The notes under the pieces were generated by a model that was not told the origin of the DNA, searched no databases, and was given only the letters and a program-made list of their open reading frames with translations. Below are positions 1 to 64,000 of a DNA stretch of 64,000 nt, piece after piece. This stretch comes from Candidatus Leptovillus gracilis. Its GTDB lineage: Bacteria > Chloroflexota > Anaerolineae > Promineifilales > Promineifilaceae. Position numbers and translations under genes: made by a program. Each line of letters starts with the position of its first letter. The first letter of the stretch is position 1. The DNA lies in NCBI GenBank assembly GCA_016716065.1, contig JADJXA010000025.1, positions 292,863 to 356,862 of the forward strand. Reading direction: 5' to 3'.

Positions 1-1183
1 TCATAACCAGGTCTTCGAGTTGGCGGTTGATGCGCTTCTGCCGGCCCTTAGGCCGCTGCTGGTGCTGTCCCCCATAACTGTTGGGTAGCTGCCAGGCCAG
101 ATAGCTCTTACCTTGCTTGCCTTGTTCGCCGCGATAATCTCTTAACTCAAACAATGCCTGCCCTTGATGCCAGGCCCGTTCCTCCTTGTTCATCTCACTG
201 GCCGTTTCGCCTATGGCGAAGTTGGCCTGCGGACGCAACCTCAGCCGCGCTTCATAGGCCCGTTGACTCGACCGCCCTACTCCACTAAGGCCGGCCAATG
301 TGTCGCGAGCGATGGGCACCGCCTGTCCTTCAGGTGATCTCCCCTTTGTCGCGCCGCTTCCTGCTCGCACGCGGCCGCTATGGAAGGCCGCGTACAGATG
401 GGCGCGGAAGGCGCCAATGCCTTCCAGCAAAGCGTTTACCGGCAAGGCCACCGGTCGGCCACTCAAGCGTGCGACGCCCAACACATGGGCGACTCGCGCC
501 GTCGAATGCAGCCAGATGTGTGTTTTATCCCGTGTCCAAAACAGCCCCTCCCCATCTCGCAGCAGATTGCGCATTTGCCGTTTGCCACAGAGATATAGCT
601 CTGAGTTTCTGTTGGTGAGTTGTTGTCGGATAATGTCTACGCGAAATACACCCCGGCCTTCAGGGTCGAGATGATGCAGCATAAGCCAGAGCCGTCCCGG
701 CGCGCTCATCTCATGGCGCAGCATAGCCAGGCCGATGTCCGGATATAGTTTGACAGATGGGCAACACGGAAGTCTTTCCGGCGGTAGGCCACCAGACGCG
801 GCCTGGGGAGCGAAACGCGCACCAGGCGACACATCGTCCCCGGCTGGCGGTTGAGGCATCACGGGCATAACAGCCCGGCGGAGAACGGCCGCCAGAGGCT
901 CGCTCCCCCACCCCAGATGAGCCGGCAGGCTGGCGATGATCTGAGGCAAAGCGGCCGTTTCCGGGCATGGAACGGCCGCGGAGAAACCGCGCTCCCCATC
1001 GGCCGGAGACGCAGCAGCCAGGCGCACCACAGGCTCAGGGTTCGCCTGTGGTCGGGCCAGAGCAGACTGCTCTGCGAGCGCGCAAGCTGCCGGGCGCTGC
1101 GCCTGAGTTTGTGTCCGCAGCTGATACAGCCGACGATTGGCCGCCAGCAGTTCTGGCGACGCCGCGGTCATACAGTCGTCCAT
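1..1183 (-). CDS. Partial HTH-containing Rep-like/mobile-element protein; the 3' end runs off the window. Paralog of 17442..18935.
   Basis: Own minus-strand translation from ATG at 1183: MDDCMTAASPELLAANRRLYQL...LPAHLGWGSEPL...GRLWLMLHHLDPEGRG...AFRAHLYAAFHSGR...LAGLSGVGRSSQRAYEARL...WQLPNSYGG. It aligns block by block with the 497-aa ORF at 17442..18935. The frame is still open at position 1. Confidence 0.6.
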   Translation of the reverse strand, partial: MDDCMTAASPELLAANRRLYQLRTQTQAQRPAACALAEQSALARPQANPEPVVRLAAASPADGERGFSAAVPCPETAALPQIIASLPAHLGWGSEPLAAVLRRAVMPVMPQPPAGDDVSPGARFAPQAASGGLPPERLPCCPSVKLYPDIGLAMLRHEMSAPGRLWLMLHHLDPEGRGVFRVDIIRQQLTNRNSELYLCGKRQMRNLLRDGEGLFWTRDKTHIWLHSTARVAHVLGVARLSGRPVALPVNALLEGIGAFRAHLYAAFHSGRVRAGSGATKGRSPEGQAVPIARDTLAGLSGVGRSSQRAYEARLRLRPQANFAIGETASEMNKEERAWHQGQALFELRDYRGEQGKQGKSYLAWQLPNSYGGQHQQRPKGRQKRINRQLEDLVM

Positions 1184-1239
1184 GCGGCAGTCACGGGCCA
1201 ACCGATGCGGTCAATGGTTGTACACGCATGTGACAACTA

Positions 1240-1268
1240 TTGACACAGGGATCGGCCTGTGCTATTCT
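1240..1268 (+). promoter_or_regulatory. Sigma70-like promoter (TTGACA-17 nt-TATTCT with TGn extended -10)
   Basis: ttgaca at 1240-1245, a 17-nt spacer ending in tgc, then tattct at 1263-1268. Confidence 0.4.
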
Positions 1269-1274
1269 CCTAAA

Positions 1275-1439
1275 TGAAATTGTCCGCATAGGAGATACAG
1301 ACATATCTCCCCCCTCCCCAATGAAGGGGCTTCATAATCAGGTCAGGATGTTGACGCATCCAAAACCTTCAAAGTATGCGGTTAAGACAACAACTAAACT
1401 CTATGCAGAAGAAGCCAGTATTGCCGCACTGGCTTTTTT
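1275..1439 (+). ncRNA. Candidate sRNA bounded by a promoter and an intrinsic terminator, with a C-rich CCCCUCCCC segment
   Basis: Lies downstream of the 1240 promoter. Internal hairpin ggagata-N6-tatctcc. C-rich run at 1308-1320. Terminator agccagt-N8-actggct plus T6 at 1413-1439. The overlapping 82-aa ORF starts on the -35 TTG and runs through the terminator, so it is probably not coding. Confidence 0.35.
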
Positions 1440-1653
1440 GCATTTTTGGCAGACCAGGCTGCCAACCAGTACCAACCAAAAGATGTAGATTTTGATTAGC
1501 ACTGGTCCACAGCTAAGCCTCATCATTGAACCCCTGTCTTGTAAACGATATCCTCATGCCATACGCCTTTCTCTGGGCAGCTACCTGTCTGGGCAGACCG
1601 CCTGCCTTGGGCCTGCCTGTGCCTGAGCCAAGTTGTCTCCGGGCAAACCACCT

Positions 1654-1832
1654 TTGACTTTTTACTCCGTCTGTGCTAACTTAATAAGCGCAAGGGGCAA
1701 AAAGAACCCCTCCCTAATAAAAGGGTTTCGCACTGAAGGCGATGCCAACGCCCAATAGTCAGCGAAAGATGCAATTCAAAGACAGAAATCATTGAAGGCC
1801 AGGTAATGCCAATACCTGGCCTTCTTTATTTG
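1654..1832 (+). ncRNA. Second candidate sRNA unit (promoter plus transcript plus terminator) related to the 1275..1439 unit
   Basis: ttgact (1654-1659)-17 nt-tgc-taactt (1677-1682), the same ctgtgcta context as the first promoter. Shared motif aacccctccctaataaaagggtt (1705-1727). Terminator aaggccaggta-N7-tacctggcctt followed by a T-rich tail (1795-1832). Confidence 0.3.
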
Positions 1833-2009
1833 TTAACTGGGCTGCCACACCCAGGAATAACCACATGAGCGCCATGCAAGCCAAAGCGGCCCACAGACAT
1901 GTAGATGTTGAGTCCACTGACGATATAAGGAAATAAAGTGTGTAAGGTCTCGACCGCGAGGACCACCGCCATTCTCCTGTATACAATTGGCGGTGAAAGC
2001 TAGGGATAC

Positions 2010-2110
2010 TTGACCGGTAATGGGAAATCGGTCATAATCAGCTTTACACCGTCAGCCCCATCGGTAACAACGCTCCGGCAAAAGCTCAGTTACCAGGGGC
2101 TTTTTTTTTG
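2010..2110 (+). ncRNA. Very short promoter-to-terminator unit (about 65-nt candidate sRNA)
   Basis: ttgacc (2010-2015)-17 nt-cataat (2033-2038). Imperfect hairpin ccccatcggtaac...gttaccagggg followed by T9 (2101-2109). No ORF fits. Confidence 0.3.
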
Positions 2111-2151
2111 CTTGCTGCACAATTACAGCAAATGTTTTAAACCCTTCTGCA

Positions 2152-2541
2152 TTATACATAATCACCCTGTTTAGGCAAAGTACCATCTTGCCCTGCCCAC
2201 CCCAATTCTCTCTGTTTCGCCCTTGCCATGCCACCAGTATAAGTCGTCTGACGTTGCCCCGATACCTCGGTCTTTGACACCTGAACCGTTAGCTCATCCT
2301 GCACCACGACGACGCCAGTCTGGAGAAGCATAACCAAACATTCGCTGCGATTCTGCGCCCCGACAGCGCGATAAATCTCCTTCAAATATTTCTTTACCGC
2401 GTTTTCGCTCACATGCAGACGCTGCGCCAGGTCGCTGTTCGTAGCCGCGGGATTAGCAACCAGAACCTCTAACAGCTCCATTTGTCGCGGCGTTAGTTCG
2501 CACAACGGGTTATCGCATCGGTAGCAAAGCGCCAGGGGCAT
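2152..2541 (-). CDS. LuxR/FixJ-type HTH transcriptional regulator (no receiver domain)
   Basis: LTPRQMELLEVLVANPAATNSDLAQRLHVSENAVKKYLKEIYRAVGAQNRSE is a classic LuxR C-terminal HTH. The start codon abuts the stop of the upstream kinase gene. Confidence 0.8.
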   Translation of the reverse strand: MPLALCYRCDNPLCELTPRQMELLEVLVANPAATNSDLAQRLHVSENAVKKYLKEIYRAVGAQNRSECLVMLLQTGVVVVQDELTVQVSKTEVSGQRQTTYTGGMARAKQRELGWAGQDGTLPKQGDYV

Positions 2542-4983
2542 TTATTCGTACATACCTCCGAGCATGGCTTCATCTCCTGAAGCCCCGACGAATGTTTTAC
2601 GCGAGGGATCGGGAGGAAGGGGGCAGCGCAGCAGCACGTGGGTCCCCCGAGGGGTGTTTTCCATTACCTGCAAGTCTCCACCCACAGAATGCGCCCGTTC
2701 GTGCATCCCCACAATCCCCATACAACGCCGCCGAATAAGATCGTTGACGGACAGACCCGCTGCGGCCGTGCCCCGGCCGTCATCCACCACTTCCAACAAC
2801 AGCATTTCATCGTCCCATACCAGCGTGACAAATGCGGAGTTTGCTGCGGCGTGTTTGACAACGTTGTGCAGCGATTCGGTGATGATATGGCAGACAGGCA
2901 TTATCAGGTCTACCGGTACAACGCTCGCGTCTCCCGTCACTTCGACCGTGACGGGCAGCCCATAATCTTGACGAAACTGACGTACGACAGAATTTACCGC
3001 CATCGGCAATTCCTGCTCCAGCACGGGCGGATATAAACCCAGACAAATACCGCGCAGCGTATCCCCTGTCAACAGCAGTTCGTCTATGCCCCGCCCCAAA
3101 TCGGCCACAACTTGCTGCCTGTTCCAGTCACCGGGGGTAGTGCGAATCTTATCAAGCAGGTTGGTGATAAAAAACATGCGCTGCAAGGGATCGTCGTGAA
3201 TCTCCTGGGCAATCCGCTTCCGCTCCTGTTCTCGGACCAGCATAATTCGGCGCCCCAACCAGCGCGTCGCTTCAAAGAGGTAAATATTTTCGCTGGCGAC
3301 CGCGAGAATTCTGGCAACACGCGCCACAAACGTGACCTGCCCAAAATTGAAATAACCGTCTATATTGGGCCGCCCTAACGCCAACAGGCCCACCGCTTCT
3401 CCCCGAACCGTGATGGGGACTATCAACTCCGTCCAATCAAAAAGCGACAACAGTGGGTGGCTCTGGGGATGCAGCGCCGTTCGCACCAGCGGCGCCGTCA
3501 ATGTAGGCAAAATCAACTGCGCCTGGGCAATCAGGTCCATCGTCGTTTCACCGACTATCGGCCGCAGGTCCCCCTGCTCGTCTTTTAAGATCATCATGAC
3601 CCGGTTGCTGCCCAAGATGCGCGCCACAGAGGTGGCCACCTGCTCTATCGTCTCAAACTCCGGATGGTTGGACAGGTCCGTAGCAAATTCAACCAGGCGT
3701 TCTTGTTCGCCGGCAATACGGCCGTATAACAGCCGCTGCATACTCTGGCTCATCGGGCGATTGGCATACAGGGCAAAAAGCAGCGCAGGCACAAATACCA
3801 CGGTCGACTGGATGACGCCACCCCCAGCGGTTTCTAACCCCAGCCAATGTCGCCCCAGGTAAAGCGTCAAGGCATACAGGCAACCGATACCCATCGTCAA
3901 AACCAACAGGTGCAGGGCGCGGCTAAAAAAGAGGTCTAGTCCCAAAAAACCTTTACGGTATATCACAAACAGATACCCGACGGGGATGAAAATCATCAGG
4001 GCGATGGCGACAGGAAAGGATAGCAGCGTGACGTCGGCCAATGCTTTGGGAACGATTGTCAACAACATAGTGGGAAAAACGCCTAACAAAAAGAAAAACA
4101 GCAAAATCCACAACTGCTGGCGCAGATAGGACGCCGGCGGTAGGCGCAGGACACGCCAGAACAAAATAACCACACAGGTTATCAGGCTCGCCGCCATCGC
4201 CAGAAAGCTGAGATCATAAAGGCTGATGCCTACGATTTCCTCAAAGCTGGTCGGCTGGGGAAACAGAACCAACACTTCGTAAGCAGCCAGAGCCGCCAGG
4301 AGCGAGGCCAGTAGCAGCAGCACGCCCAGCGTTTGGCGCGCGCGCCCACTGAGCTGGTCTACACGCGGCAAAAAGCCCAAATAGACCCAACCCACAGCCA
4401 GGAAATAAATCATGACGTGGCCGGTCACCCAGGCGCCCGGCGTGCCGGACAGCGAGGCTTGAATGCCGATCAGCACCGACGCCGACAGCAAGAAAATATA
4501 CCCGGTATGCAACGCCTGCCGGTTTTCCCTTTGCACTAAAAACAGCATCAGGCTGCCAACCAACCAGCCAACCACCGCCAACAAAGAAGACGGCGCGAGA
4601 AACCAGACAAACCGTTCATCAAACGAGCCGGACACAGGCACAAGGAGAGAAAGCGTCTCACCGTCCCGTTGTACTAAAAATGTGTAGGCGTCCTGGTGCG
4701 GCAAGGGAAAAAAGGGGGACATGCGGCGTATCGCCTGGCCCTCAATGGCCACCACCACATCACCTACTTGCAGCGGTGACTCTGGGTGCGTGTGATGCGC
4801 ATTATGAATGACCGAACGGGAATCTGTGTACCAGATCATCAGTGGGGCGCCGGGCGGGTTACCCCACCAGATGTAGATCAGGCAGTAGCCCACAAACAAC
4901 AATGAAAGGGCGGCCGCAACCATACGCCCATGGTAGAGGCCGGTATTGATCTGTTTTGTCACGTCGGAACGCTTCATAACCAT
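2542..4983 (-). CDS. Membrane sensor histidine kinase, NarL-partner (HisKA_3) type, with a multi-TM N-terminus and a GAF-like domain
   Basis: Many hydrophobic segments in residues about 20-420. H-box ERKRIAQEIHDDPLQ. HATPase motifs HNVVKHA, EVVDDGRG and GMHERAHSVGGDL. Confidence 0.85.
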   Translation of the reverse strand: MVMKRSDVTKQINTGLYHGRMVAAALSLLFVGYCLIYIWWGNPPGAPLMIWYTDSRSVIHNAHHTHPESPLQVGDVVVAIEGQAIRRMSPFFPLPHQDAYTFLVQRDGETLSLLVPVSGSFDERFVWFLAPSSLLAVVGWLVGSLMLFLVQRENRQALHTGYIFLLSASVLIGIQASLSGTPGAWVTGHVMIYFLAVGWVYLGFLPRVDQLSGRARQTLGVLLLLASLLAALAAYEVLVLFPQPTSFEEIVGISLYDLSFLAMAASLITCVVILFWRVLRLPPASYLRQQLWILLFFFLLGVFPTMLLTIVPKALADVTLLSFPVAIALMIFIPVGYLFVIYRKGFLGLDLFFSRALHLLVLTMGIGCLYALTLYLGRHWLGLETAGGGVIQSTVVFVPALLFALYANRPMSQSMQRLLYGRIAGEQERLVEFATDLSNHPEFETIEQVATSVARILGSNRVMMILKDEQGDLRPIVGETTMDLIAQAQLILPTLTAPLVRTALHPQSHPLLSLFDWTELIVPITVRGEAVGLLALGRPNIDGYFNFGQVTFVARVARILAVASENIYLFEATRWLGRRIMLVREQERKRIAQEIHDDPLQRMFFITNLLDKIRTTPGDWNRQQVVADLGRGIDELLLTGDTLRGICLGLYPPVLEQELPMAVNSVVRQFRQDYGLPVTVEVTGDASVVPVDLIMPVCHIITESLHNVVKHAAANSAFVTLVWDDEMLLLEVVDDGRGTAAAGLSVNDLIRRRCMGIVGMHERAHSVGGDLQVMENTPRGTHVLLRCPLPPDPSRKTFVGASGDEAMLGGMYE

Positions 4984-5125
4984 CCTGTCTGCGGGCTATT
5001 GCCTCGCGCGCTTTTCGGGCTGTCACCGGGGATGGATACCATTGGCCTGCCAGCCCTTGATTGCCTCTACGGGTCCTCGCGCATCTGTTTTCTCAAGATT
5101 CGCCCCATCATAACTGAAGAAAGAC

Positions 5126-5153
5126 AAAAAAAACGGCACTAAGTGCCGTTTTT
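5126..5153 (-). terminator. Intrinsic (bidirectional) terminator downstream of the response-regulator gene
   Basis: aaaaaaaacggcac-taa-gtgccgttttt: a 7-bp GC-rich stem flanked by an A8 run and a T5 run. Confidence 0.6.
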
Positions 5154-5370
5154 GACCGGCTTAAAGTACTGTCTTCGCCCGTCCTAAAGTACTGCGTTGT
5201 ATCCGGCAGGGAATAAAAAATCTTTGCTTTTGCGCCCGACTTCTGGCAGCATCAGGGGATGAATCGGCATGTACCCGCCTGGCCAGGCAGGTCAGGCGGT
5301 TGGCGAGCAAGTCACGGACAGGTCGCGAGCAGGTCGTCGGTTGGCCCAGTATTCAATTGGCCGGTTCTCT

Positions 5371-6045
5371 CTACACGGGAGGAAACTGCTGCATCCGGGT
5401 GTAATAAGCCACCGCTTCAGCGGTGTTTTTGACCTCCAGCGTCCTGTACACATTCGTCAGGTGCCCTTTAAAAGCGCTCTCGGAAATGTGCAGCAGCGCC
5501 GCCAGTTCGGCATTCGGCTTATCCAGGTTTCGCATTTTGAGGAGCCATATTTCCTGCTGTCGCGCCGTCAACATGGCTACGCGGTCAGACCGGGGCGACT
5601 CAAACAGGATTTGCTGCACCGCCTTGGAGAAGAAGTTATGCCCGGCATGGACGGTTTTTATCGCTTCCGCCAACCGTAAAGATAAAATATCTCCCTTCAG
5701 CACATACCCCCTGGCGCCGCGTCGCATAATTTCCTGGACTTCTCCGGGGATGGCATATTGGGACAGGATAATGGCGCGCGTCTCTGGATACGCCTGGCTT
5801 AACCTGGCTATGGTATCCAGGAAGGGAAACGTGCCGCTGTCTCTGTCCCCGGCGTGCTGCGGCATACGCAAATCTAGCAGCACAATATCCGGGCGGTGCC
5901 GGGCCACCAGCGGCAGCACCTGCTCGCCGGCCATGCCCTCAGCGACGATCTTGATGTCGTCATGGTCGTCCAGGCGACTGCGAATAGCTTCGTGGATTAA
6001 AGCATGATCATCAACGACCAGGACGGTAATCGGCTTAACTTCCAT
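5371..6045 (-). CDS. NarL/FixJ-family response regulator (receiver plus LuxR HTH)
   Basis: ITVLVVDDH and DIVLLDLRMP receiver motifs. C-terminal LTARQQEIWLL...HISESAFKGHLTNVYRTLEV HTH. Start chosen at MEVKPITV, preceded by gaggtg; the ORF is open up to 6084. Confidence 0.85.
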   Translation of the reverse strand: MEVKPITVLVVDDHALIHEAIRSRLDDHDDIKIVAEGMAGEQVLPLVARHRPDIVLLDLRMPQHAGDRDSGTFPFLDTIARLSQAYPETRAIILSQYAIPGEVQEIMRRGARGYVLKGDILSLRLAEAIKTVHAGHNFFSKAVQQILFESPRSDRVAMLTARQQEIWLLKMRNLDKPNAELAALLHISESAFKGHLTNVYRTLEVKNTAEAVAYYTRMQQFPPV

Positions 6046-6720
6046 AAACACCTCGCTCTTTGTGTAGTTTGAGTTGGGTTTCAACCGCCGTCAGGCAAAA
6101 TACGACAGCGGTATAGACCGTATAAGGTGACAAATGAAGACGGCCGTGTCCCGCCGGGCAGCCCAAAAAGCCGATCGGAGATTGGGCGTTTAGGCGAACT
6201 ACTTAAACAATGATGGGGGATCCACAGCGGGAATCGTGTCATTTATCTCGCTTACAAGGAATCAGCGACGAAACAACAGCGCTGTTTGGGGATGGGTAGA
6301 CGAGCGGGTCAGGTAATCAACAAGCCGCCCGTATCAAGCGGTTGAACCCCGGCCGGTTTTGCCTGACGCCTGCGGTATCCAACGGGGGAAATTGTACAAA
6401 CCTGCCGGTTCTTGTCAAATCTTGCACCTGGCTTTCTGGTCTGTCACGCCGCCACAGCCCCACCGCTGTGGCCCGTACTGGCAATTTGGGCTTAACAGCC
6501 AATTAGAAAGTATGGGCATTAACCGCTTGCGTGCACGCACCAACACTGGATTCTTTATTAAAGTCCAGGGATCGCTCCTTGCTTTATGGCACACGCAAGC
6601 GATCAAAAATTAGCAATTACGGTTACGCACGGTTTTCGCGTAAGGTGGTGGCAAATGAATAGGGCGCAGGCTGGATGGCCTGATCCAAGTTGTGGCATGA
6701 GTCGCCGGGGGCGAACACGC

Positions 6721-8445
6721 TCAAGAAGTGCGCTGCTGCTGTGGTAGGCGTTTTCTTACGTGGTAGGCCAGCGGCGCGCCGACCATTCCCAGGACGATCA
6801 TGCTGGCCGAGCAGGGACCGGCGGCATTGACGGATGGTGTGGCCGGTCCCTTGGTGGGGGCGGCGTCGCTAACGGCCGTTTCCCCTCCCCCCGTCTCCTC
6901 TACCTCAGCCGTCGGCATGGTCGCCGCCGGCATGGCCGCGGCCGCCTCATCTACCCCCAGGCTGAGGTCATCCACCCAAATAACGCCGTTGCTCGTCGTG
7001 TCGGGGTGCGTGCTAAAACCAAAGGCCAGGCCGCTTACCCGATCAGCGTCGGTAAACGGCGCGCCGGCGTTCTCTTCCCAATCCACACGGTGGAAATCGG
7101 CCCAGCGCAGATGCACAGGAATCCAATTGTCCACACTGTCCGGCGGGGTTTCCAGAACATAGGCGTAAGTTTCGCGCGCCTCTTCCGGCCCGGCGTAAAG
7201 GTCTATGTTGACCAGAAGCCCGGCCGATGCCGCTTGCAGGCGAAAGCTGAGGCCGGCGGCGCTTTGCCACGCTGGCGCGGCGTCGAAGAAGTGGGCGCAG
7301 GTGGCCCAACTGTTGGCGGCCACGTCGAACTCAATCTGCATGACCTTGCCGCTGCCCGCCGGGTCGGCTGCCGGGGCGCAGGCGAAGCGGGTGAGAGTGG
7401 TTTCGTCCCAGAACGCTTCCCATCCCTGGTTTGTTTCAAAGTTATCCAGGAGTGTGGCGGGGAGAACGGCCGTTTCCACCACCTCCTCCTCTGTCACCGC
7501 CATCTCCGTTTCCGCTTCTACTTCTACGACCGGTTCCACCGTGGGCAGCGGTGATGCGGCCTCGCTTTGCCAACGATGGTAGAAGACGTTGAGCATGGGC
7601 ACAAATTCGGCCGTCGCTTTGCGGCTGCCTTCCACCGAGGGATGATCATCGTCGGAGGGGTAATACAGCGTATCCTGGCTGCCCGCCGCATGTTCGATGG
7701 TCCCACTCACCACCTGATGATGCGCGTCAGGGTCGGTGAGGATGTTGTAGAAATCAAACACGGCTACGTTGTTGTACGGGTAGTCATTTTCGCGCAGCCA
7801 ATCGTTGACCAGCCATTGGTTAAATGCTCGCGCATTTTCCGGAATGGATGGCGCCGACAGGGGCGGCGCGGTGATGACGACGAACAGCTTGTCCGGGCGC
7901 GTGGCGAAGTATTGCAAAATCTCGTTGTACACCCATTTGGCGTTGCCGACGGTGAAATCGTAGCCTGGCGTGGGCGCGTCATCGGGGCTGCCGTAGAGGT
8001 CGGAATTGGGGAAGCAAGATTTGAACAACACAATCTGGTTCTCGCCGCCAGGATCGGCAAAGGTGCGCGTGTAATTGGCGTGCTGCTCGCTTTCGCTCAA
8101 CAGCGCCGCCATGTAACGCGGCGTCGCGGCGCTGCGAAACCATTCCGGCCAGTTGGGGATGTCGGTGCGGTCGCCGATGCTATCCGGCCCCCAGCCGTAG
8201 TTGGTGTCGCTGACGAAGTAGTTGTTTTGCGCCAGCGCCAGCCCCAGGTCGCCGTAGCCATCGGTGAGCCAGTTTTCGCCGGTGGAATGGTGGATGAAGA
8301 CGAGTTTGACGGGTGATGCCGGCGGCGCGGGATTGTCGGCCAGAGGTTGTACGGCTTCCGTGATGAGCGCGCCTGTCTTATCTACTGTGCCGATGATTAG
8401 AAGCGCCACTACGGCTAATATCCCCAACAGAAGGTTGTTTCTCAT
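6721..8445 (-). CDS. Secreted/anchored protein of unknown function, with an N-terminal signal anchor, a possible C-terminal carbohydrate-binding-like domain and a C-terminal TM helix
   Basis: MRNNLLLGILAVVALLIIG signal anchor preceded by aaggaag. An Ala/Glu-rich linker. C-terminal hydrophobic SMIVLGMVGAPLAY followed by basic residues. Function not recognised. Confidence 0.6.
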   Translation of the reverse strand: MRNNLLLGILAVVALLIIGTVDKTGALITEAVQPLADNPAPPASPVKLVFIHHSTGENWLTDGYGDLGLALAQNNYFVSDTNYGWGPDSIGDRTDIPNWPEWFRSAATPRYMAALLSESEQHANYTRTFADPGGENQIVLFKSCFPNSDLYGSPDDAPTPGYDFTVGNAKWVYNEILQYFATRPDKLFVVITAPPLSAPSIPENARAFNQWLVNDWLRENDYPYNNVAVFDFYNILTDPDAHHQVVSGTIEHAAGSQDTLYYPSDDDHPSVEGSRKATAEFVPMLNVFYHRWQSEAASPLPTVEPVVEVEAETEMAVTEEEVVETAVLPATLLDNFETNQGWEAFWDETTLTRFACAPAADPAGSGKVMQIEFDVAANSWATCAHFFDAAPAWQSAAGLSFRLQAASAGLLVNIDLYAGPEEARETYAYVLETPPDSVDNWIPVHLRWADFHRVDWEENAGAPFTDADRVSGLAFGFSTHPDTTSNGVIWVDDLSLGVDEAAAAMPAATMPTAEVEETGGGETAVSDAAPTKGPATPSVNAAGPCSASMIVLGMVGAPLAYHVRKRLPQQQRTS

Positions 8446-8813
8446 AACTTCCTTGCCGGGTAGAGCGGGGAAGCCCACCCCACCGCTAAATGACCAGCCA
8501 AAAACCAGTTTGTCATGACCGCTTGAGTCGCCCAAATTGCGCAAAGTGAGCCAGGCCCTGACGTGTAAGATGCCAGCGTGAAACACACTGAGGGTAAGGT
8601 ACACCAAGGGAAACGGCCGTGTCACGTGTCAAAAGTCACAACCGGCGGGGTTTCCATAGAGTAAGCCAACTATCCACAGGAGCGTTCCAGAAGAATATCC
8701 CCCCAGACCTCAGGAATAGCGGCCCCGTTTTGCGCCCCTGCTTCGGCCAAACTCCAATCCCTACTTATTGGACGCTTTTTGGACGCCCCATCCATACAAT
8801 GCCGGAAAGAGCT

Positions 8814-9026
8814 ATGGATGAAACGACGACTCTTTCCCAGTTTCTTTTTATCGTACGCATCTGGCTTGTCGAAGAAGGGCGCGACGGGGCCTGGCGTGGT
8901 TCGGTGGAGCAGGTTCCTGCGGGGCAAACGCTCTACTTCACCTCGCTGGGTGACCTGGATGACTTTATCGCCTGGCGTCTGTCGGCGGCAGCCATTACCC
9001 CAACAAAAGGAAGGCATTACCCATGA
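8814..9026 (+). CDS. Small hypothetical protein (70 aa)
   Basis: MDETTTLSQFLFIVRIWLVEEGRDGAWRGSVEQVPAGQTLYFTSLGDLDDFIAWRL has protein-like composition. Its stop overlaps the start of the next gene (ATGA). Confidence 0.4.
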   Translation: MDETTTLSQFLFIVRIWLVEEGRDGAWRGSVEQVPAGQTLYFTSLGDLDDFIAWRLSAAAITPTKGRHYP

Positions 9027-11458
9027 AAAAACGTTGGCTTGTTCTCTTTACTTTGGTTTTGCTGATTGCCGCGGCTTTTACCGTGCAGGCTCAGAGCGAT
9101 GAGCAGCCAGCCGCCCTGGCGACGCCTCTAGGGCCGCAGTTCACCTATCAGGGGCAGCTCAAGGATGAAATGGACGCGCCCATCAACGACACCTGTGACC
9201 TGACGTTTGGCCTGTGGGATGCGGCCAGTGGTGGTGCGCAGGTTGGTTCGGACAGTGTGGTGAGCGGGGTGGCGGTGGCGGAGGGGTATTTTACGGCCGT
9301 TCTCAACACCACCGGTCAGTTTGGCAGCAGCGCCTTCAACGGCGAAGCCCGCTGGCTGGAAACGGCCGTGCGCTGCCCGACCGGCGGCGGCGAATACACC
9401 GCGCTTTCGCCCCGGCAGCCGTTGGACGCCGCGCCGCTTGCCAATTACGCGCTCCGTGCGCCCTGGAACGGGGTGGCCGGCATACCTACCGGCTTCGCCG
9501 ACGGCGTGGACAACGATACCACCTACACCGCCGGGACCGGCTTAACCCTGACCGGCGCTCAGTTCAGCGCCGACCTGAGTCTGATACAGCAGCGCGTGGC
9601 CGGTGTTTGTGGCGCGGGCTTCGCCATTCGCCAGGTAAACGGGGATGGCAGCGTGACGTGTGAACCCGTCACCGGCGGCGGCGCGCATACCCATTGGGGC
9701 GAAAGCTGGAGTGGCAGCGGGACCGGCCTCACCCTTTCCGGCGGCAGCGTTGGCCTTTCGGGCAGCGGCAGCACGGCCGGGGTGTCGGGCACCACCAGCG
9801 TGTCCAATAGTGCGGGCGTGAGCGGCAGCAACAGCGCCACAAGCGGTACTGGCGCAGGCGTATCCGGTCAGTCGGCGGCGACAGATGGGCGAGGGGTAAC
9901 GGGCAGCAATACGGCCGTTACCGGGCAGAACTACGGCGTCTACGGCACGGCCGCCTCTACATCCGGGCGCGGCGTCACCGGTCATGCTACGGCAACCACC
10001 GGCGGCGCTATTGGCGTCACGGGGCAATCTGATTCAACGTCTGGGCGCGGCGTTTACGGCTATGCCTCGGCCGCCAGCGGCACGACCTCTGGCGTCTATG
10101 GGCAGGTTGCTTCCACCGATGGCTGGGCGGGTTACTTCCATACCACCGTCGGCAATGGCCTCTACATCAATGCGCCGGCCGGTAAAGTTGGCCTTAACGT
10201 CGCGGGCGGCGGCTCGGCTCTGGTGAACGGCAACGCCATCTGGCACGCGGGCAACGACGGCGCGGCCTCCGGCCTGGACGCCGATACGCTGGATGGGCAG
10301 CACGCCAGCAGCTTCGCCGCCACAAGCCACAACCATTGGGGCGCAAATTGGAGTGGAACAGGAACTGGCATATCGCTTAGTGGCAGCGGAACCGGCATCT
10401 ACGCCACCGTTTCTTCAGAGATGGGGGTTGGGTTTTATGGAGTTGCCAGCTCATCTACCGGCACTGGCATTGGCGTTCTGGGCCGGACAGCTTCGACGGG
10501 CGGCTATGGCGTGTGGGGAGATGCGAACGCTACCAGCGGCGAAGCCTATGGCGTTTATGGAACGACTGACTCACCGGATGGCGCCGGGCTATATGGCTCG
10601 AATAGCTCCCCATCTGGGAATGGGATTGGCGTGTATGGCATAACTGCATCGGCAAATGAAGGCGCTGGCGTTTATGGCGAAACGGGATCATCGATTGGTT
10701 ATGGGGTTTATGGTCACAATACGGCCACGCAAGCACAAGCCTACGGCGTATATGGCCGATCCGAGTCGGTGTATGGGATTGGTGTACAGGGGAATGCTAA
10801 CTACATAGGCGCAGAGGGTCTCGCCGCTCGGTTTGGCGTGATTGGGTACGGATACGCAGACAATGGGATTGGCGTGCGCGGATCCGGGGGTCAAATTGGC
10901 GTGGAGGGATACAGTTCTGATGGGATTGGCGTGGAGGGATACAGTAGTGATGGGGTTGCCCTGGCTGCTACTGGCACTGGCGTCATCAGCTCCACCGCTG
11001 ACACGGCCATCTACCTCAGCCCCTTTACCGCCACGCGCCGCGACGCTTTCACCGATCTGACCTTCACCCCGCTGGATAACGGCGGCGTGCGCGTGAAAAA
11101 GGTGGGCGCAGCCACCGGGGAGCGGTTGGTGGTCTTGCCGATCTCTGCTGCCGGCATGGTCTTCGGAACACCCGTGTACGTCAAATCGCTGGAGATTTGC
11201 TACAAAACCAGCGCGGTCGCCGGTTACATCACCGGAACTGGTATGTACAAAGGGAATGGCGAAAGTTATGCCACCTATCTGAGCAACGGCACAGATTACA
11301 ACAGCACCACCCGGACATGCTATACGATCAACGCGGCGACCCGCGCCGTGATTGATAATTCGAGCTACGTGCAGTTACACCTTTACTTCAACAACACCAC
11401 CGAACCCGAAATTACCATTTTCACGGTCAAACTAACTTTGAGCGAGTTGCCCGAATAA
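9023..11458 (+). CDS. Secreted glycine-rich repeat protein, tail-fibre/surface-fibre-like
   Basis: Signal peptide MKKRWLVLFTLVLLIAAAFTVQAQS. N-terminal FTYQGQLKD...DLTFGLWDAASGGAQVG motif. Two internal blocks H(T/N)HWG(E/A)(S/N)WSG(S/T)GTG(L/I)(T/S)LSG, each followed by dozens of G-x-GV(Y/T)G repeats. Confidence 0.75.
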   Translation: MKKRWLVLFTLVLLIAAAFTVQAQSDEQPAALATPLGPQFTYQGQLKDEMDAPINDTCDLTFGLWDAASGGAQVGSDSVVSGVAVAEGYFTAVLNTTGQFGSSAFNGEARWLETAVRCPTGGGEYTALSPRQPLDAAPLANYALRAPWNGVAGIPTGFADGVDNDTTYTAGTGLTLTGAQFSADLSLIQQRVAGVCGAGFAIRQVNGDGSVTCEPVTGGGAHTHWGESWSGSGTGLTLSGGSVGLSGSGSTAGVSGTTSVSNSAGVSGSNSATSGTGAGVSGQSAATDGRGVTGSNTAVTGQNYGVYGTAASTSGRGVTGHATATTGGAIGVTGQSDSTSGRGVYGYASAASGTTSGVYGQVASTDGWAGYFHTTVGNGLYINAPAGKVGLNVAGGGSALVNGNAIWHAGNDGAASGLDADTLDGQHASSFAATSHNHWGANWSGTGTGISLSGSGTGIYATVSSEMGVGFYGVASSSTGTGIGVLGRTASTGGYGVWGDANATSGEAYGVYGTTDSPDGAGLYGSNSSPSGNGIGVYGITASANEGAGVYGETGSSIGYGVYGHNTATQAQAYGVYGRSESVYGIGVQGNANYIGAEGLAARFGVIGYGYADNGIGVRGSGGQIGVEGYSSDGIGVEGYSSDGVALAATGTGVISSTADTAIYLSPFTATRRDAFTDLTFTPLDNGGVRVKKVGAATGERLVVLPISAAGMVFGTPVYVKSLEICYKTSAVAGYITGTGMYKGNGESYATYLSNGTDYNSTTRTCYTINAATRAVIDNSSYVQLHLYFNNTTEPEITIFTVKLTLSELPE

Positions 11459-11558
11459 GGGCAGGACTAACAGGCTGGTGAAATGCTCTGTTAACAAAAA
11501 TATTCTCACCGAAAGGGGACAAGCATGAAGAAGCTCATTATTTTAGGAATGGAAGTTA

Positions 11559-11760
11559 AATAACTTACGCATTTAGATCGGACCAATCTCAGAAGATTGG
11601 TCCAATCTAAAGATACTGCTGGCGAATTCAAAACCGGTCAAAAAACAGGTGATGAAACAACCAGATTTTGATCGTTTTTAACCTTGAAACAACTCATGTT
11701 TCTGGTTTTTGGAGCGATAAGACAATTCGCCAGCAGTATCATCTAAATGCGTAAGTTATT
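11559..11760. mobile_element. MITE-like element or large structured hairpin with about 37-nt terminal inverted repeats
   Basis: The left arm is aataacttacgcatttagat[...]gatactgctggcgaatt (11559-11627). The right arm is aattcgccagcagtatcatctaaatgcgtaagttatt (11724-11760). The left arm carries an extra nested hairpin ggaccaatct-caga-agattggtcc. There is no ORF inside. Confidence 0.45.
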
Positions 11761-12239
11761 CAATTCTCGTTCCTAAGGCACCAGGCGGCTTAAAGCGCCT
11801 GGCGTCACGGCCGTCTCTTAAGCTGTGTCTACGCCTGAACTGCCTGGAATCGTTCGGCAGGTGGCGATTGGCCTGCCTCTCCACAAGCTCTCCGGCCTGC
11901 TCTGCATTCCGGGAAGCTCGTCCGGTCTATGCGAAGAGATTTTCGCCAAGCCCCCATTACTGCTATTCGGCTACCGGGATTTGCCGCTTGACCAGCGTGT
12001 TAACATCACCAACGGCTAACGGCCGCCATTGACCTGCCGTCGCGGCTTTGCGCTTCCTCGGAATTGGGTGCGCCGTCGTCAGGATACGCGAAGGGCTGGA
12101 GCGCACCATCCGGTCGCCGGATGAAACTGGCGACACGCTCTTGAGATACAGCCGTCGCAGGTATCCGGCGCGCAGCGTGTGGCTGCGGCCACCTTACTGC
12201 CGCCGCGCCAGTGCCAACCTGGAGGCAAAACCGATGGAG

Positions 12240-12527
12240 TCAGGGAATTCGCGTCACCCCATCTGGCGGGGTGACGGGGATGAGGCGATTGTTGCCGTCC
12301 AGTTGAATATGCTCCTGCTGAAGCAAGATGTCTACCAGATAATCCACATCCTTACGGCGCTGGGAGGCGAAACGGCCGTATTCGGCAAAGCTGGTATCCT
12401 GCCAGGACCTGGCTCCGACCAACATCTTGGCCAGGCCGCTGCGGGTGAACTGGCCGGGATAGCGGCGGACGACATCCAGGATAGTCTGCTGCCAGGGCGA
12501 GAGTTGGTCTACGGGAAAATGGGGCAT
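12240..12527 (-). CDS. Small RQC-like winged-helix DNA-binding protein
   Basis: LSPWQQTILDVVRRYPGQFTRSGLAKMLVGARSWQ...YGRFASQRRKDVDYLVDILLQQEHIQLD resembles RecQ-C-terminal-type wHTH stand-alone proteins. Family assignment is from memory. Confidence 0.55.
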   Translation of the reverse strand: MPHFPVDQLSPWQQTILDVVRRYPGQFTRSGLAKMLVGARSWQDTSFAEYGRFASQRRKDVDYLVDILLQQEHIQLDGNNRLIPVTPPDGVTRIP

Positions 12528-12667
12528 ACAGGGCTTGTCTTACTTTTTATGAGGAATGCTGCCCAACCACGGGCTAAGGCGCTAAAAAGGGCAAAACGGC
12601 CGTTTACCGGGCCGCCCTGCCCCAGGACTTAAATCGTCTCCAACGTTACTGCGACCACTCTCCGCTT

Positions 12668-13480
12668 CTAAAAAGGCAAATCATCGCCAGTAGCGCCGGT
12701 GATACGCCGATACCACTCTGTCAGCCACCCCATGGCGCGCTCGAACTTGTTGGCCGGCAGCAACTTATAGCTGGTGATACCAAATTCGCGATACAGTTGG
12801 CCATAGATCGCCGGGTATTCATTCTTTTTCGTGCGTTTTTCGATCTCGAAAGCGATGGCTTTGACGGCCTGACTGATCTGCATCGCCTGATCCGGGGTGA
12901 TATTGCGGCCGGGATCGCCCAGGGTGGATTCCAGTTCTTCAAGACGCTGCTCGTGAGCGGCAAGCTGTGTGGTATGCGTACTCAACTGCGCTTCCAGCAC
13001 AAGCTGCTGCCGGGCCATTCGCATGATGGCTTCCGCAATCTTGTAGGCTTGGGCCGCCGGCGTGTCGCTGGCTAACAAATCATCAAAACTGGGATCGGCC
13101 GTTAACCGACCGGCGACAAAGGCTTCGGCCAGGACGTCGTAACATTCACGCTGATACCGGACAACACGCTCGCGCAGTTCCGGCTTCACTCGACTGGCGC
13201 TAATGCCAAATAGCCAACCGGGAATAAACTTCAGCGGCAGACAAAGCATCTCTCTGGCTTGCTGTGTAAGCGTAACACTTACAGAGGTCATTTCCTCCGA
13301 CAGCACCGGGTCGCGGATAATGCGTTCACGCTGCCCGGCCAGCGCCACGCCCAGGTTATCACAGATAGGCCTGATCGGGACGTAAATGTCACCATCAACC
13401 AGGCGTACAGCCATGATAATATCCTCGTAAAACGCAACTTCTTTTTGCTCAACGGGAACAAGTGATTTTGATTCGCTCAT
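12668..13480 (-). CDS. Phage antirepressor-like protein (P22 Ant N-terminal domain type)
   Basis: VAFYEDIIMAVRLVDGDIYVPIRPICDNLGVALAGQRERI...LPLKFIPGWLFGISASRVKPELRERVVRYQRECYDVLAEAF matches the antirepressor N-terminal pattern. The C-terminus is coiled-coil. Confidence 0.7.
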   Translation of the reverse strand: MSESKSLVPVEQKEVAFYEDIIMAVRLVDGDIYVPIRPICDNLGVALAGQRERIIRDPVLSEEMTSVSVTLTQQAREMLCLPLKFIPGWLFGISASRVKPELRERVVRYQRECYDVLAEAFVAGRLTADPSFDDLLASDTPAAQAYKIAEAIMRMARQQLVLEAQLSTHTTQLAAHEQRLEELESTLGDPGRNITPDQAMQISQAVKAIAFEIEKRTKKNEYPAIYGQLYREFGITSYKLLPANKFERAMGWLTEWYRRITGATGDDLPF

Positions 13481-13541
13481 AGGTTCACCCGCCTCGCGTA
13501 TTGACCTGACTGCAATACGCTAATTTTTTATCTGTTTTTAT

Positions 13542-13931
13542 TTACTGGCTGGTCCAGTGGCTTTTTTTCGCCTCGCCGCGCACGTCGACCACTTCAATTT
13601 CCGGCTTGACGCCGTTGTCAAGCGCCGCCAGACCATAATCGATGAGCCAACGAAACAACTCGGCCTGACTGACGCCCAACTCTTTGGCTTTGCGCCTGAT
13701 GTACTGCAACTGCGCCGGCGGCACAAGGATTTGTTTGCGCATGTATTGCCCCGCCATTGTTTTGTCACCGGTGGCGACGGCAATGTCTCTGGCATTCACC
13801 GCCAAATCTTCAGTAAACGATTTACTGCGCGCGCGGGCCGATTGGGATTGCGCGGCTTTTGACGGGGAGACCGCCTGATCATCCAGGCTGTCAACCAGTT
13901 TGTCCGGATCGGTAAAGCTTTTCCTAGCCAT
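13542..13931 (-). CDS. Ribbon-helix-helix centromere-binding partition protein (ParG/CopG-like ParB analogue)
   Basis: Start MARKSF overlaps the parA stop (ATGGCTAG). The C-terminal ILVPPAQLQYIRRKAKELGVSQAELFRWLIDYGL has an RHH pattern. Its position immediately downstream of ParA supports the call. Confidence 0.6.
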   Translation of the reverse strand: MARKSFTDPDKLVDSLDDQAVSPSKAAQSQSARARSKSFTEDLAVNARDIAVATGDKTMAGQYMRKQILVPPAQLQYIRRKAKELGVSQAELFRWLIDYGLAALDNGVKPEIEVVDVRGEAKKSHWTSQ

Positions 13932-14811
13932 GATACACTCTCTCCACCAGGTCCTGATAGGCTTCGGCCGGAGCCGACCCTGGCGCGTATTCAAACACAG
14001 TCAAGCCACCCACGGCCGGCCCTTCCTTGATGTAAACGCTTTCGGGAATAGGCGTCGCCACCCGGCTGTCGCCATACCGACTACGCAGCATCTCCAAAGT
14101 TTGTTCGGCTAAGACCTGACGCGGGCGCATCATTGTCGGGACGACGTAGGAAATTTTAACCTTCAAATCATGTTCCTTAATCATACGGACAATGTCATCG
14201 GTATGCTGCTGGGCGCCAATGGCGCTGAGGCGATCCACCTTTACCGGGACGACCACCTCATTGGCAAATTCGTAGACCGCCCTTTTTAATGCGTCCAGAT
14301 TAGGCGGACAGTCCACGACGATGAACTCAAAATTGTGCGCGATCCGCCGCAGCCTATCGGACAATATTGTATCCAGTTGTCGCGCCGGCGCGAGCTTCTT
14401 TCGCCCTTGACTGAGCGTAGCCTGGTAAGAAGAGATGGAATCAATAGCGGCGATGTTGTCTACAGCAAAGTTCAGTTCGCGGGTCGCCGGGGATAAAAAA
14501 AGATTAGGCCGCGGCAAGTTGTCCGGCGAGCGATCCAGGCTCACCACAAATTCGCGTGCATGACAATTTTCATCATTGAAGAGATTGCTCAAACAGGCCC
14601 CTTCCGGGTTTTTTGCGGCATCAAAGATACGCTCGCGCACGCCGAAGAAATCGGCCTGATTCCCCTGACTGTCCAGATCCACTATCAATACCCTGCCGGC
14701 TTTTTCACCGTTGACCATCAACTTGCGCGACAAGCCATAAGCCAGATTCCCGGCCGTAGTCGTTTTGGCGACCCCGCCTTTGTTGTTGGCAACAGCTATA
14801 ATCCGTGTCAT
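13924..14811 (-). CDS. parA: ParA/Soj-family partition ATPase
   Basis: Deviant Walker A IIAVANNKGGVAKTTT and Walker A' VLIVDLDSQGN. Length 295 aa. Confidence 0.9.
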   Translation of the reverse strand: MTRIIAVANNKGGVAKTTTAGNLAYGLSRKLMVNGEKAGRVLIVDLDSQGNQADFFGVRERIFDAAKNPEGACLSNLFNDENCHAREFVVSLDRSPDNLPRPNLFLSPATRELNFAVDNIAAIDSISSYQATLSQGRKKLAPARQLDTILSDRLRRIAHNFEFIVVDCPPNLDALKRAVYEFANEVVVPVKVDRLSAIGAQQHTDDIVRMIKEHDLKVKISYVVPTMMRPRQVLAEQTLEMLRSRYGDSRVATPIPESVYIKEGPAVGGLTVFEYAPGSAPAEAYQDLVERVYHG

Positions 14812-14832
14812 GTTAAAGCTCCTTTGTGATAA

Positions 14833-14896
14833 TTGAAGTCAATTGACTTCATGGTAACTTCATGATGAAGTCAATAGTAGTTCACATGACTTCAAT
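14833..14896. promoter_or_regulatory. parS-like operator/centromere repeats upstream of parA
   Basis: Perfect 18-bp palindrome tgaagtcaattgacttca (14834-14851), plus further half-sites tgaagtcaat (14866-14875) and catgacttcaat (14885-14896), all within 90 bp of the parA start. Confidence 0.55.
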
Positions 14897-15351
14897 TTGC
14901 AAGTGATTGACTAATTTGGTTTTGCGGCCGGAAAATTTTGGCGAACTTTTGCTTAGAACGGCTTGTAGCGCGCGATACGAAGAATCCAAAAAAAGATGAC
15001 ACCCCCTCGGACGCAGCACATTTCGGGAAAGATGGGAACAAAAGGAGCGGGGTGGGGGAACACAGATGGCCAATAATCGCCGCGGCAGGCCGCCACTTCG
15101 TCCGTCTGCCGTAGGACAAGAACGCGCTTGTTCGTCAACCCGAACGCTGCCCGGCATCAGGGGGGAGCAGCAGAAAGTTGGGAACAAAGTGAAACGGGAC
15201 TTCGCATAGGACTGCTGTAGTTAAACACCAACTGCATCGAGGAAAATGGGGGCTGTGGTCAGAGACGGACAATGATCACCGGCAGGCTATCACCACCGGC
15301 ATCGTCAACCAGTGGAACAATAGCCGACGCATGGTTACAATCAAGGGTAGG

Positions 15352-15603
15352 ATGAACAACCTGACTCCCACCCTCCACGACAACGCCCTGGCCTGGGCCA
15401 AAGCCTATTATCAGACCGACAAGGTCGTCGTCGCCATTATCCAGGAAGAAGGCGACGAACCCGACCGCTACCTGGCCCTCATCGCCGCCGCCAATCAGAC
15501 CGGCTGGCAAGCGGCCGAAGTGTGGCTGGAAGACGGGGCCGTGGTGACGATCAACGACCTGGGGGAGGGGATACCGCCTGATGGTGCGACCTGGCCCTGG
15601 TGA
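15352..15603 (+). CDS. Small hypothetical protein
   Basis: MNNLTPTLHDNALAWAKAYYQTDKVVVAIIQEEGDEPDRYLALIAAANQTGWQAAEVWLEDGAVV has protein-like composition. RBS-like aagggtagg lies upstream. The ORF is open from 15331. Confidence 0.45.
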   Translation: MNNLTPTLHDNALAWAKAYYQTDKVVVAIIQEEGDEPDRYLALIAAANQTGWQAAEVWLEDGAVVTINDLGEGIPPDGATWPW

Positions 15604-15987
15604 AGGGTGTGCTACAGGGTGGGGGAGAGGTAGCAAGTGATTCCTGGGCTACAGCCAGCGACTTGCCATCATCCAAATTCCACAAACAGCCTGTCCCGGT
15701 TGGACCCCTCTCACCACATTCCCCATCCCAGCCCTGAGCCTCACCTCTGCGGCTAGAAGCTGCCATACAGGGCGGGGAACATTTCTCTTTGGGGCCTCAG
15801 GCCCCTGTTTGCAGCCGCCACAAGCTGCCTTCCAGGTCGAATTCAAAGCTGACCACGGCAGCGCGGTCGCGCTTGCCACAATGGGCCGTGCGAAAGGCCC
15901 AATAGAGATTGGCAAAGGTGTGGATGGGCAGGTAGAGGTTTTTGCATGTTTTCATCAAACTGTAGGACGATTTGATGCCAAGTAAAA

Positions 15988-16045
15988 GTAGCTGCGCTAT
16001 CCTTACCGCACTTATGCAAACGAGGTATACGGATAGCGCGGCTAC
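15988..16045 (-). terminator. Stem-loop downstream of the FGE-domain gene
   Basis: gtagctgcgctatcc (15988-16002) and ggatagcgcggctac (16031-16045) form a 15-bp stem with one mismatch. On the minus strand it is followed by ttttactt. Confidence 0.4.
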
Positions 16046-16145
16046 AGAATTTGAAGTGCTGGGGGAGAACCCCCAAGCAATGCCCGGCATTGCCGACCCC
16101 ACGCAGAAGAAGATCAGAAAAACCAGAAACCAGTAGAACAGAAAT

Positions 16146-17057
16146 TCATTCTCCTGAGGACGACGCGCACCGGAACCCGAGGAAATCGAACTGGACCGGG
16201 GGAGTGCCGCCGTCCCGGTTCGAGGTGGTGAGGTAGTACCAATTGCCGGACCAACCGCCCCCGCGCGGTACCTTGAACGTACCCATTTGCGGCCCCAGCG
16301 GGTTGCTATAGGGTGAACTACTATAATAAGTGCGGCCATACCAGTCATTAACCCATTCCCAAACATTGCCGGCCATGTCCAGCGCCCCATACTGGCTGGC
16401 CCCGGCCGGGTAGCTGCCAACGGCGCTGGTATCGCCCACGCAGTCGCTGCCTGTGGGGTTGTTATAACTGTTAGCCAGGGTGCAGTTCGGGTCGCCATCC
16501 CCCCAGGGATAGGCGCGAATCGTCGTGCCTCGCGCCGCCTTCTCCCACTCCGCTTCGGTGGGCAGCCGTTTGCCCGCCCAGGCACAGTAAGCCTGCGCCT
16601 GGTACCAGTTCACCCGAATCACCGGGTAATCGGCATAGGTAGGGTTGTCGTAGTAAGAGGGGCGTGTGTAGGAGGAATTGTCAGCGGGCGGCATACACGC
16701 CCCGGCAGTCACGCATGGCGCGTATTCGGCGTTGGTCACCTCCGTCGTGTCTATGTAGTAGGCGTCCAGGTACACCGCGTGCAGCGGCAGTTCATGTGAC
16801 GGGCAGTTGCTATACATCCCGTTGTGGTCGGGGTGGCAGCCCATCTGGAACTCCCCGGCCGGTACGTAGACCATCTCAGCAAGGAGCCGGATATTTATGA
16901 TAACCGGCAGAAAGAGATCGTTATTTGTCGTCGGATCTCTTTGTGTGTCGCTGGTAGATGACCCTGGCACTGCTCCAGAGAGAGGCAGTATTGGCAAGAG
17001 AATAGAGGTGAGTGAAAACAGAGTGATAAACGAGTAAATGTGAGAAAAACGCTTCAT
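16146..17057 (-). CDS. Secreted formylglycine-generating-enzyme (SUMF1/FGE-sulfatase) domain protein
   Basis: [24 protein letters not shown] signal. [64 protein letters not shown] and RGGGWS are FGE-family motifs. Confidence 0.85.
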
Positions 17058-17441
17058 GGCTATTCCTCCAGTTCTCGAAAGGGAGATGGCGGGTGGCAAA
17101 ACGCGCCAATAAGACAACAGTATACCATGAAACGAACCGGTTTAAGCAGCTACTTTGTGAAGACAAGAACAAAGCGCAGGCGCTGTCAACGCACAGATAT
17201 AAGGCGTTGGGGATGCTGCAGCAATCAGCGATCACCATGCACCAAGACACTCATCGCCTCATTTTGTCTGTCGTATTAACCCATTCCAACTCCACTTTTG
17301 CGCCAGCCTGACCTGTGGAATAGCCCAACGGCCGTATCCCCATCCACCAGCCATCTGCCCCTGGCCATCCTTCACCAATAGCAAAGCAATCCCTCTCCCC
17401 TTTAAACGGCGGTCAACCAGATCCCCTCTCGCGCCAGCCTC

Positions 17442-18935
17442 CTACACGTCCTGCCCCGGCAGCGGATACCAGACCCACCCGCCGCAGCAGCGACACCGCC
17501 CGCGCCAGTAGCGCATACCGCCTTCCTGCCGCAGCGCCCGCGCCACGGCCGTTCCCCCGGCATAATACCGACGTGGCGGCTTGCCCTCCGAACGGCCGTT
17601 CCCCGCATCCCCTTGTCGTCGCAGGTCTACCGCCCGGCGGCCTTGCCGCCCGTATTGTCGTCTATTGGGTCGCCGGCCCATCCGCCGGTGGGGGCCGACG
17701 TAGCTGTTGGGCAGCTGCCGCGCCTGGTAACGCGCTCCCGGACGGCCGTGCCGCCCGGCCACGTCGTGGAAGGCAAAAGCGCCACGCCCATACTGCCAGG
17801 CCATCTCCTCCTCGCCCGCGTCGGTGAGCGGCGCGCCGAGGGCGAAGTTGGCCTGGCTGCGCACCCCGGCCTGCGCCTCGTAACGCTGCTGCGTCCGCCG
17901 GCTCACCCCGCTGAGTTCGACCAGCGCCGCCCGGCTAATGGGCGGACCAGGAGGTCTGCCAGGTGGGCTGGAAAACGCACCAGTCGCGCCGGACGCTCGC
18001 GGGCCATGTCCCGACAGAACATCGGTGTCACCACCCGTTCGCGCCGAGTGGAAGCTGGCGTAGAAGTGGGCCTTGACCACGCTCAGGCTGGCCAGCAGGT
18101 CGGCCAGCGGCAGGGCCACCCGCCGCTCGCCCAACTGTTCCACGCCCAGCGCCGCCGCCACCCGCTCCGGCCGGTAGAGCCAGATACGGCCGTCTTCCCC
18201 CGTCACCCACTGCCAGAACAGCCCATCCCCCCGCGCCAGCAGCAGCCGCAAGTAGCGCTCGTGGTAGAGGCAGAGTGGGGAAGCGGGGTCGGTCAGGTGG
18301 GCGACGGCCGTTTGTTTGTTTATCCACCCCCGTCCGGCCGCGTCCAGATGGCGCAGCAGCAGCCACAACCGCCCCTCGGCCGCCCGCTCTTCCCGCAAGA
18401 ACGCCAGGACCAGAGCGGGAAGAAGAATGATTGCGGATTGCGGATTTCGGATTTCGGATTGGGGAGTGTCGAGTGCGGTGGGAGGATTGGGGAATGTGGC
18501 GTGGGGGTCTCTGCCTGCGGGCATAGCTCCGGCCGCCACCGCCTCTCCCTCGTTGACAATTGGCAGTTGGCTATCGGCAATTGACCATTGCCGCAGGTGC
18601 GCGGTAACGGCCGTGCTTTCCCAGCCCAGATGTGGCGGTAGGTTTTCGACAATAGCCGGCAAGGCGCTCTCTGGCGCAAAATCGGCCGTTGGCGACTGCG
18701 GGTCGGCAAAGCCGGTGCGTGACTCACCCGTCAGCCGCACGGCCGTTGCCGGCAATTCTGGATGCCTTTCCACCGCCGTCGCGTTCGCCTCCCCGACGCG
18801 CCCCAGTATCCGGCGCAGCGCCAGCAGACGTTTGTTGGCCGCCATCAGGTCGGGAGAAGGGGAGGGGGAGACGTTTCGCATAGGACTACAGAGCGAAAGG
18901 CCGAAAGTCAGGTGTGGCTGACGGCTGACGGCCAC
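17442..18935 (-). CDS. HTH-containing Rep-like protein of the mobile module (function inferred from context)
   Basis: 497-aa ORF. The start may be the internal MRNVSPSP at 18881. Contains GRLWLLLRHLDAAGRGW and an HTH-like ISRAALVELSGVSRRTQQRYEAQAG, with an Arg-rich C-terminus. It lies directly beside the iteron arrays and has a paralog at 1..1183. Confidence 0.6.
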   Translation of the reverse strand: MAVSRQPHLTFGLSLCSPMRNVSPSPSPDLMAANKRLLALRRILGRVGEANATAVERHPELPATAVRLTGESRTGFADPQSPTADFAPESALPAIVENLPPHLGWESTAVTAHLRQWSIADSQLPIVNEGEAVAAGAMPAGRDPHATFPNPPTALDTPQSEIRNPQSAIILLPALVLAFLREERAAEGRLWLLLRHLDAAGRGWINKQTAVAHLTDPASPLCLYHERYLRLLLARGDGLFWQWVTGEDGRIWLYRPERVAAALGVEQLGERRVALPLADLLASLSVVKAHFYASFHSARTGGDTDVLSGHGPRASGATGAFSSPPGRPPGPPISRAALVELSGVSRRTQQRYEAQAGVRSQANFALGAPLTDAGEEEMAWQYGRGAFAFHDVAGRHGRPGARYQARQLPNSYVGPHRRMGRRPNRRQYGRQGRRAVDLRRQGDAGNGRSEGKPPRRYYAGGTAVARALRQEGGMRYWRGRCRCCGGWVWYPLPGQDV

Positions 18936-18950
18936 ACAAAGCCGCCGCTC

Positions 18951-19229
18951 TCACCGCCACCGCTCCCTGTCGCCGGGAGGAAACAGCAGCCAGGCTAGTA
19001 AGGCAAACAGGAGAACCGCGCCCCAGGTGTTGACAAAAAAGCCAGCCACAATCTCGGCCACTTGGTCGCTGGGCGTCGGTTCAGTGTCCGACGGCACGGC
19101 CGTTGGGGGAGCTGGTTCCGCCTGCTCAATGGACACGGCCGCGTCGCCGTGTTCGCTGGCGGCGATGTAAACGTCGCCGCAGCCGGCGAGCGCCACAAGC
19201 AGGACCAACGTTAAGAGAAGTCGAATCAT
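18951..19229 (-). CDS. Small lipoprotein/membrane protein
   Basis: MIRLLLTLVLLVALAGCGD lipobox and a C-terminal TM helix FFVNTWGAVLLFALLAWLLF. The ORF is open up to 19295, and an alternative ATG at 19280 has a gggagga RBS. Confidence 0.5.
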   Translation of the reverse strand: MIRLLLTLVLLVALAGCGDVYIAASEHGDAAVSIEQAEPAPPTAVPSDTEPTPSDQVAEIVAGFFVNTWGAVLLFALLAWLLFPPGDRERWR

Positions 19230-19288
19230 GGTGTACCTCCAGGAACAGCGAAGCTGGTTTAACAAATGGGCGGGACTCATCGGGTATC

Positions 19289-19485
19289 CTCCCAAAAGTG
19301 ATTTACGACTACGACAACAAAAGAAAAAAGGCCGGTTTACGACAGGTTGTCGTAAGTTGTCGTAACTGTCGTAAATTACGACCAGAGGTCGTAAGTGGTA
19401 AATTCACGACAAACCACGACAGTTAGGACAGAGTTACGACAACTACGACAGAGTTACGACAACTTACGACAGGGGCAAAAACGGC
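19289..19485. repeat. Iteron block copy 1 (dense TTACGACA/TGTCGTAA motifs)
   Basis: More than 12 copies of (T)TACGAC(A/C) in both orientations, for example tttacgacaggttgtcgtaagttgtcgtaactgtcgtaaattacgacc. Nearly identical to 19667..19850. Confidence 0.8.
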
Positions 19486-19666
19486 GGTTTGACAGACTTC
19501 CAGACGGCCGTTTCCCCTCGTTATCAGCAACGAACCGTACCAGTTAGCCGCCGTCCTAACGGCCGTGCGGCAGGTGGGGGACGGTATTGGCTGGACAGCG
19601 CCGGACGCGCAGAACGGGCGAAGGTGGACGTGGTTTAGCGAATAGTTGAGATTCATCGGATGTCCG

Positions 19667-19850
19667 CCCAAAAGACGATCTACGACTACGACAACACAAG
19701 AAAAAGGCCGATTTACGACAGGTTGTCGTAACTGTCGTAAGTTGTCGTAAATTACGACCAGGAGTCGTAGGGGGTAAATCACGACAATTACGACAACTAC
19801 GACAACTACGACAGAGTTACGACAACTTACGACAGGGGCAAAACGGCCGT
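19667..19850. repeat. Iteron block copy 2
   Basis: A direct repeat of 19289..19485 with a few substitutions and indels and the same order of TTACGACA motifs. Confidence 0.8.
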
Positions 19851-19861
19851 CTGGAAGCTGG

Positions 19862-20150
19862 TCACACGGCCGTTTCCCCTACCTGAGAAACGGCCGTCTC
19901 TGCTATTGATTGGTAAAGAACTGCACCGGTCGACGCTGGCGTACACGGCCGTTTGCGCTGCTGGTCAAACGGGCGTTTCCCCTGCCTGAGACACGGCCGT
20001 CTCTGCTATTGATTGCTAAAGAACTGCGCCGATTGGCGCTGACGCACACGGCCGTTTGCGCTGTTGGTCAAACGGCCGTTTCCCCTACCTGAGAAACGGC
20101 CGTCTCCCCGTCTCCTTGTCTCCTTGTCTCCCCGTCTCCCCATCTCCCCC
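19862..20150. repeat. About 102-bp tandem repeat (about 2.4 copies) followed by a (GTCTCCNN)x6 simple repeat
   Basis: Units start at 19862, 19965 and 20067. Each carries three ACGGCCGT-type palindrome positions (one is degenerate, acgggcgt, at 19970) and ctctgctattgattg(g/c)taaagaactgc. Then cgtctccccgtctccttgtctccttgtctccccgtctcccc (20101-20141). Confidence 0.8.
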
Positions 20151-22196
20151 TCACTCCAACACCTCCCGCACAAACCACCCCGCCGCCTCATCCCCCTGTT
20201 CCGCCAGCCAGCGGATGGCCGCCTCCGCGTCGCGGATAGAACGGCCCGGCGGGTTCACCCGGTCGCCCAGTTCCCCTTTGGCCTCGCTCAGGGCGCGGCC
20301 GGCGGCGGTGACGTTGCGGAACTGGGGGATTTGCCCTTGGAGAAGGCGGGCGTCCTGCTCGATGCGCAGCAGCCCATCGGTGAGTGACGGGTCAGCGTGG
20401 GCGGCGGGCAGCAGGTCGGCGATTTCCCACTGGCCCTCGATGACGGCCGGCGGCTGGAGCAGCGGCGGCAGAGTGGACTGCCGCACCTGCGGCGCGCGGG
20501 TCTGGACAAACTGCCGGATGTCGGCCGAGGAGGGGAAGAAGCTGACGCAGCGGTGGATTTCGCCGCCGAGATTGGCGAGGTACTGGCCGGTCGGCAAGCC
20601 CACGCTGCCCTGCGGGTAGCCGTCGCGGCTGCTGACGCCCAGGAACTTGCGGCTGCCGTCGGCGATGCGCATCCGAAAGGCGATAGCCAGACATTGGCGG
20701 CGCAGGGCCATGCCGTAGTCGCCGAGCAGCGCTCCGGTCGGGTCGGTGAGGGAGAGGAGCAGGTGGATGCCGTGTTTGCGGTTCTTGGAGGCAATCCGGT
20801 TGGCGGCGTACCAGAGGCGGTAGACGCGGTGGTCTATCTCCTCGATGGCCGTGCGTTTCTCGGCTTGCGAAGCGTACTGCCGCGAGGCGCGGATGGCCTG
20901 CTTCACCTCGTCGGCGGCCAGGATAACGGCCAGGAACTCGTCTACGGCGATGAGCAGTTCACCGCTCTCGCCGGCTTCCGCTGGCAGGTCGCGCCAGGTG
21001 TTGGCGTTCCAGGCGGCCAGGACGTGGTCGCGGCGGAGGGATTCGCGCACCGTCGCATCGAGGAAGTCGGCCAGCGGGGCGATGAGGTCACGCTCCTCCG
21101 CCGGGGGGAAGAAGGTGATGTTGGGGATGGCGACCAGGTCGGCGAAGTCGCTGCCCGCGCCGTTGACGACGATGACGTTGGCCCCGGCCGCCCACAGGCC
21201 GAGCATGGTGGGCATCAGGCCGCTGCGCGTCTTGCCGCTGCCACTGGTCCCAGCGACCAGGATGTGGGGTTCCTGGTTGCGGTCAATGAGCAAGGGGCGG
21301 CGCGGGCCGCTGATGATGGCCCCCAGGGGCAGCTGGCTGACATGCTGCCAGCGGATGAAGGTGTCCCAGCGGGCGGACGATACGTCGGTGAAGTGGCCGT
21401 CGGCGATGTCGTTGTCGGCAGCGTTGGGCACGGCCGTCTGGTCGAGGATGGTGGCGCGGGCGGGCAGAAGCTGCCAGCCGTTGGGGCCTTTGAGCATCGG
21501 CAGTTGGTTGGGCGTGACGGCCATCTGGTAGAGCGGCGGCCGGCGGGCGTCCATGAAGCGGGTGAAGAGCAGGCTGCCCGCCCCTGCCAACAGCAGCAGG
21601 GTGATTGCGCCGAGCAGGTAGGGCAGGGCATTGTTCCAGAAGCGGCGCATGTCGTTTTCCAGTTGCAGCCGTTCTAGTTCGCGGGCTTGCGCGGTGGCGC
21701 GGGCGGCCGCTTCCTGGGCGACCAGCGCCGCGTTGTGCTGCACGTCGAGCGATTCGCGGTAAAGGGCAATGGCCGTGGCCGTGCCGCTGACCTGGTTGGC
21801 AACGGCCGTGGCCGTGGCCATGCCGGCCAGTTCCAGGTCGCGCTGGCGCACGTCCTGGGCGTCACGGGTGACGAGCATCGCCCCCATCGTGGCGTTGGCG
21901 ATTTCTTGCGCCTGGGTGGTGGCCGCCTGCGCCTGCCGCGTGCCCGACAGGCTGGCATCAAACGCCTGGACGGTGGCGGCCTGCAAGGTGGCCGCCGAGT
22001 CACTGACCATGCGCGCGCCTGCCGTGCCGTAGGCGGCGGGGTTGGCGACGCTGCCGGTGGGCGGTGGCGTGGCGCAGGCGGTGAAGAAGATGAGGCACGC
22101 AGAGAAGCAGAGGAGCAGAGGAACGGAGGCGCGGAAGAGAAATCCTCGGCTTCTCCGTTCCTCCGCTTCTCGGTGTTGATTCCGGGTTGTTACCAT
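20151..22196 (-). CDS. FtsK/SpoIIIE-family DNA translocase (TraB-like), membrane-anchored
   Basis: Walker A ILVAGTSGSGKT and Walker B LLIAVDEF. N-terminal lipoprotein-like signal, an Ala/Gln coiled region and a TM helix LPYLLGAITLLLLAGAGSLLF. Confidence 0.85.
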   Translation of the reverse strand: MVTTRNQHREAEERRSRGFLFRASVPLLLCFSACLIFFTACATPPPTGSVANPAAYGTAGARMVSDSAATLQAATVQAFDASLSGTRQAQAATTQAQEIANATMGAMLVTRDAQDVRQRDLELAGMATATAVANQVSGTATAIALYRESLDVQHNAALVAQEAAARATAQARELERLQLENDMRRFWNNALPYLLGAITLLLLAGAGSLLFTRFMDARRPPLYQMAVTPNQLPMLKGPNGWQLLPARATILDQTAVPNAADNDIADGHFTDVSSARWDTFIRWQHVSQLPLGAIISGPRRPLLIDRNQEPHILVAGTSGSGKTRSGLMPTMLGLWAAGANVIVVNGAGSDFADLVAIPNITFFPPAEERDLIAPLADFLDATVRESLRRDHVLAAWNANTWRDLPAEAGESGELLIAVDEFLAVILAADEVKQAIRASRQYASQAEKRTAIEEIDHRVYRLWYAANRIASKNRKHGIHLLLSLTDPTGALLGDYGMALRRQCLAIAFRMRIADGSRKFLGVSSRDGYPQGSVGLPTGQYLANLGGEIHRCVSFFPSSADIRQFVQTRAPQVRQSTLPPLLQPPAVIEGQWEIADLLPAAHADPSLTDGLLRIEQDARLLQGQIPQFRNVTAAGRALSEAKGELGDRVNPPGRSIRDAEAAIRWLAEQGDEAAGWFVREVLE

Positions 22197-22645
22197 TCGG
22201 TGTCCTCGGGGGATGATGGGGGTTGGTTGGGTGGTGGCAGCTGCGGCGGGCCGTAGCCGTAGCCGGGTGGCAGGATGATGGGATTGTTCGGTGGATGGTT
22301 AGCGGGGTGGGGGGCGCGACGGCCGTTTCCACCCCCGCGCCGTTTGACCTGCCGGAGCAGGCTGTTGGCCTGTTTGAGGAAGGGCGTCCCGACCACCATG
22401 CCGAAAAGCAGGACGATGACAATGAGAAAGAGGATGAAGGGCCAGACGGGGCGCGACGGCCGTTCTAGCTCGCGCAGTTGTTGCAGTTCGTCGAGGGTGT
22501 CGGTGTGGCGCAGTTCGCCGATGAGGGCGGGCGCTTGTTCGACAACGGCTGGCCCGGTTTCGCGTACGGCCGTGGACAGGGCCAGGAAGGCCAGGGCGCA
22601 GGCCAGAAGGGCGACGGCGAGGAGGAGGGAAAGGAGTTTGTTCAT
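22190..22645 (-). CDS. Membrane protein with a Pro-rich C-terminus
   Basis: Signal/TM MNKLLSLLLAVALLACALAFLAL, a second TM helix WPFILFLIVIVLLFGMVV, and a PPGYGYGPPQLPPPNQPP tail. Overlaps the ftsK-like start by 7 nt. Confidence 0.6.
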   Translation of the reverse strand: MNKLLSLLLAVALLACALAFLALSTAVRETGPAVVEQAPALIGELRHTDTLDELQQLRELERPSRPVWPFILFLIVIVLLFGMVVGTPFLKQANSLLRQVKRRGGGNGRRAPHPANHPPNNPIILPPGYGYGPPQLPPPNQPPSSPEDTEW

Positions 22646-22789
22646 GATAAGGTAAGTGGGTGTGGGGGTGAACGATTATTCGTGTAGTACGGCTGAATGA
22701 GACTGGCTACCTGTCACCTGGACGGGCAGAACGTAGCCACCAGAGCGCCTTCTTTCTTCACTCCGCACTCCGCACTCCACACTCCGTAC

Positions 22790-23101
22790 TCAAATGGTTG
22801 GTCGTTGGTAATGGCGGTGGGGGCGGTGGTAAGCGCCGGCGGGCATAACGGTCGTTGCCAGACCATAGCTGACCAGCTTGAGCAGCACCCAGGCGACGTA
22901 GACTTCATCCACGCCAACGCCGCCTTCGGGGTGGTCGAGCTGGTATTCAGCGTAGGCTTCGAGGATTTCGGCCAGGGAGAGGGGCGTCTCCGGGCACAGG
23001 ACGGCGGCGATGTCTGCGCCGTGTTCCCGCCAGAAGGTGAAGGCTTCGGGGGCGAGGGGGCGGAAAGCGCCGTCGTTGTGGGTTGTGCGTAAGAATTTCA
23101 T
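22790..23101 (-). CDS. Hypothetical protein
   Basis: MKFLRTTHNDGAFRPLAPEAFTFWREHGADIAAVL..., with a GGAGGT RBS 8 nt upstream of the ATG at 23101. The ORF is open up to 23188. Confidence 0.55.
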   Translation of the reverse strand: MKFLRTTHNDGAFRPLAPEAFTFWREHGADIAAVLCPETPLSLAEILEAYAEYQLDHPEGGVGVDEVYVAWVLLKLVSYGLATTVMPAGAYHRPHRHYQRPTI

Positions 23102-23237
23102 GGGTCTTACCTCCGATTTGGTTTGCTGATTGACAGAAACCGGATACCCGGTGGTGAAGCCGGGCATCCGTGAACCGAATAGCCCCACTAACAGAAACGG
23201 CCGTTTCCCAACCCATGAAGGTGGAAAACGGCCGTTT

Positions 23238-23324
23238 GAATTGTGAATTGTGAATTGGCAATTGTGAATTGTGAAGTGGGGGGAACCCGTTCACAATTCA
23301 GACTTCACCATTCACCATTCACAA
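23238..23324. repeat. Inverted pair of heptamer tandem arrays (GAATTGT)n / (TTCACAA)n
   Basis: The first array is gaattgt gaattgt gaattgg caattgt gaattgt gaagtgg. A short spacer gggaacccg follows. The second array is ttcacaa ttcagac ttcacca ttcacca ttcacaa. Confidence 0.8.
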
Positions 23325-23562
23325 CTAAAAAAGCCGCTCCTGTTAAGGAACGGCTTCGCGCTGTCAGTGGCAATACCCAGACAATTCCGAAATCCGCAAT
23401 CGGAAATCCGAAATCGTTTGTGGTATTATCAACGCCAGCCCTCGGCCTGTTGTCGCAGGACTTGGGTTAGACGGCGGCGCGGTACTCGTAATACTGCGCC
23501 GTCGTTGCGTTTTAGACTATTTGGTTAGTCAAATTATATTCCTAATTAGGCACATATGTCAA

Positions 23563-23784
23563 TCACTCGTGATTTCCTATATCGGCACGGTATGCGCCTT
23601 TTTGCTCGCGTGTACGAATGTATTCCTCAACATCAGCGGGAGTTGTAACCCAACTACGCCCAATACGAATAGCCCGCAGCCGCCCTTTTTTAGCCAACGC
23701 ACTGAAATAGCGCCGACTAAATCCATACAAGTCAGCTGCTTCAGTCATAGAAATCTGGCGAGTTTTGTCGTCGGTGTCGTTCAC
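23563..23784 (-). CDS. Excisionase-family/MerR-like HTH DNA-binding protein
   Basis: ISMTEAADLYGFSRRYFSALAKKGRLRAIRIGRSWVTTPADVEEYIRTRE fits the HTH_17/Xis pattern. Confidence 0.7.
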   Translation of the reverse strand: MNDTDDKTRQISMTEAADLYGFSRRYFSALAKKGRLRAIRIGRSWVTTPADVEEYIRTREQKGAYRADIGNHE

Positions 23785-23799
23785 GATTCACAATGTGCT

Positions 23800-24102
23800 T
23801 TATACAATCAACGGCTGATGGCGGCTTCCAACGCGAGCCTCCTTCATGGAAAGGGCTAATTGGCGGTGGCGCTGAATAGTGGCGTCAATCGCCGCTTTGT
23901 GGTCGTAGTAATAAGCCAGCGCTGCATATACCTGTGATAATGACAATTCTAAATCAGCCGCTATCTCTTCTGGCTCTTGCCCGCCTACTACCTTGGCCGT
24001 GGCAATTGTGGCAATCTCGATGGTTGTGCCGGCGACACAAGGACGACCGTTGCGCACGCGCGGATTTGTGCTAATCAGATTAATACTTTGCACCGTTTCC
24101 AT
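23800..24102 (-). CDS. DUF433-domain (antitoxin-like) protein
   Basis: NPRVRNGRPCVAGTTIEIATIATAKVVGGQEPEEIAADLELSLSQVYAALAYYYDHKAAID is the typical DUF433 core. The ORF is open up to 24129. Confidence 0.7.
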   Translation of the reverse strand: METVQSINLISTNPRVRNGRPCVAGTTIEIATIATAKVVGGQEPEEIAADLELSLSQVYAALAYYYDHKAAIDATIQRHRQLALSMKEARVGSRHQPLIV

Positions 24103-24241
24103 AAGGGATACCCTCCTTGCCTTTGGCAAGGTTTCGCGTCTCTTACCAATTTACTCTCCATTATAATGGAAAAGGGTGGGGGAGGGGAAACGGCCGTTTA
24201 CCCCATATCTCGACCGCTCTGGTAGGGAAATCAGACCAGTT

Positions 24242-24478
24242 TTATCGTCGGTGTTCATCAAATTCGCTATCGAGTGCGGTGAAAGCTGTTAGTTCCAGGT
24301 CGGATTCGTAATCGCTCAACAAGGCCCGGGCAGCGGCGTCCAGATGGTGGGTTTGTTGTGTTTCGACGGACGCCAGCTTCGCCTCCAAAAACTCCACAAA
24401 GTTCAGCACTTCCTGTTTTTGGGAATAGGGTAGTCGGCGTAATCTGGTCAAAACGGCCGTTTCTATCATCATTTCCAT
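24242..24478 (-). CDS. Small DUF2281-like antitoxin-type protein
   Basis: LTRLRRLPYSQKQEVLNFVEFLEAKL resembles DUF2281-type antitoxins. Family assignment is tentative. Confidence 0.5.
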   Translation of the reverse strand: MEMMIETAVLTRLRRLPYSQKQEVLNFVEFLEAKLASVETQQTHHLDAAARALLSDYESDLELTAFTALDSEFDEHRR

Positions 24479-24662
24479 CGTTCTTGCCCCACTTGTAGAA
24501 CCATCTACGCTTCAATCTTGCTCCATTATAATGGAAAAGGGCAGTGGAGGGGAAACGGCCGTTTCTCTGCCTTCCCGTTTATTATCTGGTACGGCCGTTC
24601 ACCTTATGTTATCCTTACGCTACCGGTAACAAACCAGTCTAGAACCATCATGGAGAGGCCAC

Positions 24663-26165
24663 ATGGCACAATCTGGCAACAACAGCAATGGCTTCGAGCA
24701 AACCCTTTGGGCAACCGCTGACAAGCTGCGCGGCCACCTCGACGCCGCCGAGTACAAGCACGTTGTCCTCGGTCTGATTTTCCTCAAATACATCTCCGAC
24801 GCCTTCCACGTCCTTTATGATGATCTGGCCGCCCGCGCTGAAACCGACTACACCGATCCCGAATACCGCGATGAATACACCGCCGAAAATGTCTTTTGGG
24901 TTCCGCAAGAGGCACGCTGGCCCGCGTTGCAAGCGCAGGCCAAAAGCCCAGAGATTGGGCTGCGCATTGATGAGGCGATGGCGGCCATCGAGCGGGAAAA
25001 CCCGCGCCTGAAAGGGACGCTGCCCCAGGATTACGCCCGCCCGGAATTGGATAAACGCCGCCTGGGTGAACTGATTGACCTGATCAGCACCATCGCCATG
25101 CGCTCCGGCGATGTGTTGGGGCAGGTGTATGAGTATTTCCTCGGCCAGTTTGCCAGCGCCGAGGGTAAGAAGGGGGGCGAGTTCTATACCCCGGCCTCCA
25201 TCGTCAAGCTGTTGGTGGCGATGCTGGAACCGTATCGGGGGCGCGTCTATGACCCTTGTTGCGGGTCTGGCGGCATGTTTGTGCAGTCGAAGCGATTTGT
25301 CGCGGCGCATGGTGGGCGCGTGGGCGACATTTCCGTTTACGGGCAGGAGTCGAACCCTACCACCTGGAAGCTCTGCCGCATGAATCTGGCGATTCACCAT
25401 ATTGACAGCAATCTCGGCCCCCATCACGCCGACACCTTTCACCATGATCTGCACCCCGACCTGAAAGCGGATTTCATCCTCGCCAATCCTCCTTTCAACA
25501 TCAGCGATTGGGGCGGCAACTTGCTGGCGGAGGATAAGCGCTGGCAGTATGGCGCGCCGCCGACGGGCAATGCCAACTATGCCTGGTTGCAGCATATGAT
25601 TCACCATCTCGCGCCGAACGGCCGTGCCGGAATCGTCCTGGCGAATGGCTCTATGTCTTCGCAGCAGAGCGGGGAGGGGGAGATTCGGCGTAAGCTGGCG
25701 CAGGCGGATTTGGTGGAGTGCATGGTGGCGCTGCCACCGCAGTTGTTCTACAACACGCAAATTCCCGCCTGCCTCTGGTTTTTGGCGCGGCGCAAAGCAG
25801 CCGGGCGGCAGGGGCAAACGCTGTTCATTGATGCGCGGGAGTTGGGGCAGATGGTAGATCGCACCCGCCGCGAACTGAGCGACGACGACATTGACCGCAT
25901 TGCCGCCACTTTCCACGCCTGGCGCAACAACGAAGATGGTTATGAGGATGAACCCGGCTTTTGCAAAAGCGCGATGCTGGCGGAGATTGCCGCCCATGAC
26001 TTTGTGCTGACACCCGGCCGTTACGTGGGCGCGGCTGATGTGGCGGATGATGGGGAGCCGTTCGAGGAGAAGGTAGAGCGGTTAAGTTTGCTCTTGAAAA
26101 AACAGTTCAGCGAATCTTATCGATTGCAAGAAACGATTTTAGAATCTTTAAACGAGTTGTTATGA
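24663..26165 (+). CDS. hsdM: Type I restriction-modification system methyltransferase subunit
   Basis: N-terminal HsdM_N pattern ([14 protein letters not shown]...[17 protein letters not shown]), SAM motif [11 protein letters not shown] and catalytic LANPPFN. Confidence 0.95.
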
Positions 26166-27451
26166 ATCCGGAAAGCCCTGTTGAGTGGATTTACCGTCCT
26201 TTAAGAGAATGCGGTCAGTGGCTCTCAGGCGGTACTCCAAGCAAGTCCAATGAAAACTATTGGGGCGGCGAAATTCCATGGATAAGTGCGAAAAGTATGC
26301 ATGACTTTTTTGTTCATGACTCCAAAGAGCATGTTACTGAGGAAGGGAGTAAAAATGGGACACGACTAGTGCCGAGAGACACCATACTTTTTGTGGTTCG
26401 TGGGATGAGCCTCGCACAAGAATTCCGAATTGGTATTACACAAAGGCCAGTTACATTTAACCAAGATTTGAAGGCGATCATTCCGACAAAAGATATTCTC
26501 CCGATGTTTCTTGCTTACGTCCTAAAAAGTAACATCCCTAAAGTAATGGCGTTAGTCGATGAAGCAAGTCATGGAACGAGACGGCTAACTACTGATGCTA
26601 TATCTCAATTATATGTCCCTATACCTTCCCTATCTGAACAAGAACGTATTATCAGTACAATTCGCGTCTTCGATGACAAAATAGAACTAAACCGGCAAAT
26701 GAACGCCACGCTGGAAGAGATGGCCCGCGCCCTGTTCAAGTCCTGGTTTGTGGACTTCGACCCGGTGCGCCGCAACCAGGCCGGGCAGCCCAGCCAGCCC
26801 TATGACCATTTGTTTCCGGGGAGATTGGTGGTGGGGGAAAACGGCCGTGAGCTGCCAGAAGGCTGGCAAATTAAACCACTTGACGAAATAGCCAGCTATC
26901 AAAACGGCCTTGCCTTGCAAAAGTATCCACCAGAAGGGGAGGAATACCTGCCAGTTATTAAAATTCGGGAATTGCGTCAGGGATTTGTAGACGACAATAG
27001 CAACCAAGCCTCACCCCATATTACAGAATCGTGTGTTTTGTACGATGGGGATGTTGTTTTTTCCTGGTCAGGCAGTTTATTGGTTGATTTATGGTGCGGC
27101 GGCAAAGGCGCACTGAATCAGCATCTTTTCAAAGTTACATCAGAGCATTATCCCAAGTGGTTTTATTATTACTGGACAGAACACCACCTGGATGAATTTC
27201 AGCGAATTGCAGCCGGTAAAGCAACAACAATGGGGCATATTCAAAGGAAACACCTGTCATCAGCAGAAACGGCCGTGCCGCCCACTGATTTACTACTTGA
27301 CACCATGACCCAGATAATGGAACCGATCGTTGAGCAAATGATTACAAACCGCATTGAATCCCGCACCCTCGCCGACCTGCGCGACACCCTTCTCCCCCGC
27401 CTCATGTCCGGCCAACTCCGCGTTCCTGTCCATAATATTTCAAGTGGATAA
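26162..27451 (+). CDS. hsdS: Type I R-M specificity subunit
   Basis: Two target-recognition domains separated by the conserved [45 protein letters not shown], with a C-terminal [21 protein letters not shown]. The ATGA start overlaps the hsdM stop. Confidence 0.9.
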
Positions 27452-27471
27452 GATTCTCTAATCCTTCAACT

Positions 27472-28629
27472 ATGATTAAAAACATGCGACGGCAAAAAAG
27501 AGCCTTATTAAAAGAATTAATGGCAGACAAATTCAATGAAGAAGAATTGAAAAGTCTGGTCTTTGACCTTGACATTAAGTGGGGAGAGCTATCGGGCGAT
27601 ACACTTTCGAATAAGGCTGAATCCCTGATAGCCTATGTTGAAAATCGCAGCCGTTTGCAAGAACTCATTGCTGAACTTAAAAAACGTCGCCCCAACATAG
27701 CTTGGCCCTCCGTTGAAGAAAAGAAGCTACCATTTGATAAAGAGCTTATCGGACAATACCCCCTCCCGATAATTGGTGTGTTGATCCTGTTGTTGACTAG
27801 TTTGGTAATTCTATCGCTGCCGACTCCTAGAAATGCCCTCATCGCTATTATTGCACCATCTCCAACGCCTACAATCACTTCCACGCCATCCGTTACCCCT
27901 GCACTAACGCCTAGCGCCACAGCAACACCTACGTTAACTCCAACGCGCGCTGTTACCGTTTATCTGGTCAACACAGATAGTGGCCCGACACTATCTTTAG
28001 AACCATTTGGGATTGGTCTATTCGAACTCATCTATGATGAAACGTACGAAATGGGCGTCCCCGTCCAGGTGCAGCTAAACATCAGACCTGAAGGGATAGA
28101 AGTCAATGCATCACAAGTATTTGTGTCCTTAAACATTGAAACAGATCTGGAGACTGGTAGTCAAAAACTGGTCAAGGAAGAACTGGAATCAACCCCGTCC
28201 CCTGATTTAATCGATGAAGTTCCACTGTACCCTGTCATGCTCGCTGATTTAAGCAGCCTGTCTGATGTCTCAATTACGCCCTCTGAACCCGAACAAAAAA
28301 TAATTTTAGCCGGTCAAATTACCACATGGCGCTGGCAAGTTAAACCACTTGTGGAACATATTCATATGCTGGAGTTAACCATTTCCATCCCTGTAAACTT
28401 ATCTGAAAATGATGACACAGAAGCTATCATCTATCCGCTCAAAAATATTACTTTCCCAATAGTTCCCGCGCCAATGGTAACCCCATCAGAGGCGGCAGAA
28501 GGAGACTCGAGTTATACATTTTTGGTTTTGGTTTTAAGTACTCTTTTTTTCCTGGTTGGTTTACTAGTTATGGTAATTAGGAAGCAGCAATTAGAAAAAA
28601 GGGGAATCATGCCACCTCCACGTGATTAA
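27472..28629 (+). CDS. Two-TM membrane protein with an N-terminal helical adaptor-like (EAD/death-like) domain, inserted in the R-M operon
   Basis: N-terminus FNEEELKSLVFDLDIKWGELSGDTLSNKAESLIAYVENRSRLQELIAELKKRRP. TM helix PLPIIGVLILLLTSLVILSL. Thr/Pro linker PSPTPTITSTPSVTPALTPSATATPTLTPT. About 200 aa predicted outside, then a C-terminal TM helix FLVLVLSTLFFLVGLLVMVI. Low GC. Confidence 0.6.
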   Translation: MIKNMRRQKRALLKELMADKFNEEELKSLVFDLDIKWGELSGDTLSNKAESLIAYVENRSRLQELIAELKKRRPNIAWPSVEEKKLPFDKELIGQYPLPIIGVLILLLTSLVILSLPTPRNALIAIIAPSPTPTITSTPSVTPALTPSATATPTLTPTRAVTVYLVNTDSGPTLSLEPFGIGLFELIYDETYEMGVPVQVQLNIRPEGIEVNASQVFVSLNIETDLETGSQKLVKEELESTPSPDLIDEVPLYPVMLADLSSLSDVSITPSEPEQKIILAGQITTWRWQVKPLVEHIHMLELTISIPVNLSENDDTEAIIYPLKNITFPIVPAPMVTPSEAAEGDSSYTFLVLVLSTLFFLVGLLVMVIRKQQLEKRGIMPPPRD

Positions 28630-28635
28630 TCTATA

Positions 28636-28734
28636 GCCGAACTCGCTACTCTGGAATGGCTACAAACCATTGGCTACTCCACTATCTTTGGTCCAGACAT
28701 CGCCCCAGCAAACCTGCCGGCAACGCCATCATAG
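28636..28734 (+). pseudogene. Orphan 5' fragment of an hsdR gene
   Basis: It translates to AELATLEWLQTIGYSTIFGPDIAPANLPATPS*. The intact HsdR N-terminus 400 bp downstream reads [30 protein letters not shown]. Confidence 0.7.
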
Positions 28735-28776
28735 ATGGTTGCTTTTCGAGCCTGCAAACCTTTACAATGAAACCGT

Positions 28777-28860
28777 ATGAGAATCTATCTGGGCACCTGT
28801 AGCATACAACGCCCTCTGGACAGCAAAAACCGGGTGCGCATGACAAATCTGCGCGTGAAA
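28777..28860 (+). pseudogene. Remnant of a PIN-domain toxin gene
   Basis: MRIYLGTCSIQRPLDSKNRVRM matches the conserved N-terminus of a PIN family (M-x-IYLDTCS-x-QRPLD). It then diverges and stops after about 40 codons. Confidence 0.45.
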
Positions 28861-28898
28861 GTCGTTTCACCCGTTACCCTGATTGAGGAATTAGAAGC

Positions 28899-29123
28899 AT
28901 GATTTTAGACACCAAACCCCTGACCCAAATTACGCAAGAAGCCGTGCAAATTCTCTATCGAGAACTGGGCGTGGTCAACTCTGTGCGTTTTCTCAACCAG
29001 TTCACCACCGGTTATGGCGACTATACGGCCGAACGCGACCAGCTATTCGCCCACCTAACCCTGGATGACATCTTAACCCAAATCAAAGCCGAACGCACCG
29101 CCGCCGAGGATGACCAATCTTAA
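28899..29123 (+). CDS. Small antitoxin-like protein (74 aa)
   Basis: [40 protein letters not shown] is a small family I recall as common in cyanobacteria/Chloroflexi next to PIN genes. Overlaps the hsdR start by 14 nt. Confidence 0.55.
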
Positions 29124-32100
29124 CGAAGCCACTGCCGAACTTGCCGCCCTGGAATGGTTAGCCGAAATCGGCTACGCCACAGTCTTCGGCCCAAACATCG
29201 CCCCCGGCGAACCCGCCGCCGAGCGCAGCAGCTATCAGCAAGTCATTCTGCGCGCACGACTTCGCGCCGCCCTGGCCCGCATCAACCCCCATATTCCCAC
29301 CACCGCCCTGGACGACGCCATCCGCCAGGTAGAACGCAGCGACAACCCCCACCTCGTCAGCAGCAACCACGCCTGCCACCGCCTGCTCATCGAAGGCGTA
29401 GACGTAAGTTATTCCCACAACGGCAAAATCAAATACGACAAAGTCTGGCTGCTGGACTATGACAACGCGGCGAATAATGAGTGGACGGCCGTTAACCAGT
29501 TCACCGTCCACGACGTCAACCCCATCAGCCACGCCAAAACCAACCGCCGCCCCGACATCGTCCTCTTCATCAACGGCCTGCCCCTGGCTATCATCGAGCT
29601 AAAAAACCCCACCGACGAAGAGGCCACGCTGGAAAAAGCGTTCAACCAACTGCAAACCTACAAAGCCGACATTCCCAGTCTGCTGCGTTTTAACGAAGGG
29701 CTGGTCATCAGCGATGGCACCTATGCCCGCCTGGGCACGCTCACCGCGGGCTGGGAATGGTTCAAACAGTGGCGCACCATTGACGGCGATACCCTGGCCC
29801 TGGCGACGCAGCCAGAACTGGAAGTGCTGCTCAAAGGAGCGTTTGCCCCCCACCGCTTCCTCGACCGGCTGCGCTACTTCACCGTCTTTGAGGTGGATGG
29901 GCCGCATATTGCCAAGAAAACGGCCGCTTACCACCAATATCACGCCGTCAACAAAGCCATCACCCAAAGCGTCCGCGCCGCCGCGCAAGATGGCGACCAG
30001 AAAGTGGGCATCGTCTGGCACACCCAGGGCAGCGGCAAAAGCCTGACTATGCTCTTCTACGCCGGCAAAGTCATCCAGCAGGCCGCCCTCGCCAATCCCA
30101 CCCTCGTCGTCCTCACCGACCGCAACGACCTGGATGACCAGCTATTCGGCACCTTCGCCAGCGGTCAGGAACTGCTGCGGCAGACGCCCATCCAGGCCGA
30201 TAGCCGCGAGCATCTACAAGAACTGCTGCAAGTCTCCTCCGGCGGCGTTATCTTCACCACCATTCAGAAATTCCGCCCCGAAGGGCGCAACAACGCTTAT
30301 CCCCAGCTTTCCTTCCGGCGCAACATCATCTTCATCGCCGATGAAGCCCACCGCAGCCAGTACGGCTTCGAGGCGCGGCTGGTAAAGGCCAGAGAGCAGG
30401 CCGCCGCTTACCTGGCCTACGGCTTCGCCAAATACGTGCGCGATGCTCTGCCCCACGCCTCCTTCATCGGCTTCACCGGTACGCCCATCGAATCCGACGA
30501 CATCAGCACGCCGCAGGTTTTCGGCGATTACATAGACGTGTACGACATCCAACGCGCCGTCGCCGACAAGGCCACTGTGCCCATCTACTACGAAGCGCGG
30601 CTGGCAAAACTGCGGCTGCGCGAAGAAGTGCGTCCCATCCTCGACCCCGAATTCGAGGAAATCACCGAGGGTGAGGAAGAAGAAGCCCGCGAAAAGCTGA
30701 AAAGCAAATGGTCGGCGCTGGAAGCGATGGTGGGCACGGAAGAACGGCTAACGCAGGTAGCAGCCGACATCGTGGCCCATTTTGCTCAGCGCCAGGCAGC
30801 CATGCTTAACGTCGGCATCAGCGGCGGCAAAGGCATGATCGTCGGCATGAGCCGTCGCATCTGCGTAGACCTGTACAATCACATTATCCAACTGCGCCCC
30901 GACTGGCACAACGACCATGACGACGCGGGCGTGGTGAAGGTGGTGATGACCGGTTCGGCCAGCGACCCAGCCGGCTACCAGCCCCACATCCGCAACAAAC
31001 CACGCCGCAAGGCGTTGGCCGAGCGCTTCAAGGACCCGGCCGACCCCCTGAAGCTGGTCATCGTGCGCGACATGTGGCTGACAGGCTTCGACGCGCCGCC
31101 GCTGCACACCATGTACCTGGACAAGCCGATGCGCGGCCATGGGCTGATGCAGGCCATCGCCCGCGTCAACCGCGTCTACAAGGAGAAGCCGGGTGGCCTC
31201 ATCGTAGACTACCTGGGTATTGCCACCGACCTGAAAGAGGCGATGGCGAGTTACACCCTGCGCGAAGAAGCGCCGGTTTATGAATTGGGGGAAGACGGCC
31301 GTCCTGCCTCACCCATCGAGCAGGCCGCGGCCTTCATGGAAAGCCAGGTAGAGGTGGTGCGCCAGTTCTTCCACCGGTTTGACACGTCGCCATTCTTTCA
31401 CGGCTTACCCGCCCAGCGACTCGCCATCATTCCCCTGGCGATGGAGCATGTGTTGGGGCAGGAGGAGGGCAAGAAGCGGTTTATGACGGCCGTGACCCGC
31501 CTCTCCAGCGCCTTTGCTCTGGCGATGCCCCATGACAAAGCGGTTGCCATCCGCGACGAAGTGGCCTTTTACCAGGCGGTGCGCGCCGGCTTTGCCAAGC
31601 TCTCCCCGTCGGGGAGTAAATCGCAATTTGAAATAGACGCCGCCATTCAGCAGTTGGTCTCCCAGGCGGTGGCCGCGCCGCAGGTGATCAACATCTTCGA
31701 CGCCGCTGGGCTGAAAACGCCGGACATCTCCATCCTCTCCGGCCAATTCCTGGCCGAAATACAGCAGATGCCGCACAAAAACCTGGCCCTGGAGATGCTG
31801 CGCAAGCTGCTCAACGACGAAATCCGGGCGCGCATGGGCAAGAACGTGGTGCAGGCCCGCTCCTTTGAGGCGCTGCTGACGGACACGCTGCGCCGTTACC
31901 AAAACCGCGCCATTGATACGGCCGAAGTCATCACGGAACTAATCGCCATCGCCCAGGAAATGCAGGCGGCCCAACAACGCGGTGAGAAGCTGGGCCTGAG
32001 CGAGGAGGAACTGGCCTTCTACGACGCCCTGGCCGACAATGCCAGCGCCGTGGCAGTGATGGGTAATGAGCAGTTGGCCTTCATCGCTCACGAGTTGATT

Positions 32101-32283
32101 AAGATGCTGCGCCAGACGGTGACGGTGGACTGGACGGTGAAGCAGAGCGCCCGCGCCAAAATCCGGGTGATGGTGAAGCGCATTTTGAAGAAGTATGGCT
32201 ATCCGCCAGACATGCAGGAAAAGGCGACGGACACGGTACTGGAACAGGCTGAACGAATTGCGGCGGATTGGACGGCCGTGTGA
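29110..32283 (+). CDS. hsdR: Type I restriction enzyme R subunit (endonuclease/helicase)
   Basis: Motif [13 protein letters not shown], motif [14 protein letters not shown], motif [10 protein letters not shown] and motif [10 protein letters not shown]. 1057 aa. Confidence 0.95.
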
Positions 32284-32430
32284 ACTTAACGAAAAGCGAC
32301 CTGGCGCGGGAATTGGCGTTGAAGCGCCAACGACACGGGCGGCCGGCGGCGTTGGAGGAGAGGGTGGTGGGGAACGGCCGAATTTACACAACTAACCTTT
32401 ATCTACAAAGCGATCACTAGAAACATATTC

Positions 32431-33444
32431 ATGAAAACCATCACTCTGTACCAAATAGTCTCCGAGATTAACTTGCGAGCAAAGTCTCACCCAATAGGAA
32501 CGCTTCAAGAGATTCGCAAAGAGTTGAAGCAGCTAAAACGGTTGCCAACCTTTAACATATTCACTCCTTCAACTACGCACGAAAGTTGGGCATTTCATCA
32601 CGGGGGACGGAAGGAATTACAATTCAATGTGGGTATTGAAACGATAGATACTGTTCCCTATCTCAGATATGGTGTTGCCTTCTCTTTTGAAACCAGCCAG
32701 ACACTACCCGATATCAGCCTTCTTCTGCCGAAGGTCAGGTTATTCAACGAATTTATCCTACAGAATCCAGAACAATATGCCGACATGCGTATGTGGCACT
32801 ATTACAGTTATCAAAGCGATGACTACATGCCTTCTCCAATCCCGCATGAAAACATCACCGAAGGAATGTTTTATTTTCTCGGCAAACGTCAACCCTGCGA
32901 GCAGATAGATTACGAGCTTCTTCTGGATGATCTAGACCGCCTGCTGCCTTTGTACAGATACGTTGAGGGCAATGGGAATTTACAACTTGTTACTGCCGTC
33001 AAGGTATCACCCTTCAGGTTTTCGCCAGGATTTACGGCTAAAGCACCATCCGCCAATGCTTCTCTCGCTCAAAAAGAACTGGATATCAACCTCCGCCATA
33101 ATGTGCTACAAGCGGCCCTTTATAAGCAGTTGGTCAAAGAATATGGGAAAGAAAATGTGCGCACCGAGCTACCAAGCGGCATTGGCACCAGCATTGACGT
33201 TGTGGTCAAAGATGGAGACGAATTCTACTTCTATGAGATAAAAACGGCTCATTCACCACGCGCTTGTTTACGTCAGGCCATGGGGCAGTTATTGGAGTAT
33301 GGTTTTTGGCCTGGAACACAAGAAGCTGCTCGACTGATAATTGTCGGTGAAACGGCCCTGGATCAGGAAGGGCTAACATACCTGAATACGCTGAGACAGC
33401 GTTTCTCTTTACCCCTGGAATATAGACAGATCGTGGTTGATTGA
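32431..33444 (+). CDS. Hypothetical protein with a C-terminal PD-(D/E)xK nuclease-like motif
   Basis: SIDVVVKDGDEFYFYEIKTAHSPRACLRQAMGQLLEY gives a D...E-x-K core followed by Q/helix. The N-terminal 230 aa are unrecognised. Low GC. Confidence 0.55.
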   Translation: MKTITLYQIVSEINLRAKSHPIGTLQEIRKELKQLKRLPTFNIFTPSTTHESWAFHHGGRKELQFNVGIETIDTVPYLRYGVAFSFETSQTLPDISLLLPKVRLFNEFILQNPEQYADMRMWHYYSYQSDDYMPSPIPHENITEGMFYFLGKRQPCEQIDYELLLDDLDRLLPLYRYVEGNGNLQLVTAVKVSPFRFSPGFTAKAPSANASLAQKELDINLRHNVLQAALYKQLVKEYGKENVRTELPSGIGTSIDVVVKDGDEFYFYEIKTAHSPRACLRQAMGQLLEYGFWPGTQEAARLIIVGETALDQEGLTYLNTLRQRFSLPLEYRQIVVD

Positions 33445-33566
33445 GTCGGACTCCTGGCAAGCCGTTTCTCAGCGTTTCACCATACGGTACTATTATCATC
33501 CCTACGCACAGTGTGATACTATATTCGGGGTTTGTTCGCTACTGCGAACAAACGGGGAATAACATC

Positions 33567-34331
33567 GTGACCATCGCATCAGAGAAGAAGCGCTGCCTCA
33601 TTTTAAGTTGCTCACGCGCCAAACATGGTGCGCCTGAGCTATTACCGGCCGTGCAGCGGTACACCGGCCCCATGTACCAGGTTTTGCGCCGCTACCTGCG
33701 TGAGAAACCAGAAGAAGCAGCAACCCTCATCATCTACATTCTATCAGCCCGCCATGGGCTGATTGACAGCCAGACGCCCATTCTCCCTTATGACCAAAAA
33801 ATGACGCCAGCAAGAGCTGCTGAACTGCACACGGCCGTTTTGCACAAGGTTGAGCAAGAAATCGCGCCGGTCGGTTACGCGGAGATATTTTTGGCGATGG
33901 GACAAACATATCTGCTGGCACTCGATGGACTTGACAATGTGTTGGGCGTTGACACGAAAGTGATAACGGCGCGCAGTTCCGCCGGGACGAAGTTAACCGA
34001 GCTACGGAACTGGCTCTGGGAAATCAGCCCCACTATTCCTCGGGTTGAGGAACAGGTGGTTATGCCGAATGTAGGGCGGGTAACGGCCGTTTTACGCGGT
34101 CGCACCCTTTCCCTGACAACAGCCGAAGCAGAGGAACACTTGAGTTCCAGCCTGTTCACAGCGCCAGATTCGGCCCGCCAGGTGCGTGGTTGGTATGTAG
34201 TCATCGGTGGCGAAAAGGCTAGCCCGAAGTGGGCGGCGCACCACCTTTTTGATGTGCCAGTGAGTGATTTTTCCGCTGATGAAGCGCGGCGGGTGCTGCG
34301 GAAGTTAGGGTTAAATTGTTATCGAACGTGA
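33567..34331 (+). CDS. Hypothetical protein, DUF6884-like N-terminal domain (tentative)
   Basis: CLILSCSRAKH...LPAVQRYTGPMYQVLRRY...IYILSARHGLIDSQTPILPYDQKMT. There is no ATG before residue 43 of the ORF. The start is either TTG at 33441 or GTG at 33567 (chosen; ggggaa lies upstream). Confidence 0.5.
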   Translation: MTIASEKKRCLILSCSRAKHGAPELLPAVQRYTGPMYQVLRRYLREKPEEAATLIIYILSARHGLIDSQTPILPYDQKMTPARAAELHTAVLHKVEQEIAPVGYAEIFLAMGQTYLLALDGLDNVLGVDTKVITARSSAGTKLTELRNWLWEISPTIPRVEEQVVMPNVGRVTAVLRGRTLSLTTAEAEEHLSSSLFTAPDSARQVRGWYVVIGGEKASPKWAAHHLFDVPVSDFSADEARRVLRKLGLNCYRT

Positions 34332-34359
34332 GTTTTTGCGTAGGATATTGGGAGTGGAG

Positions 34360-34390
34360 AAACGGCCGTCTGAATTAGACGGCCGTTTTT
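34360..34390 (+). terminator. Intrinsic terminator built from two copies of the ACGGCCGT palindrome
   Basis: aaacggccgtct-gaatt-agacggccgttt followed by tt: a 12-bp perfect stem 29 nt after the upstream stop codon. Confidence 0.65.
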
Positions 34391-34433
34391 GTTCCTAATA
34401 TAGAACATAATCATTCCAGACGAGGATAGGGCA

Positions 34434-34679
34434 ATGTCTACAGCCAAGAATCTCGAGAATTTGGGCGCCAAACTCAAAGCAATTCGCAAACACTTGGGCT
34501 ATAGCCAGGAAGATATGGCAACCGCTGTGGGTAAAACGGGTAAGTCCCGCCGGTCACGGGTGCATGAGTGGGAGAAAGGGCTGCGGGAGCCAGAACTTTC
34601 ATGTTTATCTGCCTATGCCCGGCTGGCGGGGATCTCCGCCGACGATCTGCTTGATGACAGTGTGGAACTTCGTTTGTGA
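34434..34679 (+). CDS. XRE-family HTH transcriptional regulator
   Basis: LGAKLKAIRKHLGYSQEDMATAVGKTGKSRRSRVHEWEKGLREPELSCLSAYARLAGISADDLL is the Cro/C1 HTH pattern. Confidence 0.8.
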   Translation: MSTAKNLENLGAKLKAIRKHLGYSQEDMATAVGKTGKSRRSRVHEWEKGLREPELSCLSAYARLAGISADDLLDDSVELRL

Positions 34680-34725
34680 CAGCCATCCCCGACGCCCAGA
34701 ACTAAAAAATAACAAACGTGAACCT

Positions 34726-35979
34726 ATGCAATTCTATCTACCGAACTTTGAAGACCTTGTTGATCCGGAATACGATTTTGAGAAGGATGACTATTCACCA
34801 AAACGGAAACGAAACGGCCGTTTCCAGCACGACCAATATGCCCATGAATTTTTCACAGAACCAATCTTTGACGGAATGCTCGTTTCCAAAACAGTTGTGA
34901 CGCCCTCTGTAGAACAGCGCATACAAACGAGTGGGAATGTCCACCGCTTTTTCCGTTTGGCAGAACAAGTTCCGGTAATGGGTGACTGTGGCGCATTCTC
35001 CTATTGGGATAAAGAAGAGCCACCGTATACCGTAGCCGAAATCCTCGATTACTATGAAGTGATGGGCTTTACCTATGGTGTAGCCCTGGACCATCTCATC
35101 TTTCCCACCATGTCCGAAGCAGAAAGAGATCGCCGCCTAAAAATCACTCTTGATAATGCGCAGGAGTTTCTGAGGAAACGCAACGACTATGACTACAAAG
35201 TCATCCCTGTGGGGATTGCGCAGGGGTGGGATGCCGATTCGCGTGCAGGTAGTATCCGGCAGTTATTAGATATCGGCTATAGCCATCTGGCTATCGGTGG
35301 CATGGCACGCAGCAAAGACCAGGAAATCATCCAAACGTTGCAAGCAATCCATCCCATTCTGCAAGAAAACCAGTGCGTACAAATGTTACACCTGTTCGGG
35401 GTTGCTCGACTATCACTGATTTCGGATTTCATTCGCTATGGAGTCACAAGCGCTGACAGCGCCTCGCCCATGCGCCGGGCGTTTCTTGGTACAAGCCAGG
35501 ACAACTACTGGACAGTAGGCGAAGAACGTTATGCAGCCATTCGAGTTCCAGAGGTAAAGGAAGGAGGGGCCAGAAAGCGCGGCGTAGACTCCACCGGTGA
35601 AGTTGCAGCCAAAAATGGCATGACAGTAATCAAAATGAAGGAAATGGAGCAGGAAGCATTGCGCCTGTTGCGTGACTATGATGCCGGAATTGCGGAGTTA
35701 GAGGAGACATTAACGGCCGTTCTTGCCTATGACCAGCTTCATGGCGACAAAAGGAAACATGAAGCAGCCTACCGGCGCACACTTGCCGACAAAGCATGGC
35801 AGAAGTGTAACTGCTCCATTTGTAAGAAATGGGGAATCGAAGTCATTATCTTTCGCGGCAACAATCGAAATAGACGTCGTGGATTTCATAATGCCTATGT
35901 CTTTTACCAACAATTTCAAGGGCGTGTAAAAAGCGAGAGTTCCAATGCAGGAGCTACACAGTTGAAGTCTATTCCCTGA
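34726..35979 (+). CDS. dpdA: DpdA-type DNA-guanine transglycosylase (TGT superfamily, long bacterial form)
   Basis: N-terminus MQFYLPNFEDLVDPEYDFEKDDYSP...RFQHDQYAHEFF...FDGMLVSK and GDCGAFSY match my memory of bacterial DpdA. Also HLFGVARL, DSASPMRRA and the TGT-type zinc motif CNCSICKKWG...FHN. The ORF is open from 34564, but that stretch overlaps the XRE gene. Confidence 0.75.
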   Translation: MQFYLPNFEDLVDPEYDFEKDDYSPKRKRNGRFQHDQYAHEFFTEPIFDGMLVSKTVVTPSVEQRIQTSGNVHRFFRLAEQVPVMGDCGAFSYWDKEEPPYTVAEILDYYEVMGFTYGVALDHLIFPTMSEAERDRRLKITLDNAQEFLRKRNDYDYKVIPVGIAQGWDADSRAGSIRQLLDIGYSHLAIGGMARSKDQEIIQTLQAIHPILQENQCVQMLHLFGVARLSLISDFIRYGVTSADSASPMRRAFLGTSQDNYWTVGEERYAAIRVPEVKEGGARKRGVDSTGEVAAKNGMTVIKMKEMEQEALRLLRDYDAGIAELEETLTAVLAYDQLHGDKRKHEAAYRRTLADKAWQKCNCSICKKWGIEVIIFRGNNRNRRRGFHNAYVFYQQFQGRVKSESSNAGATQLKSIP

Positions 35980-36104
35980 ATGAGTCACATCTATTACGAA
36001 CTACTGACTTTGACCAACTGTGAAATTGCCAATTGAATAAAACGAATCTCTCAAACGAGACACCCTTTCTGAAACACCATTAATAGCATTTTCGGGGCAA
36101 TGTA

Positions 36105-39100
36105 TTGATGCTTCATCTTAAAGAGTTGCGCACACGAATGTTTATAAAAGGAATCCCCATTGATGGGATGCCACCTGATATTGCTGTAGAGATTCTTGAT
36201 CTTCAATGGCAAAGCCCTGACGAATTAGTGGTAACGTGTCAGGATCCGAGGAAGCGTCTTTATAAAGTCATCCTCACTTCATCTGACAAGTGCCAACTCC
36301 AATGTACCAATGTTTTTTCCCTCCCATGGAAACTGTTACCTCAAAGCCCTGGTCAAGAAGAAATGAGAGTTTTAACAAAAGCCGAAAAAGGCCGTCTGAA
36401 TCAGTCTCTCTTTAGAGCTGGCTTTGTGCATAAGTGGGACAAGGACGGTGGCTACTCGGATTGGACACACACAAGCACAACCTACCGCATTTTCCATGCG
36501 AACTCCCATCAGTCCTTTATCGTGCTTTTAGAGCCAGAAGCAACAACTTCCGCTCAACAAAAGCCACAAACTGCATTACATCACGACATCGGTGATTTGC
36601 CGAAACTAACACCCCCTGAGCAAAAATCACCACCAACAACAACCGCTGATTTTGCCTCCCATCCAACACCTCATCCCTATCTTGCACCAGGCATGTATGT
36701 CCGCATCCCCTTTGACCTTGTGGAATCACCTGGCGAATACCGCGATTATCGCATTGGGCAGTTGGTAGACATCAATAGTGTCGCAAACTCTGCTCGCATA
36801 AAGTTACAAACCTATTCACCTGGACAGCCGGTTGCACAAGAAATTGCCGAGCGAGATATTGCACACATCCATCGTTGTCATATCTTGCCAGAAACATTGT
36901 TCATTCATGCGGAAACTAAGCAAACAGGGCAAGTTCTCCTACCGTGTCTAACAGAGTGGGAAGAAGGAAAACTATGCGACTATTACGTGGAGATAACTGG
37001 TCAAATAAAACGCCTATCAGAAGAGAAGATTTTGGTGGCTTCGCACCGGCAATCCCCTCACCCCCTCGAACAACTTAAACGATATGAACTTCACCATCCC
37101 AGATGGAAGACTGAACGAGATCAACTTATCGAAAGTTATGCCGAACTGCACGCAGCAACCTATGGACTAGAAGATTTGGTTGGTTCTCGGATCATGCTTT
37201 TACCTCATCAAGCCGAAGTTGTTGCAACTGTTCTAAGCGATGAAACTTGCCGCTATATCTTGGCCGACGAGGTTGGTTTAGGGAAAACCATCGAAACTTG
37301 TGTCATTATTAAAGGACTGTCGCGCCGTCATCCGGGATTGAAGACGCTCATTGTGGCGCCAGCGTCTCTAGTAGAACAGTGGCACTTTGAACTGAACAAT
37401 AAGTTCTGGCTCGATTTTGTCCGGGATGACCAACTGAATTTATTGCATCTACCGAAAGACTGCCCAGGCATTATCGTCAGCACAGAGAAACTTTCTAATG
37501 ATGGGCAACTGACTCTCTGGCTATCAATGCAGGAGTGGGGTCTACTGATTGTTGATGAAGCACACCACCTCCATAAACGGCCGTCTCTCTACGAGCGTAT
37601 CTACCAACTTAGCAGCGATGCCGAACGTGCCCTTATCCTATCAGCTACCCCCATTCAACGTCGGGGGGATGAATATCTGGCATTGCTCAAGCTGATGTAC
37701 CCAGAGCGTTACAGCGCGCTAACGCACACCCAATTTAGTCATATTTTGCAAGCCCAACAAACCCTTCGGCAAACAATTGCGTATCTGGCTCAAGCCTTAA
37801 CACCTGATGACTTTGATTTGGCTGAATTCCTTAAAGAGATGGAATTGATAACTGACAAGCTAAAAGAAGATGAGGTCTTACAACAGCTTGTTACGCAAGC
37901 CGCAGCGCAAACTTGCCTGGATGCTCAACTAAAAAGTGCCAAAGAAGCAATTAGTTACGTGAGCGAAAACTACCGGATCGAGAGTCGCATGATCCGTAAT
38001 CGACGGGTCAATTTGAATATCGAATTGCCTAAAAGAGATGTGGATACCAGCTTCAGTTATTTGCCTGAAGCAACGGAAGTCGAATTGCTAAACCAGTTAC
38101 ATGATTATATTGACTTCATGTTAACAGAACTCAAGGGCGAGACAAAAAAAAGTCTGGGGCTGGAATACTGTCGTGTCTTATTGCACAAAGCCTTTAGCAG
38201 CCCCCACAGTTTAGAAAGTCTTCTGAAAGAACGACAAAAGATCCTCCATTCGCCTCAAAAAACTTTGACCAACGCGGTAAGTAACAGCTTGTTAACATTA
38301 GCCCCACCCCGTCAAGAAGCAAAACGCATACAAACTTTGTTGACGGTCGTTCCCGTTCTGGCAGGAGAAAGTGACTGGGTAAATAATCTACTGTGGCTCT
38401 GCGGAAACTGGCGCGAGCAAACAGACACCATCTTAGAGTCTTATATTACTGGCAGGAGCAGTGCTAATTCAGGCCATCGATTAGTCCGGGTGTTACGGGC
38501 CATACAAAATCAACTACAAAAGCACCCCGCGTCCAAAATTGTAGTTTTTTCTGCCTGGACCGAAACCTTGTTAGCATTGTTACCCCATCTGACCAAACAC
38601 TTGAGAGCAAGACGCGGGCGCGTCGCACAGTTTCACTGCCAGATACCATCTGAAGATCTGCAAGAACAGGCTGACTTGTTCCAATCGCAGGACGATTATC
38701 ACATTCTTTTATGTGATGAGTTGGGGGGAGAGGGACGAAATTTCCAGATAGCTGATGTTATTGTCCATATAGACATCCCTTGGACGCCAGCACAGTTAGA
38801 GCAAAGAATTGGCCGTGTAGATCGTTTGGGCAGAACTGGAAAGGTGGTTTCCATTGTGTCTTATGCCCACGAACAAATCGAACAGGACTTATTCCGTATC
38901 TGGGAGGACGGGTTTAACCTCTTCACACATTCTATGAGCGGGCTTGAAATTGCTCTGGAAAGCGTCTTGGACGATCTACTATCTGCTATGGAACATAACT
39001 CGCGTGACAGCCTTATAAACCTGTTGCCAGCAATGCTAGCCAAAGCAAAAGAATTACGGAAAGCAGTTGAGGAGGAACGGTATTTTGAAGAGAACGCCAT

Positions 39101-40130
39101 CAACCATCGCCAACGGGATGAGTTCCAGAAATTAAGTGAAAAATATCGTGATGGTTCAAAACTCGGCCGCTCATTCACCAGTTGGGCATCAATGGCGGGG
39201 TTGGAAAACTCATATAATCGCCTAAAAGATACCGTGATGTTCTTTCCTAAAAAATTCAACCAAAAAAGCATGGTCAATGCCAAGTTTGTTACCCCGCCCA
39301 ATATGGAAGAGGCACTTCGCCGCTCTGGACGAACGCATAATCTAGTAATCACCGGGACTTTCAATCGAGATGTTGCTGTACAACGAGAAGACCTGGTCTT
39401 TTTTGCCCCAGGCAATGACCCATGGACAGATGGGATTGTCAGGAATGCGCTTGAGGCAGATCGGGGCCGTAGCTGTGCTATTTTGCGCAAAACTGACTTA
39501 CTTGCTACCCCCTGGCAAGGAGTGGAACTTCTATATCAGATACAGGTGAATCCTCGACCACTGTACAAAGCCGGTCACTCACCCATCCATTTGTTTCAAG
39601 CTCAGGGGTATCTTTTCCTCCCTACTTATCGTGTGCTGGTTTCTGTTGACGGAGACGTTATTACTCGTTCGCATCCTGCTTGGGAAGCAATTACTACGTA
39701 TTCATTCAGCTCAAGTTATGGGGACATACATCTGGGTAAACGAAGTGGCCCACGCAGGATCGTTTTATTGAAAGAAGCTTTTCCTCCAGATATTTGGGAA
39801 GATGTGCTGGTAAGAGCTGTGAGTGCGGCAAACACAAAGCTCATGGAGGAATTCGACTTCACACTAGAAGTTGCTGAAGAGGCCGCAGAAGATTTTGAAC
39901 GCAAACTGCTAGGCTTACGCGCCTCTCGCTATTGGTTTAATCAAATCTATGGCCCGGAAACGATACCTGGCGCCATAGATTTAGAGGCGCACCAGCAAAT
40001 TGCTAACGGATTAATTGAAGGAATTCGCCATCCACTAATTCAGCTAGAATCCGCTTGCTTTTGGTGGCTATGTCCTACACAAGATTATGAATCATTACTT
40101 CAACGCACTACAAGAATTGCTGCTAGCTGA
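36105..40130 (+). CDS. dpdE: SNF2-family helicase (DpdE-like)
   Basis: LLPHQAEVV...LADEVGLGKTIE (motif I), LLIVDEAHHL (motif II), LILSATPIQ (motif III), CDELGGEGRNFQ and QLEQRIGRVDRLGR (motifs V/VI). The N-terminal 350 aa are unassigned. The symbol is by position and size analogy to the Salmonella Montevideo dpd cluster. Confidence 0.7.
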   Translation: MMLHLKELRTRMFIKGIPIDGMPPDIAVEILDLQWQSPDELVVTCQDPRKRLYKVILTSSDKCQLQCTNVFSLPWKLLPQSPGQEEMRVLTKAEKGRLNQSLFRAGFVHKWDKDGGYSDWTHTSTTYRIFHANSHQSFIVLLEPEATTSAQQKPQTALHHDIGDLPKLTPPEQKSPPTTTADFASHPTPHPYLAPGMYVRIPFDLVESPGEYRDYRIGQLVDINSVANSARIKLQTYSPGQPVAQEIAERDIAHIHRCHILPETLFIHAETKQTGQVLLPCLTEWEEGKLCDYYVEITGQIKRLSEEKILVASHRQSPHPLEQLKRYELHHPRWKTERDQLIESYAELHAATYGLEDLVGSRIMLLPHQAEVVATVLSDETCRYILADEVGLGKTIETCVIIKGLSRRHPGLKTLIVAPASLVEQWHFELNNKFWLDFVRDDQLNLLHLPKDCPGIIVSTEKLSNDGQLTLWLSMQEWGLLIVDEAHHLHKRPSLYERIYQLSSDAERALILSATPIQRRGDEYLALLKLMYPERYSALTHTQFSHILQAQQTLRQTIAYLAQALTPDDFDLAEFLKEMELITDKLKEDEVLQQLVTQAAAQTCLDAQLKSAKEAISYVSENYRIESRMIRNRRVNLNIELPKRDVDTSFSYLPEATEVELLNQLHDYIDFMLTELKGETKKSLGLEYCRVLLHKAFSSPHSLESLLKERQKILHSPQKTLTNAVSNSLLTLAPPRQEAKRIQTLLTVVPVLAGESDWVNNLLWLCGNWREQTDTILESYITGRSSANSGHRLVRVLRAIQNQLQKHPASKIVVFSAWTETLLALLPHLTKHLRARRGRVAQFHCQIPSEDLQEQADLFQSQDDYHILLCDELGGEGRNFQIADVIVHIDIPWTPAQLEQRIGRVDRLGRTGKVVSIVSYAHEQIEQDLFRIWEDGFNLFTHSMSGLEIALESVLDDLLSAMEHNSRDSLINLLPAMLAKAKELRKAVEEERYFEENAINHRQRDEFQKLSEKYRDGSKLGRSFTSWASMAGLENSYNRLKDTVMFFPKKFNQKSMVNAKFVTPPNMEEALRRSGRTHNLVITGTFNRDVAVQREDLVFFAPGNDPWTDGIVRNALEADRGRSCAILRKTDLLATPWQGVELLYQIQVNPRPLYKAGHSPIHLFQAQGYLFLPTYRVLVSVDGDVITRSHPAWEAITTYSFSSSYGDIHLGKRSGPRRIVLLKEAFPPDIWEDVLVRAVSAANTKLMEEFDFTLEVAEEAAEDFERKLLGLRASRYWFNQIYGPETIPGAIDLEAHQQIANGLIEGIRHPLIQLESACFWWLCPTQDYESLLQRTTRIAAS

Positions 40131-42708
40131 AAGCCCACAATTTGCAAACTTTCAGCACAATCTTAGAAATAAGCAGCAGAAGTTAATTGGAATTGAACTG
40201 GCACAGAGCCATGTGTTATTGCGTGCATCCTCGGTTTACCAGGCGTTCATTGAAAATCAAGCGGGTACAGGAGATTTAGGCGTTCTCCTGCGCCAGGTAA
40301 TGCGCGTTTTTCATGAAGAGATGATCCTTAATAAACCAACATGGAAATCATTAGAAAAACACCAGCATCAAATGGGCTTGCGTCTTGTAGACGAAGATAA
40401 CGGACGAGTTCGATTACGGGCTTTGCCTTGGGAATCTGCCTGGCTAAACGACACGAATAATATTGACCAGCTTGAAAACCGCAGACCTGATATATCAGTA
40501 CCCGGTGATGGTCTGCTTTATGCTTTGTCGAATGGCAAGTTTTGTACATATCAATCAGAAGCCCAGAAAACGGCCGTTGTCACTTCTCTTTTCGCCCCTC
40601 CTGGTTCGACAACCCTAATCACCCTGCCCACTGGCGGCGGCAAGAGCATGTGCATCTTACTGCCTGCCTGGTTTGAATCTAGCGGCGGCCGACGCGCCGG
40701 GGGGACTACGCTGGTCATCGTCCCGACTGTGGCCCTGGCTTATGACCAACAAGACAATGTGCGCCCTTACTTTAACCCGGCGAATGATGCCTATAAACCG
40801 TACAGCCTTACCAGTGATACCACAAAAGAAACCCGCGCAATTATTTACAAAGGGATCAGCGAAGGTACGATCCCCATTTTATACACTTCGCCAGAAGCGC
40901 TTTTGTTAAACCCGGTTCTATATCACACCTGTTTGCAGGCGGCCGCTAACGGCCATTTACGAAGGTTTGTCATAGATGAAGCGCACTTGGTTGATTCTTG
41001 GGGGGCCAGTTTCCGCACCGAGTTCCAACTATTAGGGGCCTATAAGCGCAAACTATTAGAAGCCTCTCAGGGACAATTACGCACATTTTTACTCTCGGCC
41101 ACCGTTTCGTACCAGAGCGAAAAAACGTTGGCGGAATTTTTCGCGCCAGACTCCAGTTTATCTTCGGTGTTAGCCAATCAGTTACGGCCTGAGCCTGGCT
41201 ACTGGTTTCATCACACCCGACACTTTCCGCTACAACGGGATCGCGTAATAGAAGCGCTTTACCATCTACCTAGACCAGCCATTCTCTATGTCACTAAACC
41301 CAGCCACGCTCAACATTGGGTGCGCATGTTGCGCGAGCAGGGCTTCAAGCGAGTTGTGGATTTTACGGGACAAACAGCGGGCGAAGAACGTCAGCACATT
41401 CTAGCCCGTTGGAATCGTGACGAAATTGACATACTTGTGGGCACATCCGCCTTTGGTTTGGGCGTAGATAAAGGGGATGTGCGCACCATCATTCATGCGA
41501 CGTTACCGGAGAATATTGATCGATATTACCAAGAAGTGGGGCGGGGGGGACGAGATGGATGTAGCAGTATCAGCCTTCTGATTAGTAAAGATGATGATTT
41601 TGATTTGGCTTTCAGTATGACCACCAAATCGCGTATCACCATTGAGAAAGCCTGGTTACGCTGGCAGGGCATGTGGCAAAGCTCTTTGCCATTTGGGCAA
41701 ACTACCGATATGCGCCTGATTAACCTCAATGCCAGACCTACTTACAATCAGGAGATGCGCGAAAGCGAGGCCAATCGTTATTGGAATGAGCATATCTTAC
41801 TATTCATGCAAAGAGCCGGTGTCCTTTCCATTGAAGATACACGCCCCAATGAAACAGCGCCAGAGCCCGATGACCAGAAACAGGAATCTTATCAGGACAA
41901 TTTTTGGGTGCTGGTACGCATCAGAAATGACCAGATTGTAAACGACGAAGTTGCGTTTGAACGCCTCATGGATGAGCAACGCGACTTAGAAAAAGAGTCC
42001 ATTACCCAAAACTTGAATGCGCTGAGACAAGTGGTTGAGACACAAGCCCCAATGCAGGCTTACCATTGTTTGGGGCATGATTTTGCTGGTTTGTATCCGT
42101 ACACGGCCGTTGCCTGTGGCGGTTGTTCATACTGCCGACAAAACAAACAGGAACCATACGCACAGACCTTACGCGCCGAGGTTGAACCAGGTGATTGGCC
42201 TGCTTCCCCGGTTCGACTCGACGCCAATTTACAGCGGCAACTAGGCGAGCGGCAAAGTCTGATTGTCGCTTGGGATACGGAAAATTTGGCCGCTTTTGCC
42301 CCTGATTTGATAGCCTCGCTGGTTGAAGCGGGCATGGAGCAAATCGTTTTACCCGACAATCTCTTGGATGACCCAATTTGGGCGCAGAATCTGGTCAAAA
42401 AGTTGGCGCGTCATAAAGATAAACGGCAGCGGCTGGTAGGCGCTCGGTCAGTCGAACGGCACGGACTTTTCCCGCTGGCAACAGCCGTTTTTTACCCCCG
42501 ACAAGACAAACTTATTGACGCGCTTTATCGTGCGCTCCAAACAGAATTCCAATCATATTTGGGAATTACGCCCCTCATTCATGTGGTGCATCAATCGGCA
42601 TGGCTGGCGCGGGAAAACGGCCGTTTTCTGGAGCGGGTAAACGGCCTGCAATTAACACCGGATGCCCTCAAAAAGATGCTGGTCAAATCCCAAACATCAC
42701 TCTATTAA
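40087..42708 (+). CDS. dpdF: RecQ-like DEAD/DEAH helicase (DpdF-like)
   Basis: TLPTGGGKSMC (motif I), FVIDEAHLV (motif II), LLSATV, VGTSAFGLGVDKGDVRTIIH and YYQEVGRGGRDG. Overlaps the previous gene by 44 nt. Confidence 0.7.
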   Translation: MNHYFNALQELLLAESPQFANFQHNLRNKQQKLIGIELAQSHVLLRASSVYQAFIENQAGTGDLGVLLRQVMRVFHEEMILNKPTWKSLEKHQHQMGLRLVDEDNGRVRLRALPWESAWLNDTNNIDQLENRRPDISVPGDGLLYALSNGKFCTYQSEAQKTAVVTSLFAPPGSTTLITLPTGGGKSMCILLPAWFESSGGRRAGGTTLVIVPTVALAYDQQDNVRPYFNPANDAYKPYSLTSDTTKETRAIIYKGISEGTIPILYTSPEALLLNPVLYHTCLQAAANGHLRRFVIDEAHLVDSWGASFRTEFQLLGAYKRKLLEASQGQLRTFLLSATVSYQSEKTLAEFFAPDSSLSSVLANQLRPEPGYWFHHTRHFPLQRDRVIEALYHLPRPAILYVTKPSHAQHWVRMLREQGFKRVVDFTGQTAGEERQHILARWNRDEIDILVGTSAFGLGVDKGDVRTIIHATLPENIDRYYQEVGRGGRDGCSSISLLISKDDDFDLAFSMTTKSRITIEKAWLRWQGMWQSSLPFGQTTDMRLINLNARPTYNQEMRESEANRYWNEHILLFMQRAGVLSIEDTRPNETAPEPDDQKQESYQDNFWVLVRIRNDQIVNDEVAFERLMDEQRDLEKESITQNLNALRQVVETQAPMQAYHCLGHDFAGLYPYTAVACGGCSYCRQNKQEPYAQTLRAEVEPGDWPASPVRLDANLQRQLGERQSLIVAWDTENLAAFAPDLIASLVEAGMEQIVLPDNLLDDPIWAQNLVKKLARHKDKRQRLVGARSVERHGLFPLATAVFYPRQDKLIDALYRALQTEFQSYLGITPLIHVVHQSAWLARENGRFLERVNGLQLTPDALKKMLVKSQTSLY

Positions 42709-42715
42709 AAAGCCT

Positions 42716-43597
42716 ATGGAAATCATTAACAACAACCAAGTTACTCCCCATCGCTTACACGCTCTGGCGCGTCTAGTATCTCGATTGCGAACGCCAAGTC
42801 GAGATGACTTTTTGGAGATGTTGCAGCCTCCTGATTTGGTGAACAGTCAAGAAGCAAGTAAAGCTGTTTATAACGCCGCCACAAATTTCCGGGTCATTGT
42901 GGAAGATGAAAACGGCCGTGTCTCCCTCCACCCCGACATTGGCAAACGCAAAAACATTGAATCAACAGATGGTTTTCGCACCTTCATGCAAAAGCGACTC
43001 ACAGGCATTGCCGATGAGAATGCCGACAACTACCTAATCAATTTCGTAACAGCCTGGTACGCGGTGCAAAACGAACGCATCTTTCAGTACCGGAAAAAGG
43101 ATGAGATTTCGCAAAACTTTAACAGAGACATGGACCCTCGCGGTGAAGAAGAGCTACTAGAGGAAGGGCGTCTATTCAACTCCACAAAATTAATCGGCTG
43201 GCTCACGTGGGCATCATTCTTGGGCTGGGGTTGGACCATGACAATCGGTGGCAAAGAGTTGCTGATGCCCGACGCCCATAAGCGGCTCATCCCTGTCCTG
43301 CCATTATTACTGCCAGATTCCAAAGAAACGCCTTTCAGCCAATTCGCCGAACGATTAGCTGATAGTTGCCCAGAACTGGACGGCGGTAGTTTGTTTGAAA
43401 AATGTTGGCAATCCAGTCGCGGCGCCGAACTGAGAGGTAATCAATTAAGCCTTATGCTGTCCACCGGTCTGAGATCGCTCCATGATAACGGCAAAATCCG
43501 GTTAATTCATTACGCCGACAGCGCAGACGAATGGCAACTTTACCCGGCGCAAGCTCACCCACTTCAGCGCGTGACGCACATCCAACGGAGGGCTTAA
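42716..43597 (+). CDS. dpdG: Hypothetical protein in the DpdG position
   Basis: No motif recognised. Start MEIINNNQ lies 8 nt after the dpdF stop. The symbol rests only on gene order and size. Confidence 0.45.
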   Translation: MEIINNNQVTPHRLHALARLVSRLRTPSRDDFLEMLQPPDLVNSQEASKAVYNAATNFRVIVEDENGRVSLHPDIGKRKNIESTDGFRTFMQKRLTGIADENADNYLINFVTAWYAVQNERIFQYRKKDEISQNFNRDMDPRGEEELLEEGRLFNSTKLIGWLTWASFLGWGWTMTIGGKELLMPDAHKRLIPVLPLLLPDSKETPFSQFAERLADSCPELDGGSLFEKCWQSSRGAELRGNQLSLMLSTGLRSLHDNGKIRLIHYADSADEWQLYPAQAHPLQRVTHIQRRA

Positions 43598-43601
43598 GGC
43601 A

Positions 43602-46600
43602 ATGAGTACATCTCCATTTACTCGCTACGTTTGCTGGGACAAACAGCCTCTCAACAAAGTCATCAACACAGAAGCTGTTTCTATAGACAGAGCTATTTTC
43701 TTAGCCACCCATACCCCCTTTAACAACATCACTTATCTCAAATCGCCAAGGCAGATCAAAGATACCAGTGAAACGCAACTACTGGAAGAACTTCTCCACA
43801 GAAGCGATAATGACGAACACACCTTTGTCGTCATGCAAGGTATACAGGGTACAGGCAAATCCCACCTTATTCGTTGGCTAAAAGAACGCTATGCTGCCGA
43901 AAGTCAGGAAAGGCATCTTAACGATGTGGTTTTACTCATCGAGCGGGCCAACAGCAGCTTACGACAAACCCTGTCACAAATTGTTCGGTCGCGTCTTTTT
44001 GATGCTGAACGCTTTGCTAACCAGATCAAAAAATTGGAAAGCGCTACTCAACAGCTATCCGACGAGTCCCTGTCCGATACTATCCTCCATTATTTGGAGG
44101 TTGCCACAAGGGAAGTAGACGTTCCCGCGCCGCGCCGCATCGCAGGTAAAGTGGGCGAATTCTTACGAAATGGCTTCATTCGTCAGCACTTGAAGCAGAA
44201 AGGGGCTGCAATTGAACGTGTTAGACTATTTCTTTCTGGAAAAGGAGACACCATTGGCTTGTCCGAGCATGAATTCCCCAAGTTCAATGCTACAGACTTC
44301 GACTTCCCTCCTGATGTTAAACGCAAAATTCTTATTGAAGGCGGACACCGCGATGCAAGAGATTTGGCAGAAACGCTTTCTCTCAAACCTGGCAAACAAC
44401 AAGAGTTGGCTGATTATCTAAACCAGCTACTACCTTTTGCGATTGAGCGCACAACAGCCTTATCGGCCAATGATCTCAAACAGATGTTTTATGACCTGCG
44501 CCGCGAATTAAAACAGCAGGGCAAAAACTTAGTCTTATTTATCGAAGATATTTCCGTTTTCACTGGACTTGACGCTGGATTGGTAGATGTATTAGTCACC
44601 CAGCACACAGGGGAAGGAGGGCGCGATTATTGCCGACTAACATCTGTGGTGGGCATTACCGATGCCTATTTCAAAGATAGTTTCCCCGGTAATATCAAAG
44701 ATCGCGTCACCCACCACCTGACACTTAACATCGGTGATGGAGAAAAAGAATCTCTTTTGCTTAAGAGTCAGGAAGCAGTAGCAGATATTGCATCTCGTTA
44801 TCTGAATGCGCTACGTTTGTACCCGCACCAAATTGAAGAATGGGTCAAGTTAGGAGCAAGACCGTCAGAATTGCCGAATGCTTGCCAATCCTGTGCGCAT
44901 CGTCCTATCTGTCATGCCGCCTTCGGAGCCAGGCCATTAAGTTCCGTCCATGATGAAGGTTCGGAAGCGGGCCTTTATCCATTTAACAAGCAATCACTTT
45001 GGACATTGTATCAACGGCTAGACACAACTAAAGTAGCCAAAACACCGCGCACCTTCCTGGGCAGTATTCTGGAATATATTCTGCAAAGCCATGGCGCAAA
45101 AGTAAAAGAGGGCCAATTCCCTCCCCCGGCTCGTGAATTGTCCAATGCAGTTAGGCCACCAACATTAACACAAGATGCCCAACGCCGTATGATTACCAGG
45201 CAAACTCCGTCAACGGCCGTTGCTGACCGCATTGAGTCACTTATCTTGTTTTGGGGAGATCGGACAATTAACCGCAGCGCGGAAAGTGGAGAAACGGCCG
45301 TAGGAAACCTAAGCGAACCCGTATTCCGCGCTTTTGACTTGCCTTTCATTGAGGGTGATGTTATCGCCAATCCACCCCATAGATTCCCCACGCCCATACA
45401 ACCTAAAACTGTTAGCACACCCACCGTTCAAATCGGAGCGATCCATCCCGCCACAGTAACGTCAGTTGAACCGAAACCCATTGCTATAGAACAATCTCCG
45501 GTTGACCCCATCATCCAAGATATTCAAGAATGGCGTCGGGGGAGTGAGCTGGTTCGCTACAGCGACTTATCTAAGTGGTTGGCGAACTTCGTCAAAGAGT
45601 TCATTGATTGGGAGGCGCATAACGTCTCGCCAACCTTGGTTGACACTAAAGTAACTGGTGGGCGCTTTGTCATTGAAGGGCAGAAAGGACGCGCCCAAGG
45701 CGACTATCTGGTTTTTAAGCGAAGCGATGATCTCGCCTTTGTGCTACAAGCCTTAACCGATCTAAATCAACGGGCTAACGTTTTAAGTGCGACTGAAATT
45801 GGGGGACATCTTATCACGCTGAGTAATTGGATGGAGAAGGAAGAGGCGCGGATTGTAGAGTTTGTGCAACGGCCGTTGGCTAATTTAGAATCGCCTCGCT
45901 CGCTATTGGAACTATTAGTCCACACCAACCTGTTCATCTCCTGCCTGGGTGAAGAGTTCGCCACCAGCAAGGACAGCCCGCGCGATCTTTATCTGCGCCT
46001 GATGAAAAGTTCCGCCAGGCGAAATTCCTGGCAAACAGTGATGAACAAATCACCCTATCCCCGCTCAAAAGAGTGGCGCGATCTTATGCGTGGTTTACAG
46101 ACCGTTGAAGCTGATTGTCGCGGGCAGTTGGAGATATTGGTCAATCGGCCTCAAGGCGGCAGTCGCTACATCACATTCATAGACGCCGCCAGCGTTCTAG
46201 ACATTATCTCGGACATTAAAAAAGAGGGTTGGGATATTCCTCAGCTAGACCTACAAGAAGTTGCCAAAGTTAATAACAAAGTCTGGCAACCAGTTGCTAC
46301 TGCCTATAACAAGTTACAGTCAAGTTTCGCCCCAACCGCTCTGGCCGAGACGCAACATATCCAGACCGTTTCCGGCAAATTGCTAGATTTCCTCGCCGGG
46401 GCAACTCCGGCTGACGTATTCCAGGCTATCGAAAATCTATTCCAAAGTTTCCGTGATAACGCGATTTCTATTTCGTTATCACGCTTTTCCGTGAATGAGG
46501 CGCTTACACCGGGCAAGCTGACCAATCGGTTAAAAAGCCTACAGGCGATTCTTGATAGCGAAAACATCGAAGCTCTCATTCTCTCCCTCTCTGGTGCGGG

Positions 46601-46814
46601 CGAGTTATTACAAGAAAGCGCCGCCTACGTTGATTACTTTGAGCGATTCGTAAAAGTTGCCCGTGAAGAGGAGACAAAATTAGGAGGCCATGTTGCTAGT
46701 TTGGAGAGGGAAAGTCAGGGAGACGACCTGTATCAGCAAATGCTGGATCAATACGATAAGCTAAATCAATTGCTTACCTCTACAACTCAAACTGAGGGGG
46801 AAACGAGGCCATGA
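43602..46814 (+). CDS. dpdH: Large P-loop NTPase in the DpdH position
   Basis: Walker A MQGIQGTGKSHLIRWL, Walker B-like NLVLFIEDISVF and a Cys cluster CQSCAHRPICH. GGAGGG RBS. The symbol rests on order and size only. Confidence 0.5.
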   Translation: MSTSPFTRYVCWDKQPLNKVINTEAVSIDRAIFLATHTPFNNITYLKSPRQIKDTSETQLLEELLHRSDNDEHTFVVMQGIQGTGKSHLIRWLKERYAAESQERHLNDVVLLIERANSSLRQTLSQIVRSRLFDAERFANQIKKLESATQQLSDESLSDTILHYLEVATREVDVPAPRRIAGKVGEFLRNGFIRQHLKQKGAAIERVRLFLSGKGDTIGLSEHEFPKFNATDFDFPPDVKRKILIEGGHRDARDLAETLSLKPGKQQELADYLNQLLPFAIERTTALSANDLKQMFYDLRRELKQQGKNLVLFIEDISVFTGLDAGLVDVLVTQHTGEGGRDYCRLTSVVGITDAYFKDSFPGNIKDRVTHHLTLNIGDGEKESLLLKSQEAVADIASRYLNALRLYPHQIEEWVKLGARPSELPNACQSCAHRPICHAAFGARPLSSVHDEGSEAGLYPFNKQSLWTLYQRLDTTKVAKTPRTFLGSILEYILQSHGAKVKEGQFPPPARELSNAVRPPTLTQDAQRRMITRQTPSTAVADRIESLILFWGDRTINRSAESGETAVGNLSEPVFRAFDLPFIEGDVIANPPHRFPTPIQPKTVSTPTVQIGAIHPATVTSVEPKPIAIEQSPVDPIIQDIQEWRRGSELVRYSDLSKWLANFVKEFIDWEAHNVSPTLVDTKVTGGRFVIEGQKGRAQGDYLVFKRSDDLAFVLQALTDLNQRANVLSATEIGGHLITLSNWMEKEEARIVEFVQRPLANLESPRSLLELLVHTNLFISCLGEEFATSKDSPRDLYLRLMKSSARRNSWQTVMNKSPYPRSKEWRDLMRGLQTVEADCRGQLEILVNRPQGGSRYITFIDAASVLDIISDIKKEGWDIPQLDLQEVAKVNNKVWQPVATAYNKLQSSFAPTALAETQHIQTVSGKLLDFLAGATPADVFQAIENLFQSFRDNAISISLSRFSVNEALTPGKLTNRLKSLQAILDSENIEALILSLSGAGELLQESAAYVDYFERFVKVAREEETKLGGHVASLERESQGDDLYQQMLDQYDKLNQLLTSTTQTEGETRP

Positions 46815-47500
46815 TAATTACCCTTACCGATAATATTCAAACCCAAATCAATCGCCGGAAAGAACTAGAACAACGCCGCGATAACAGGAAGGATATTGAC
46901 GCCTCGTATCAAAGGCTCACAGAAATTAGTAAACTACTGCAAGAAACCTTAGCCAGCTTTCACCTCATCCAATCTCGGCTTACGAATGACCAGATAACTG
47001 AATCTATAAGGCAATTGCAGAACATCCAAAATAAGCTCAAAGAGTCCTACGAAAAGTTTGCTATTGAATATCGCCAAGTTCAAAAACTTATCGCAGTAGA
47101 AAAACTGGTGCAAGAGCTACAGGGTTTTCTTACCCGCGCTTGGGCGAGCTATGTCATGGCGCAAACACAGCCTCATTTCAATCTGCTGAATTTAGTTGAG
47201 AAACTACCAGAGGTGACTGTACAAGGCAGCCTAATTGCTCCTATACGGCAAAGACTTGAATCAGCATCGAGCCAATTACCGCGGAGAGAATTCCACCTTG
47301 CCCAATTCGATGCAGATCTGCAAGCGTTACAAAACAGTCTCGCAGACTTAAGCGGCTTGAGCGCAGAAGTCACCGAATTTTTGCGCCGAATACAAAAAGG
47401 TACCGCTACCATTACCGACCTTACAGATGAAGTGTTAGCCTGGTGCCGAGAAAATGAGCGCGCCAGGGCGTTTAAGATAAGTTTTGGGCAAGCCAAGTAA
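46811..47500 (+). CDS. dpdI: Coiled-coil protein in the DpdI position
   Basis: Heptad-rich, Gln/Leu/Glu-rich sequence. An ATGA overlap with the upstream gene and a TAATG overlap with the downstream gene. Confidence 0.45.
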   Translation: MIITLTDNIQTQINRRKELEQRRDNRKDIDASYQRLTEISKLLQETLASFHLIQSRLTNDQITESIRQLQNIQNKLKESYEKFAIEYRQVQKLIAVEKLVQELQGFLTRAWASYVMAQTQPHFNLLNLVEKLPEVTVQGSLIAPIRQRLESASSQLPRREFHLAQFDADLQALQNSLADLSGLSAEVTEFLRRIQKGTATITDLTDEVLAWCRENERARAFKISFGQAK

Positions 47501-50500
47501 TGAACCACTCCGATTTCAACCACCTCTGTAATGAAGTTCTCTCGCTGATTGAGTTGGAAGAGACCAAACTGCTTGGTTGGGGCTTTGTCAACATTCGCGT
47601 GGATTTACGCCGCGACTTGTTGGATATGTTGAGCAAGTTGCCGGCAACGGCCGTTGCCCTATGGAACAAAGCGCAACAAACCAACTATACCGAGCAAGAC
47701 ATTATCGAGAACCTAATCGAACGGCGTCTGTTATTTGAAGTGCCAGACGGCTACCGTAGCCGCTTTGCCGAAACGGTGCGCCTCCTATTTTTGCTCAGAC
47801 AACGCTTTTCTAACGATGATTGGCAAGTGGCGCCGCACTTGGTCAGCGATTTCAAGCTAAAACTGCAACCGCGCCGCTATCCCCGACGCAATATCACCCT
47901 TGAACAGCTTAGGGAGGCGCTAAAACCTCTTCGCCCCTCCCAATTATTCGAGGATAGCATTGCGACCTTGTTGCAAGGAACATCCACACAGTCTTTACAA
48001 CTATCACAATTTCAGCTTGACGCAATCATTCAGCAAATCCGCAACTTGCAAGCAAATAATGATCAAGCATTGGTAATTGGGGCAGGCACAGGAGCCGGTA
48101 AAACCAAAGCATTTTATCTGCCCGCTTTGGCTTATATCGCTGAAAACATTCAATCAGACTATGCTACAACACAAGTGCTGGCTCTCTATCCCCGAACGGA
48201 ACTGCTCAAAGACCAGTTGGCAGAAGCTTTTTCCGAAGCGCGTAAGCTCGATAGTTTGTTGAGCAAAGCCGGTAAGCGACAAATTAGCCTTGGCGCTTAT
48301 TATGGCGACACACCCTCAAGAGCCGCTGATTTCTCCAGCCCACACAAGCCGAATGGCTGGAAGCAGGCAGATGATTTACGAGGCTGGATTTGCCCTTATT
48401 TCACCTGCCCTAACGAGTTATGCAATCATGCAGAGATGATTTGGCTTCAACAAGACATAGATCGTGAAGCAGTGGCTAACAGGTCGAATACATTCGGTGA
48501 ACACACGCGCTTGCAATGTCGTAAAGAATGCGGCTTTGAAACAGATGCCGGTCAGCTTATGCTAACCCGCGAGCAGATGATAAAACACCCACCTGACATC
48601 TTGTTTACCACCACGGAGATGCTCAATCGTCGCTTGAGTCGTGTCGCGGAACATAGCCTGTTTGGAGTCAACGCCAACAATCCGCCGCGCCTCGTTTTAT
48701 TAGATGAAATTCATACCTATGAGGGGATTAGCGGCGCTCAAGTTGCCTACCTGCTACGTCGCTGGCGGCAGGCAAGAGGTACTCACGGGCCTCAGCGCAG
48801 TCTTTGTTTGGTCGGCTTATCGGCAACTTTGACGCAGGCGGAAACATTTTTTGCCAAATTGGTTGGACTGCCAGCAAGGAGTGTGCAATATATTGAGCCG
48901 CATGAAAACGACCTCATTACGGAGGGAATGGAGTACAACATTGTTTTGCGAGGTGATCCGGTCTCTGGCACAAGTTTGCTGTCAACATCGGTGCAAACGG
49001 CAATGCTCTTAGGTCGCGCATTGGACAATGGAGATAACCCTGTTTCGCAAGGGGCGTTTGGCTCTAAAACATTTGCTTTCACGGATAAGCTGGATGTCAT
49101 CAACCGCTGGTATTACATTCAGTATGACGCAGAATACAACAAGAGATTGAGCCGTTGGCGCAAATTGCCCGAACCGCCTGACAATCAAAGAAGAGAGAGA
49201 ATGGATTTAGGTCAGATATGGCCCATGTCGGAGCGAATCGGGCATGATCTAGAGGTTGCGCTTCGTCTGGGCAGGACAACTTCCCAAGATCGGGGTTTCA
49301 ACACGGATGCGGAGCTAGTGATTGCGACAAGTACCTTGGAGGTGGGTTTTAATGATCCAAACGTCGGCGCGGTAATCCAACACAAAGCGCCACGTAGTAT
49401 GGCTTCTTTTTTACAGCGGAAGGGGCGCGCTGGTCGTCAACGCGGGATGCGTCCGTGGCTGGCGTTGGTGGTTTCCGCTTACGGCCGTGATCGCTGGGCA
49501 TTTCAACACGCAGAAGAGGTCTTTGATCCCCGTTTAGCAACCATCCATCTGCCATTGGAAAATTACTACGTGCAAAAAATACAGGCGGCATTTGCTCTGT
49601 TAGACTGGTTGGCGCTTGTGTTGAAAAAACAAGGGTTTGACGCCGACGTGTGGAAGTCACTAAGCAGCGCCCCCTACAGCAGCTCCAGTTGGTTCAGCGG
49701 TCAGCGAAAGGCAATGGCAGCTATCCTGCGCGATTTGCTAAACGGCAAACGGTTGGAGGAATTCACCGCCTATTTAACGCAGGCTTTGGTACTGCAACAT
49801 GATGAAACGGCCGTTACCTCCATCCTCTGGGGCGAACCACGATCTCTCCTTTATCACGTCATCCCCACCATCTTGCGCCAGCTAGAGACAGATTGGCAAG
49901 CCATCAACAGGGGCAACCCTCAAAAGTGGGCCGACAACATTGCCGCCATGCCCTTACCCGCTTTTGTGCCATCAGCTCTTTTTAACGATCTGAATGTTCC
50001 AGAAGTACAAATCTTCGTTCCCACAGAGCGGTGGCAGAGTGATGAAACACGGGAAGAAATGTTGGGATTAGCTCAATCGCTTATAGAATTCGCGCCTGGT
50101 CGAGCGAATAAGCGCTTTGCTCTCACCCATCACGCCGATCTTGCTCACTGGTTGCAGATACCTGATCCTGCTCCCGATGCGCCTCATAATCTCAACATTC
50201 ATGCCCTCAAAGCAGAATTTGATCCAGTTCCATCATCAATCACGGTCTCCGATACGTCATACCTCGTCTATCGCCCGCGAGCGTATCATCTGAATGCTGT
50301 ACCGGACGATGTGCGGACGACCAGCTATAGCCAGTTGCAATGGCTGTCTCATTTTCAACCGCGATCAATCTCCACCAATGCCAACCAGTCAGCTTTGGCC
50401 GCCCAACGTCAGGCTCTTGCCGTTTTCTCGTCTAACTCCCAGTGGCAGCGCTTTTTTTACAAAGTTGAGTCATTCACACAATCCAGTGGCGAGTGGGTTG

Positions 50501-52095
50501 AAGTTGCCCGTTTAGCGGTAGGGGTTCAGGTAGATACGCGCTATAAAAACGGCTCTTCATCTCGTTACACGCTCCAGTTTAGCAATGGTCAGGGAATGCT
50601 TGCAGCAATTGGATTTAGCGTGGCCGCTGACGCGCTTAAATTCAGCTTTTACCCACTAGATGTTTCCGCGTTATTCGCGCATCCACGTTGGCCCACCCTC
50701 TACCAAAATCTATCGCCTCACTATTTTCTACACCTGTTACAACAGGATCAGCGGGTAAGTAACCTGAGTAGTTTTGAGATTGAGTGGCTATGGCAGATTG
50801 AACTATCTATGCTAACGACCGTTGCCATCTCCCGCTCCTGTTCTTTACCTGAAGCCGCGCAAGAAGTGCAAGAGAATCGCCACGCTCTAGCCAATCATGC
50901 CCTTAATATCATCTTTCAAAGTCAGGCTATAGACGAAATAGGCGATTCCATCATGACCGGCAAATTGCATAAGCAATTGCTGGATCATCAAGTAAATCCT
51001 GACGTTCAGGCCGCTTTATCCGCTGCGGCGACGGCGCTGTGGCACCCCAACCAACAGGATTTAGCAGAATGGCTGTCTGGCTGTTATGCCTCTTCATTGG
51101 GCGCAGTTTTGTTTACGGCCGTTATCCAACTATTGCCCGATATTGAACCAAACGACCTCCATATGGACATCGCCGGCGGTTGCATCTGGATTTCCGAAGC
51201 TATCACCGGCGGCGTTGGACTAATCTCTAAAATCGTTACCGCAATTACGCAACATCCACGCCAGTTTGAGTTACAGCTATTAGACACCCTCGCCCATTGT
51301 CGCCGGAGCCAGCTTGCCCAGCAATTACGCGCAGTTGTCCAGCTTATACAAGAACAAAACCCCGAATTAGAAGCTGTTTTCGCGCAAGTTCGCCAAGAAA
51401 GCGACCTGTCCAGTCTGACAAACGCACAAAAGAGATTAACGCATATCTTGGAAGCGCATGGCATTCCGCCCACACGCCAACTTTTTGTCGCCCTGAATAA
51501 TAAAATCCTACGGGCGAATTCCGATGCAGATACCGACAAACTGATCGCTGATCTGGCGCATCATTGGGAGGCTGAAGAGAATCGCTTGGGAATTGCCATA
51601 GACTTGCGTGTGATCGCTGTGGCCGGTTATCAAATTCCCACAATACAGGAGCAAGTCAAGAAAGTGCTCAACCGGATTGGCGGCGGTCAGCCCGTTCAAG
51701 ATGAGACCCAAGTTTTCAATTTGCTCCAATCATTGCTCTGGCTAAATTGTGTAGATAGTTGCCCCGATTGCATCCAGACATGGAACCCGTATCAACCCCA
51801 AATACGGCCGTCGCGTGATCTGCTCACGCTTTTACTGGCGCCATATGGGCAGACCATCCTATACGGTGACGCCTACTGGGAGAGCCAACTACAAAAAGCA
51901 TTGGTAGCAGAGTATCAGGCCGAACTCCTTTGTGAACAGGCAGAGTTAGCCGAATGTAAAATTGCTCTGTTGCACGCCTTGACGCAGCCCATTGATATAG
52001 GCTTTCAAAGTTTTTACCCTGTTATCGAAAGTATTAGACAAGATAAACAGCAATGGCGATTCCATCTAATCATCCGCGAATTGGTGGGAGAATAA
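47500..52095 (+). CDS. dpdJ: Large DEAD/DEAH-box helicase with a C-terminal DUF1998/MZB-like Cys motif (DpdJ-like; DrmA/B-like)
   Basis: IGAGTGAGKTKAF (motif I), LVLLDEIHTYEG (motif II), GLSATL, ATSTLEVGFNDPNVGAVIQH and QRKGRAGR (motif VI). C-terminal NCVDSCPDC. Confidence 0.7.
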   Translation: MNHSDFNHLCNEVLSLIELEETKLLGWGFVNIRVDLRRDLLDMLSKLPATAVALWNKAQQTNYTEQDIIENLIERRLLFEVPDGYRSRFAETVRLLFLLRQRFSNDDWQVAPHLVSDFKLKLQPRRYPRRNITLEQLREALKPLRPSQLFEDSIATLLQGTSTQSLQLSQFQLDAIIQQIRNLQANNDQALVIGAGTGAGKTKAFYLPALAYIAENIQSDYATTQVLALYPRTELLKDQLAEAFSEARKLDSLLSKAGKRQISLGAYYGDTPSRAADFSSPHKPNGWKQADDLRGWICPYFTCPNELCNHAEMIWLQQDIDREAVANRSNTFGEHTRLQCRKECGFETDAGQLMLTREQMIKHPPDILFTTTEMLNRRLSRVAEHSLFGVNANNPPRLVLLDEIHTYEGISGAQVAYLLRRWRQARGTHGPQRSLCLVGLSATLTQAETFFAKLVGLPARSVQYIEPHENDLITEGMEYNIVLRGDPVSGTSLLSTSVQTAMLLGRALDNGDNPVSQGAFGSKTFAFTDKLDVINRWYYIQYDAEYNKRLSRWRKLPEPPDNQRRERMDLGQIWPMSERIGHDLEVALRLGRTTSQDRGFNTDAELVIATSTLEVGFNDPNVGAVIQHKAPRSMASFLQRKGRAGRQRGMRPWLALVVSAYGRDRWAFQHAEEVFDPRLATIHLPLENYYVQKIQAAFALLDWLALVLKKQGFDADVWKSLSSAPYSSSSWFSGQRKAMAAILRDLLNGKRLEEFTAYLTQALVLQHDETAVTSILWGEPRSLLYHVIPTILRQLETDWQAINRGNPQKWADNIAAMPLPAFVPSALFNDLNVPEVQIFVPTERWQSDETREEMLGLAQSLIEFAPGRANKRFALTHHADLAHWLQIPDPAPDAPHNLNIHALKAEFDPVPSSITVSDTSYLVYRPRAYHLNAVPDDVRTTSYSQLQWLSHFQPRSISTNANQSALAAQRQALAVFSSNSQWQRFFYKVESFTQSSGEWVEVARLAVGVQVDTRYKNGSSSRYTLQFSNGQGMLAAIGFSVAADALKFSFYPLDVSALFAHPRWPTLYQNLSPHYFLHLLQQDQRVSNLSSFEIEWLWQIELSMLTTVAISRSCSLPEAAQEVQENRHALANHALNIIFQSQAIDEIGDSIMTGKLHKQLLDHQVNPDVQAALSAAATALWHPNQQDLAEWLSGCYASSLGAVLFTAVIQLLPDIEPNDLHMDIAGGCIWISEAITGGVGLISKIVTAITQHPRQFELQLLDTLAHCRRSQLAQQLRAVVQLIQEQNPELEAVFAQVRQESDLSSLTNAQKRLTHILEAHGIPPTRQLFVALNNKILRANSDADTDKLIADLAHHWEAEENRLGIAIDLRVIAVAGYQIPTIQEQVKKVLNRIGGGQPVQDETQVFNLLQSLLWLNCVDSCPDCIQTWNPYQPQIRPSRDLLTLLLAPYGQTILYGDAYWESQLQKALVAEYQAELLCEQAELAECKIALLHALTQPIDIGFQSFYPVIESIRQDKQQWRFHLIIRELVGE

Positions 52096-52099
52096 ATCA

Positions 52100-52609
52100 A
52101 TGTCTAATCGCATGATCAAATCAGCCACCCGCAAAAATTCTTTACAGCTAACCGATTGCCTCAGCTCACTGTTTATGCTGGAATTGGCGCTGCCCAGCCA
52201 ACAGTTTTATTTGTTCTCGCCATGGATAAGTGATGTCGCTCTAGTAGATAACCGCTTTGGCCAAGTCAGGTCAATTGTCCCTAACCTTGAAGAGCGTCAA
52301 TTACCCCTCTCTACGCTGCTAAACGCAATGGCTTCGCGGGGAACGGCCGTTTACATTGTTTGCCGCCCCTCTTACGAGCGAACAGAAACGTTTTTGCGAA
52401 AATTATTGGTAGATATTCAGGTCAGGCAGGTGGAAACTCTGCACGAAAAAGGATTAATCACCGATCATTTTTATCTGCGCGGCTCCATGAACTTCACCTA
52501 TTCAGGTATTCACATCAACGATGAACATATCGAGCTAACCACAGACACAGAACAGGTTGCTCGCGCCTTGTTGGAAGCGCGACACCGATGGGAAACTCTT
52601 GGAAAATGA
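52100..52609 (+). CDS. dpdK: Phospholipase-D-family (HKD) nuclease (DpdK-like)
   Basis: HKD motif LHEKGLITDHFYLRGSMNF (HxKxxxxD...GSxN) in a 169-aa protein. Confidence 0.75.
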   Translation: MSNRMIKSATRKNSLQLTDCLSSLFMLELALPSQQFYLFSPWISDVALVDNRFGQVRSIVPNLEERQLPLSTLLNAMASRGTAVYIVCRPSYERTETFLRKLLVDIQVRQVETLHEKGLITDHFYLRGSMNFTYSGIHINDEHIELTTDTEQVARALLEARHRWETLGK

Positions 52610-54351
52610 CCACTGTAACCTTTGCCAACCCTGATCAATACGCCTTTGCTCAGGAGTTTGTCCGTCCTCTTGTTAATCAGGGCATTCGCGCCATGGGCGA
52701 TCCTCATCAGCTAACGCTGACCACAGATCACGCCGCCGTTAACCTGCTGTTTCAGCGTCTGGCGAAAACAAATGCCGCCATATTGCCTTACTTGGGAAAT
52801 CGTTCGGATCAATGGTTGCTAGTTGGGCAAGACCGTCGCGCCCTGGATGAAATGTTGGCGCGTGTGACCGCCTTTGTCATTCCTTCTTACGCTGAATTTG
52901 GCGATGGGGCACGCTTTGCCGAACTTTCTCTCTTTGACCCGCAAAAGAACATACTGAACCAATTGGGAGCGCAACTGTACAATCTTGGTTACTACAAGTG
53001 GGAGTCGTCCCCGAGGTACCGCGAAACAATTCTTGCCCGGCTATCACTGTGGCTCAAGTTGGAAGAAATCGAACCGTCCCTTGAACTGCCTCCTCAGTAT
53101 GGGTACCGGGACCTGTATCAACTATTTACGCAAGCATTGAGTGTTAAAAACTGGCCGACGGCCGCAAATGTTTTGTCTGAGATGCGCCGGCTCAATCTGA
53201 CAACCGCCGAAAACCTGCAATTCTTGCATGTTCAATGGTTAGCTGAACAACAAAGATGGCAAGACATTTGGGATGATCCAGATTTTGCAATGCTCGCCAG
53301 GTTAAGAATGCCCCGCGATGTACGGTCGGCCATGTTGACCACTTTCCATCATGTGAACCTGCTGGCTTTAGAACGAGCGGGGCAATGGGAAACGGCCGTT
53401 GCCATCTTCCAAGAGATGCAAGGGCGTTTAGGTACATTACTGGTAGGACGATTTGGCGTTGCGCAAGCTCCCGTTCTGCGCGTTTTTGGTTATCAGGCAC
53501 TACTCAACAACGATGCCACCACATTAGAAAGTCTCCTAGCTGAGGCTTCAGATTTAGAGACGATTCACTGCCTCAACCAGTTAAAAAGCCGGCTGACCCC
53601 ATCAGACGCCAAAACGAAAGTTCTCACTCAAGACCCCTTACAACAAGCCATCCTGGCTTTAAAAGCAAATGATTACGACACCGTTATTCAAGCAATAAAA
53701 GCTATTGACGACATAACCGCCCGGGTTTTGTTGGCTATTGAAATCGCCTATCACAGCCGTGATGATCTGCTAATACAAGAAGCATGGACTATTTACCAGA
53801 GCCTTTCCCCAGAGCAGAAACAAGCGCTCATGGTCAACGGCCGTTATGTGGGTATTTACCTCGATTTCTTGCGGGAAAGTAGTACCGATCAACCAAAATC
53901 CATATGGGCCACAGAAGTAAAGAAAGCACGGGACGCCGCCTGGGATGGCGTGTGTGAAGTTGAATATTATCTGAGGCGTTTGGTTGAAGACCGGTATGCC
54001 AAGAAATTTGGAGATGTCTGGGAGTCTCGCGTTAACCCTGAATTACGCGAGAGATGGGCAGGCACACAAACTAAAGACGAAAAAACCTTCGCCCGCTATG
54101 GAATGCGAAAATCTTCACTGTTGGACTACACTTACATGGGTGATTTGGTCGGGTTAATCAACAATCAGTGGCCACTCTTTGAAGATATTTTGGGCGCAGG
54201 CAAGGCAGCCAAACAAGAGTTTACACGGGTGACAGAAGCGGTAATTCGTGTCCGAAACCCTCTGGCGCACAACAGGGATGTGCCTCTCAATGAATTACGC
54301 CGGGCTGATGTTTACTGTGCTGATTTGCTAATGCTTCTCAGGGGGCCATGA
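52606..54351 (+). CDS. Helical-repeat protein with a C-terminal Swt1-like HEPN domain
   Basis: The C-terminus carries YYLRRLVEDRY...MGDLVGLINNQW...EAVIRVRNPLAHNRDVPLNEL. The RNPLAH segment is the Rx4H HEPN motif. ATGA overlap with the dpdK stop. The ORF is open from 52588. Confidence 0.65.
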   Translation: MTTVTFANPDQYAFAQEFVRPLVNQGIRAMGDPHQLTLTTDHAAVNLLFQRLAKTNAAILPYLGNRSDQWLLVGQDRRALDEMLARVTAFVIPSYAEFGDGARFAELSLFDPQKNILNQLGAQLYNLGYYKWESSPRYRETILARLSLWLKLEEIEPSLELPPQYGYRDLYQLFTQALSVKNWPTAANVLSEMRRLNLTTAENLQFLHVQWLAEQQRWQDIWDDPDFAMLARLRMPRDVRSAMLTTFHHVNLLALERAGQWETAVAIFQEMQGRLGTLLVGRFGVAQAPVLRVFGYQALLNNDATTLESLLAEASDLETIHCLNQLKSRLTPSDAKTKVLTQDPLQQAILALKANDYDTVIQAIKAIDDITARVLLAIEIAYHSRDDLLIQEAWTIYQSLSPEQKQALMVNGRYVGIYLDFLRESSTDQPKSIWATEVKKARDAAWDGVCEVEYYLRRLVEDRYAKKFGDVWESRVNPELRERWAGTQTKDEKTFARYGMRKSSLLDYTYMGDLVGLINNQWPLFEDILGAGKAAKQEFTRVTEAVIRVRNPLAHNRDVPLNELRRADVYCADLLMLLRGP

Positions 54352-54386
54352 TTTCCTATTTGGGCAAAATCTTAAATAATAGTCGT

Positions 54387-54581
54387 CTACTCAAACGGCC
54401 GTACCATCTCAATCTCATACACTTCCGCTAAAGAAACGTCTATCTCATCCAGTGCCTTCTGAACATCGCGTGTTATCAACGCCACTGTATCGGGCGCCAA
54501 TGTCACGTCAACTTCCTGCCCCTCCATTAACTCAAGCACGACGTGCAAAACCTTGTCTGGATTTGTATCAGCCTGTTTCAT
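54387..54581 (-). CDS. Small acidic protein (64 aa)
   Basis: Acidic sequence. ATGA overlap with the stop of the 852-aa ATPase gene indicates translational coupling. Confidence 0.45.
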   Translation of the reverse strand: MKQADTNPDKVLHVVLELMEGQEVDVTLAPDTVALITRDVQKALDEIDVSLAEVYEIEMVRPFE

Positions 54582-56935
54582 GTTTCTCGCTCCTTGTAAG
54601 ATCCTTCTTCTGTTTCAACCAGATGCAGACGTAAGGCGGTGTACACATCAGGCACTAACATCCGTATCTCTTCCTGTACTTCAGGAGACACTTCCGTCAA
54701 AGCCACGCTCTCACCACGTCGCCAGGCATCAACCACCCGACTTGTGCGATCTGATAAGGTTGTAGACCCCGCCTGTTCACATTGCTCGATATAACGCTGG
54801 ACCTGGCTCAATACGTTGGCTAACGGCCGTCCCTCCAGCAAATAATCCTTGTCTATTTCTGACACATCCATCTGGGCCAATCTGGAAAACCACGTCTCAT
54901 AAGGTACGTCTTTCAACAATTGCCCAATGAGAACACTATCGTAAAACCCCTGACGCAACTCGAAAAAATCATCGAACAGAAACTGAAATGCCTGCCAGCT
55001 CCTGTCACTGATTTGTTCATGCCGCCACCGATAACGCTGATGCGTGTCATTGACCCAACACCAGAAATCAGCAGGAAAACCTGGTAAACGGTAGGCTCCT
55101 TCGCCTTTGACAACCAGGGCAAATGTTTGCAATACTAACGCCAGCAGCTCCACCTTCATACCCAACTGAGTCTCAAGATCAAGCCTTACACGTTGGCGAT
55201 AGTTGTCTGCTGTCATTTGCAAAGAGACAAGCTCTTTGGCCGTCGCCAATTGTTCTTGTAACTTTTTCGTTTCACTGCCGGTCGCTGTTCCGTACCGGCA
55301 TAAGTCGAAAGCTATCATGCCAATATCGCGCGTTAGCGCGATGCCATCCTGTGCTTCATCTACTCCTTCCAGATAAATGGGCAGGCGCACATCCAGATAC
55401 GTTTTGCGCCAGCGTAGCGCGCCACGCGGCTTGGCTACATGCTCCCGATATATCCAGTCAATGGGCTGCACAGTGCGCAGCCAACGTGCCGCACCCTGAC
55501 GCAAGGACCGCAGCATCTGCCGGTTGACCGACTTGCCCAGAAGCCAGTCTCTAACAACCATCTGGCTTTCGTCCTCAATGATCAGGCTGCTCGTTGCTTC
55601 GCGGGGCTGGTAAAAACGAATGAGAGGCTCAACGGGAATTGCCCTTTGTTCTGCGGTAATGGCGAAGGCCAGCAGCAGAGTTCCCGGCAGAGCAATCAGA
55701 TTATCACTGTCTGGCTCCAACAAAGGTCCGTAAAACTCGCACAAACGCGCCAGACGACTGTCTTCCACTCTGGCGATATATTCCGGCCGAGCGAAATCTA
55801 CCAGCACATCCAACGGGTCTTCACCCGTGGTAGTGCGCCGCAATATCTCGTGCAGATACCGAACAAAATACCGTACTTTCCCTTTACCCGCAGGCAAAGC
55901 GCGGTAAATGCGCACCAGCGCTTCCCGCGTGAATGGGAAATAGGGCAGGCCCGGTACAGTGTTGTCATTCATCTCTGTCAGATAGCGAGATGCAAACTCA
56001 TCACAGTTTGCTTCGGTTAAGACGTAAGACTCCTTGCCCGTTTCATCTGACAACCACATTTTCCCGACACGGTCATCTATCGTGTCCAGATGGCTGATGC
56101 GCTGCAACAATCCGCGGCCGCGCAAGCTATCTTCAAACGCGGCTGGCGTTAGCCCTAAAACAACGTCCCAGTTACCTGCTTCCAACGTCAGGAGGTAATC
56201 CAGTAGATCAGTGGCAAAGATATTAAGGGATTGCACCAAATCGTCCACCAGCAAAAGAGGCCGCTGTCCCTGTTCTGCCTGACAATGATACGAAATACGC
56301 TGCATCGTTTCAGCCAGCGATAGACCTTCCAGCAGATGGTCACGAAAAGCGGTGGTCAATTGATGACGGAACTGTTCGTAAGCTACCGGAACGGGCAGGG
56401 ATGTTTCTCGAAGAATAGCCGACCAGGTTTCCTGACCAATCAGCTCCACGCCCATAGACTCGTCTATATCTCCTGGTTCAAACGCCAGGATTCTGTCTAC
56501 GTGTGGTTGCAGCGCATTCAGCAAGCGGTAGAAAAGAGCGTTGATCAGGTCATCCGAATCGAGAAGGTTCTCCAGAGCGAACAAGAGAATCATTTTAGTG
56601 ACCGTGCGCGATTTCTGCCGAGCGGCACTCCAGCGCTGTGTCGTCGTTTCGTTGAGAAACTGATTGGGCAACAAAGTCAGGAAACGATTGACGATGCTAA
56701 GAACATCTAGCTCATGGCGCGAAATACGCACCATTACCTGGCCCCGCTGCGGTTCTTCCTGGAGGATGCGCGTCTCTAGCCATTTAATCAGCTCCGATTT
56801 TCCCGATCCCGGGGCGCCGTACAACACCCAGATGCGGTTGCCCAAACCATTCTGTTGCCCCAGAACACGCCGCAGTAACGCATCCTCTGTCAACATTTCG
56901 AGATGGCCGTTAGGCTGATAGCTGCGCATGGTCAT
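54578..56935 (-). CDS. Large P-loop NTPase (unknown family; Walker A context resembles the DpdH-position protein)
   Basis: Walker A IWVLYGAPGSGKSELIKWLE and Walker B RPLLLVDDLV, followed by a long helical C-terminus. The ORF is open up to 57136, but that would overlap the upstream gene by 118 nt. MTMRSYQ at 56935 is chosen; the start is uncertain. Confidence 0.6.
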   Translation of the reverse strand: MTMRSYQPNGHLEMLTEDALLRRVLGQQNGLGNRIWVLYGAPGSGKSELIKWLETRILQEEPQRGQVMVRISRHELDVLSIVNRFLTLLPNQFLNETTTQRWSAARQKSRTVTKMILLFALENLLDSDDLINALFYRLLNALQPHVDRILAFEPGDIDESMGVELIGQETWSAILRETSLPVPVAYEQFRHQLTTAFRDHLLEGLSLAETMQRISYHCQAEQGQRPLLLVDDLVQSLNIFATDLLDYLLTLEAGNWDVVLGLTPAAFEDSLRGRGLLQRISHLDTIDDRVGKMWLSDETGKESYVLTEANCDEFASRYLTEMNDNTVPGLPYFPFTREALVRIYRALPAGKGKVRYFVRYLHEILRRTTTGEDPLDVLVDFARPEYIARVEDSRLARLCEFYGPLLEPDSDNLIALPGTLLLAFAITAEQRAIPVEPLIRFYQPREATSSLIIEDESQMVVRDWLLGKSVNRQMLRSLRQGAARWLRTVQPIDWIYREHVAKPRGALRWRKTYLDVRLPIYLEGVDEAQDGIALTRDIGMIAFDLCRYGTATGSETKKLQEQLATAKELVSLQMTADNYRQRVRLDLETQLGMKVELLALVLQTFALVVKGEGAYRLPGFPADFWCWVNDTHQRYRWRHEQISDRSWQAFQFLFDDFFELRQGFYDSVLIGQLLKDVPYETWFSRLAQMDVSEIDKDYLLEGRPLANVLSQVQRYIEQCEQAGSTTLSDRTSRVVDAWRRGESVALTEVSPEVQEEIRMLVPDVYTALRLHLVETEEGSYKERET

Positions 56936-57018
56936 GGGATAGTGGGTGCGCAAAAAGAGATCGGCGCCCAATAAATACCGTTGGTCGGCAGTGGGCGCAA
57001 AGATAGATAGGTTACTAC

Positions 57019-57789
57019 TCAAGCCCCACCCCCGTTGCAAAGAAGATAACGTAACCGCTGTTCCGCGAAATAGGGCTTGTTGGGTGCATCCTGATAAGGG
57101 CGCATTAAGATGTTTCGCTGCTGATGTAAGTACCACAACGGCTGACCAACTGCGTGCGCCAGGTTGCCGGTTTGTGTCTGGTGGGGTAAATAGCCCGCCA
57201 GGTGCTCTTCCAAAAAGTCCTGGATAAACCCCTCGCGTCTATCCCACACGACGAGAATTTCTTGTAACAGGGTGGGGGAATAAACGCATTGAAACCCATC
57301 GCCGATGCGTCGCCCTATACCCAGGTAAGCCATTACTCGTTTCCAGGAACGGATTTTTTCCTGACTGAGACCGCCTAACTCAGCGACAGGTCGCAACTTG
57401 TTCGCCTCGGTGTGAACGTCACTCACGTACAGATGATTCGGTTTGATAAAAAGCTCTTGTAGCAGCAGCAAGTACAACGAATCTAATTCGTGGTTAGGCG
57501 TGATTTTTCGACTGGCAAGCGCCTGCAAACGAGCAATCACGGTTAACCGGAAGGAGGTTGTTGGCCTTTCCGGTTCCCCCAGACAAAACCCATCGCGGTC
57601 TTCGATCAGAAAAGCGGCGACGAGAAAGGAGAGAGCGTCGTCAATGCTTTGGGGTGAAACAGCTCGCTTGTCTTTATAGTCTGGAAGACAGGCCTGATAA
57701 ATCGCCTGGCGCGAGACCGGCTTCGTATTCTGAGCCACAAAGGTGTAGACGACTTCCAGTTCTGGACCGGATACAGGACGAAATAGCAT
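57019..57789 (-). CDS. Hypothetical protein with an N-terminal wHTH-like segment
   Basis: LEVVYTFVAQNTKPVSRQAIYQACL...SIDDALSFLVAAFLIE looks like a winged helix. It is the first gene of the minus-strand three-gene operon, divergent from the short TGT-like gene. Confidence 0.5.
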   Translation of the reverse strand: MLFRPVSGPELEVVYTFVAQNTKPVSRQAIYQACLPDYKDKRAVSPQSIDDALSFLVAAFLIEDRDGFCLGEPERPTTSFRLTVIARLQALASRKITPNHELDSLYLLLLQELFIKPNHLYVSDVHTEANKLRPVAELGGLSQEKIRSWKRVMAYLGIGRRIGDGFQCVYSPTLLQEILVVWDRREGFIQDFLEEHLAGYLPHQTQTGNLAHAVGQPLWYLHQQRNILMRPYQDAPNKPYFAEQRLRYLLCNGGGA

Positions 57790-57812
57790 GATCTCTCCAG
57801 GTTAGCGAACCA

Positions 57813-57841
57813 TTGACGCAGATCGCTACGTGTGCTAGTTT
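57813..57841 (+). promoter_or_regulatory. Sigma70-like promoter for the TGT-like/queC unit
   Basis: ttgacg (57813-57818)-17 nt ending in tgc-tagttt (57836-57841), 40 nt upstream of the ATG at 57884. Confidence 0.35.
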
Positions 57842-57883
57842 ACACAGTGGTTAACGTGTTCGCAATAAAGAACAAGATGTGAC

Positions 57884-58783
57884 ATGGACTTCTACGTAAG
57901 TTGGTATCCCGGAGATCCCCTTTATCCCGTCTACGATCCAGATTGCGCCTTACTGGTGAGTATTACGTCGGTGGCTCAAGACTGGACAATTGATCGTCTG
58001 GCAACGCTTCCGCGCCGACTGCTGATAGATAGCGGTGGTTACCGCTTTGCGATTGCCCCTGACGATGCTTTATCACCCAAGCAAGTGCTACAAAGGCAAC
58101 TGGCGCTGCTGAACGGGGCGACAATTCCGACGATCATCTGCGCTCGTGATTATCCCCTACTCGACAAATCTATCAGCCCCAATGAGCGGGATAAAAGTAT
58201 TACCCAAACAATAGCCTTTGCTTATGAGCTAAAGACTCTTATTAACCAGAATGGACTGGAACACCACGTTACACCGATGGCCGTTATCCAGGGCAATGAT
58301 GAGGATTCATTGGCTTACTGTGCCAGAGAGTTGCAGGCTATCGGCTTTCCCTTGTACGGGATAGGTTCACTGGCGGAGTTACGAAAGCACAACCTGATTA
58401 TGGAACGAGTGAAGGTTGTGGCCAACATCATTGGCCCGGAGAAGCTGCACATCTTTGGTATCGGCGCAGTGCAAACAGCGCAGACTTTCCAGAAAATGGG
58501 TATCCACTCCCTTGATTCTTCACGACCGGCTAAAGCCGCCGCTTACAATGAGGTTCTTTACAGTAATCCCTATCGTCGTTTTGGGATTTTGGAACCTCCG
58601 TCAATTCCGCTAAAAGGTCGCATTGCGCCGCATAAACGATTAAGCGCTCCTTTGCACTGCCACTGCCCCATATGCCAGGAAGATGCAACACGGATATTGG
58701 GTGTCGGCAAGCGTAGCCATATCCGCGACCGGGCCTTGCACAACTATTACCATCTCAAAAAGGCTTTTCTTAGCCAAAACTAA
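57884..58783 (+). CDS. Short TGT-superfamily transglycosylase (second, phage-like DpdA-type paralog)
   Basis: LLIDSGGYRF (catalytic DSGG motif), AVIQGN, YGIGSLA, HIFGIGAV, LDSSRPAKAA and the zinc motif CHCPICQ...HNYYH. 299 aa. Confidence 0.7.
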   Translation: MDFYVSWYPGDPLYPVYDPDCALLVSITSVAQDWTIDRLATLPRRLLIDSGGYRFAIAPDDALSPKQVLQRQLALLNGATIPTIICARDYPLLDKSISPNERDKSITQTIAFAYELKTLINQNGLEHHVTPMAVIQGNDEDSLAYCARELQAIGFPLYGIGSLAELRKHNLIMERVKVVANIIGPEKLHIFGIGAVQTAQTFQKMGIHSLDSSRPAKAAAYNEVLYSNPYRRFGILEPPSIPLKGRIAPHKRLSAPLHCHCPICQEDATRILGVGKRSHIRDRALHNYYHLKKAFLSQN

Positions 58784-59003
58784 GTCCCTGCCATTCGTCC
58801 ATCTCACTGTTACTGCTATAATCAGTTTCATGCCGGTGGCAGAAAAGGGTTACACGACCCGTACCCGGCTTACCAAAACTGCGGTATTTTGTGCCCCGTT
58901 TCCTTTCTACCGCAACAAAGTCTTGGCTTGTCACAATGCCTGCTGCTGCTCCGGCAGTTGTCACGCAGTGGCAAGCGTCAGCACGACAAGGAAGTGAACA
59001 AAT

Positions 59004-59672
59004 ATGATAGATTCAGTCGTCATTGTCAGTGGGGGAATGGACAGCGTGACCCTGCTGCACTATTTGATCAAAATAGAAAAGCGTAACCCGGCGGTAATCA
59101 CCTTTGGTTACGGACAAAAACATGACAAGGAAATTGAGTACGCCAGGGCACAGGCAACCGCGCTTGGTTGCGAGAACCATCTGGTGCTAGATTTAGCGCT
59201 GCTGCGTCCGCTCTTTGCCAACTCGGCATTGGTATCACTGGAAACGGCCGTGCCCAACATCCAGGATGTTCTTGGCGATCCACAGCCACCAACCTATGTC
59301 CCTAACCGCAACATGATTTTCCTGGCTCTTGCTGCTGCTTTCGCTGAAACGCAAGACGTCAGCGATATTTTTTATGGCGCACAACGCCACGATGTATACG
59401 GATATTGGGATACGACTCCTCAATTCCTGGAGCAATTGAACCAGGTTTATAAACTCAATCGCCGAACGCCGGTGACAATCCTTGCTCCTTTCGTTCAGTA
59501 TTCCAAAGCAGATATTTTGCGTCAGGGTCTCGAAATGGGTGTGGATTACGGCCTCACCTGGTCTTGTTACGAAGGGCGCGAGATGGCTTGCGGCCAATGT
59601 CCCACTTGCGCCGAAAGACTCAAAGCCTTTGAGGAAATGGGCCTGATGGACCCCTTGCCTTATGCAGTATGA
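59004..59672 (+). CDS. queC: 7-cyano-7-deazaguanine (preQ0) synthase
   Basis: VVIVSGGMDSVTLL (PP-loop SGGxDS), FGYGQKHDKEIEYA, YVPNRNMIFL and the C-terminal zinc motif CGQCPTCAERLKAF. Confidence 0.9.
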   Translation: MIDSVVIVSGGMDSVTLLHYLIKIEKRNPAVITFGYGQKHDKEIEYARAQATALGCENHLVLDLALLRPLFANSALVSLETAVPNIQDVLGDPQPPTYVPNRNMIFLALAAAFAETQDVSDIFYGAQRHDVYGYWDTTPQFLEQLNQVYKLNRRTPVTILAPFVQYSKADILRQGLEMGVDYGLTWSCYEGREMACGQCPTCAERLKAFEEMGLMDPLPYAV

Positions 59673-59796
59673 TGGCGCGCCTTTTGGCAAGAGTGTCCCG
59701 ATTGTGATGTGCTTGATGATTGCCTGACAGCAGCAGTGATCTGGACACTCTCAACTTAGCGAAGCAAACCGAAACATAATTCTGAAGGAGAAAGGT

Positions 59797-60309
59797 ATGA
59801 TTTACGTTGTCATGTATCTGGTGGCGATTGTTCTGGCGAATTTGACGGTGGCCGCTTTTGGCCCCAACATGGTCATCATCAATGCTTTTCTGTTCATCGG
59901 GTTGGATCTGACAGCGCGAGACCGGCTACATGATGCCTGGCGGGGCAATCGTTTATTCGTGAAGATGGCTGCTTTAATCGCCGTCGGATCCCTACTGTCC
60001 TGGGTACTCAATCGTAACGCAGGACAGATTGCGCTGGCTTCATTCGTTGCTTTTGCCGCCGCCGCTACGGTAGACGCTGTCGTCTATCATGTGTTGGGCA
60101 AATACCCTCGTTGGTTGCGTATCAATGGCAGTAATATTCCCAGCGCTCTGGTTGATTCGTTGGTCTTTCCTACTTTGGCGTTTGGCGCTTTTCTGCCGTC
60201 TATTGTTTTGGGCCAGTTCATTGCCAAGGTGCTTGGAGGATTTGTATGGTCTCTGGTTTTTCGGTGGACAGAGCAGCGGACAATGGCTAAAGCCAAACAG
60301 CCAAGTTAA
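59797..60309 (+). CDS. yhhQ: VUT/YhhQ-family queuosine-precursor transporter
   Basis: A multi-TM 170-aa protein. ANLTVAAFGP, INAFLFIGLDLTARDRLHD and SALVDSLVFPTLAF match the DUF165/YhhQ pattern. Confidence 0.7.
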   Translation: MIYVVMYLVAIVLANLTVAAFGPNMVIINAFLFIGLDLTARDRLHDAWRGNRLFVKMAALIAVGSLLSWVLNRNAGQIALASFVAFAAAATVDAVVYHVLGKYPRWLRINGSNIPSALVDSLVFPTLAFGAFLPSIVLGQFIAKVLGGFVWSLVFRWTEQRTMAKAKQPS

Positions 60310-60417
60310 TATAACCAACAGGGCTTGAGGGCTGCAATCCATCATCTGCCTGTTTTCCTATCGCCAACGATGAAATAGCGTATCCTGGTAAACGGCCGTT
60401 TGTCTTCAACTCCTTTA

Positions 60418-60861
60418 CTAAACCGCCGATTTTGACCCGATGTACATCATAATTTGCTGCATCAGTTCCACCCAGGAAACTCCATTCACCGTCACTTTTG
60501 AAATCGGCCATAGGAAACGCGGCGCCCAGTGACGCCGGGAATGGGTCGGGATGTCAATGATGATGTGCAAAGCCCAGGCTCCAAGCACGCGACGTGGCAA
60601 ACGGCCGTTTCGCCAATAGATAAACCAGGCCACCAGGACGAGCAAAGGCAGGCTATGGAAGACGTGATGCCCTCCTTCCATCCAGGTAGGCGGATCCGGC
60701 CATTCTTGAGTTTTTAATGCCAATCCTAACTGACCCCGCCTTATTACCCAGGCGGGATACGTCAGGTAGAACGGCGCGTCGGGCAAGACACCAGCCAGGA
60801 GTACAATTGGCTCTCGCCCAAAAACTTTTGCGGTAACTATAAGGTGAGTCAAGGGATCCAT
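60418..60861 (-). CDS. Membrane-bound metal-dependent hydrolase (DUF457/YdjM-like)
   Basis: N-terminal MDPLTHLIV, later HHVFHSL and HIIIDIPTH histidine clusters, and hydrophobic segments. Confidence 0.65.
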   Translation of the reverse strand: MDPLTHLIVTAKVFGREPIVLLAGVLPDAPFYLTYPAWVIRRGQLGLALKTQEWPDPPTWMEGGHHVFHSLPLLVLVAWFIYWRNGRLPRRVLGAWALHIIIDIPTHSRRHWAPRFLWPISKVTVNGVSWVELMQQIMMYIGSKSAV

Positions 60862-61116
60862 GACTGCCTTTTTCCATTTGTCTCGTTGTCGCCAAGCGGT
60901 ACGTCAGCGTCTGGTCGGGCCAAACAATCCGCCTGGTGTGCTTTCGTCCATAAACCGGGCGGAGTGAAGGTCGTTTCATTCTGCCCGGAAAAGGGCAACG
61001 GCCGTTTCCATCCTTTCATAGGTGTAACCATGGGCTCCCAATCCAAACAAAGTTGGTGGAACGTGCTACCGCGCGAGAAGAGGGCGGGCGCGTTTGCAGC
61101 AAACGACCCCTACCGG

Positions 61117-64000
61117 TCACCCGCCGGGAACACTGGTCAGTGGCCTTGATGAGATGGCCACCACCACCCGAAAACCGAGATAGGCGGCTCGGAGGTCTGG
61201 GTTAAGGTTGTAGCGGAAGGCCGCGCGCGCGAGGTCCGGGCCGCGGTGCCACGAACCGCCGCGCAACACGCGGGAGTCCCGGCTTTGGTCTACGCCATCC
61301 GCTTCCGGTTCGCCATATTTGTTCCGACACCATTCCCATACATTGCCGCTCAGGTCATATAGTTCCAACGCCTCATTTTTACCGGATGGATACAAGCCAA
61401 CGGCCGTTGGCTGCCCAATCCTCCCCTCGTCTATGTTCGCCCAGTCTGTGTTAAAGCGGCTGCCCCAGGGGTAAAAACGGCCGTCAGGATACCTTGCCGC
61501 CGCTTCCCACTCAAACTCATGCGGCAGACGAATGTCCATCTCTAGCTTATCGCTCAGCCAGCGGCAAAAGGCCACCGCCTGATACCAGCTTACCGTCTCG
61601 CGGGGATGATTGGCGTAAGGAAATTCGGGTTCAGAAAACTGTCGTTCGTCATCGGGCATACCATCCCACCACTTCGGTTCATCCCGGTCGGGCGCATCCA
61701 CAAAGCATTTAAACTGGGCGTTGGTGATGGGATAACGCGCCAAACAAATATCATGCGGGATGGTCACTTGCTGCTGTGTAAGGCTCACATAAGCCTCTTC
61801 GTCCCCTCCGATTGTGTAGCGCCCGGCTTCCAGCCAATTTCCCCAGGCAATGTCCGGTAGCTTTACCTCGCCGCGCTCCACCACGCCTACACCGGGGCGG
61901 GTATCTTCAAGCCAGCGCCCCAAGGCGTGGCCGGCTTGGGCCCGATGCGCTGGTTTCAGGCTGCTTTCGGCCACCAACGCCGCCTCCAGCCAAGCACGCC
62001 CGCCCGCTTCCACCAGCACAAAAGGATGTTCCACCTCCTTGCCACGCACAAAACGCATGAAGTTGGTTTCATGAATGGTCTGCGCCGCCAGAACAGCGCA
62101 AAACAACTGCCATTCGGACACATCCGACCGCGGCTGCCCGGCCGTCAGCCGCTCCACCAGCGATTTCACCCGGTAAGCGTCGGCGCGTGCCTGCCCCGCC
62201 GCCAGCAAGAAAATTTCCCGCCACCAGGCGGTATCACGCTGTAACCGCCTGTACAGCCCCTCCACCGGGTCATCTGGCAGCGACCAGACGTGGGCCGCCG
62301 CCAGATACTCCTGAAACGTGCGGTGAGGGAAGACGTAGGTGAAATGCTCTCTGGCTTGCAGCAGCCCAGATCGCTGTTGGATGTAGTCCGTCACTTCTTT
62401 GGCCCGGTCGTAGCTGCCCACCAAGGGCAGCAATCCCTCCCACAATTCGTCACGGCCAATGTCGGCGGCCTGTTCATCCCGGTTGCGCTGCCCTTCCTGC
62501 CGCTCGTGGGCGGCGAAGGCGATCGCTTCCAACACGCTGCGCACCTCTTCCCGCCGCAAATCCAGGCGGGCGATGATGCCGGGTTCCACCTGCCGCGAAC
62601 CATCCGGTCGCCGCACCAGTCGGTTTTCCCAATGGGAAAGGAGCAGATTGATGGCCCGGTCGTACAGGTCGGCGCGGTTTTCCGGCAGGTCTCCATATCG
62701 GCCATGTACTTGGGCCATCAGGGTGAGCAGCAGCGGGTATTGACCCAATTCGCGCAAATGGGGCTTCGCCAGCACCGCGTCGGCCAGCCGTTTCGCCTCT
62801 TGCGCCTGCTGCGGCAAGTCCCACTTCTGGCGCGGGCCGGTGACGCGATACCACGTTTCCGTAAACTGCCGGATTTGCCCCTCCTTGAACAAGGCCAGGT
62901 CAATCACCGGAAATTGTGCTTCTGGCAGCCGCCAGGCGTCGTCTTTTTTGTAGGCATACTCGCGGCAGGTCACGATGACCTTGCAGGTGTCCAGCGGCCC
63001 GGCGAAGTCGGCGATGGTTTGTTTGATCAGGCTGCGACGGCCGTCTACCACGCTCTCCGGCACTTCATCCAGGCCATCAAAGAAGATGACGCCACCATCC
63101 GCCAGCAGTTTTTCTTTGACAGAACTGTACGCCTCCCGGCAGCCCCAATCGGGGAAGAGCTTTTCTTCCAGGTAGCGCCAGACCAGCCCGGCTTTGGTGT
63201 CGGGCTGGTTGTCGCCTACAGTGTCGGCCAGCCAGGCGGCAAAGCGGCGCAGGACGATGCGCACCGGCAGCAGCGGCGTCTCCGGCCAATCCGGCAGAGC
63301 GGTGGGGCCACCGGCAAGGCGCTGCCGCGCCAGGGTGGTTGCCAGGTAGTTGACCAGGGTGCTTTTGCCGCCGCCGGGATAGCCGAGGATGACAACTCGT
63401 GGCAAAGCGCCGGTGACGGAAACGGCCGTGAGAGGCTGTGTCTCTTTTTCTTCTTTGGGGGAACGGCCGTGCGCTGTCTCGTCGGGGAATCTTCGCAGCG
63501 CCTCGGCCACCGTCTGGCCGGGCGCGCGCCGGATCACCTGCGTCCCCCACGCCGCGTACAGGGTGGTGAACACATCGGTCAGCCGCACCTCGCCGCCCTC
63601 GTCATCCAGGAAACGCTCATCCACTTCCGCCAGGTCCAGCCGGTTGCACTGGTCAATCAGGGTTTTCAGATAAGCCGTCTCCCAGGTCTGCTTTTCGGCG
63701 CGGCCGCCCCACTGAAACACGGTTTGCTGCTGGATGATCTGCGGCCCGCTGACCACATTTTCGGCCACGATCCGGCCGGCCTGGATGCCTACGTGTTGGC
63801 CGGGTGAGGCTTGCAGCGCTGCCACCATTTGCCGCATCAAGACCACCATCTGCTGCTGCAAAGCGGTTTGCGCCCAGCCTTGATGCACCTGGATGATGGG
63901 TTGCAGCGCGGTTTCAGCCGCGGCCGTTTCCAGAAAGGCGGCTTCAAAGGCGGCCACCGCTTCGGGGAAGCGCAGGCCGGGCAGCGTCTCCGGGTCGTAG
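61117..64000 (-). CDS. STAND NTPase: NACHT domain fused to a C-terminal FGE/SUMF1 domain. The N-terminus probably lies beyond the window.
   Basis: Walker A VVILGYPGGGKSTLVNYL and Walker B VIFFDGLDEV. The C-terminus carries YPITNAQFKCFVD, TVSWYQAVAFCRWL, RLPHEFEWEAAAR, GNVWEWCRNKY and LRGGSWH. The frame is open upstream of the GTG at 63957 to the window edge. Confidence 0.85.
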   Translation of the reverse strand, partial: YDPETLPGLRFPEAVAAFEAAFLETAAAETALQPIIQVHQGWAQTALQQQMVVLMRQMVAALQASPGQHVGIQAGRIVAENVVSGPQIIQQQTVFQWGGRAEKQTWETAYLKTLIDQCNRLDLAEVDERFLDDEGGEVRLTDVFTTLYAAWGTQVIRRAPGQTVAEALRRFPDETAHGRSPKEEKETQPLTAVSVTGALPRVVILGYPGGGKSTLVNYLATTLARQRLAGGPTALPDWPETPLLPVRIVLRRFAAWLADTVGDNQPDTKAGLVWRYLEEKLFPDWGCREAYSSVKEKLLADGGVIFFDGLDEVPESVVDGRRSLIKQTIADFAGPLDTCKVIVTCREYAYKKDDAWRLPEAQFPVIDLALFKEGQIRQFTETWYRVTGPRQKWDLPQQAQEAKRLADAVLAKPHLRELGQYPLLLTLMAQVHGRYGDLPENRADLYDRAINLLLSHWENRLVRRPDGSRQVEPGIIARLDLRREEVRSVLEAIAFAAHERQEGQRNRDEQAADIGRDELWEGLLPLVGSYDRAKEVTDYIQQRSGLLQAREHFTYVFPHRTFQEYLAAAHVWSLPDDPVEGLYRRLQRDTAWWREIFLLAAGQARADAYRVKSLVERLTAGQPRSDVSEWQLFCAVLAAQTIHETNFMRFVRGKEVEHPFVLVEAGGRAWLEAALVAESSLKPAHRAQAGHALGRWLEDTRPGVGVVERGEVKLPDIAWGNWLEAGRYTIGGDEEAYVSLTQQQVTIPHDICLARYPITNAQFKCFVDAPDRDEPKWWDGMPDDERQFSEPEFPYANHPRETVSWYQAVAFCRWLSDKLEMDIRLPHEFEWEAAARYPDGRFYPWGSRFNTDWANIDEGRIGQPTAVGLYPSGKNEALELYDLSGNVWEWCRNKYGEPEADGVDQSRDSRVLRGGSWHRGPDLARAAFRYNLNPDLRAAYLGFRVVVAISSRPLTSVPGG

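Follow-up and report, generated by a model that had tools for sequence, protein, structure and literature searches.

A second DpdG-DpdH-like gene pair beside a short TGT-family gene in Dpd islands of Chloroflexota and Bacillota

Introduction

What do three minus-strand genes do beside a short TGT-family gene in the Dpd island of Candidatus Leptovillus gracilis? They lie in a window (the whole stretch of DNA analysed, 64,000 nucleotides; GCA_016716065.1, JADJXA010000025.1:292863-356862) that is itself a defence island, encoding type I RM, Dpd and a STAND NTPase. DpdA (1.3e-130), a DpdC-type DUF6884 protein (3.8e-11) and the restriction set DpdD-K are found there together, the last represented by a DpdD/HEPN protein, DpdE, F, G, H, J and K, and a weak match to DpdI (0.007). 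DpdA requires the ATPase activity of DpdB (PMC10164549), and DpdB is reported in 92% of dpdA genomes (PMC5699537). A sequence-only reading of the window had seen no DpdB and had proposed that the three genes either replace it or form an independent defence module. The first observation holds: no ORF of the island, including those of the module described below, matches DndB (PF14072), DGQHR or DpdB (NF041060) in NCBIfam and Pfam searches, and none of the window's six reading frames contains the DGQHR motif. The sole unassigned ORF of the island (337 aa, 32431-33444) has no match in any library searched.

Genes of the module

All three minus-strand ORFs of the sequence-only reading are present (Table 1). 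The ATGA shared by the ATPase stop and the start of the 64-aa gene is real, and the 94-bp spacer that precedes the start of the short TGT gene (sTGT) is confirmed. On its other side, the 64-aa gene is separated by 35 bp from the stop (54351) of the convergent DpdD/HEPN gene.

Table 1. Features of the sTGT-DpdG2-DpdH2 region, in window coordinates
Feature	Position	Strand	Remarks
64-aa acidic protein	54387..54581	-	ATGA overlap with ATPase stop
DpdH2, DpdH-like AAA+/P-loop ATPase	54578..57022	-	814 aa from TTG 57022
Walker B LLLVDDLVQS, residues 256-265	56228..56257	-	D260, D261, L262, V263, Q264, S265 invariant
Walker A GAPGSGKSE, residues 69-77	56792..56818	-	G72, G74, K75, S76, E77 invariant
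Motif APTADQR, N-terminal	56978..56998	-	family-invariant; supports TTG 57022 start
DpdG2, DpdG-like, 256 aa, three tandem winged-helix domains	57019..57789	-	ORF, profiles, AlphaFold
Divergent intergenic region, 94 bp	57790..57883		conserved blocks, six related regions aligned
sTGT, short TGT-family protein, 299 aa, DpdA-like	57884..58783	+	Pfam TGT 7.6e-13
queC (preQ0 synthase), 3' of sTGT	59004..59672	+	Pfam QueC 3e-59
yhhQ/VUT-family preQ0 transporter	59797..60309	+	Pfam Vut_1 3.2e-14

The longest version of the ATPase ORF begins at GTG 57136 and encodes 852 aa, with a 118-nt overlap with the 256-aa gene. The most likely start is the TTG at 57022-57020, which is favored because it shares a TTGA with the upstream TGA, because it retains the N-terminal motif F-APTADQRY that is invariant across the ATPase family, and because related loci overlap in the same manner (DpdG2 stop and DpdH2 start at -4 or -1 nt in 25 of 28). 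The GenBank protein (P0001, 785 aa) starts too late, at an ATG downstream of APTADQR, and loses the motif.

The Walker A invariance was scored over 22 members of the ATPase family, and Walker B aligns by hhalign with LFIEDI of DpdH. From the Walker A lysine to the Walker B aspartate there are ~185 residues in the ATPase and ~230 in the island DpdH, close to the ~190 and ~235 first estimated. Pfam AAA_22 matches at 5.8e-7. The 157 homologues carry names no more specific than generic ATPase labels, and a search of 1.84 billion representatives finds 118 clusters of the family at E<=1e-30. A structural model (pLDDT 76, pTM 0.50) gave weak Foldseek matches to the AAA+ proteins HslU, RdrA, TnsC and ORC/Cdc6, and also to NLRC4 (E 3e-3, the best, to 0.4; TM <= 0.21). 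The family profile had no match in a PDB sequence search; BrxC was not matched in PADLOC, nor was its DUF499 domain in Pfam (E<=0.1). The only PADLOC match outside Dpd was a weak one to mad8 (9.6e-5), and Pfam, NCBIfam and PADLOC detected no nuclease or other effector domain.

The 64-aa product is acidic as first described (pI 4.2), and dN/dS of 0.19-0.28 between diverged copies indicates purifying selection. Its orthologues are restricted to L042/L043, L044/L045/L049 and L048, whose ATPases are 80-93% identical; the gene is absent from L001, with an ATPase 75% identical, and from every other locus examined. The protein matches no family in Pfam, NCBIfam, PADLOC or PHROGs, and resembles neither DpdI nor the C-terminal extensions of longer ATPases. 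Because it is confined to the closest relatives, the gene is accessory rather than core, a lineage-specific "add-on". Of the "trio" that had been proposed there remains a conserved DpdG2-DpdH2 pair, but not the third gene.

Paralogy with DpdG and DpdH

The sequence-only reading had suggested that the ATPase is a diverged paralog of the protein in the DpdH position, and pairwise and profile alignments bear this out. The NCBIfam DpdH model (NF041065) matches the ATPase with 49.3 bits (E 2.7e-13), under its curated cut-off of 450 bits and over residues 59-177 of the 852-aa ORF only (model positions 23-142); the true DpdH of the island reaches 412.9 bits. BLASTP recovers both Walker regions. Comparison by hhalign of the ATPase family (A1) and the DpdH family (A4) gives 99.6% probability (E 5.7e-24) over 498 columns, and a greedy alignment extends to 772 colinear columns. 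The ATPase family profile also reaches bridging proteins at ~1e-32; one of these, P0380, was tested and matches the DpdH profile as well. These comparisons make the ATPase a diverged paralogue of DpdH, and the likeness goes far beyond the P-loop.

The sequence-only reading had labelled the 256-aa protein "wHTH" and had missed its relationship to DpdG. AlphaFold models the protein with confidence (pLDDT 85.9, pTM 0.85) as three winged helices, WH1 at ~8-70, WH2 at ~125-170 and WH3 at ~172-251. NCBIfam DpdG (NF041064) matches residues 11-67 with 18.5 bits (E 0.001), below the cut-off of 80 bits, and matches 3 of 23 family members, the best at 2.2e-6; Pfam DpdG (PF28110) finds a faint match on one homologue (P0141). 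By hhalign, the DpdG2 family (A2) and the DpdG family (A3) align at 95.9% probability (E 6e-9) over 223 columns. The profile comparison identifies the 256-aa protein as a remote paralogue of DpdG. Since both proteins are paralogues of Dpd partners, DpdG2-DpdH2 is a duplicated DpdG-DpdH pair. Bona fide DpdG and DpdH are encoded in the same island at 42662-46814 (DpdH at 43602-46814), and the ATPase lies outside the dpdE-F-G-H-I-J-K restriction operon that contains this DpdH, adjoining sTGT instead.

Conservation of the gene order

The survey covered ~100 genome and metagenome loci of Chloroflexota and Bacillota. The DpdG2 gene lies upstream of the ATPase gene in 81 of 81 loci, and sTGT adjoins the pair wherever there is enough flank (58/58). 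Starting instead from sTGT homologues, four further contexts were found, all with DpdG2-DpdH2. In Bacillales, sTGT, DpdG2 and DpdH2 follow one another in the same direction, with overlapping or abutting genes. As the order recurs in ~100 independent loci, the arrangement is not a product of chance. The sTGT, DpdG2 and DpdH2 genes are a conserved three-gene module in a branch of Dpd islands of Chloroflexota and Bacillota, almost always without DpdB.

The gene beyond DpdH2 varies, and sTGT is the sole constant neighbor. It may be queC (L020), dpdE (L027), dpdJ (L022 and plasmid pART37) or a long dpdA (L011); in the window it is the convergent dpdD, and in L044 a 986-aa unknown together with a YprA-like helicase. 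The Paenibacillus order is yhhQ-dpdC/A-[262-270 aa unknown]-sTGT-G2-H2-queC-queD-queE. In L017, L104, L022 and pART37, dpdJ-dpdK-dpdD-like genes come directly after the pair, in imitation of the canonical G-H-(I)-J-K order. Ktedonobacteria-type loci have a separate XRE-family HTH gene between sTGT and the pair. Nearly all module loci are within Dpd islands, with Dpd restriction-type genes in 44 of the 49 well-flanked ones, and most of these islands also have canonical DpdG-H-I. There were no phage matches, and the sole plasmid match is within a Dpd island.

Nearly all module islands lack DpdB, a figure to be set against the 92% for dpdA genomes at large rather than against module-free islands of Bacillota and Chloroflexota. 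DpdB of the DGQHR/DndB type is likewise absent from the PGAP-annotated Paenibacillus island of pART37. One island (L012) holds a DGQHR gene resembling DpdB (NF041060, E 1.7e-27) alongside the module, so the two are not mutually exclusive; this protein has no homologue in 56 metagenome loci.

The short TGT and the divergent spacer

The sTGT protein matches NCBIfam DpdA (NF041059) below cut-off (64.5 bits, 7.6e-18) and the island DpdA by BLASTP at 1e-13. Residues D49 (DSGG), D89, D211 (S-DSS) and C259/C261/C264/H286 are invariant in 16 family members, and correspond to Asp95, Asp130, Asp256 and the zinc site of S. Montevideo DpdA (mapped via PDB 7UI4 and PMC10164549). The catalytic Asp residues and zinc site are kept in both TGTs of the island, and sTGT is accordingly predicted to be catalytically intact. 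It lacks most of the DpdA insertion Ins8, with ~48 residues from nucleophile Asp to zinc motif versus ~128 in DpdA. QueF-like and GATase genes adjoin close relatives of the window's sTGT. In the spacer, an inverted repeat (TGTTC-N8-GAACA, 57857-57874) is conserved in the six-region alignment; no sigma-70-type consensus promoter was found in these 94 bp.

Possible roles of the pair

Because the pair always adjoins sTGT, DpdG2 and DpdH2 probably assist this enzyme in marking the cell's own DNA with a 7-deazaguanine. More specifically, the two proteins may target sTGT to DNA for base exchange, in a role analogous to that of DpdB, a reading to which we give a probability of roughly 50%. DpdG2, with its three winged helices in array, would bind DNA; DpdH2, whose Walker motifs are intact and whose translation is coupled to that of DpdG2, would spend ATP in engaging or remodeling the DNA, offering target guanines to sTGT, which would exchange guanine for preQ0 or a derivative supplied through QueC and YhhQ. 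In this scheme we infer that the proteins form a physical complex, that base exchange depends on ATP, and which base is inserted. DpdG2-DpdH2 would then be to sTGT what the ParB-like ATPase DpdB is to canonical DpdA, or BrxC to the BREX methyltransferase. DpdH together with DpdI has been described as BrxC-like (bioRxiv 10.1101/2025.09.15.676423), deletion of brxB, brxC or brxZ abolishes BREX methylation (PMC6326788), and a STAND NTPase has been proposed as DpdB stand-in in TGT-containing BRC systems (PMC12839542). The near-absence of DpdB from module islands speaks for a stand-in for DpdB; against it, L012 has both, and the invariant partner is sTGT and not the canonical long DpdA. To our knowledge, phage DpdA enzymes need no helper ATPase. 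DpdB goes unmentioned in a study of phage DpdA of similar size (PMC6884629), and sTGT may therefore need no helper either.

The main rival places the pair on the restriction or sensor side, as a second BrxC-like DNA-surveillance complex that reads the sTGT mark or its absence and licenses effectors of the DpdJ/DpdK/DpdD type, with sTGT modifying DNA alone; it is a tentative alternative that deserves to be taken seriously. In S. Montevideo, restriction rather than modification is the function assigned to DpdD-K, a set that includes DpdG and DpdH (PMC10164549), which also counts against the helper role, as do the weak structural matches of DpdH2 and its lack of a DUF499 match. The G2-H2-dpdJ-dpdK-dpdD-like order noted above points the same way, as do the two dpdJ-K-D sets of pART37, one of them straight after the module, and the lack of any other DpdG/H homologue within the available flank of L017 and L104. 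On the other hand, these downstream neighbors vary and sTGT does not, the Bacillales pair lies between the TGT genes and queC/D/E, stop/start overlaps tie it to sTGT in one-direction operons, and canonical DpdG-H-I is already at hand in most islands for restriction. As a variant, the pair may serve both modification and restriction, like BrxC in BREX, where brxC mutants alter methylation and restriction differently (PMC13326643).

A role for DpdG2 as transcription factor of the divergent sTGT-queC-yhhQ operon, acting at the inverted repeat and modulated by the ATPase, is improbable. The repeat and other blocks of the spacer are indeed conserved, and the winged-helix model finds weak Foldseek matches, to tandem winged-helix proteins, with the repressors ScaR, Zur and PadR among the matches; yet the Dpd literature cited here does not present DpdG, to which the homology is full-length, as a regulator, the co-directional Bacillales genes have no divergent promoter, the Ktedonobacteria-type loci have an HTH gene of their own in the intergenic position, and a large ATPase (814-1200 aa) whose Walker motifs are invariant would be an unusual partner for a repressor. 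Still less probable is the independent module of the sequence-only reading, an anti-phage system complete in itself, without relation to deazaguanine chemistry, that merely landed in the island. The setting in a mixed defence island would suit it, as would the weakness of the mad8 match; but synteny largely refutes it, the pair being never found away from sTGT (58/58) and almost never outside a Dpd-type island, and the Dpd paralogy of both proteins, the lack of a detected effector domain and the phage and plasmid results also speak against it. Finally, the very low scores with the curated DpdG and DpdH models might suggest a duplicated dpdG-dpdH segment in decay, no longer functional. This is the most improbable reading and is refuted by conservation: the ORFs are intact in two phyla with many invariant residues, Walker A and B among them, the ATPase family is large, translational coupling is conserved and the DpdG2 fold is confident.

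Comparison with known systems

Phage DpdAs (PMC6884629, PMC10516641) are, like sTGT, short TGT proteins of ~300 aa, often encoded beside preQ0, G+ or preQ1 biosynthesis genes; no likeness to phage records (tblastn) or PHROGs was detected, and no DpdG/H-like pair has been described for phage DpdAs. BRIGADE of haloarchaea (bioRxiv 10.1101/2025.09.15.676423) consists of Dpd-like islands that combine 7-deazaguanine genes with DpdG, DpdHI/BrxC-like proteins, PLD nucleases and, frequently, two YprA-like helicases, as pART37 has two dpdJ. It is reported in halophilic archaea only and is defined by ARMADA-like YprA helicases, and that paper describes no second short TGT accompanied by a G/H pair of its own. 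BRC (BREX-Related Capture; TGT/GNAT, DUF6079, DUF4007 and STAND NTPase; PMC12839542) also associates a TGT homologue with a BrxC-like ATPase and with a tripartite DNA-binding protein, and has neither DpdB nor DpdC, a likeness drawn from its description. BRC is built on HerA/FtsK and PglZ, absent here, and has TGT in only a subset of loci, whereas sTGT is invariant in the module, which sits inside full Dpd islands.

In BREX itself, the large ATPase BrxC (PglY) is needed for modification of host DNA by a separate enzyme (PMC6326788) and likewise has a multi-domain DNA-binding companion, BrxA. The module differs in having no PglZ or BrxB and a transglycosylase in place of a methyltransferase, and DpdH2 resembles BrxC structurally only at the general AAA+ level. 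DpdB (PMC10164549) and the pair would both be ATP-hydrolyzing partners encoded beside a DNA transglycosylase; fold and sequence are unrelated, an AAA+ P-loop protein with a separate winged-helix protein as against a ParB/DGQHR domain, and the partner is sTGT rather than long DpdA. The closest relative is the canonical DpdG-DpdH(-DpdI) of S. enterica Montevideo (NF041064/NF041065). DpdH2 is shorter than DpdH (814 versus 1070 aa), a DpdI-like partner is lacking, and the CxxC...C cluster of DpdH, common to most DpdH2 members, is missing in the window's DpdH2; the pair is physically tied to sTGT rather than to DpdF and DpdI/J, scores far under the curated cut-offs, and coexists with bona fide DpdG-H-I. 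The homology nonetheless runs over essentially the full length of both proteins, and the two pairs share the winged-helix gene immediately 5' of the ATPase gene, the P-loop context and the type of island.

Gene trio and its setting in the Dpd island

The three minus-strand open reading frames that the sequence-only reading had placed at 54387-57789 are present, and encode a 256-aa protein (here DpdG2), a P-loop ATPase (DpdH2) and a 64-aa protein. The longest DpdH2 frame opens at a GTG at 57136, encodes 852 aa and overlaps the DpdG2 gene by 118 nt. A TTG at 57022-57020, sharing TTGA with the DpdG2 stop codon TGA, would start an 814-aa protein; this start keeps the N-terminal motif F-APTADQRY, invariant in 22 DpdH2 family members, and overlaps of 4 nt or 1 nt between the DpdG2 stop and the DpdH2 start are the rule at related loci (25 of 28). 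For an identical protein from a Chloroflexi MAG (P0001, 785 aa, 100% identity) the public start is an internal ATG 29 codons later, and the annotation omits 29 residues (window 56935-57022), including the family-invariant FAPTADQRY. The finer points of the arrangement proposed earlier also hold: the DpdH2 stop overlaps the 64-aa start as ATGA, the spacer between DpdG2 and the divergent gene for a short TGT-family protein (sTGT) is 94 bp, and Walker A (GAPGSGKSE) and Walker B (LLLVDDLVQS) lie about 185 residues apart in DpdH2, versus about 230 in the island's own 1070-aa DpdH. A gap of 35 bp separates the 64-aa gene from the convergent DpdD/HEPN gene.

The trio belongs to a Dpd island (Table) with a G+C content of 0.46-0.52 at 32.4-60.3 kb, compared with 0.55-0.69 in the flanks. 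The DUF6884 protein corresponds to DpdC (bioRxiv 10.1101/2025.02.24.639861), and the beginning of its gene shares 4 nt with the 337-aa ORF, which occupies a plausible place for dpdB. After the DpdD/HEPN gene come the three genes in opposite direction, then sTGT, queC and yhhQ; the island has its own canonical DpdG-H-I besides the DpdG2-DpdH2 pair. Directly upstream of the island lies a type I restriction-modification set with an EAD7-domain protein inserted between hsdS and hsdR, and an NTPase fused to an FGE-sulfatase-like domain flanks it. In one Anaerolineae locus (L010:12493-15702), a SIR2 + nSTAND1 + HEAT + FGE-sulfatase protein directly follows DpdH2.

Table. Features of the window island and its flanks
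Feature	Coordinates	Strand	Match or remark
hsdM, hsdS, hsdR	24663-32283		type I restriction-modification
EAD7-domain protein	27472-28629		
337-aa ORF	32431-33444	+	no match in any library
DUF6884 protein, DpdC-type domain	33441-34331		Pfam, 3.8e-11
DpdA	34564-35979		NF041059, 1.3e-130
DpdE	36105-40130		PADLOC
DpdF	40087-42708		PADLOC
DpdG	42662-43597		NCBIfam, 5.8e-22
DpdH	43602-46814		NCBIfam, 3.9e-123
Coiled-coil protein, DpdI-like	46811-47500		NCBIfam, 0.007 (weak)
DpdJ	47500-52095		PADLOC
DpdK	52100-52609		PADLOC
DpdD N-terminal region fused to Swt1-type HEPN	52588-54351		PADLOC, Pfam
64-aa ORF	54581..54387	-	
DpdH2, P-loop ORF	stop at 54578	-	
DpdG2, 256-aa ORF	57789..57019	-	
Divergent intergenic region	57790-57883		94 bp
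Inverted repeat	57857-57874		TGTTC-N8-GAACA
sTGT	57884..58783	+	299 aa
NACHT/AAA_16 NTPase fused to FGE-sulfatase-like domain	61117-63957	-	946 aa

A duplicated and diverged DpdG-DpdH pair

In Pfam, DpdH2 matches generic AAA models only (AAA_22, 5.8e-7); its best specific match is to the NCBIfam DpdH model (2.7e-13) over the N-terminal 120 residues. The suggestion that the two ATPases are diverged paralogs is upheld by direct comparison. BLASTP against the island DpdH aligns two stretches, one leading up to and covering Walker A (8e-7) and one at Walker B (4e-4), and hhalign of 22 DpdH2 homologues against DpdH from the window island and related islands gives a probability of 99.6% (E 5.7e-24, 498 columns), with 772 colinear columns in the greedy alignment. 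An exhaustive HMMER search with the DpdH2 alignment yielded 118 clusters at E<=1e-30 and, around 1e-30, a further group of proteins some 930-1130 aa long; a member of that group (P0380) matches the DpdH profile at 99.5% and thereby bridges the two families. The structure model of DpdH2 is moderate (pLDDT 76, pTM 0.50), and Foldseek against the PDB with this model found general AAA+ structures only, as weak matches; the ATPase family profile, run against PDB sequences, found none. The Walker motifs of the DpdH2 family are invariant. Most DpdH2 members, and DpdH, carry a CxxC...C cluster after the ATPase core that is deleted in the window copy (residues about 350-362).

The kinship of DpdG2 is visible by profiles only. 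It has no Pfam match, its match to NCBIfam DpdG is marginal (0.001), and pairwise BLASTP against DpdG gives nothing convincing (E 1.1). Comparison of 23 DpdG2-family sequences with the DpdG family by hhalign, in turn, gives 95.9% (E 6e-9) over 223 columns, nearly the full length, and one homologue (P0141) faintly matches the Pfam DpdG model. The AlphaFold model is confident (pLDDT 85.9, pTM 0.85) and consists of three tandem winged-helix domains; Foldseek matches, all weak, are to others with tandem winged helices, namely Dcc1, SelB WH2-4, AlkX/YcaQ and the FokI recognition domain. As modeled, the fold is of a DNA-binding type. With DpdG2 related to DpdG and DpdH2 to DpdH, the unit is seen to be a duplicated, strongly diverged DpdG-DpdH pair.

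Conservation of the sTGT-DpdG2-DpdH2 module

Relatives were collected at 41 loci from genomes (one per species) and 56 from metagenome contigs, some of them redundant, and the ORFs of each locus were searched with the window proteins. The loci come from Chloroflexota (Anaerolineae, Ktedonobacteria, Chloroflexia) and Bacillota (Paenibacillus, Bacillus, Brevibacillus, Neobacillus, Desulfosporosinus, Desulfocucumis, Clostridiales). DpdG2 lies directly upstream of DpdH2 in 81/81 loci, and an sTGT homologue adjoins the pair in all 58 that have enough flank; conversely, four further contexts reached from sTGT homologues contain the pair (4/4). Where the flank exceeds 12 kb (49 loci), it holds a Dpd restriction-type gene in 44 cases and a long DpdA in 38. 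The sTGT is divergent from the pair in Chloroflexota and Desulfotomaculia; in Bacillales all three run in the same direction as one operon, overlapping or abutting, and the long DpdA there is in most cases a fusion with DUF6884. On the side away from sTGT the neighbor of DpdH2 varies: queC, dpdE, dpdJ, long dpdA, a convergent dpdD, or a 986-aa protein followed by a more distant YprA-like helicase. sTGT is the one gene to which the pair is firmly linked.

A fully annotated example is the island on the Paenibacillus sp. 37 plasmid pART37 (L046/L047, NZ_CP043762.1, 358-393 kb). It starts with queE-queD-queC on the opposite strand, followed by VUT, dpdA (690 aa) and a hypothetical protein; then sTGT ('queuine tRNA-ribosyltransferase'), G2 (hypothetical) and H2 ('P-loop NTPase fold protein'); then dpdJ, dpdK and a DpdD-like gene; and finally DpdE, dpdF, G, H, I and another dpdJ-K-D set. 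Of the two dpdJ-dpdK-dpdD-like sets, the first directly follows sTGT-G2-H2 and the other stands behind dpdE-F-G-H-I, as if two sub-systems had been joined. A compact system of sTGT-G2-H2-J-K-D only, considered for L017 and L104, is not established, as the flanks of these loci end too early. In some Anaerolineae (L044:12678-20014, L010:15677-22236, L064) the module occurs with a 986-1009-aa protein and a more distant YprA-like helicase (~1458 aa) in place of DpdD-K; in L044 a long DpdA is nearby. Four metagenome contigs (L051-L054) combine the module and a YprA-like helicase with a further, more distant DpdG2-like/DpdH2-like pair (E 2e-29 and 3e-17, respectively). A phage origin was rejected, since neither sTGT nor the ATPase matched PHROGs or, by tblastn, 50,697 phage records.

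Of the trio first proposed, only the pair is conserved; the 64-aa gene is a clade-specific accessory outside the conserved unit. Its relatives were detected only in four to six near-identical contexts (ATPase 80-93% identical), and it is absent from L001 (ATPase 75% identical) and every other locus. A dN/dS of 0.19-0.28 indicates a real gene. Pairwise BLASTP against DpdI gave nothing (E 4.6), and derivation as a split-off C-terminus of longer ATPases was rejected when an HMM of three copies matched no locus ORF.

Short TGT and the shared intergenic region

The best specific match of sTGT is DpdA (7.6e-18), with 1e-13 to the island DpdA. Its D49, D89, D211 and C259/C261/C264/H286 are invariant in 16 family members and correspond to the general acid, base-recognition Asp, nucleophile and zinc site of DpdA (mapped via PMC10164549); of Ins8, the DNA-binding insertion specific to DpdA, the greater part is missing. 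Catalytic residues are kept in the long DpdA as well, so activity is predicted for both transglycosylases. In the closest relatives (L042:759-2507, L044:6283-8034), QueF-like (PF14489) and GATase_6 genes, the latter encoding class-II glutamine amidotransferases, lie between sTGT/queC and yhhQ; both are absent from the window. They suggest that a different deazaguanine derivative (G+ or preQ1) may be used in those relatives, and hint that the base handled by sTGT may differ from the DpdA/DpdC product.

Some blocks of the divergent region between sTGT and DpdG2 are conserved even in relatives whose ATPase is only 55% identical: an inverted repeat whose end lies about 10 bp before the sTGT start, TGTGTAAACTA and GTCAA. 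The region is probably a shared operator or promoter. A scan of 54200-58000 for sigma-70 promoters and terminators gave nothing above shuffled expectation, and none in the intergenic region.

Islands nearly devoid of DpdB

DpdB is reported from 92% of dpdA genomes (PMC5699537). The absence of DpdB noted from the sequence stands: no ORF of the window island matches DpdB, DGQHR or DndB in Pfam, NCBIfam or PADLOC, six-frame translation of the 64-kb window has no DGQHR motif, and the pART37 island has no gene annotated as dpdB. More generally, DpdB-type proteins are nearly absent from module neighborhoods. Pfam DndB is matched by 4 among 131 unassigned neighbors. One, a DGQHR protein in L004, adjoins genes with PADLOC DndA and DndC matches and is taken as part of an adjacent Dnd system; another, likewise a DGQHR protein, lies inside an island (L012:2419-3570) and matches DpdB below threshold (NF041060, 1.7e-27). 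The remaining two were not located, though PADLOC DndB, DndA and DndC matches point to Dnd systems.

Two candidates for a hidden DpdB were rejected. The 337-aa ORF has no Pfam, NCBIfam, PADLOC, PHROG or PDB match and no DGQHR. Bacillales islands have a conserved 262-270-aa gene that in every case separates sTGT from the fused DpdC-DpdA gene (L020:7453-8238 and 14 more loci of Bacillales; WP_149847116.1 in pART37) and whose product is likewise without Pfam, NCBIfam, PDB or PHROG match. These two proteins and the L012 DpdB-like protein are mutually unrelated.

Possible roles of the module

DpdA requires the ATPase activity of DpdB (PMC10164549). At about even odds (a probability near 0.5), DpdG2 and DpdH2 would form an ATP-dependent, DNA-engaging complex that enables or targets base exchange by sTGT, as the functional counterpart of DpdB. 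The main rival, a possible though not a likely one, is that the pair acts in restriction or sensing: its homologues are part of the DpdD-K group to which restriction is ascribed, and the pair stands directly before dpdJ-dpdK-dpdD in several loci. By analogy with the dual role of BrxC, the modification and restriction readings need not exclude each other. The independent defense module that the sequence-only reading had offered as its other option is poorly supported, given the constant adjacency of sTGT and the paralogy with Dpd proteins; a purely regulatory pair and a decaying duplicate are poorly supported as well.

A more far-reaching form of the base-exchange proposal, which we consider rather improbable, would make the module a self-sufficient ATP-driven transglycosylation machine, with an AAA+ ATPase of BrxC type and a protein of three winged helices taking the place of the ParB-like DpdB. 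Two distinct 7-deazaguanine marks would then be made, each with its own DpdG/H-type reader: dADG via the DpdC-DpdA fusion, and preQ0 via sTGT, or G+/preQ1 in relatives with the QueF-like and GATase genes.

In the literature searched, which covered canonical Dpd, phage DpdAs, haloarchaeal BRIGADE and BRC, there is no description from Chloroflexota or Bacillota of an additional short TGT that has a DpdG/DpdH-type pair of its own. Public annotation labels the proteins 'hypothetical protein', 'P-loop NTPase fold protein' and 'queuine tRNA-ribosyltransferase', and surveys that require dpdA and dpdB (e.g., bioRxiv 10.1101/2025.02.24.639861) will miss this entire branch of Dpd islands. The compact three-gene unit, strictly conserved and nearly always in DpdB-less islands, bears on how Dpd DNA transglycosylases find and open their target sites and on the role of DpdG and DpdH. 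Its occurrence in cultivable Paenibacillus and Bacillus provides a direct experimental handle on DpdG/H-type proteins, and could show whether they serve modification, restriction or both, like BrxC in BREX, and whether a BrxC-like ATPase can assume the ATP-requiring step of DNA base exchange.

The role proposed for the pair has parallels in known systems. In BREX, methylation is abolished by deletion of brxC (PMC6326788), and DpdH together with DpdI has been regarded as BrxC-like (bioRxiv 10.1101/2025.09.15.676423). In the TGT-containing BRC systems, a STAND NTPase has been proposed in place of DpdB (PMC12839542), a substitution comparable to that of DpdB by DpdG2-DpdH2 suggested here.

Follow-up and report, generated by a model that had tools for sequence, protein, structure and literature searches.

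A compact DpdA-like transglycosylase predicted next to a canonical Dpd island, with DpdG-like and DpdH-like partner genes

The 64,000-nt stretch of DNA from Candidatus Leptovillus gracilis analysed here (in the following called the window) raises the question of what a second, short transglycosylase might do next to a complete Dpd island. To our knowledge, Dpd is the largest restriction-modification system known, and we know of no established roles for DpdD to DpdK, including DpdG and DpdH. In Salmonella Montevideo, DpdA, DpdB and DpdC modify and DpdD to DpdK restrict (PMC10164549, PMC5699537). A first-pass annotation, made from the sequence alone, had pointed out two very different proteins of the TGT superfamily in one Dpd island, and our analysis confirmed this.

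Two transglycosylases in one Dpd island

All four TGT motifs of the window occur once each in its six-frame translation. GDCGAFSY (at 34981) and CNCSIC (at 35806) belong to an open reading frame on the plus strand (34564..35979), encoding 471 amino acids if read from the first ATG and 418 amino acids from Met54, where the alignment with the DpdA model begins. With 435.9 bits for NCBIfam NF041059 (cutoff 200), the 418-aa protein is the canonical DpdA. The island around it was delineated by NCBIfam and PADLOC matches at 33441..54351, with all genes on the plus strand: a dpdC-like gene (33441-34331), dpdA (34723-35979), dpdE (36105-40130), dpdF (40087-42708), dpdG (42662-43597), dpdH (43602-46814), a dpdI-like gene (46811-47500), dpdJ (47500-52095), dpdK (52100-52609) and dpdD (52588-54351). 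We found no DpdB (DGQHR/DndB-like) in the 64-kb window by Pfam, regular expression or phmmer with two DpdB references, and none in the 20 Chloroflexota loci searched; it is present near the module described below in locus L028.

The second transglycosylase gene (57884..58783, plus strand; called sTGT for short TGT in the following) lies 22 kb downstream of dpdA, in a module appended at the dpdD end of the island, and lacks in the window the adjacent DpdB that goes with bacterial DpdA. It is predicted to encode a compact, DpdA-like protein of 299 amino acids with a TGT fold and contains the motifs DSGGYRF (at 58028) and CHCPIC (at 58658). We transferred residue roles from the DpdA of S. Montevideo, in which Asp95 is the general acid/base, Asp130 binds the base and Asp256 is the nucleophile (PMC10164549), by PDB-profile, hhalign and multiple alignments. 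The candidate catalytic and binding residues of sTGT are Asp49 (in DSGG), Asp89, Gln136-Gly137, Gly161-Ser162 and Asp211, and the zinc site is formed by Cys259, Cys261, Cys264 and His286, with the same spacing from cysteines to histidine as in DpdA (CxCx2Cx22H). The entire catalytic core of TGT and DpdA enzymes (the counterparts of Asp95, Asp130, the (H/Q)-G motif and Asp256 of DpdA, plus the zinc site) is present. Across 29 members of the sTGT family, its catalytic and zinc residues vary little or not at all, with Asp49, Asp89, Gln136-Gly137 and Asp211 at least 90% conserved. The AlphaFold model is a TIM barrel (pLDDT 90.5), and from the retained residues and this model sTGT is predicted to be a catalytically intact enzyme.

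The genes for sTGT, QueC and the transporter (see below) had also to be considered as possible pseudogenes; they are not, as all are full length and keep their family-invariant residues. Compared with the orthologues in locus L006, dN is 0.10-0.21 with saturated dS, and dN/dS is 0.035-0.07 where computable; the genes are under purifying selection. Contigs of wastewater metatranscriptomes, 90-97% alike, cover sTGT, its two neighbors G2 and H2, and the transporter gene, which weakly indicates transcription given the low depth, the origin from related strains and possible DNA carry-over.

The sTGT family comprises 181 database matches. Annotation pipelines label members of the clade as tRNA enzymes, hypothetical proteins or “P-loop NTPase”, and we found no name for it in the literature or databases.

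Relationship of sTGT to DpdA, tRNA and phage enzymes

Membership of sTGT in the superfamily follows from Pfam TGT (PF01702; E 7.6e-13, 48.7 bits, cutoff 26.3). The NCBIfam DpdA model NF041059 yields 64.5 bits, below its cutoff of 200 and with only residues 49-220 aligned, and hhalign pairs sTGT with the window's own bacterial DpdA at a probability of 98.6% (E 9.6e-16). Searched against the PDB, the sTGT profile finds DpdA (7ui4; 8.4e-11) and ArcTGT (1iq8; 7.4e-10), and the overall order of its sequence relatives is bacterial DpdA, ArcTGT and tRNA TGTs. Clustering with the tRNA enzymes, which had been named as a point to check, is not seen by sequence: sTGT reaches 25.0 bits for the bacterial tRNA TGT model TIGR00430 (cutoff 306.75) and 27.2 bits for the archaeal ArcTGT model TIGR00432 (cutoff 350). 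In structural searches with Foldseek, the sTGT model matches TGT structures with TMq 0.70-0.78, the best solved structure being a bacterial TGT (about 0.76); bacterial TGTs come out on top because the PDB holds ~200 TGT entries and one DpdA entry.

Ins1, Ins2 and a large Ins8 with a four-helix bundle have been described as conserved insertions of the DpdA family, and this set is not found in sTGT. In the alignment, the N-terminal Ins1 segment of bacterial DpdA is absent from sTGT; the nucleophilic Asp and the zinc motif are ~120 residues apart in DpdA and ~40 in sTGT, and where DpdA has the ~70-residue four-helix bundle of Ins8, the sTGT model has only a beta-hairpin. With the tRNA TGTs, both bacterial and ArcTGT, sTGT shares the fold, the catalytic and zinc residues and a minimal barrel without the large DpdA insertion, but it lacks their N-terminal beta-sheet lid segment and their PUA or C-terminal domains, and its genomic context is defence and DNA rather than queA/yajC or archaeosine genes. 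The loop contacting the 7-substituent reads Gly-Ser-Leu-Ala in sTGT, GGM(A/V) in DpdA and GGLA in the bacterial preQ1-TGT; by sequence, the GSLA of sTGT is nearer to the latter than to the DpdA version.

Initially, sTGT was thought to resemble the short phage-type enzymes, a view that our searches do not bear out beyond the similar length. No relatives were found in 50,697 phage genomes by tblastn or in IMG/VR, and there was no match in PHROGs. The phage DpdAs aligned were those of 9g, PEAT2 and AB3P2; phmmer with sTGT matched none of the three, and hhalign against the PEAT2 DpdA gave a probability of 4.7%. The QG motif, the helix following strand 4 and the full CxCxxC...H zinc site are present in sTGT and absent from these three proteins, and structural matches in BFVD stay at TMq <=0.71 with 12-20% identity. 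A neighbor-joining tree placed sTGT beside the three phage DpdAs, but this placement is unreliable, as pairwise searches miss those sequences.

The likeness to phages is one of arrangement. The phage DpdA modules (Pectobacterium phage PEAT2 gp18/gp19 and Acinetobacter phage AB3P2) encode proteins of 243-317 aa, similar to the 299 aa of sTGT; in them a short DpdA gene adjoins the gene for a short VUT transporter, as near sTGT in the window, and both kinds of locus appear to depend on host-made or imported precursor. The PEAT2 and AB3P2 modules have no G2 or H2 partner among their annotated flanking genes. Judging from the matches, the phage affinity belongs to the window's transporter and not to sTGT. 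sTGT itself forms a stripped-down, separate clade, whose nearest detectable sequence relative is bacterial DpdA.

A three-gene unit with optional precursor genes

The partners of sTGT lie on the other strand. The gene G2 (57019..57789, minus strand; 256 aa) is divergent from sTGT, from which it is separated by 94 bp (57790..57883) presumed to be a shared promoter region, and this divergent arrangement is kept in Chloroflexota loci. G2 had no Pfam, PHROG or PDB match. The DpdG model NF041064 gives 18.5 bits for it (cutoff 80) and matches 7 of 16 G2-family members weakly (best E 5.5e-4), and hhalign of G2 against DpdG yields E 0.0017-0.0036 at a probability of only 9-15%. As G2 also directly precedes a DpdH-like gene, which is the DpdG-DpdH order, it is a weakly supported candidate for a distant homolog of DpdG.

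The DpdH-like gene, H2 (54578..57022, minus strand), encodes a DpdH/BrxC-like P-loop ATPase of 814 amino acids with the Walker A motif GAPGSGKS and an AAA_22 match (5.8e-7). Its start codon is probably the TTG at 57022, which overlaps the stop codon of G2; a longer reading frame up to 57136 is given no support by the homologs, of which we found 157, a family size similar to that of sTGT. Hhalign connects H2 to the window's DpdH with a probability of 97.5% (E 5.8e-12, 361 columns), and the DpdH model NF041065 yields 49.3 bits (cutoff 450), confined to the N-terminal 120 residues. H2 is a paralog, not an ortholog, of DpdH, homologous over its N-terminal half. Searching with the H2 model (pLDDT 83.7), Foldseek returned only weak matches to AAA+, STAND, ORC and BrxC proteins, including the BrxC chains 9zll_D (E 0.024) and 9zdx_C (E 0.12), and no nuclease domain. 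Its C-terminal half has no recognizable fold match and no sequence relative in the PDB.

The first-pass annotation had proposed sTGT, queC and the transporter as the functional unit and, with its coordinates, missed the two strongest partners at 54578-57789 on the minus strand. Across related loci, with sTGT identities of 38-93%, G2 adjoins sTGT in 46 of 49 and H2 is present in 39 of 40, and queC directly follows sTGT in just 8 of 39. Hence, sTGT-G2-H2 is a conserved three-gene unit, for which we found no published description, and queC and the transporter are optional extras, the short VUT type having been seen in 4 of the 27 well-flanked loci. The unit spans Chloroflexota, a Paenibacillus plasmid and a Deinococcus plasmid. 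On the Paenibacillus plasmid pART37 it is part of one co-directional operon, sTGT>G2>H2>dpdJ>dpdK>dpdD; on the Deinococcus plasmid only sTGT and H2 are detected, adjoining each other, and a gene for 243 aa not detected as G2 takes its position. Other Dpd genes lie within 10 kb in 25 of the 27 well-flanked loci, and DpdA and sTGT occur together in 15 of these 27. L028 has sTGT in the same direction as dpdC::dpdA, VUT, queC and dpdB, and in Ktedonobacter sTGT sits between dpdC and dpdA. In four loci (L002, L004, L022 and L029), a DpdJ-like helicase has no transglycosylase other than sTGT within 10 kb, and in two others (L014 and L045) the ~10 kb around the module gave no DpdA, DpdJ, DpdD or DpdE match.

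The optional genes concern precursor supply, and dpd islands are already known to carry queC, VUT and other preQ0 genes (GATOR-GC preprint). In the window, the gene for QueC (59004..59672, plus strand; 222 aa), the 7-cyano-7-deazaguanine (preQ0) synthase, is identified by TIGR00364 (183.7 bits, cutoff 150.3) and Pfam QueC (3e-59), with the PP-loop VSGGMDS and the C-terminal Cys cluster present in the translation. The following gene (59797..60309, plus strand) encodes a VUT/YhhQ-family membrane protein of 170 amino acids with about 5 hydrophobic segments, presumably an importer of 7-deazapurine precursors. It exceeds the cutoff of Pfam Vut_1 (54 bits, cutoff 27.2), stays below that of TIGR00697 (31.8 bits, cutoff 50.95) and matches phrog_4899 over its full length (2.2e-38), a short subtype also found in phages; it is 50% identical to gp18 of Pectobacterium phage PEAT2, the gene of which overlaps the DpdA gene of that phage. 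FolE, QueD and QueE were not found in the 64 kb by Pfam or by phmmer with Paenibacillus, Allocoleopsis and phage 9g references, so the originally noted order of a short TGT, queC and a VUT-type importer without folE, queD and queE is correct for the window, and a “salvage-fed” supply is plausible there.

Upstream of queC lies an extended -10 box, TGnTATAAT (TATAAT at 58817-58822), with a leader of 59 nt (58830-58888; together 58814..58888, plus strand). In relatives, this leader precedes queF-queC, and it is almost invariant in the window, L006, L008, L033 and L085 except for a variable hairpin loop. Against Rfam (161 nt searched), nothing matched it at E<=10, covariation was absent and the folding z-score was 0.18. 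The order sTGT-queC-VUT is kept in the closest relatives (L001, L006, L008 and L094). Altogether, preQ0-pathway genes stand beside the module in at least four arrangements, namely queC-VUT, queF-queC-GATase-VUT (in L033, the 85%-identical relative), queC-queD-queE (in L054) and queC within the G2-H2 operon. The queF gene lies directly downstream of sTGT in L033 and L085 and is absent from the window and from most loci; the cassette of the window looks like a decayed version of the larger one that has lost queF and the GATase-like gene.

Possible functions of the sTGT module

Compared with bacterial Dpd, sTGT shares the TGT fold, catalytic aspartates, zinc site, setting in Dpd islands and association with preQ0 genes, and its partners correspond to DpdH (H2) and, with weak support, DpdG (G2). 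The main difference is that DpdA is coupled to DpdB, a ParB/DndB-like ATPase, and sTGT to the DpdG-like/DpdH-like pair; furthermore, DpdH has about 1070 aa and H2 814 aa, with similarity confined to the N-terminal half. The BREX core, in which methylation depends on BrxB and BrxC, is another point of comparison. Likewise, in the module a small partner gene precedes that of a P-loop ATPase of the BrxC class, and the ATPase is genetically tied to a predicted DNA-modifying enzyme, although this enzyme would be a base-exchanging transglycosylase and not the PglX methyltransferase; PglZ and BrxL were not seen with the module, and no similarity between G2 and BrxB could be demonstrated. DpdH plus DpdI have been equated with BrxC (YprA-helicase preprint).

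The explanation we favor, with modest confidence, is that sTGT is a compact DpdA-like transglycosylase, the second one for 7-deazaguanine in DNA, which acts together with a BrxC-like ATPase pair and is the signature of an sTGT-G2-H2 module. From the genomic context we infer that it acts on DNA, and we likewise infer its substrate base, the DNA it targets and what G2 and H2 do. In double-stranded DNA, sTGT would replace guanine by a 7-deazaguanine base, preQ0 being the likeliest; Asp211 would be the nucleophile, Asp49 the general acid/base, and the zinc site would pin the structure. G2 and H2 would provide ATP-dependent DNA engagement or target selection, as DpdB does for DpdA and as BrxB/BrxC presumably do for the BREX methyltransferase, or alternatively or additionally read the resulting mark. 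In Salmonella, DpdG and DpdH are among the restriction and not the modification genes (PMC10164549), so by homology G2 and H2 might act as readers or effectors and not as aids to the transglycosylase. That H2 replaces DpdB cannot hold generally, as L028 has both DpdB and the module. Restriction would be left to the nearby helicase-nuclease set, in the window DpdJ, DpdK and DpdD shared with the canonical system, and queC with the short VUT gene would form a separately promoted, lineage-specific supply cassette that makes preQ0, starting from CDG or preQ0 that is imported or made by the host.

Such a naturally reduced unit, sometimes with a single helicase-nuclease nearby, offers a far simpler handle on the roles of the G and H proteins and on what drives the exchange of bases in duplex DNA without DpdB. 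The DpdA classification (bDpdA, DpdA1-4) would gain a clade found, as far as our searches show, in bacteria and not in phages, and the conserved queF/queC leader is a riboswitch candidate.

A bolder version, which we consider possible but not likely, takes sTGT-G2-H2 as an autonomous, minimal write-and-check system and a second type of Dpd. Here, the ParB-like DpdB would be replaced by the BrxC-class pair driving and directing the exchange, the effectors would be interchangeable (DpdJ/K/D, a giant DpdJ::DpdD-like fusion, or UvrD with a PD-(D/E)xK nuclease), and the leader would be a so far undescribed riboswitch that senses deazapurines. In lineages with queF, preQ1 could be inserted, which may result in two deazaguanine marks.

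That the two transglycosylases serve two marks or two specificities was suggested at the outset and is viable; as a committed claim we consider it possible but rather doubtful. In this reading, sTGT, G2 and H2 are a paralogous writer-plus-reader set within one Dpd machine. It overlaps with the favored explanation but commits to a mark that is distinct in its base, e.g., preQ1, or in its sequence motif, whereas DpdA and DpdC would make dADG. Of the Dpd functions, precisely those of A, G and H have a second copy, and these copies are inherited together; DpdA and sTGT co-occur in the 15 loci mentioned. The GSLA loop, in place of the GGM(A/V) of DpdA, together with queF (converting preQ0 to preQ1) directly 3′ of sTGT in L033 and L085, suggests that the inserted base could be preQ1 or something else. 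However, queF is missing from the window and most loci, a second mark is unneeded where sTGT is the sole transglycosylase beside a DpdJ-like helicase or in the two loci with no Dpd gene nearby, and the substrate is not predictable from sequence alone. If the marks do differ, genomes with two deazaguanine marks would exist.

The original proposal, in which sTGT, queC and the transporter would be a phage-type module that is fed by salvage, sufficient by itself and independent of the minus-strand genes, we consider improbable. The order kept in the four closest relatives, the pairing of short VUT with short DpdA in PEAT2 and AB3P2 with no que genes nearby and the lack of folE, queD and queE in the window are consistent with it. 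Yet queC and the short VUT are rare next to sTGT and G2 and H2 near-universal, a promoter-like box and a leader apart from sTGT precede queC-VUT, the searches gave no phage relatives of sTGT, and QueC requires CDG, which a preQ0/preQ1 importer is not known to supply.

Equally improbable, in our view, is that sTGT acts with G2 and H2 as an effector or sensor complementing Dpd, attacking or trapping invader DNA that bears 7-deazaguanine, by base exchange or a covalent Asp-DNA intermediate; phages modified in this way could evade Dpd. TGT chemistry does proceed through a covalent enzyme-nucleic acid intermediate (PMC10164549), the defence glycosylases Dag1 and Dag2 target 7-deazaguanine-modified phage DNA (bioRxiv 10.1101/2025.10.29.685425), and G2 and H2 are homologous to restriction-side Dpd proteins. 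Against this, genes for preQ0/preQ1 synthesis or import were repeatedly recruited beside sTGT, which points to a need for the free base as substrate and thus to insertion, and the modification genes dpdC::dpdA, queC and dpdB of L028 are read in the same direction as sTGT. For a decoy or anti-defence relationship between the two transglycosylases, also raised initially, we found nothing in support.

Finally, it is very unlikely that sTGT is a minimal tRNA-guanine transglycosylase of the archaeosine/queuosine type placed in a defence island by chance: bacterial tRNA TGTs are its best-scoring solved structures (TMq about 0.76) and JGI pipelines call members “7-cyano-7-deazaguanine tRNA-ribosyltransferase”, but the Foldseek order mirrors ~200 TGT entries against a single DpdA entry, the tRNA-family scores are far below their cutoffs (25 vs 307 and 27 vs 350 bits), the 299 aa leave out PUA or C-terminal tRNA-binding domains, and sTGT is strictly linked to G2, H2 and Dpd-type genes in three phyla.

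Sequence relationships of the short transglycosylase

The region 57884-60309, in which the first-pass annotation noted a short transglycosylase resembling phage-type enzymes together with queC and an importer, begins precisely where a 299-aa ORF starts and stops where a 170-aa ORF ends. Each of the four motifs quoted there for two transglycosylases is unique in the six-frame translation and falls inside the gene named. The longer of these two proteins (418 aa) is the canonical DpdA (34723..35979; NF041059, 436 bits), part of a complete Dpd island at 33441..54351 with dpdC-like, dpdA, dpdE, F, G, H, I-like, J, K and D genes. The shorter one (57884..58783, + strand; 299 aa, Pfam TGT E 7.6e-13) is called sTGT in the following. 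A 104-aa ORF at 58683..58997, overlapping sTGT and the downstream leader in another frame, was treated as spurious.

The sTGT family is a tight group of proteins of 295-340 aa. A word-indexed search yielded 181 matches, and all of those with a named source, as well as all genome loci from the first searches, belonged to Chloroflexota. When 1.84 billion representatives were searched exhaustively with a profile, 48 clusters were identified at E ≤ 1e-30; below this threshold followed more full-length relatives of ~300 aa and, only after them, DpdA-sized proteins of 400-700 aa.

Mapping the catalytic residues described for Salmonella DpdA (PMC10164549) onto sTGT, we found the catalytic equipment conserved. 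Asp95 corresponds to Asp49 (within DSGG), Asp130 to Asp89, His181-Gly182 to Gln136-Gly137, the nucleophile Asp256 to Asp211, and the CxCx2Cx22H zinc site to Cys259/Cys261/Cys264/His286. The AlphaFold model is a TGT barrel (pLDDT 90.5). At the level of sequence, these alignments show the predicted transglycosylase active site to be intact.

Among the NCBIfam models, DpdA scored highest (64.5 bits), followed by generic TGT (38), ArcTGT (27) and bacterial TGT (25). Against PDB, the sTGT profile gave E-values of 8.4e-11 for DpdA, 7.4e-10 for ArcTGT, 4.5e-5 for QTRT1 and ~1e-3 for bacterial TGT, and hhalign against the window's own DpdA gave 98.6%. By these scores, the nearest relative of sTGT is bacterial DpdA. 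However, sTGT falls far under the DpdA family cutoff and lacks both the DpdA-specific N-terminal insertion and the Ins8 helical bundle, which places it outside the DpdA family proper. The loop contacting the 7-substituent reads Gly161-Ser162-Leu-Ala in sTGT, GGM(A/V) in DpdA and GGLA in bacterial preQ1-TGT; the difference from DpdA may bear on the substrate.

The suggested phage affinity did not hold for the enzyme. There was no match to sTGT in 50,697 phage genomes (tblastn), PHROGs or IMG/VR, and hhalign against a phage DpdA gave 4.7%. In a neighbor-joining tree of 23 sequences, the kind of check that the first-pass annotation had proposed, sTGT, bacterial DpdA and phage DpdA formed three clean clades, but the deep branching is unreliable because the sequences are short, the branches long, ArcTGT and DpdA2-4 were left out and the method was not maximum likelihood. 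The placement of sTGT beside the phage clade, at odds with every pairwise and profile score, was not accepted. In contrast, the 170-aa YhhQ/Vut_1-family membrane protein (VUT; 59797..60309, +), a presumed 7-deazapurine precursor importer, is of a short subtype; its entire length aligns with phrog_4899 (2.2e-38). With gp18 of Pectobacterium phage PEAT2 it shares 50% identity, and in that phage the gp18 gene overlaps a short DpdA gene (L019 6001-7226); Acinetobacter phage AB3P2 has the same pairing (L020 4276-5468). Since VUT matches phage proteins and sTGT does not, the phage affinity is that of the transporter. The short phage DpdA and the importer look like a mobile salvage pair, and the close similarity of a Chloroflexota VUT gene to phage genes suggests horizontal transfer.

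Strict genetic coupling of sTGT to a DpdH-like ATPase and a small partner

Grouping sTGT with queC and the transporter had missed two genes on the opposite strand. Divergent from sTGT lies G2 (57019..57789, -; 256 aa), followed by H2 (54578..57022, -; 814 aa), whose probable TTG start, supported by homologues, overlaps the G2 stop. Among ~70 loci gathered from genomes and metagenomes (designated L and a number), G2 adjoins sTGT in 46 of the 49 with enough upstream DNA, and H2 was found in 39 of 40. Two truncated sTGT fragments account for the exceptions, together with one Deinococcus plasmid, on which a 243-aa gene missed by the G2 profile takes the place of G2. This shows that sTGT is strictly coupled genetically to a DpdH-like ATPase and a small partner. 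The genes are under purifying selection (dN/dS 0.035-0.07 where computable), and metatranscriptome coverage was low-level and came from related strains.

H2 carries a Walker A motif and is homologous to the N-terminal half of DpdH (~430 residues; hhalign 97.5%, E 5.8e-12). A fold search with H2 returned only weak AAA+/STAND matches and no nuclease domain. DpdH plus DpdI have been equated with BREX BrxC in a recent preprint. G2 is weakly DpdG-like, also when compared with a DpdG profile of three sequences, and keeps the position of DpdG directly before the H gene. Neither G2 nor H2 matched PDB sequences.

The module of sTGT, G2 and H2 occurs beyond Chloroflexota. On plasmid pART37 of Paenibacillus sp. 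37, VUT, dpdC::dpdA, a hypothetical gene, sTGT, G2, H2, dpdJ, dpdK and dpdD are co-directional, with queE-queD-queC alongside, and on plasmid p_TS293_6 of Deinococcus taeanensis sTGT and an H2-like gene lie beside dpdE, F and H. On these two plasmids, PGAP names the module genes "queuine tRNA-ribosyltransferase", "hypothetical protein" and "P-loop NTPase fold protein". In the Dictyobacter kobayashii isolate (L017 5826-8779) and one MAG (L013 5863-8743) H2 is split into two ORFs, and in a long-read MAG (L008) frameshifts affect H2 as well as sTGT; assembly indels or genuine pseudogenes could account for these disruptions.

Salmonella DpdA requires the ATPase activity of DpdB. No gene for DpdB (DGQHR/DndB-like) was found anywhere in the 64-kb window, and here H2 is a candidate substitute; as a general rule such a replacement is ruled out by L028, which has both. 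We propose that sTGT would insert preQ0, possibly preQ1, into DNA, that G2-H2 would use ATP to engage or target the DNA, read the mark, or do both, and that nearby helicase-nuclease proteins would perform restriction. DpdG and DpdH of Salmonella rank among the restriction genes (PMC10164549), so G2 and H2 could still act as reader or effector. Eight percent of dpdA genomes lack dpdB (PMC5699537). Dpd islands, and queC, queD, queE and yhhQ inside them, have been described before; a literature search of incomplete coverage yielded no report of compact DpdA-like enzymes forming a clade that is coupled to DpdG-like and DpdH-like paralogues.

Genomic neighbourhoods of the module

At least one other Dpd-type gene lies within 10 kb of the module in 25 of 27 well-flanked loci, and four kinds of arrangement can be recognized. 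In the first, full Dpd islands contain the module or carry it at one end (the window, L001, L006, L013, L017, L021, L028, L046, L063 and others). The second is a compact set of sTGT and G2-H2-dpdC::dpdA (L012, L016, L027), adjoined in L016 and L027 by a UvrD-like helicase and a PD-(D/E)xK nuclease. In the third (L002, L004, L022, L029), the module lies near a DpdJ-like helicase of 1,950-1,965 aa with a DUF1998/MZB domain, joined in L002, L004 and L029 by a C-terminal region that is DpdD-like; between module and helicase there is often a SIR2-STAND-FGE-sulfatase gene. The fourth lacks a recognisable Dpd gene within ~10 kb (L014, L045). Besides sTGT, no transglycosylase is nearby in the third and fourth kinds. 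In L028, sTGT has the same direction as dpdC::dpdA, VUT, queC and a DndB-type dpdB, and in Ktedonobacter sp. SOSP1-52 dpdC and dpdA flank it. Small ORFs following sTGT in L002 and L004 are conserved nowhere else.

Several unrelated loci, and the window too, have beside the module a large STAND NTPase (NACHT or nSTAND1, in some cases with SIR2) that is fused to an FGE-sulfatase domain (window 61117-63957 and 16146-17117, both -; L004 3466-6300; L022 12523-15735; L029 15860-19126; L045). In many of the DpdA proteins encoded near the module, which measure 675-713 aa, ~300 aa form an N-terminal extension (L012, L013, L016, L017, L027, L028, L031); the same holds for one at L025 753-2849 on a plasmid of Allocoleopsis PCC 7113. 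The extension in L028 weakly matches DUF6884, which would make this DpdA a DpdC::DpdA fusion; that of Dictyobacter (L017) has no Pfam match.

The Dpd island of the window has a G+C content of 46-50%, compared to 56-69% in most flanking DNA; over ~26-60 kb it is 46-52%, except for 62% in one bin (30-32 kb). Its neighbours are a type I R-M system and genes like those of plasmids or ICEs, and the defence genes of the window probably sit on a mobile element. Further upstream (12668-14811, 20151-22196) lie P22 AR N-terminal/ORF6C antirepressor-like, ParA-like and FtsK/SpoIIIE-like genes, and in Dictyobacter (L017) the module adjoins VirB4- and VirD4-like conjugation genes. The R-M operon hsdM, hsdS, hsdR (24663-32283, +) encodes, between hsdS and hsdR, a 385-aa protein with Effector-associated domain 7 (EAD7). 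Upstream of dpdC, a 337-aa protein without family match is encoded (32431-33444, +), whose C-terminus (DVVV...YFYEIK) resembles a PD-(D/E)xK nuclease motif.

The queC-transporter cassette and its leader

As first annotated, sTGT is followed by queC (59004..59672, +; 222 aa, exceeding the NCBIfam equivalog cutoff) and VUT. FolE, QueD and QueE are not encoded within the 64-kb window. Just past the transporter, a 147-aa YdjM-like membrane protein is encoded convergently (60418-60861, -; Pfam 26 bits, cutoff 29), and L094 has a gene in the corresponding place and orientation.

Only in 8 of 39 loci does queC follow sTGT, and these are the closest relatives of the window, including L094 (93% identical). 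An operon queF-queC-GATase-VUT is found in an 85%-identical relative (L033 11106-13386) and in L085. Its QueF (131 aa, ESKSLKLY NADPH motif) matches B. subtilis QueF (4f8b) at E 3e-19, and the GATase-like protein (232 aa, N-terminal MCGIFG motif) has no PDB relative that we could find. L008 retains a 3' remnant of queF (4147-4242), whereas 58889-59003 and 59673-59796 of the window contain neither queF nor the GATase-like gene; hence the window has a reduced form of the cassette. The presence of queF and the GATase-like gene in close relatives hints at a role of preQ1 or a further derivative in some lineages. Elsewhere, queC-queD-queE lies downstream of sTGT (L054), queD-queE is found on a short contig (L048), and queC lies inside the G2-H2 operon (L063, L066, L071). 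This repeated, independent recruitment of deazapurine genes ties the module to free 7-deazaguanine bases.

Between sTGT and queC (58814-58888, +) lies an extended -10 box, TGnTATAAT, with TATAAT at 58817-58822, which a consensus promoter scan missed because there is no -35 match. The 59-nt block that follows (58830-58888) is almost invariant in five loci bar one hairpin loop (elsewhere L006 ~10932-11010; L008 ~4047-4125; L033 ~10932-11010; L085 ~274-352). With no covariation among these five sequences and a folding z-score of 0.18, it cannot be called a structured RNA. No Rfam family matched 54.0-61.5 kb or the 161-nt leader region (E ≤ 10), and hence no known preQ1 riboswitch. The leader precedes queC, or queF-queC in the case of L033 and L085, and is a candidate for a new deazapurine-responsive leader or operator.
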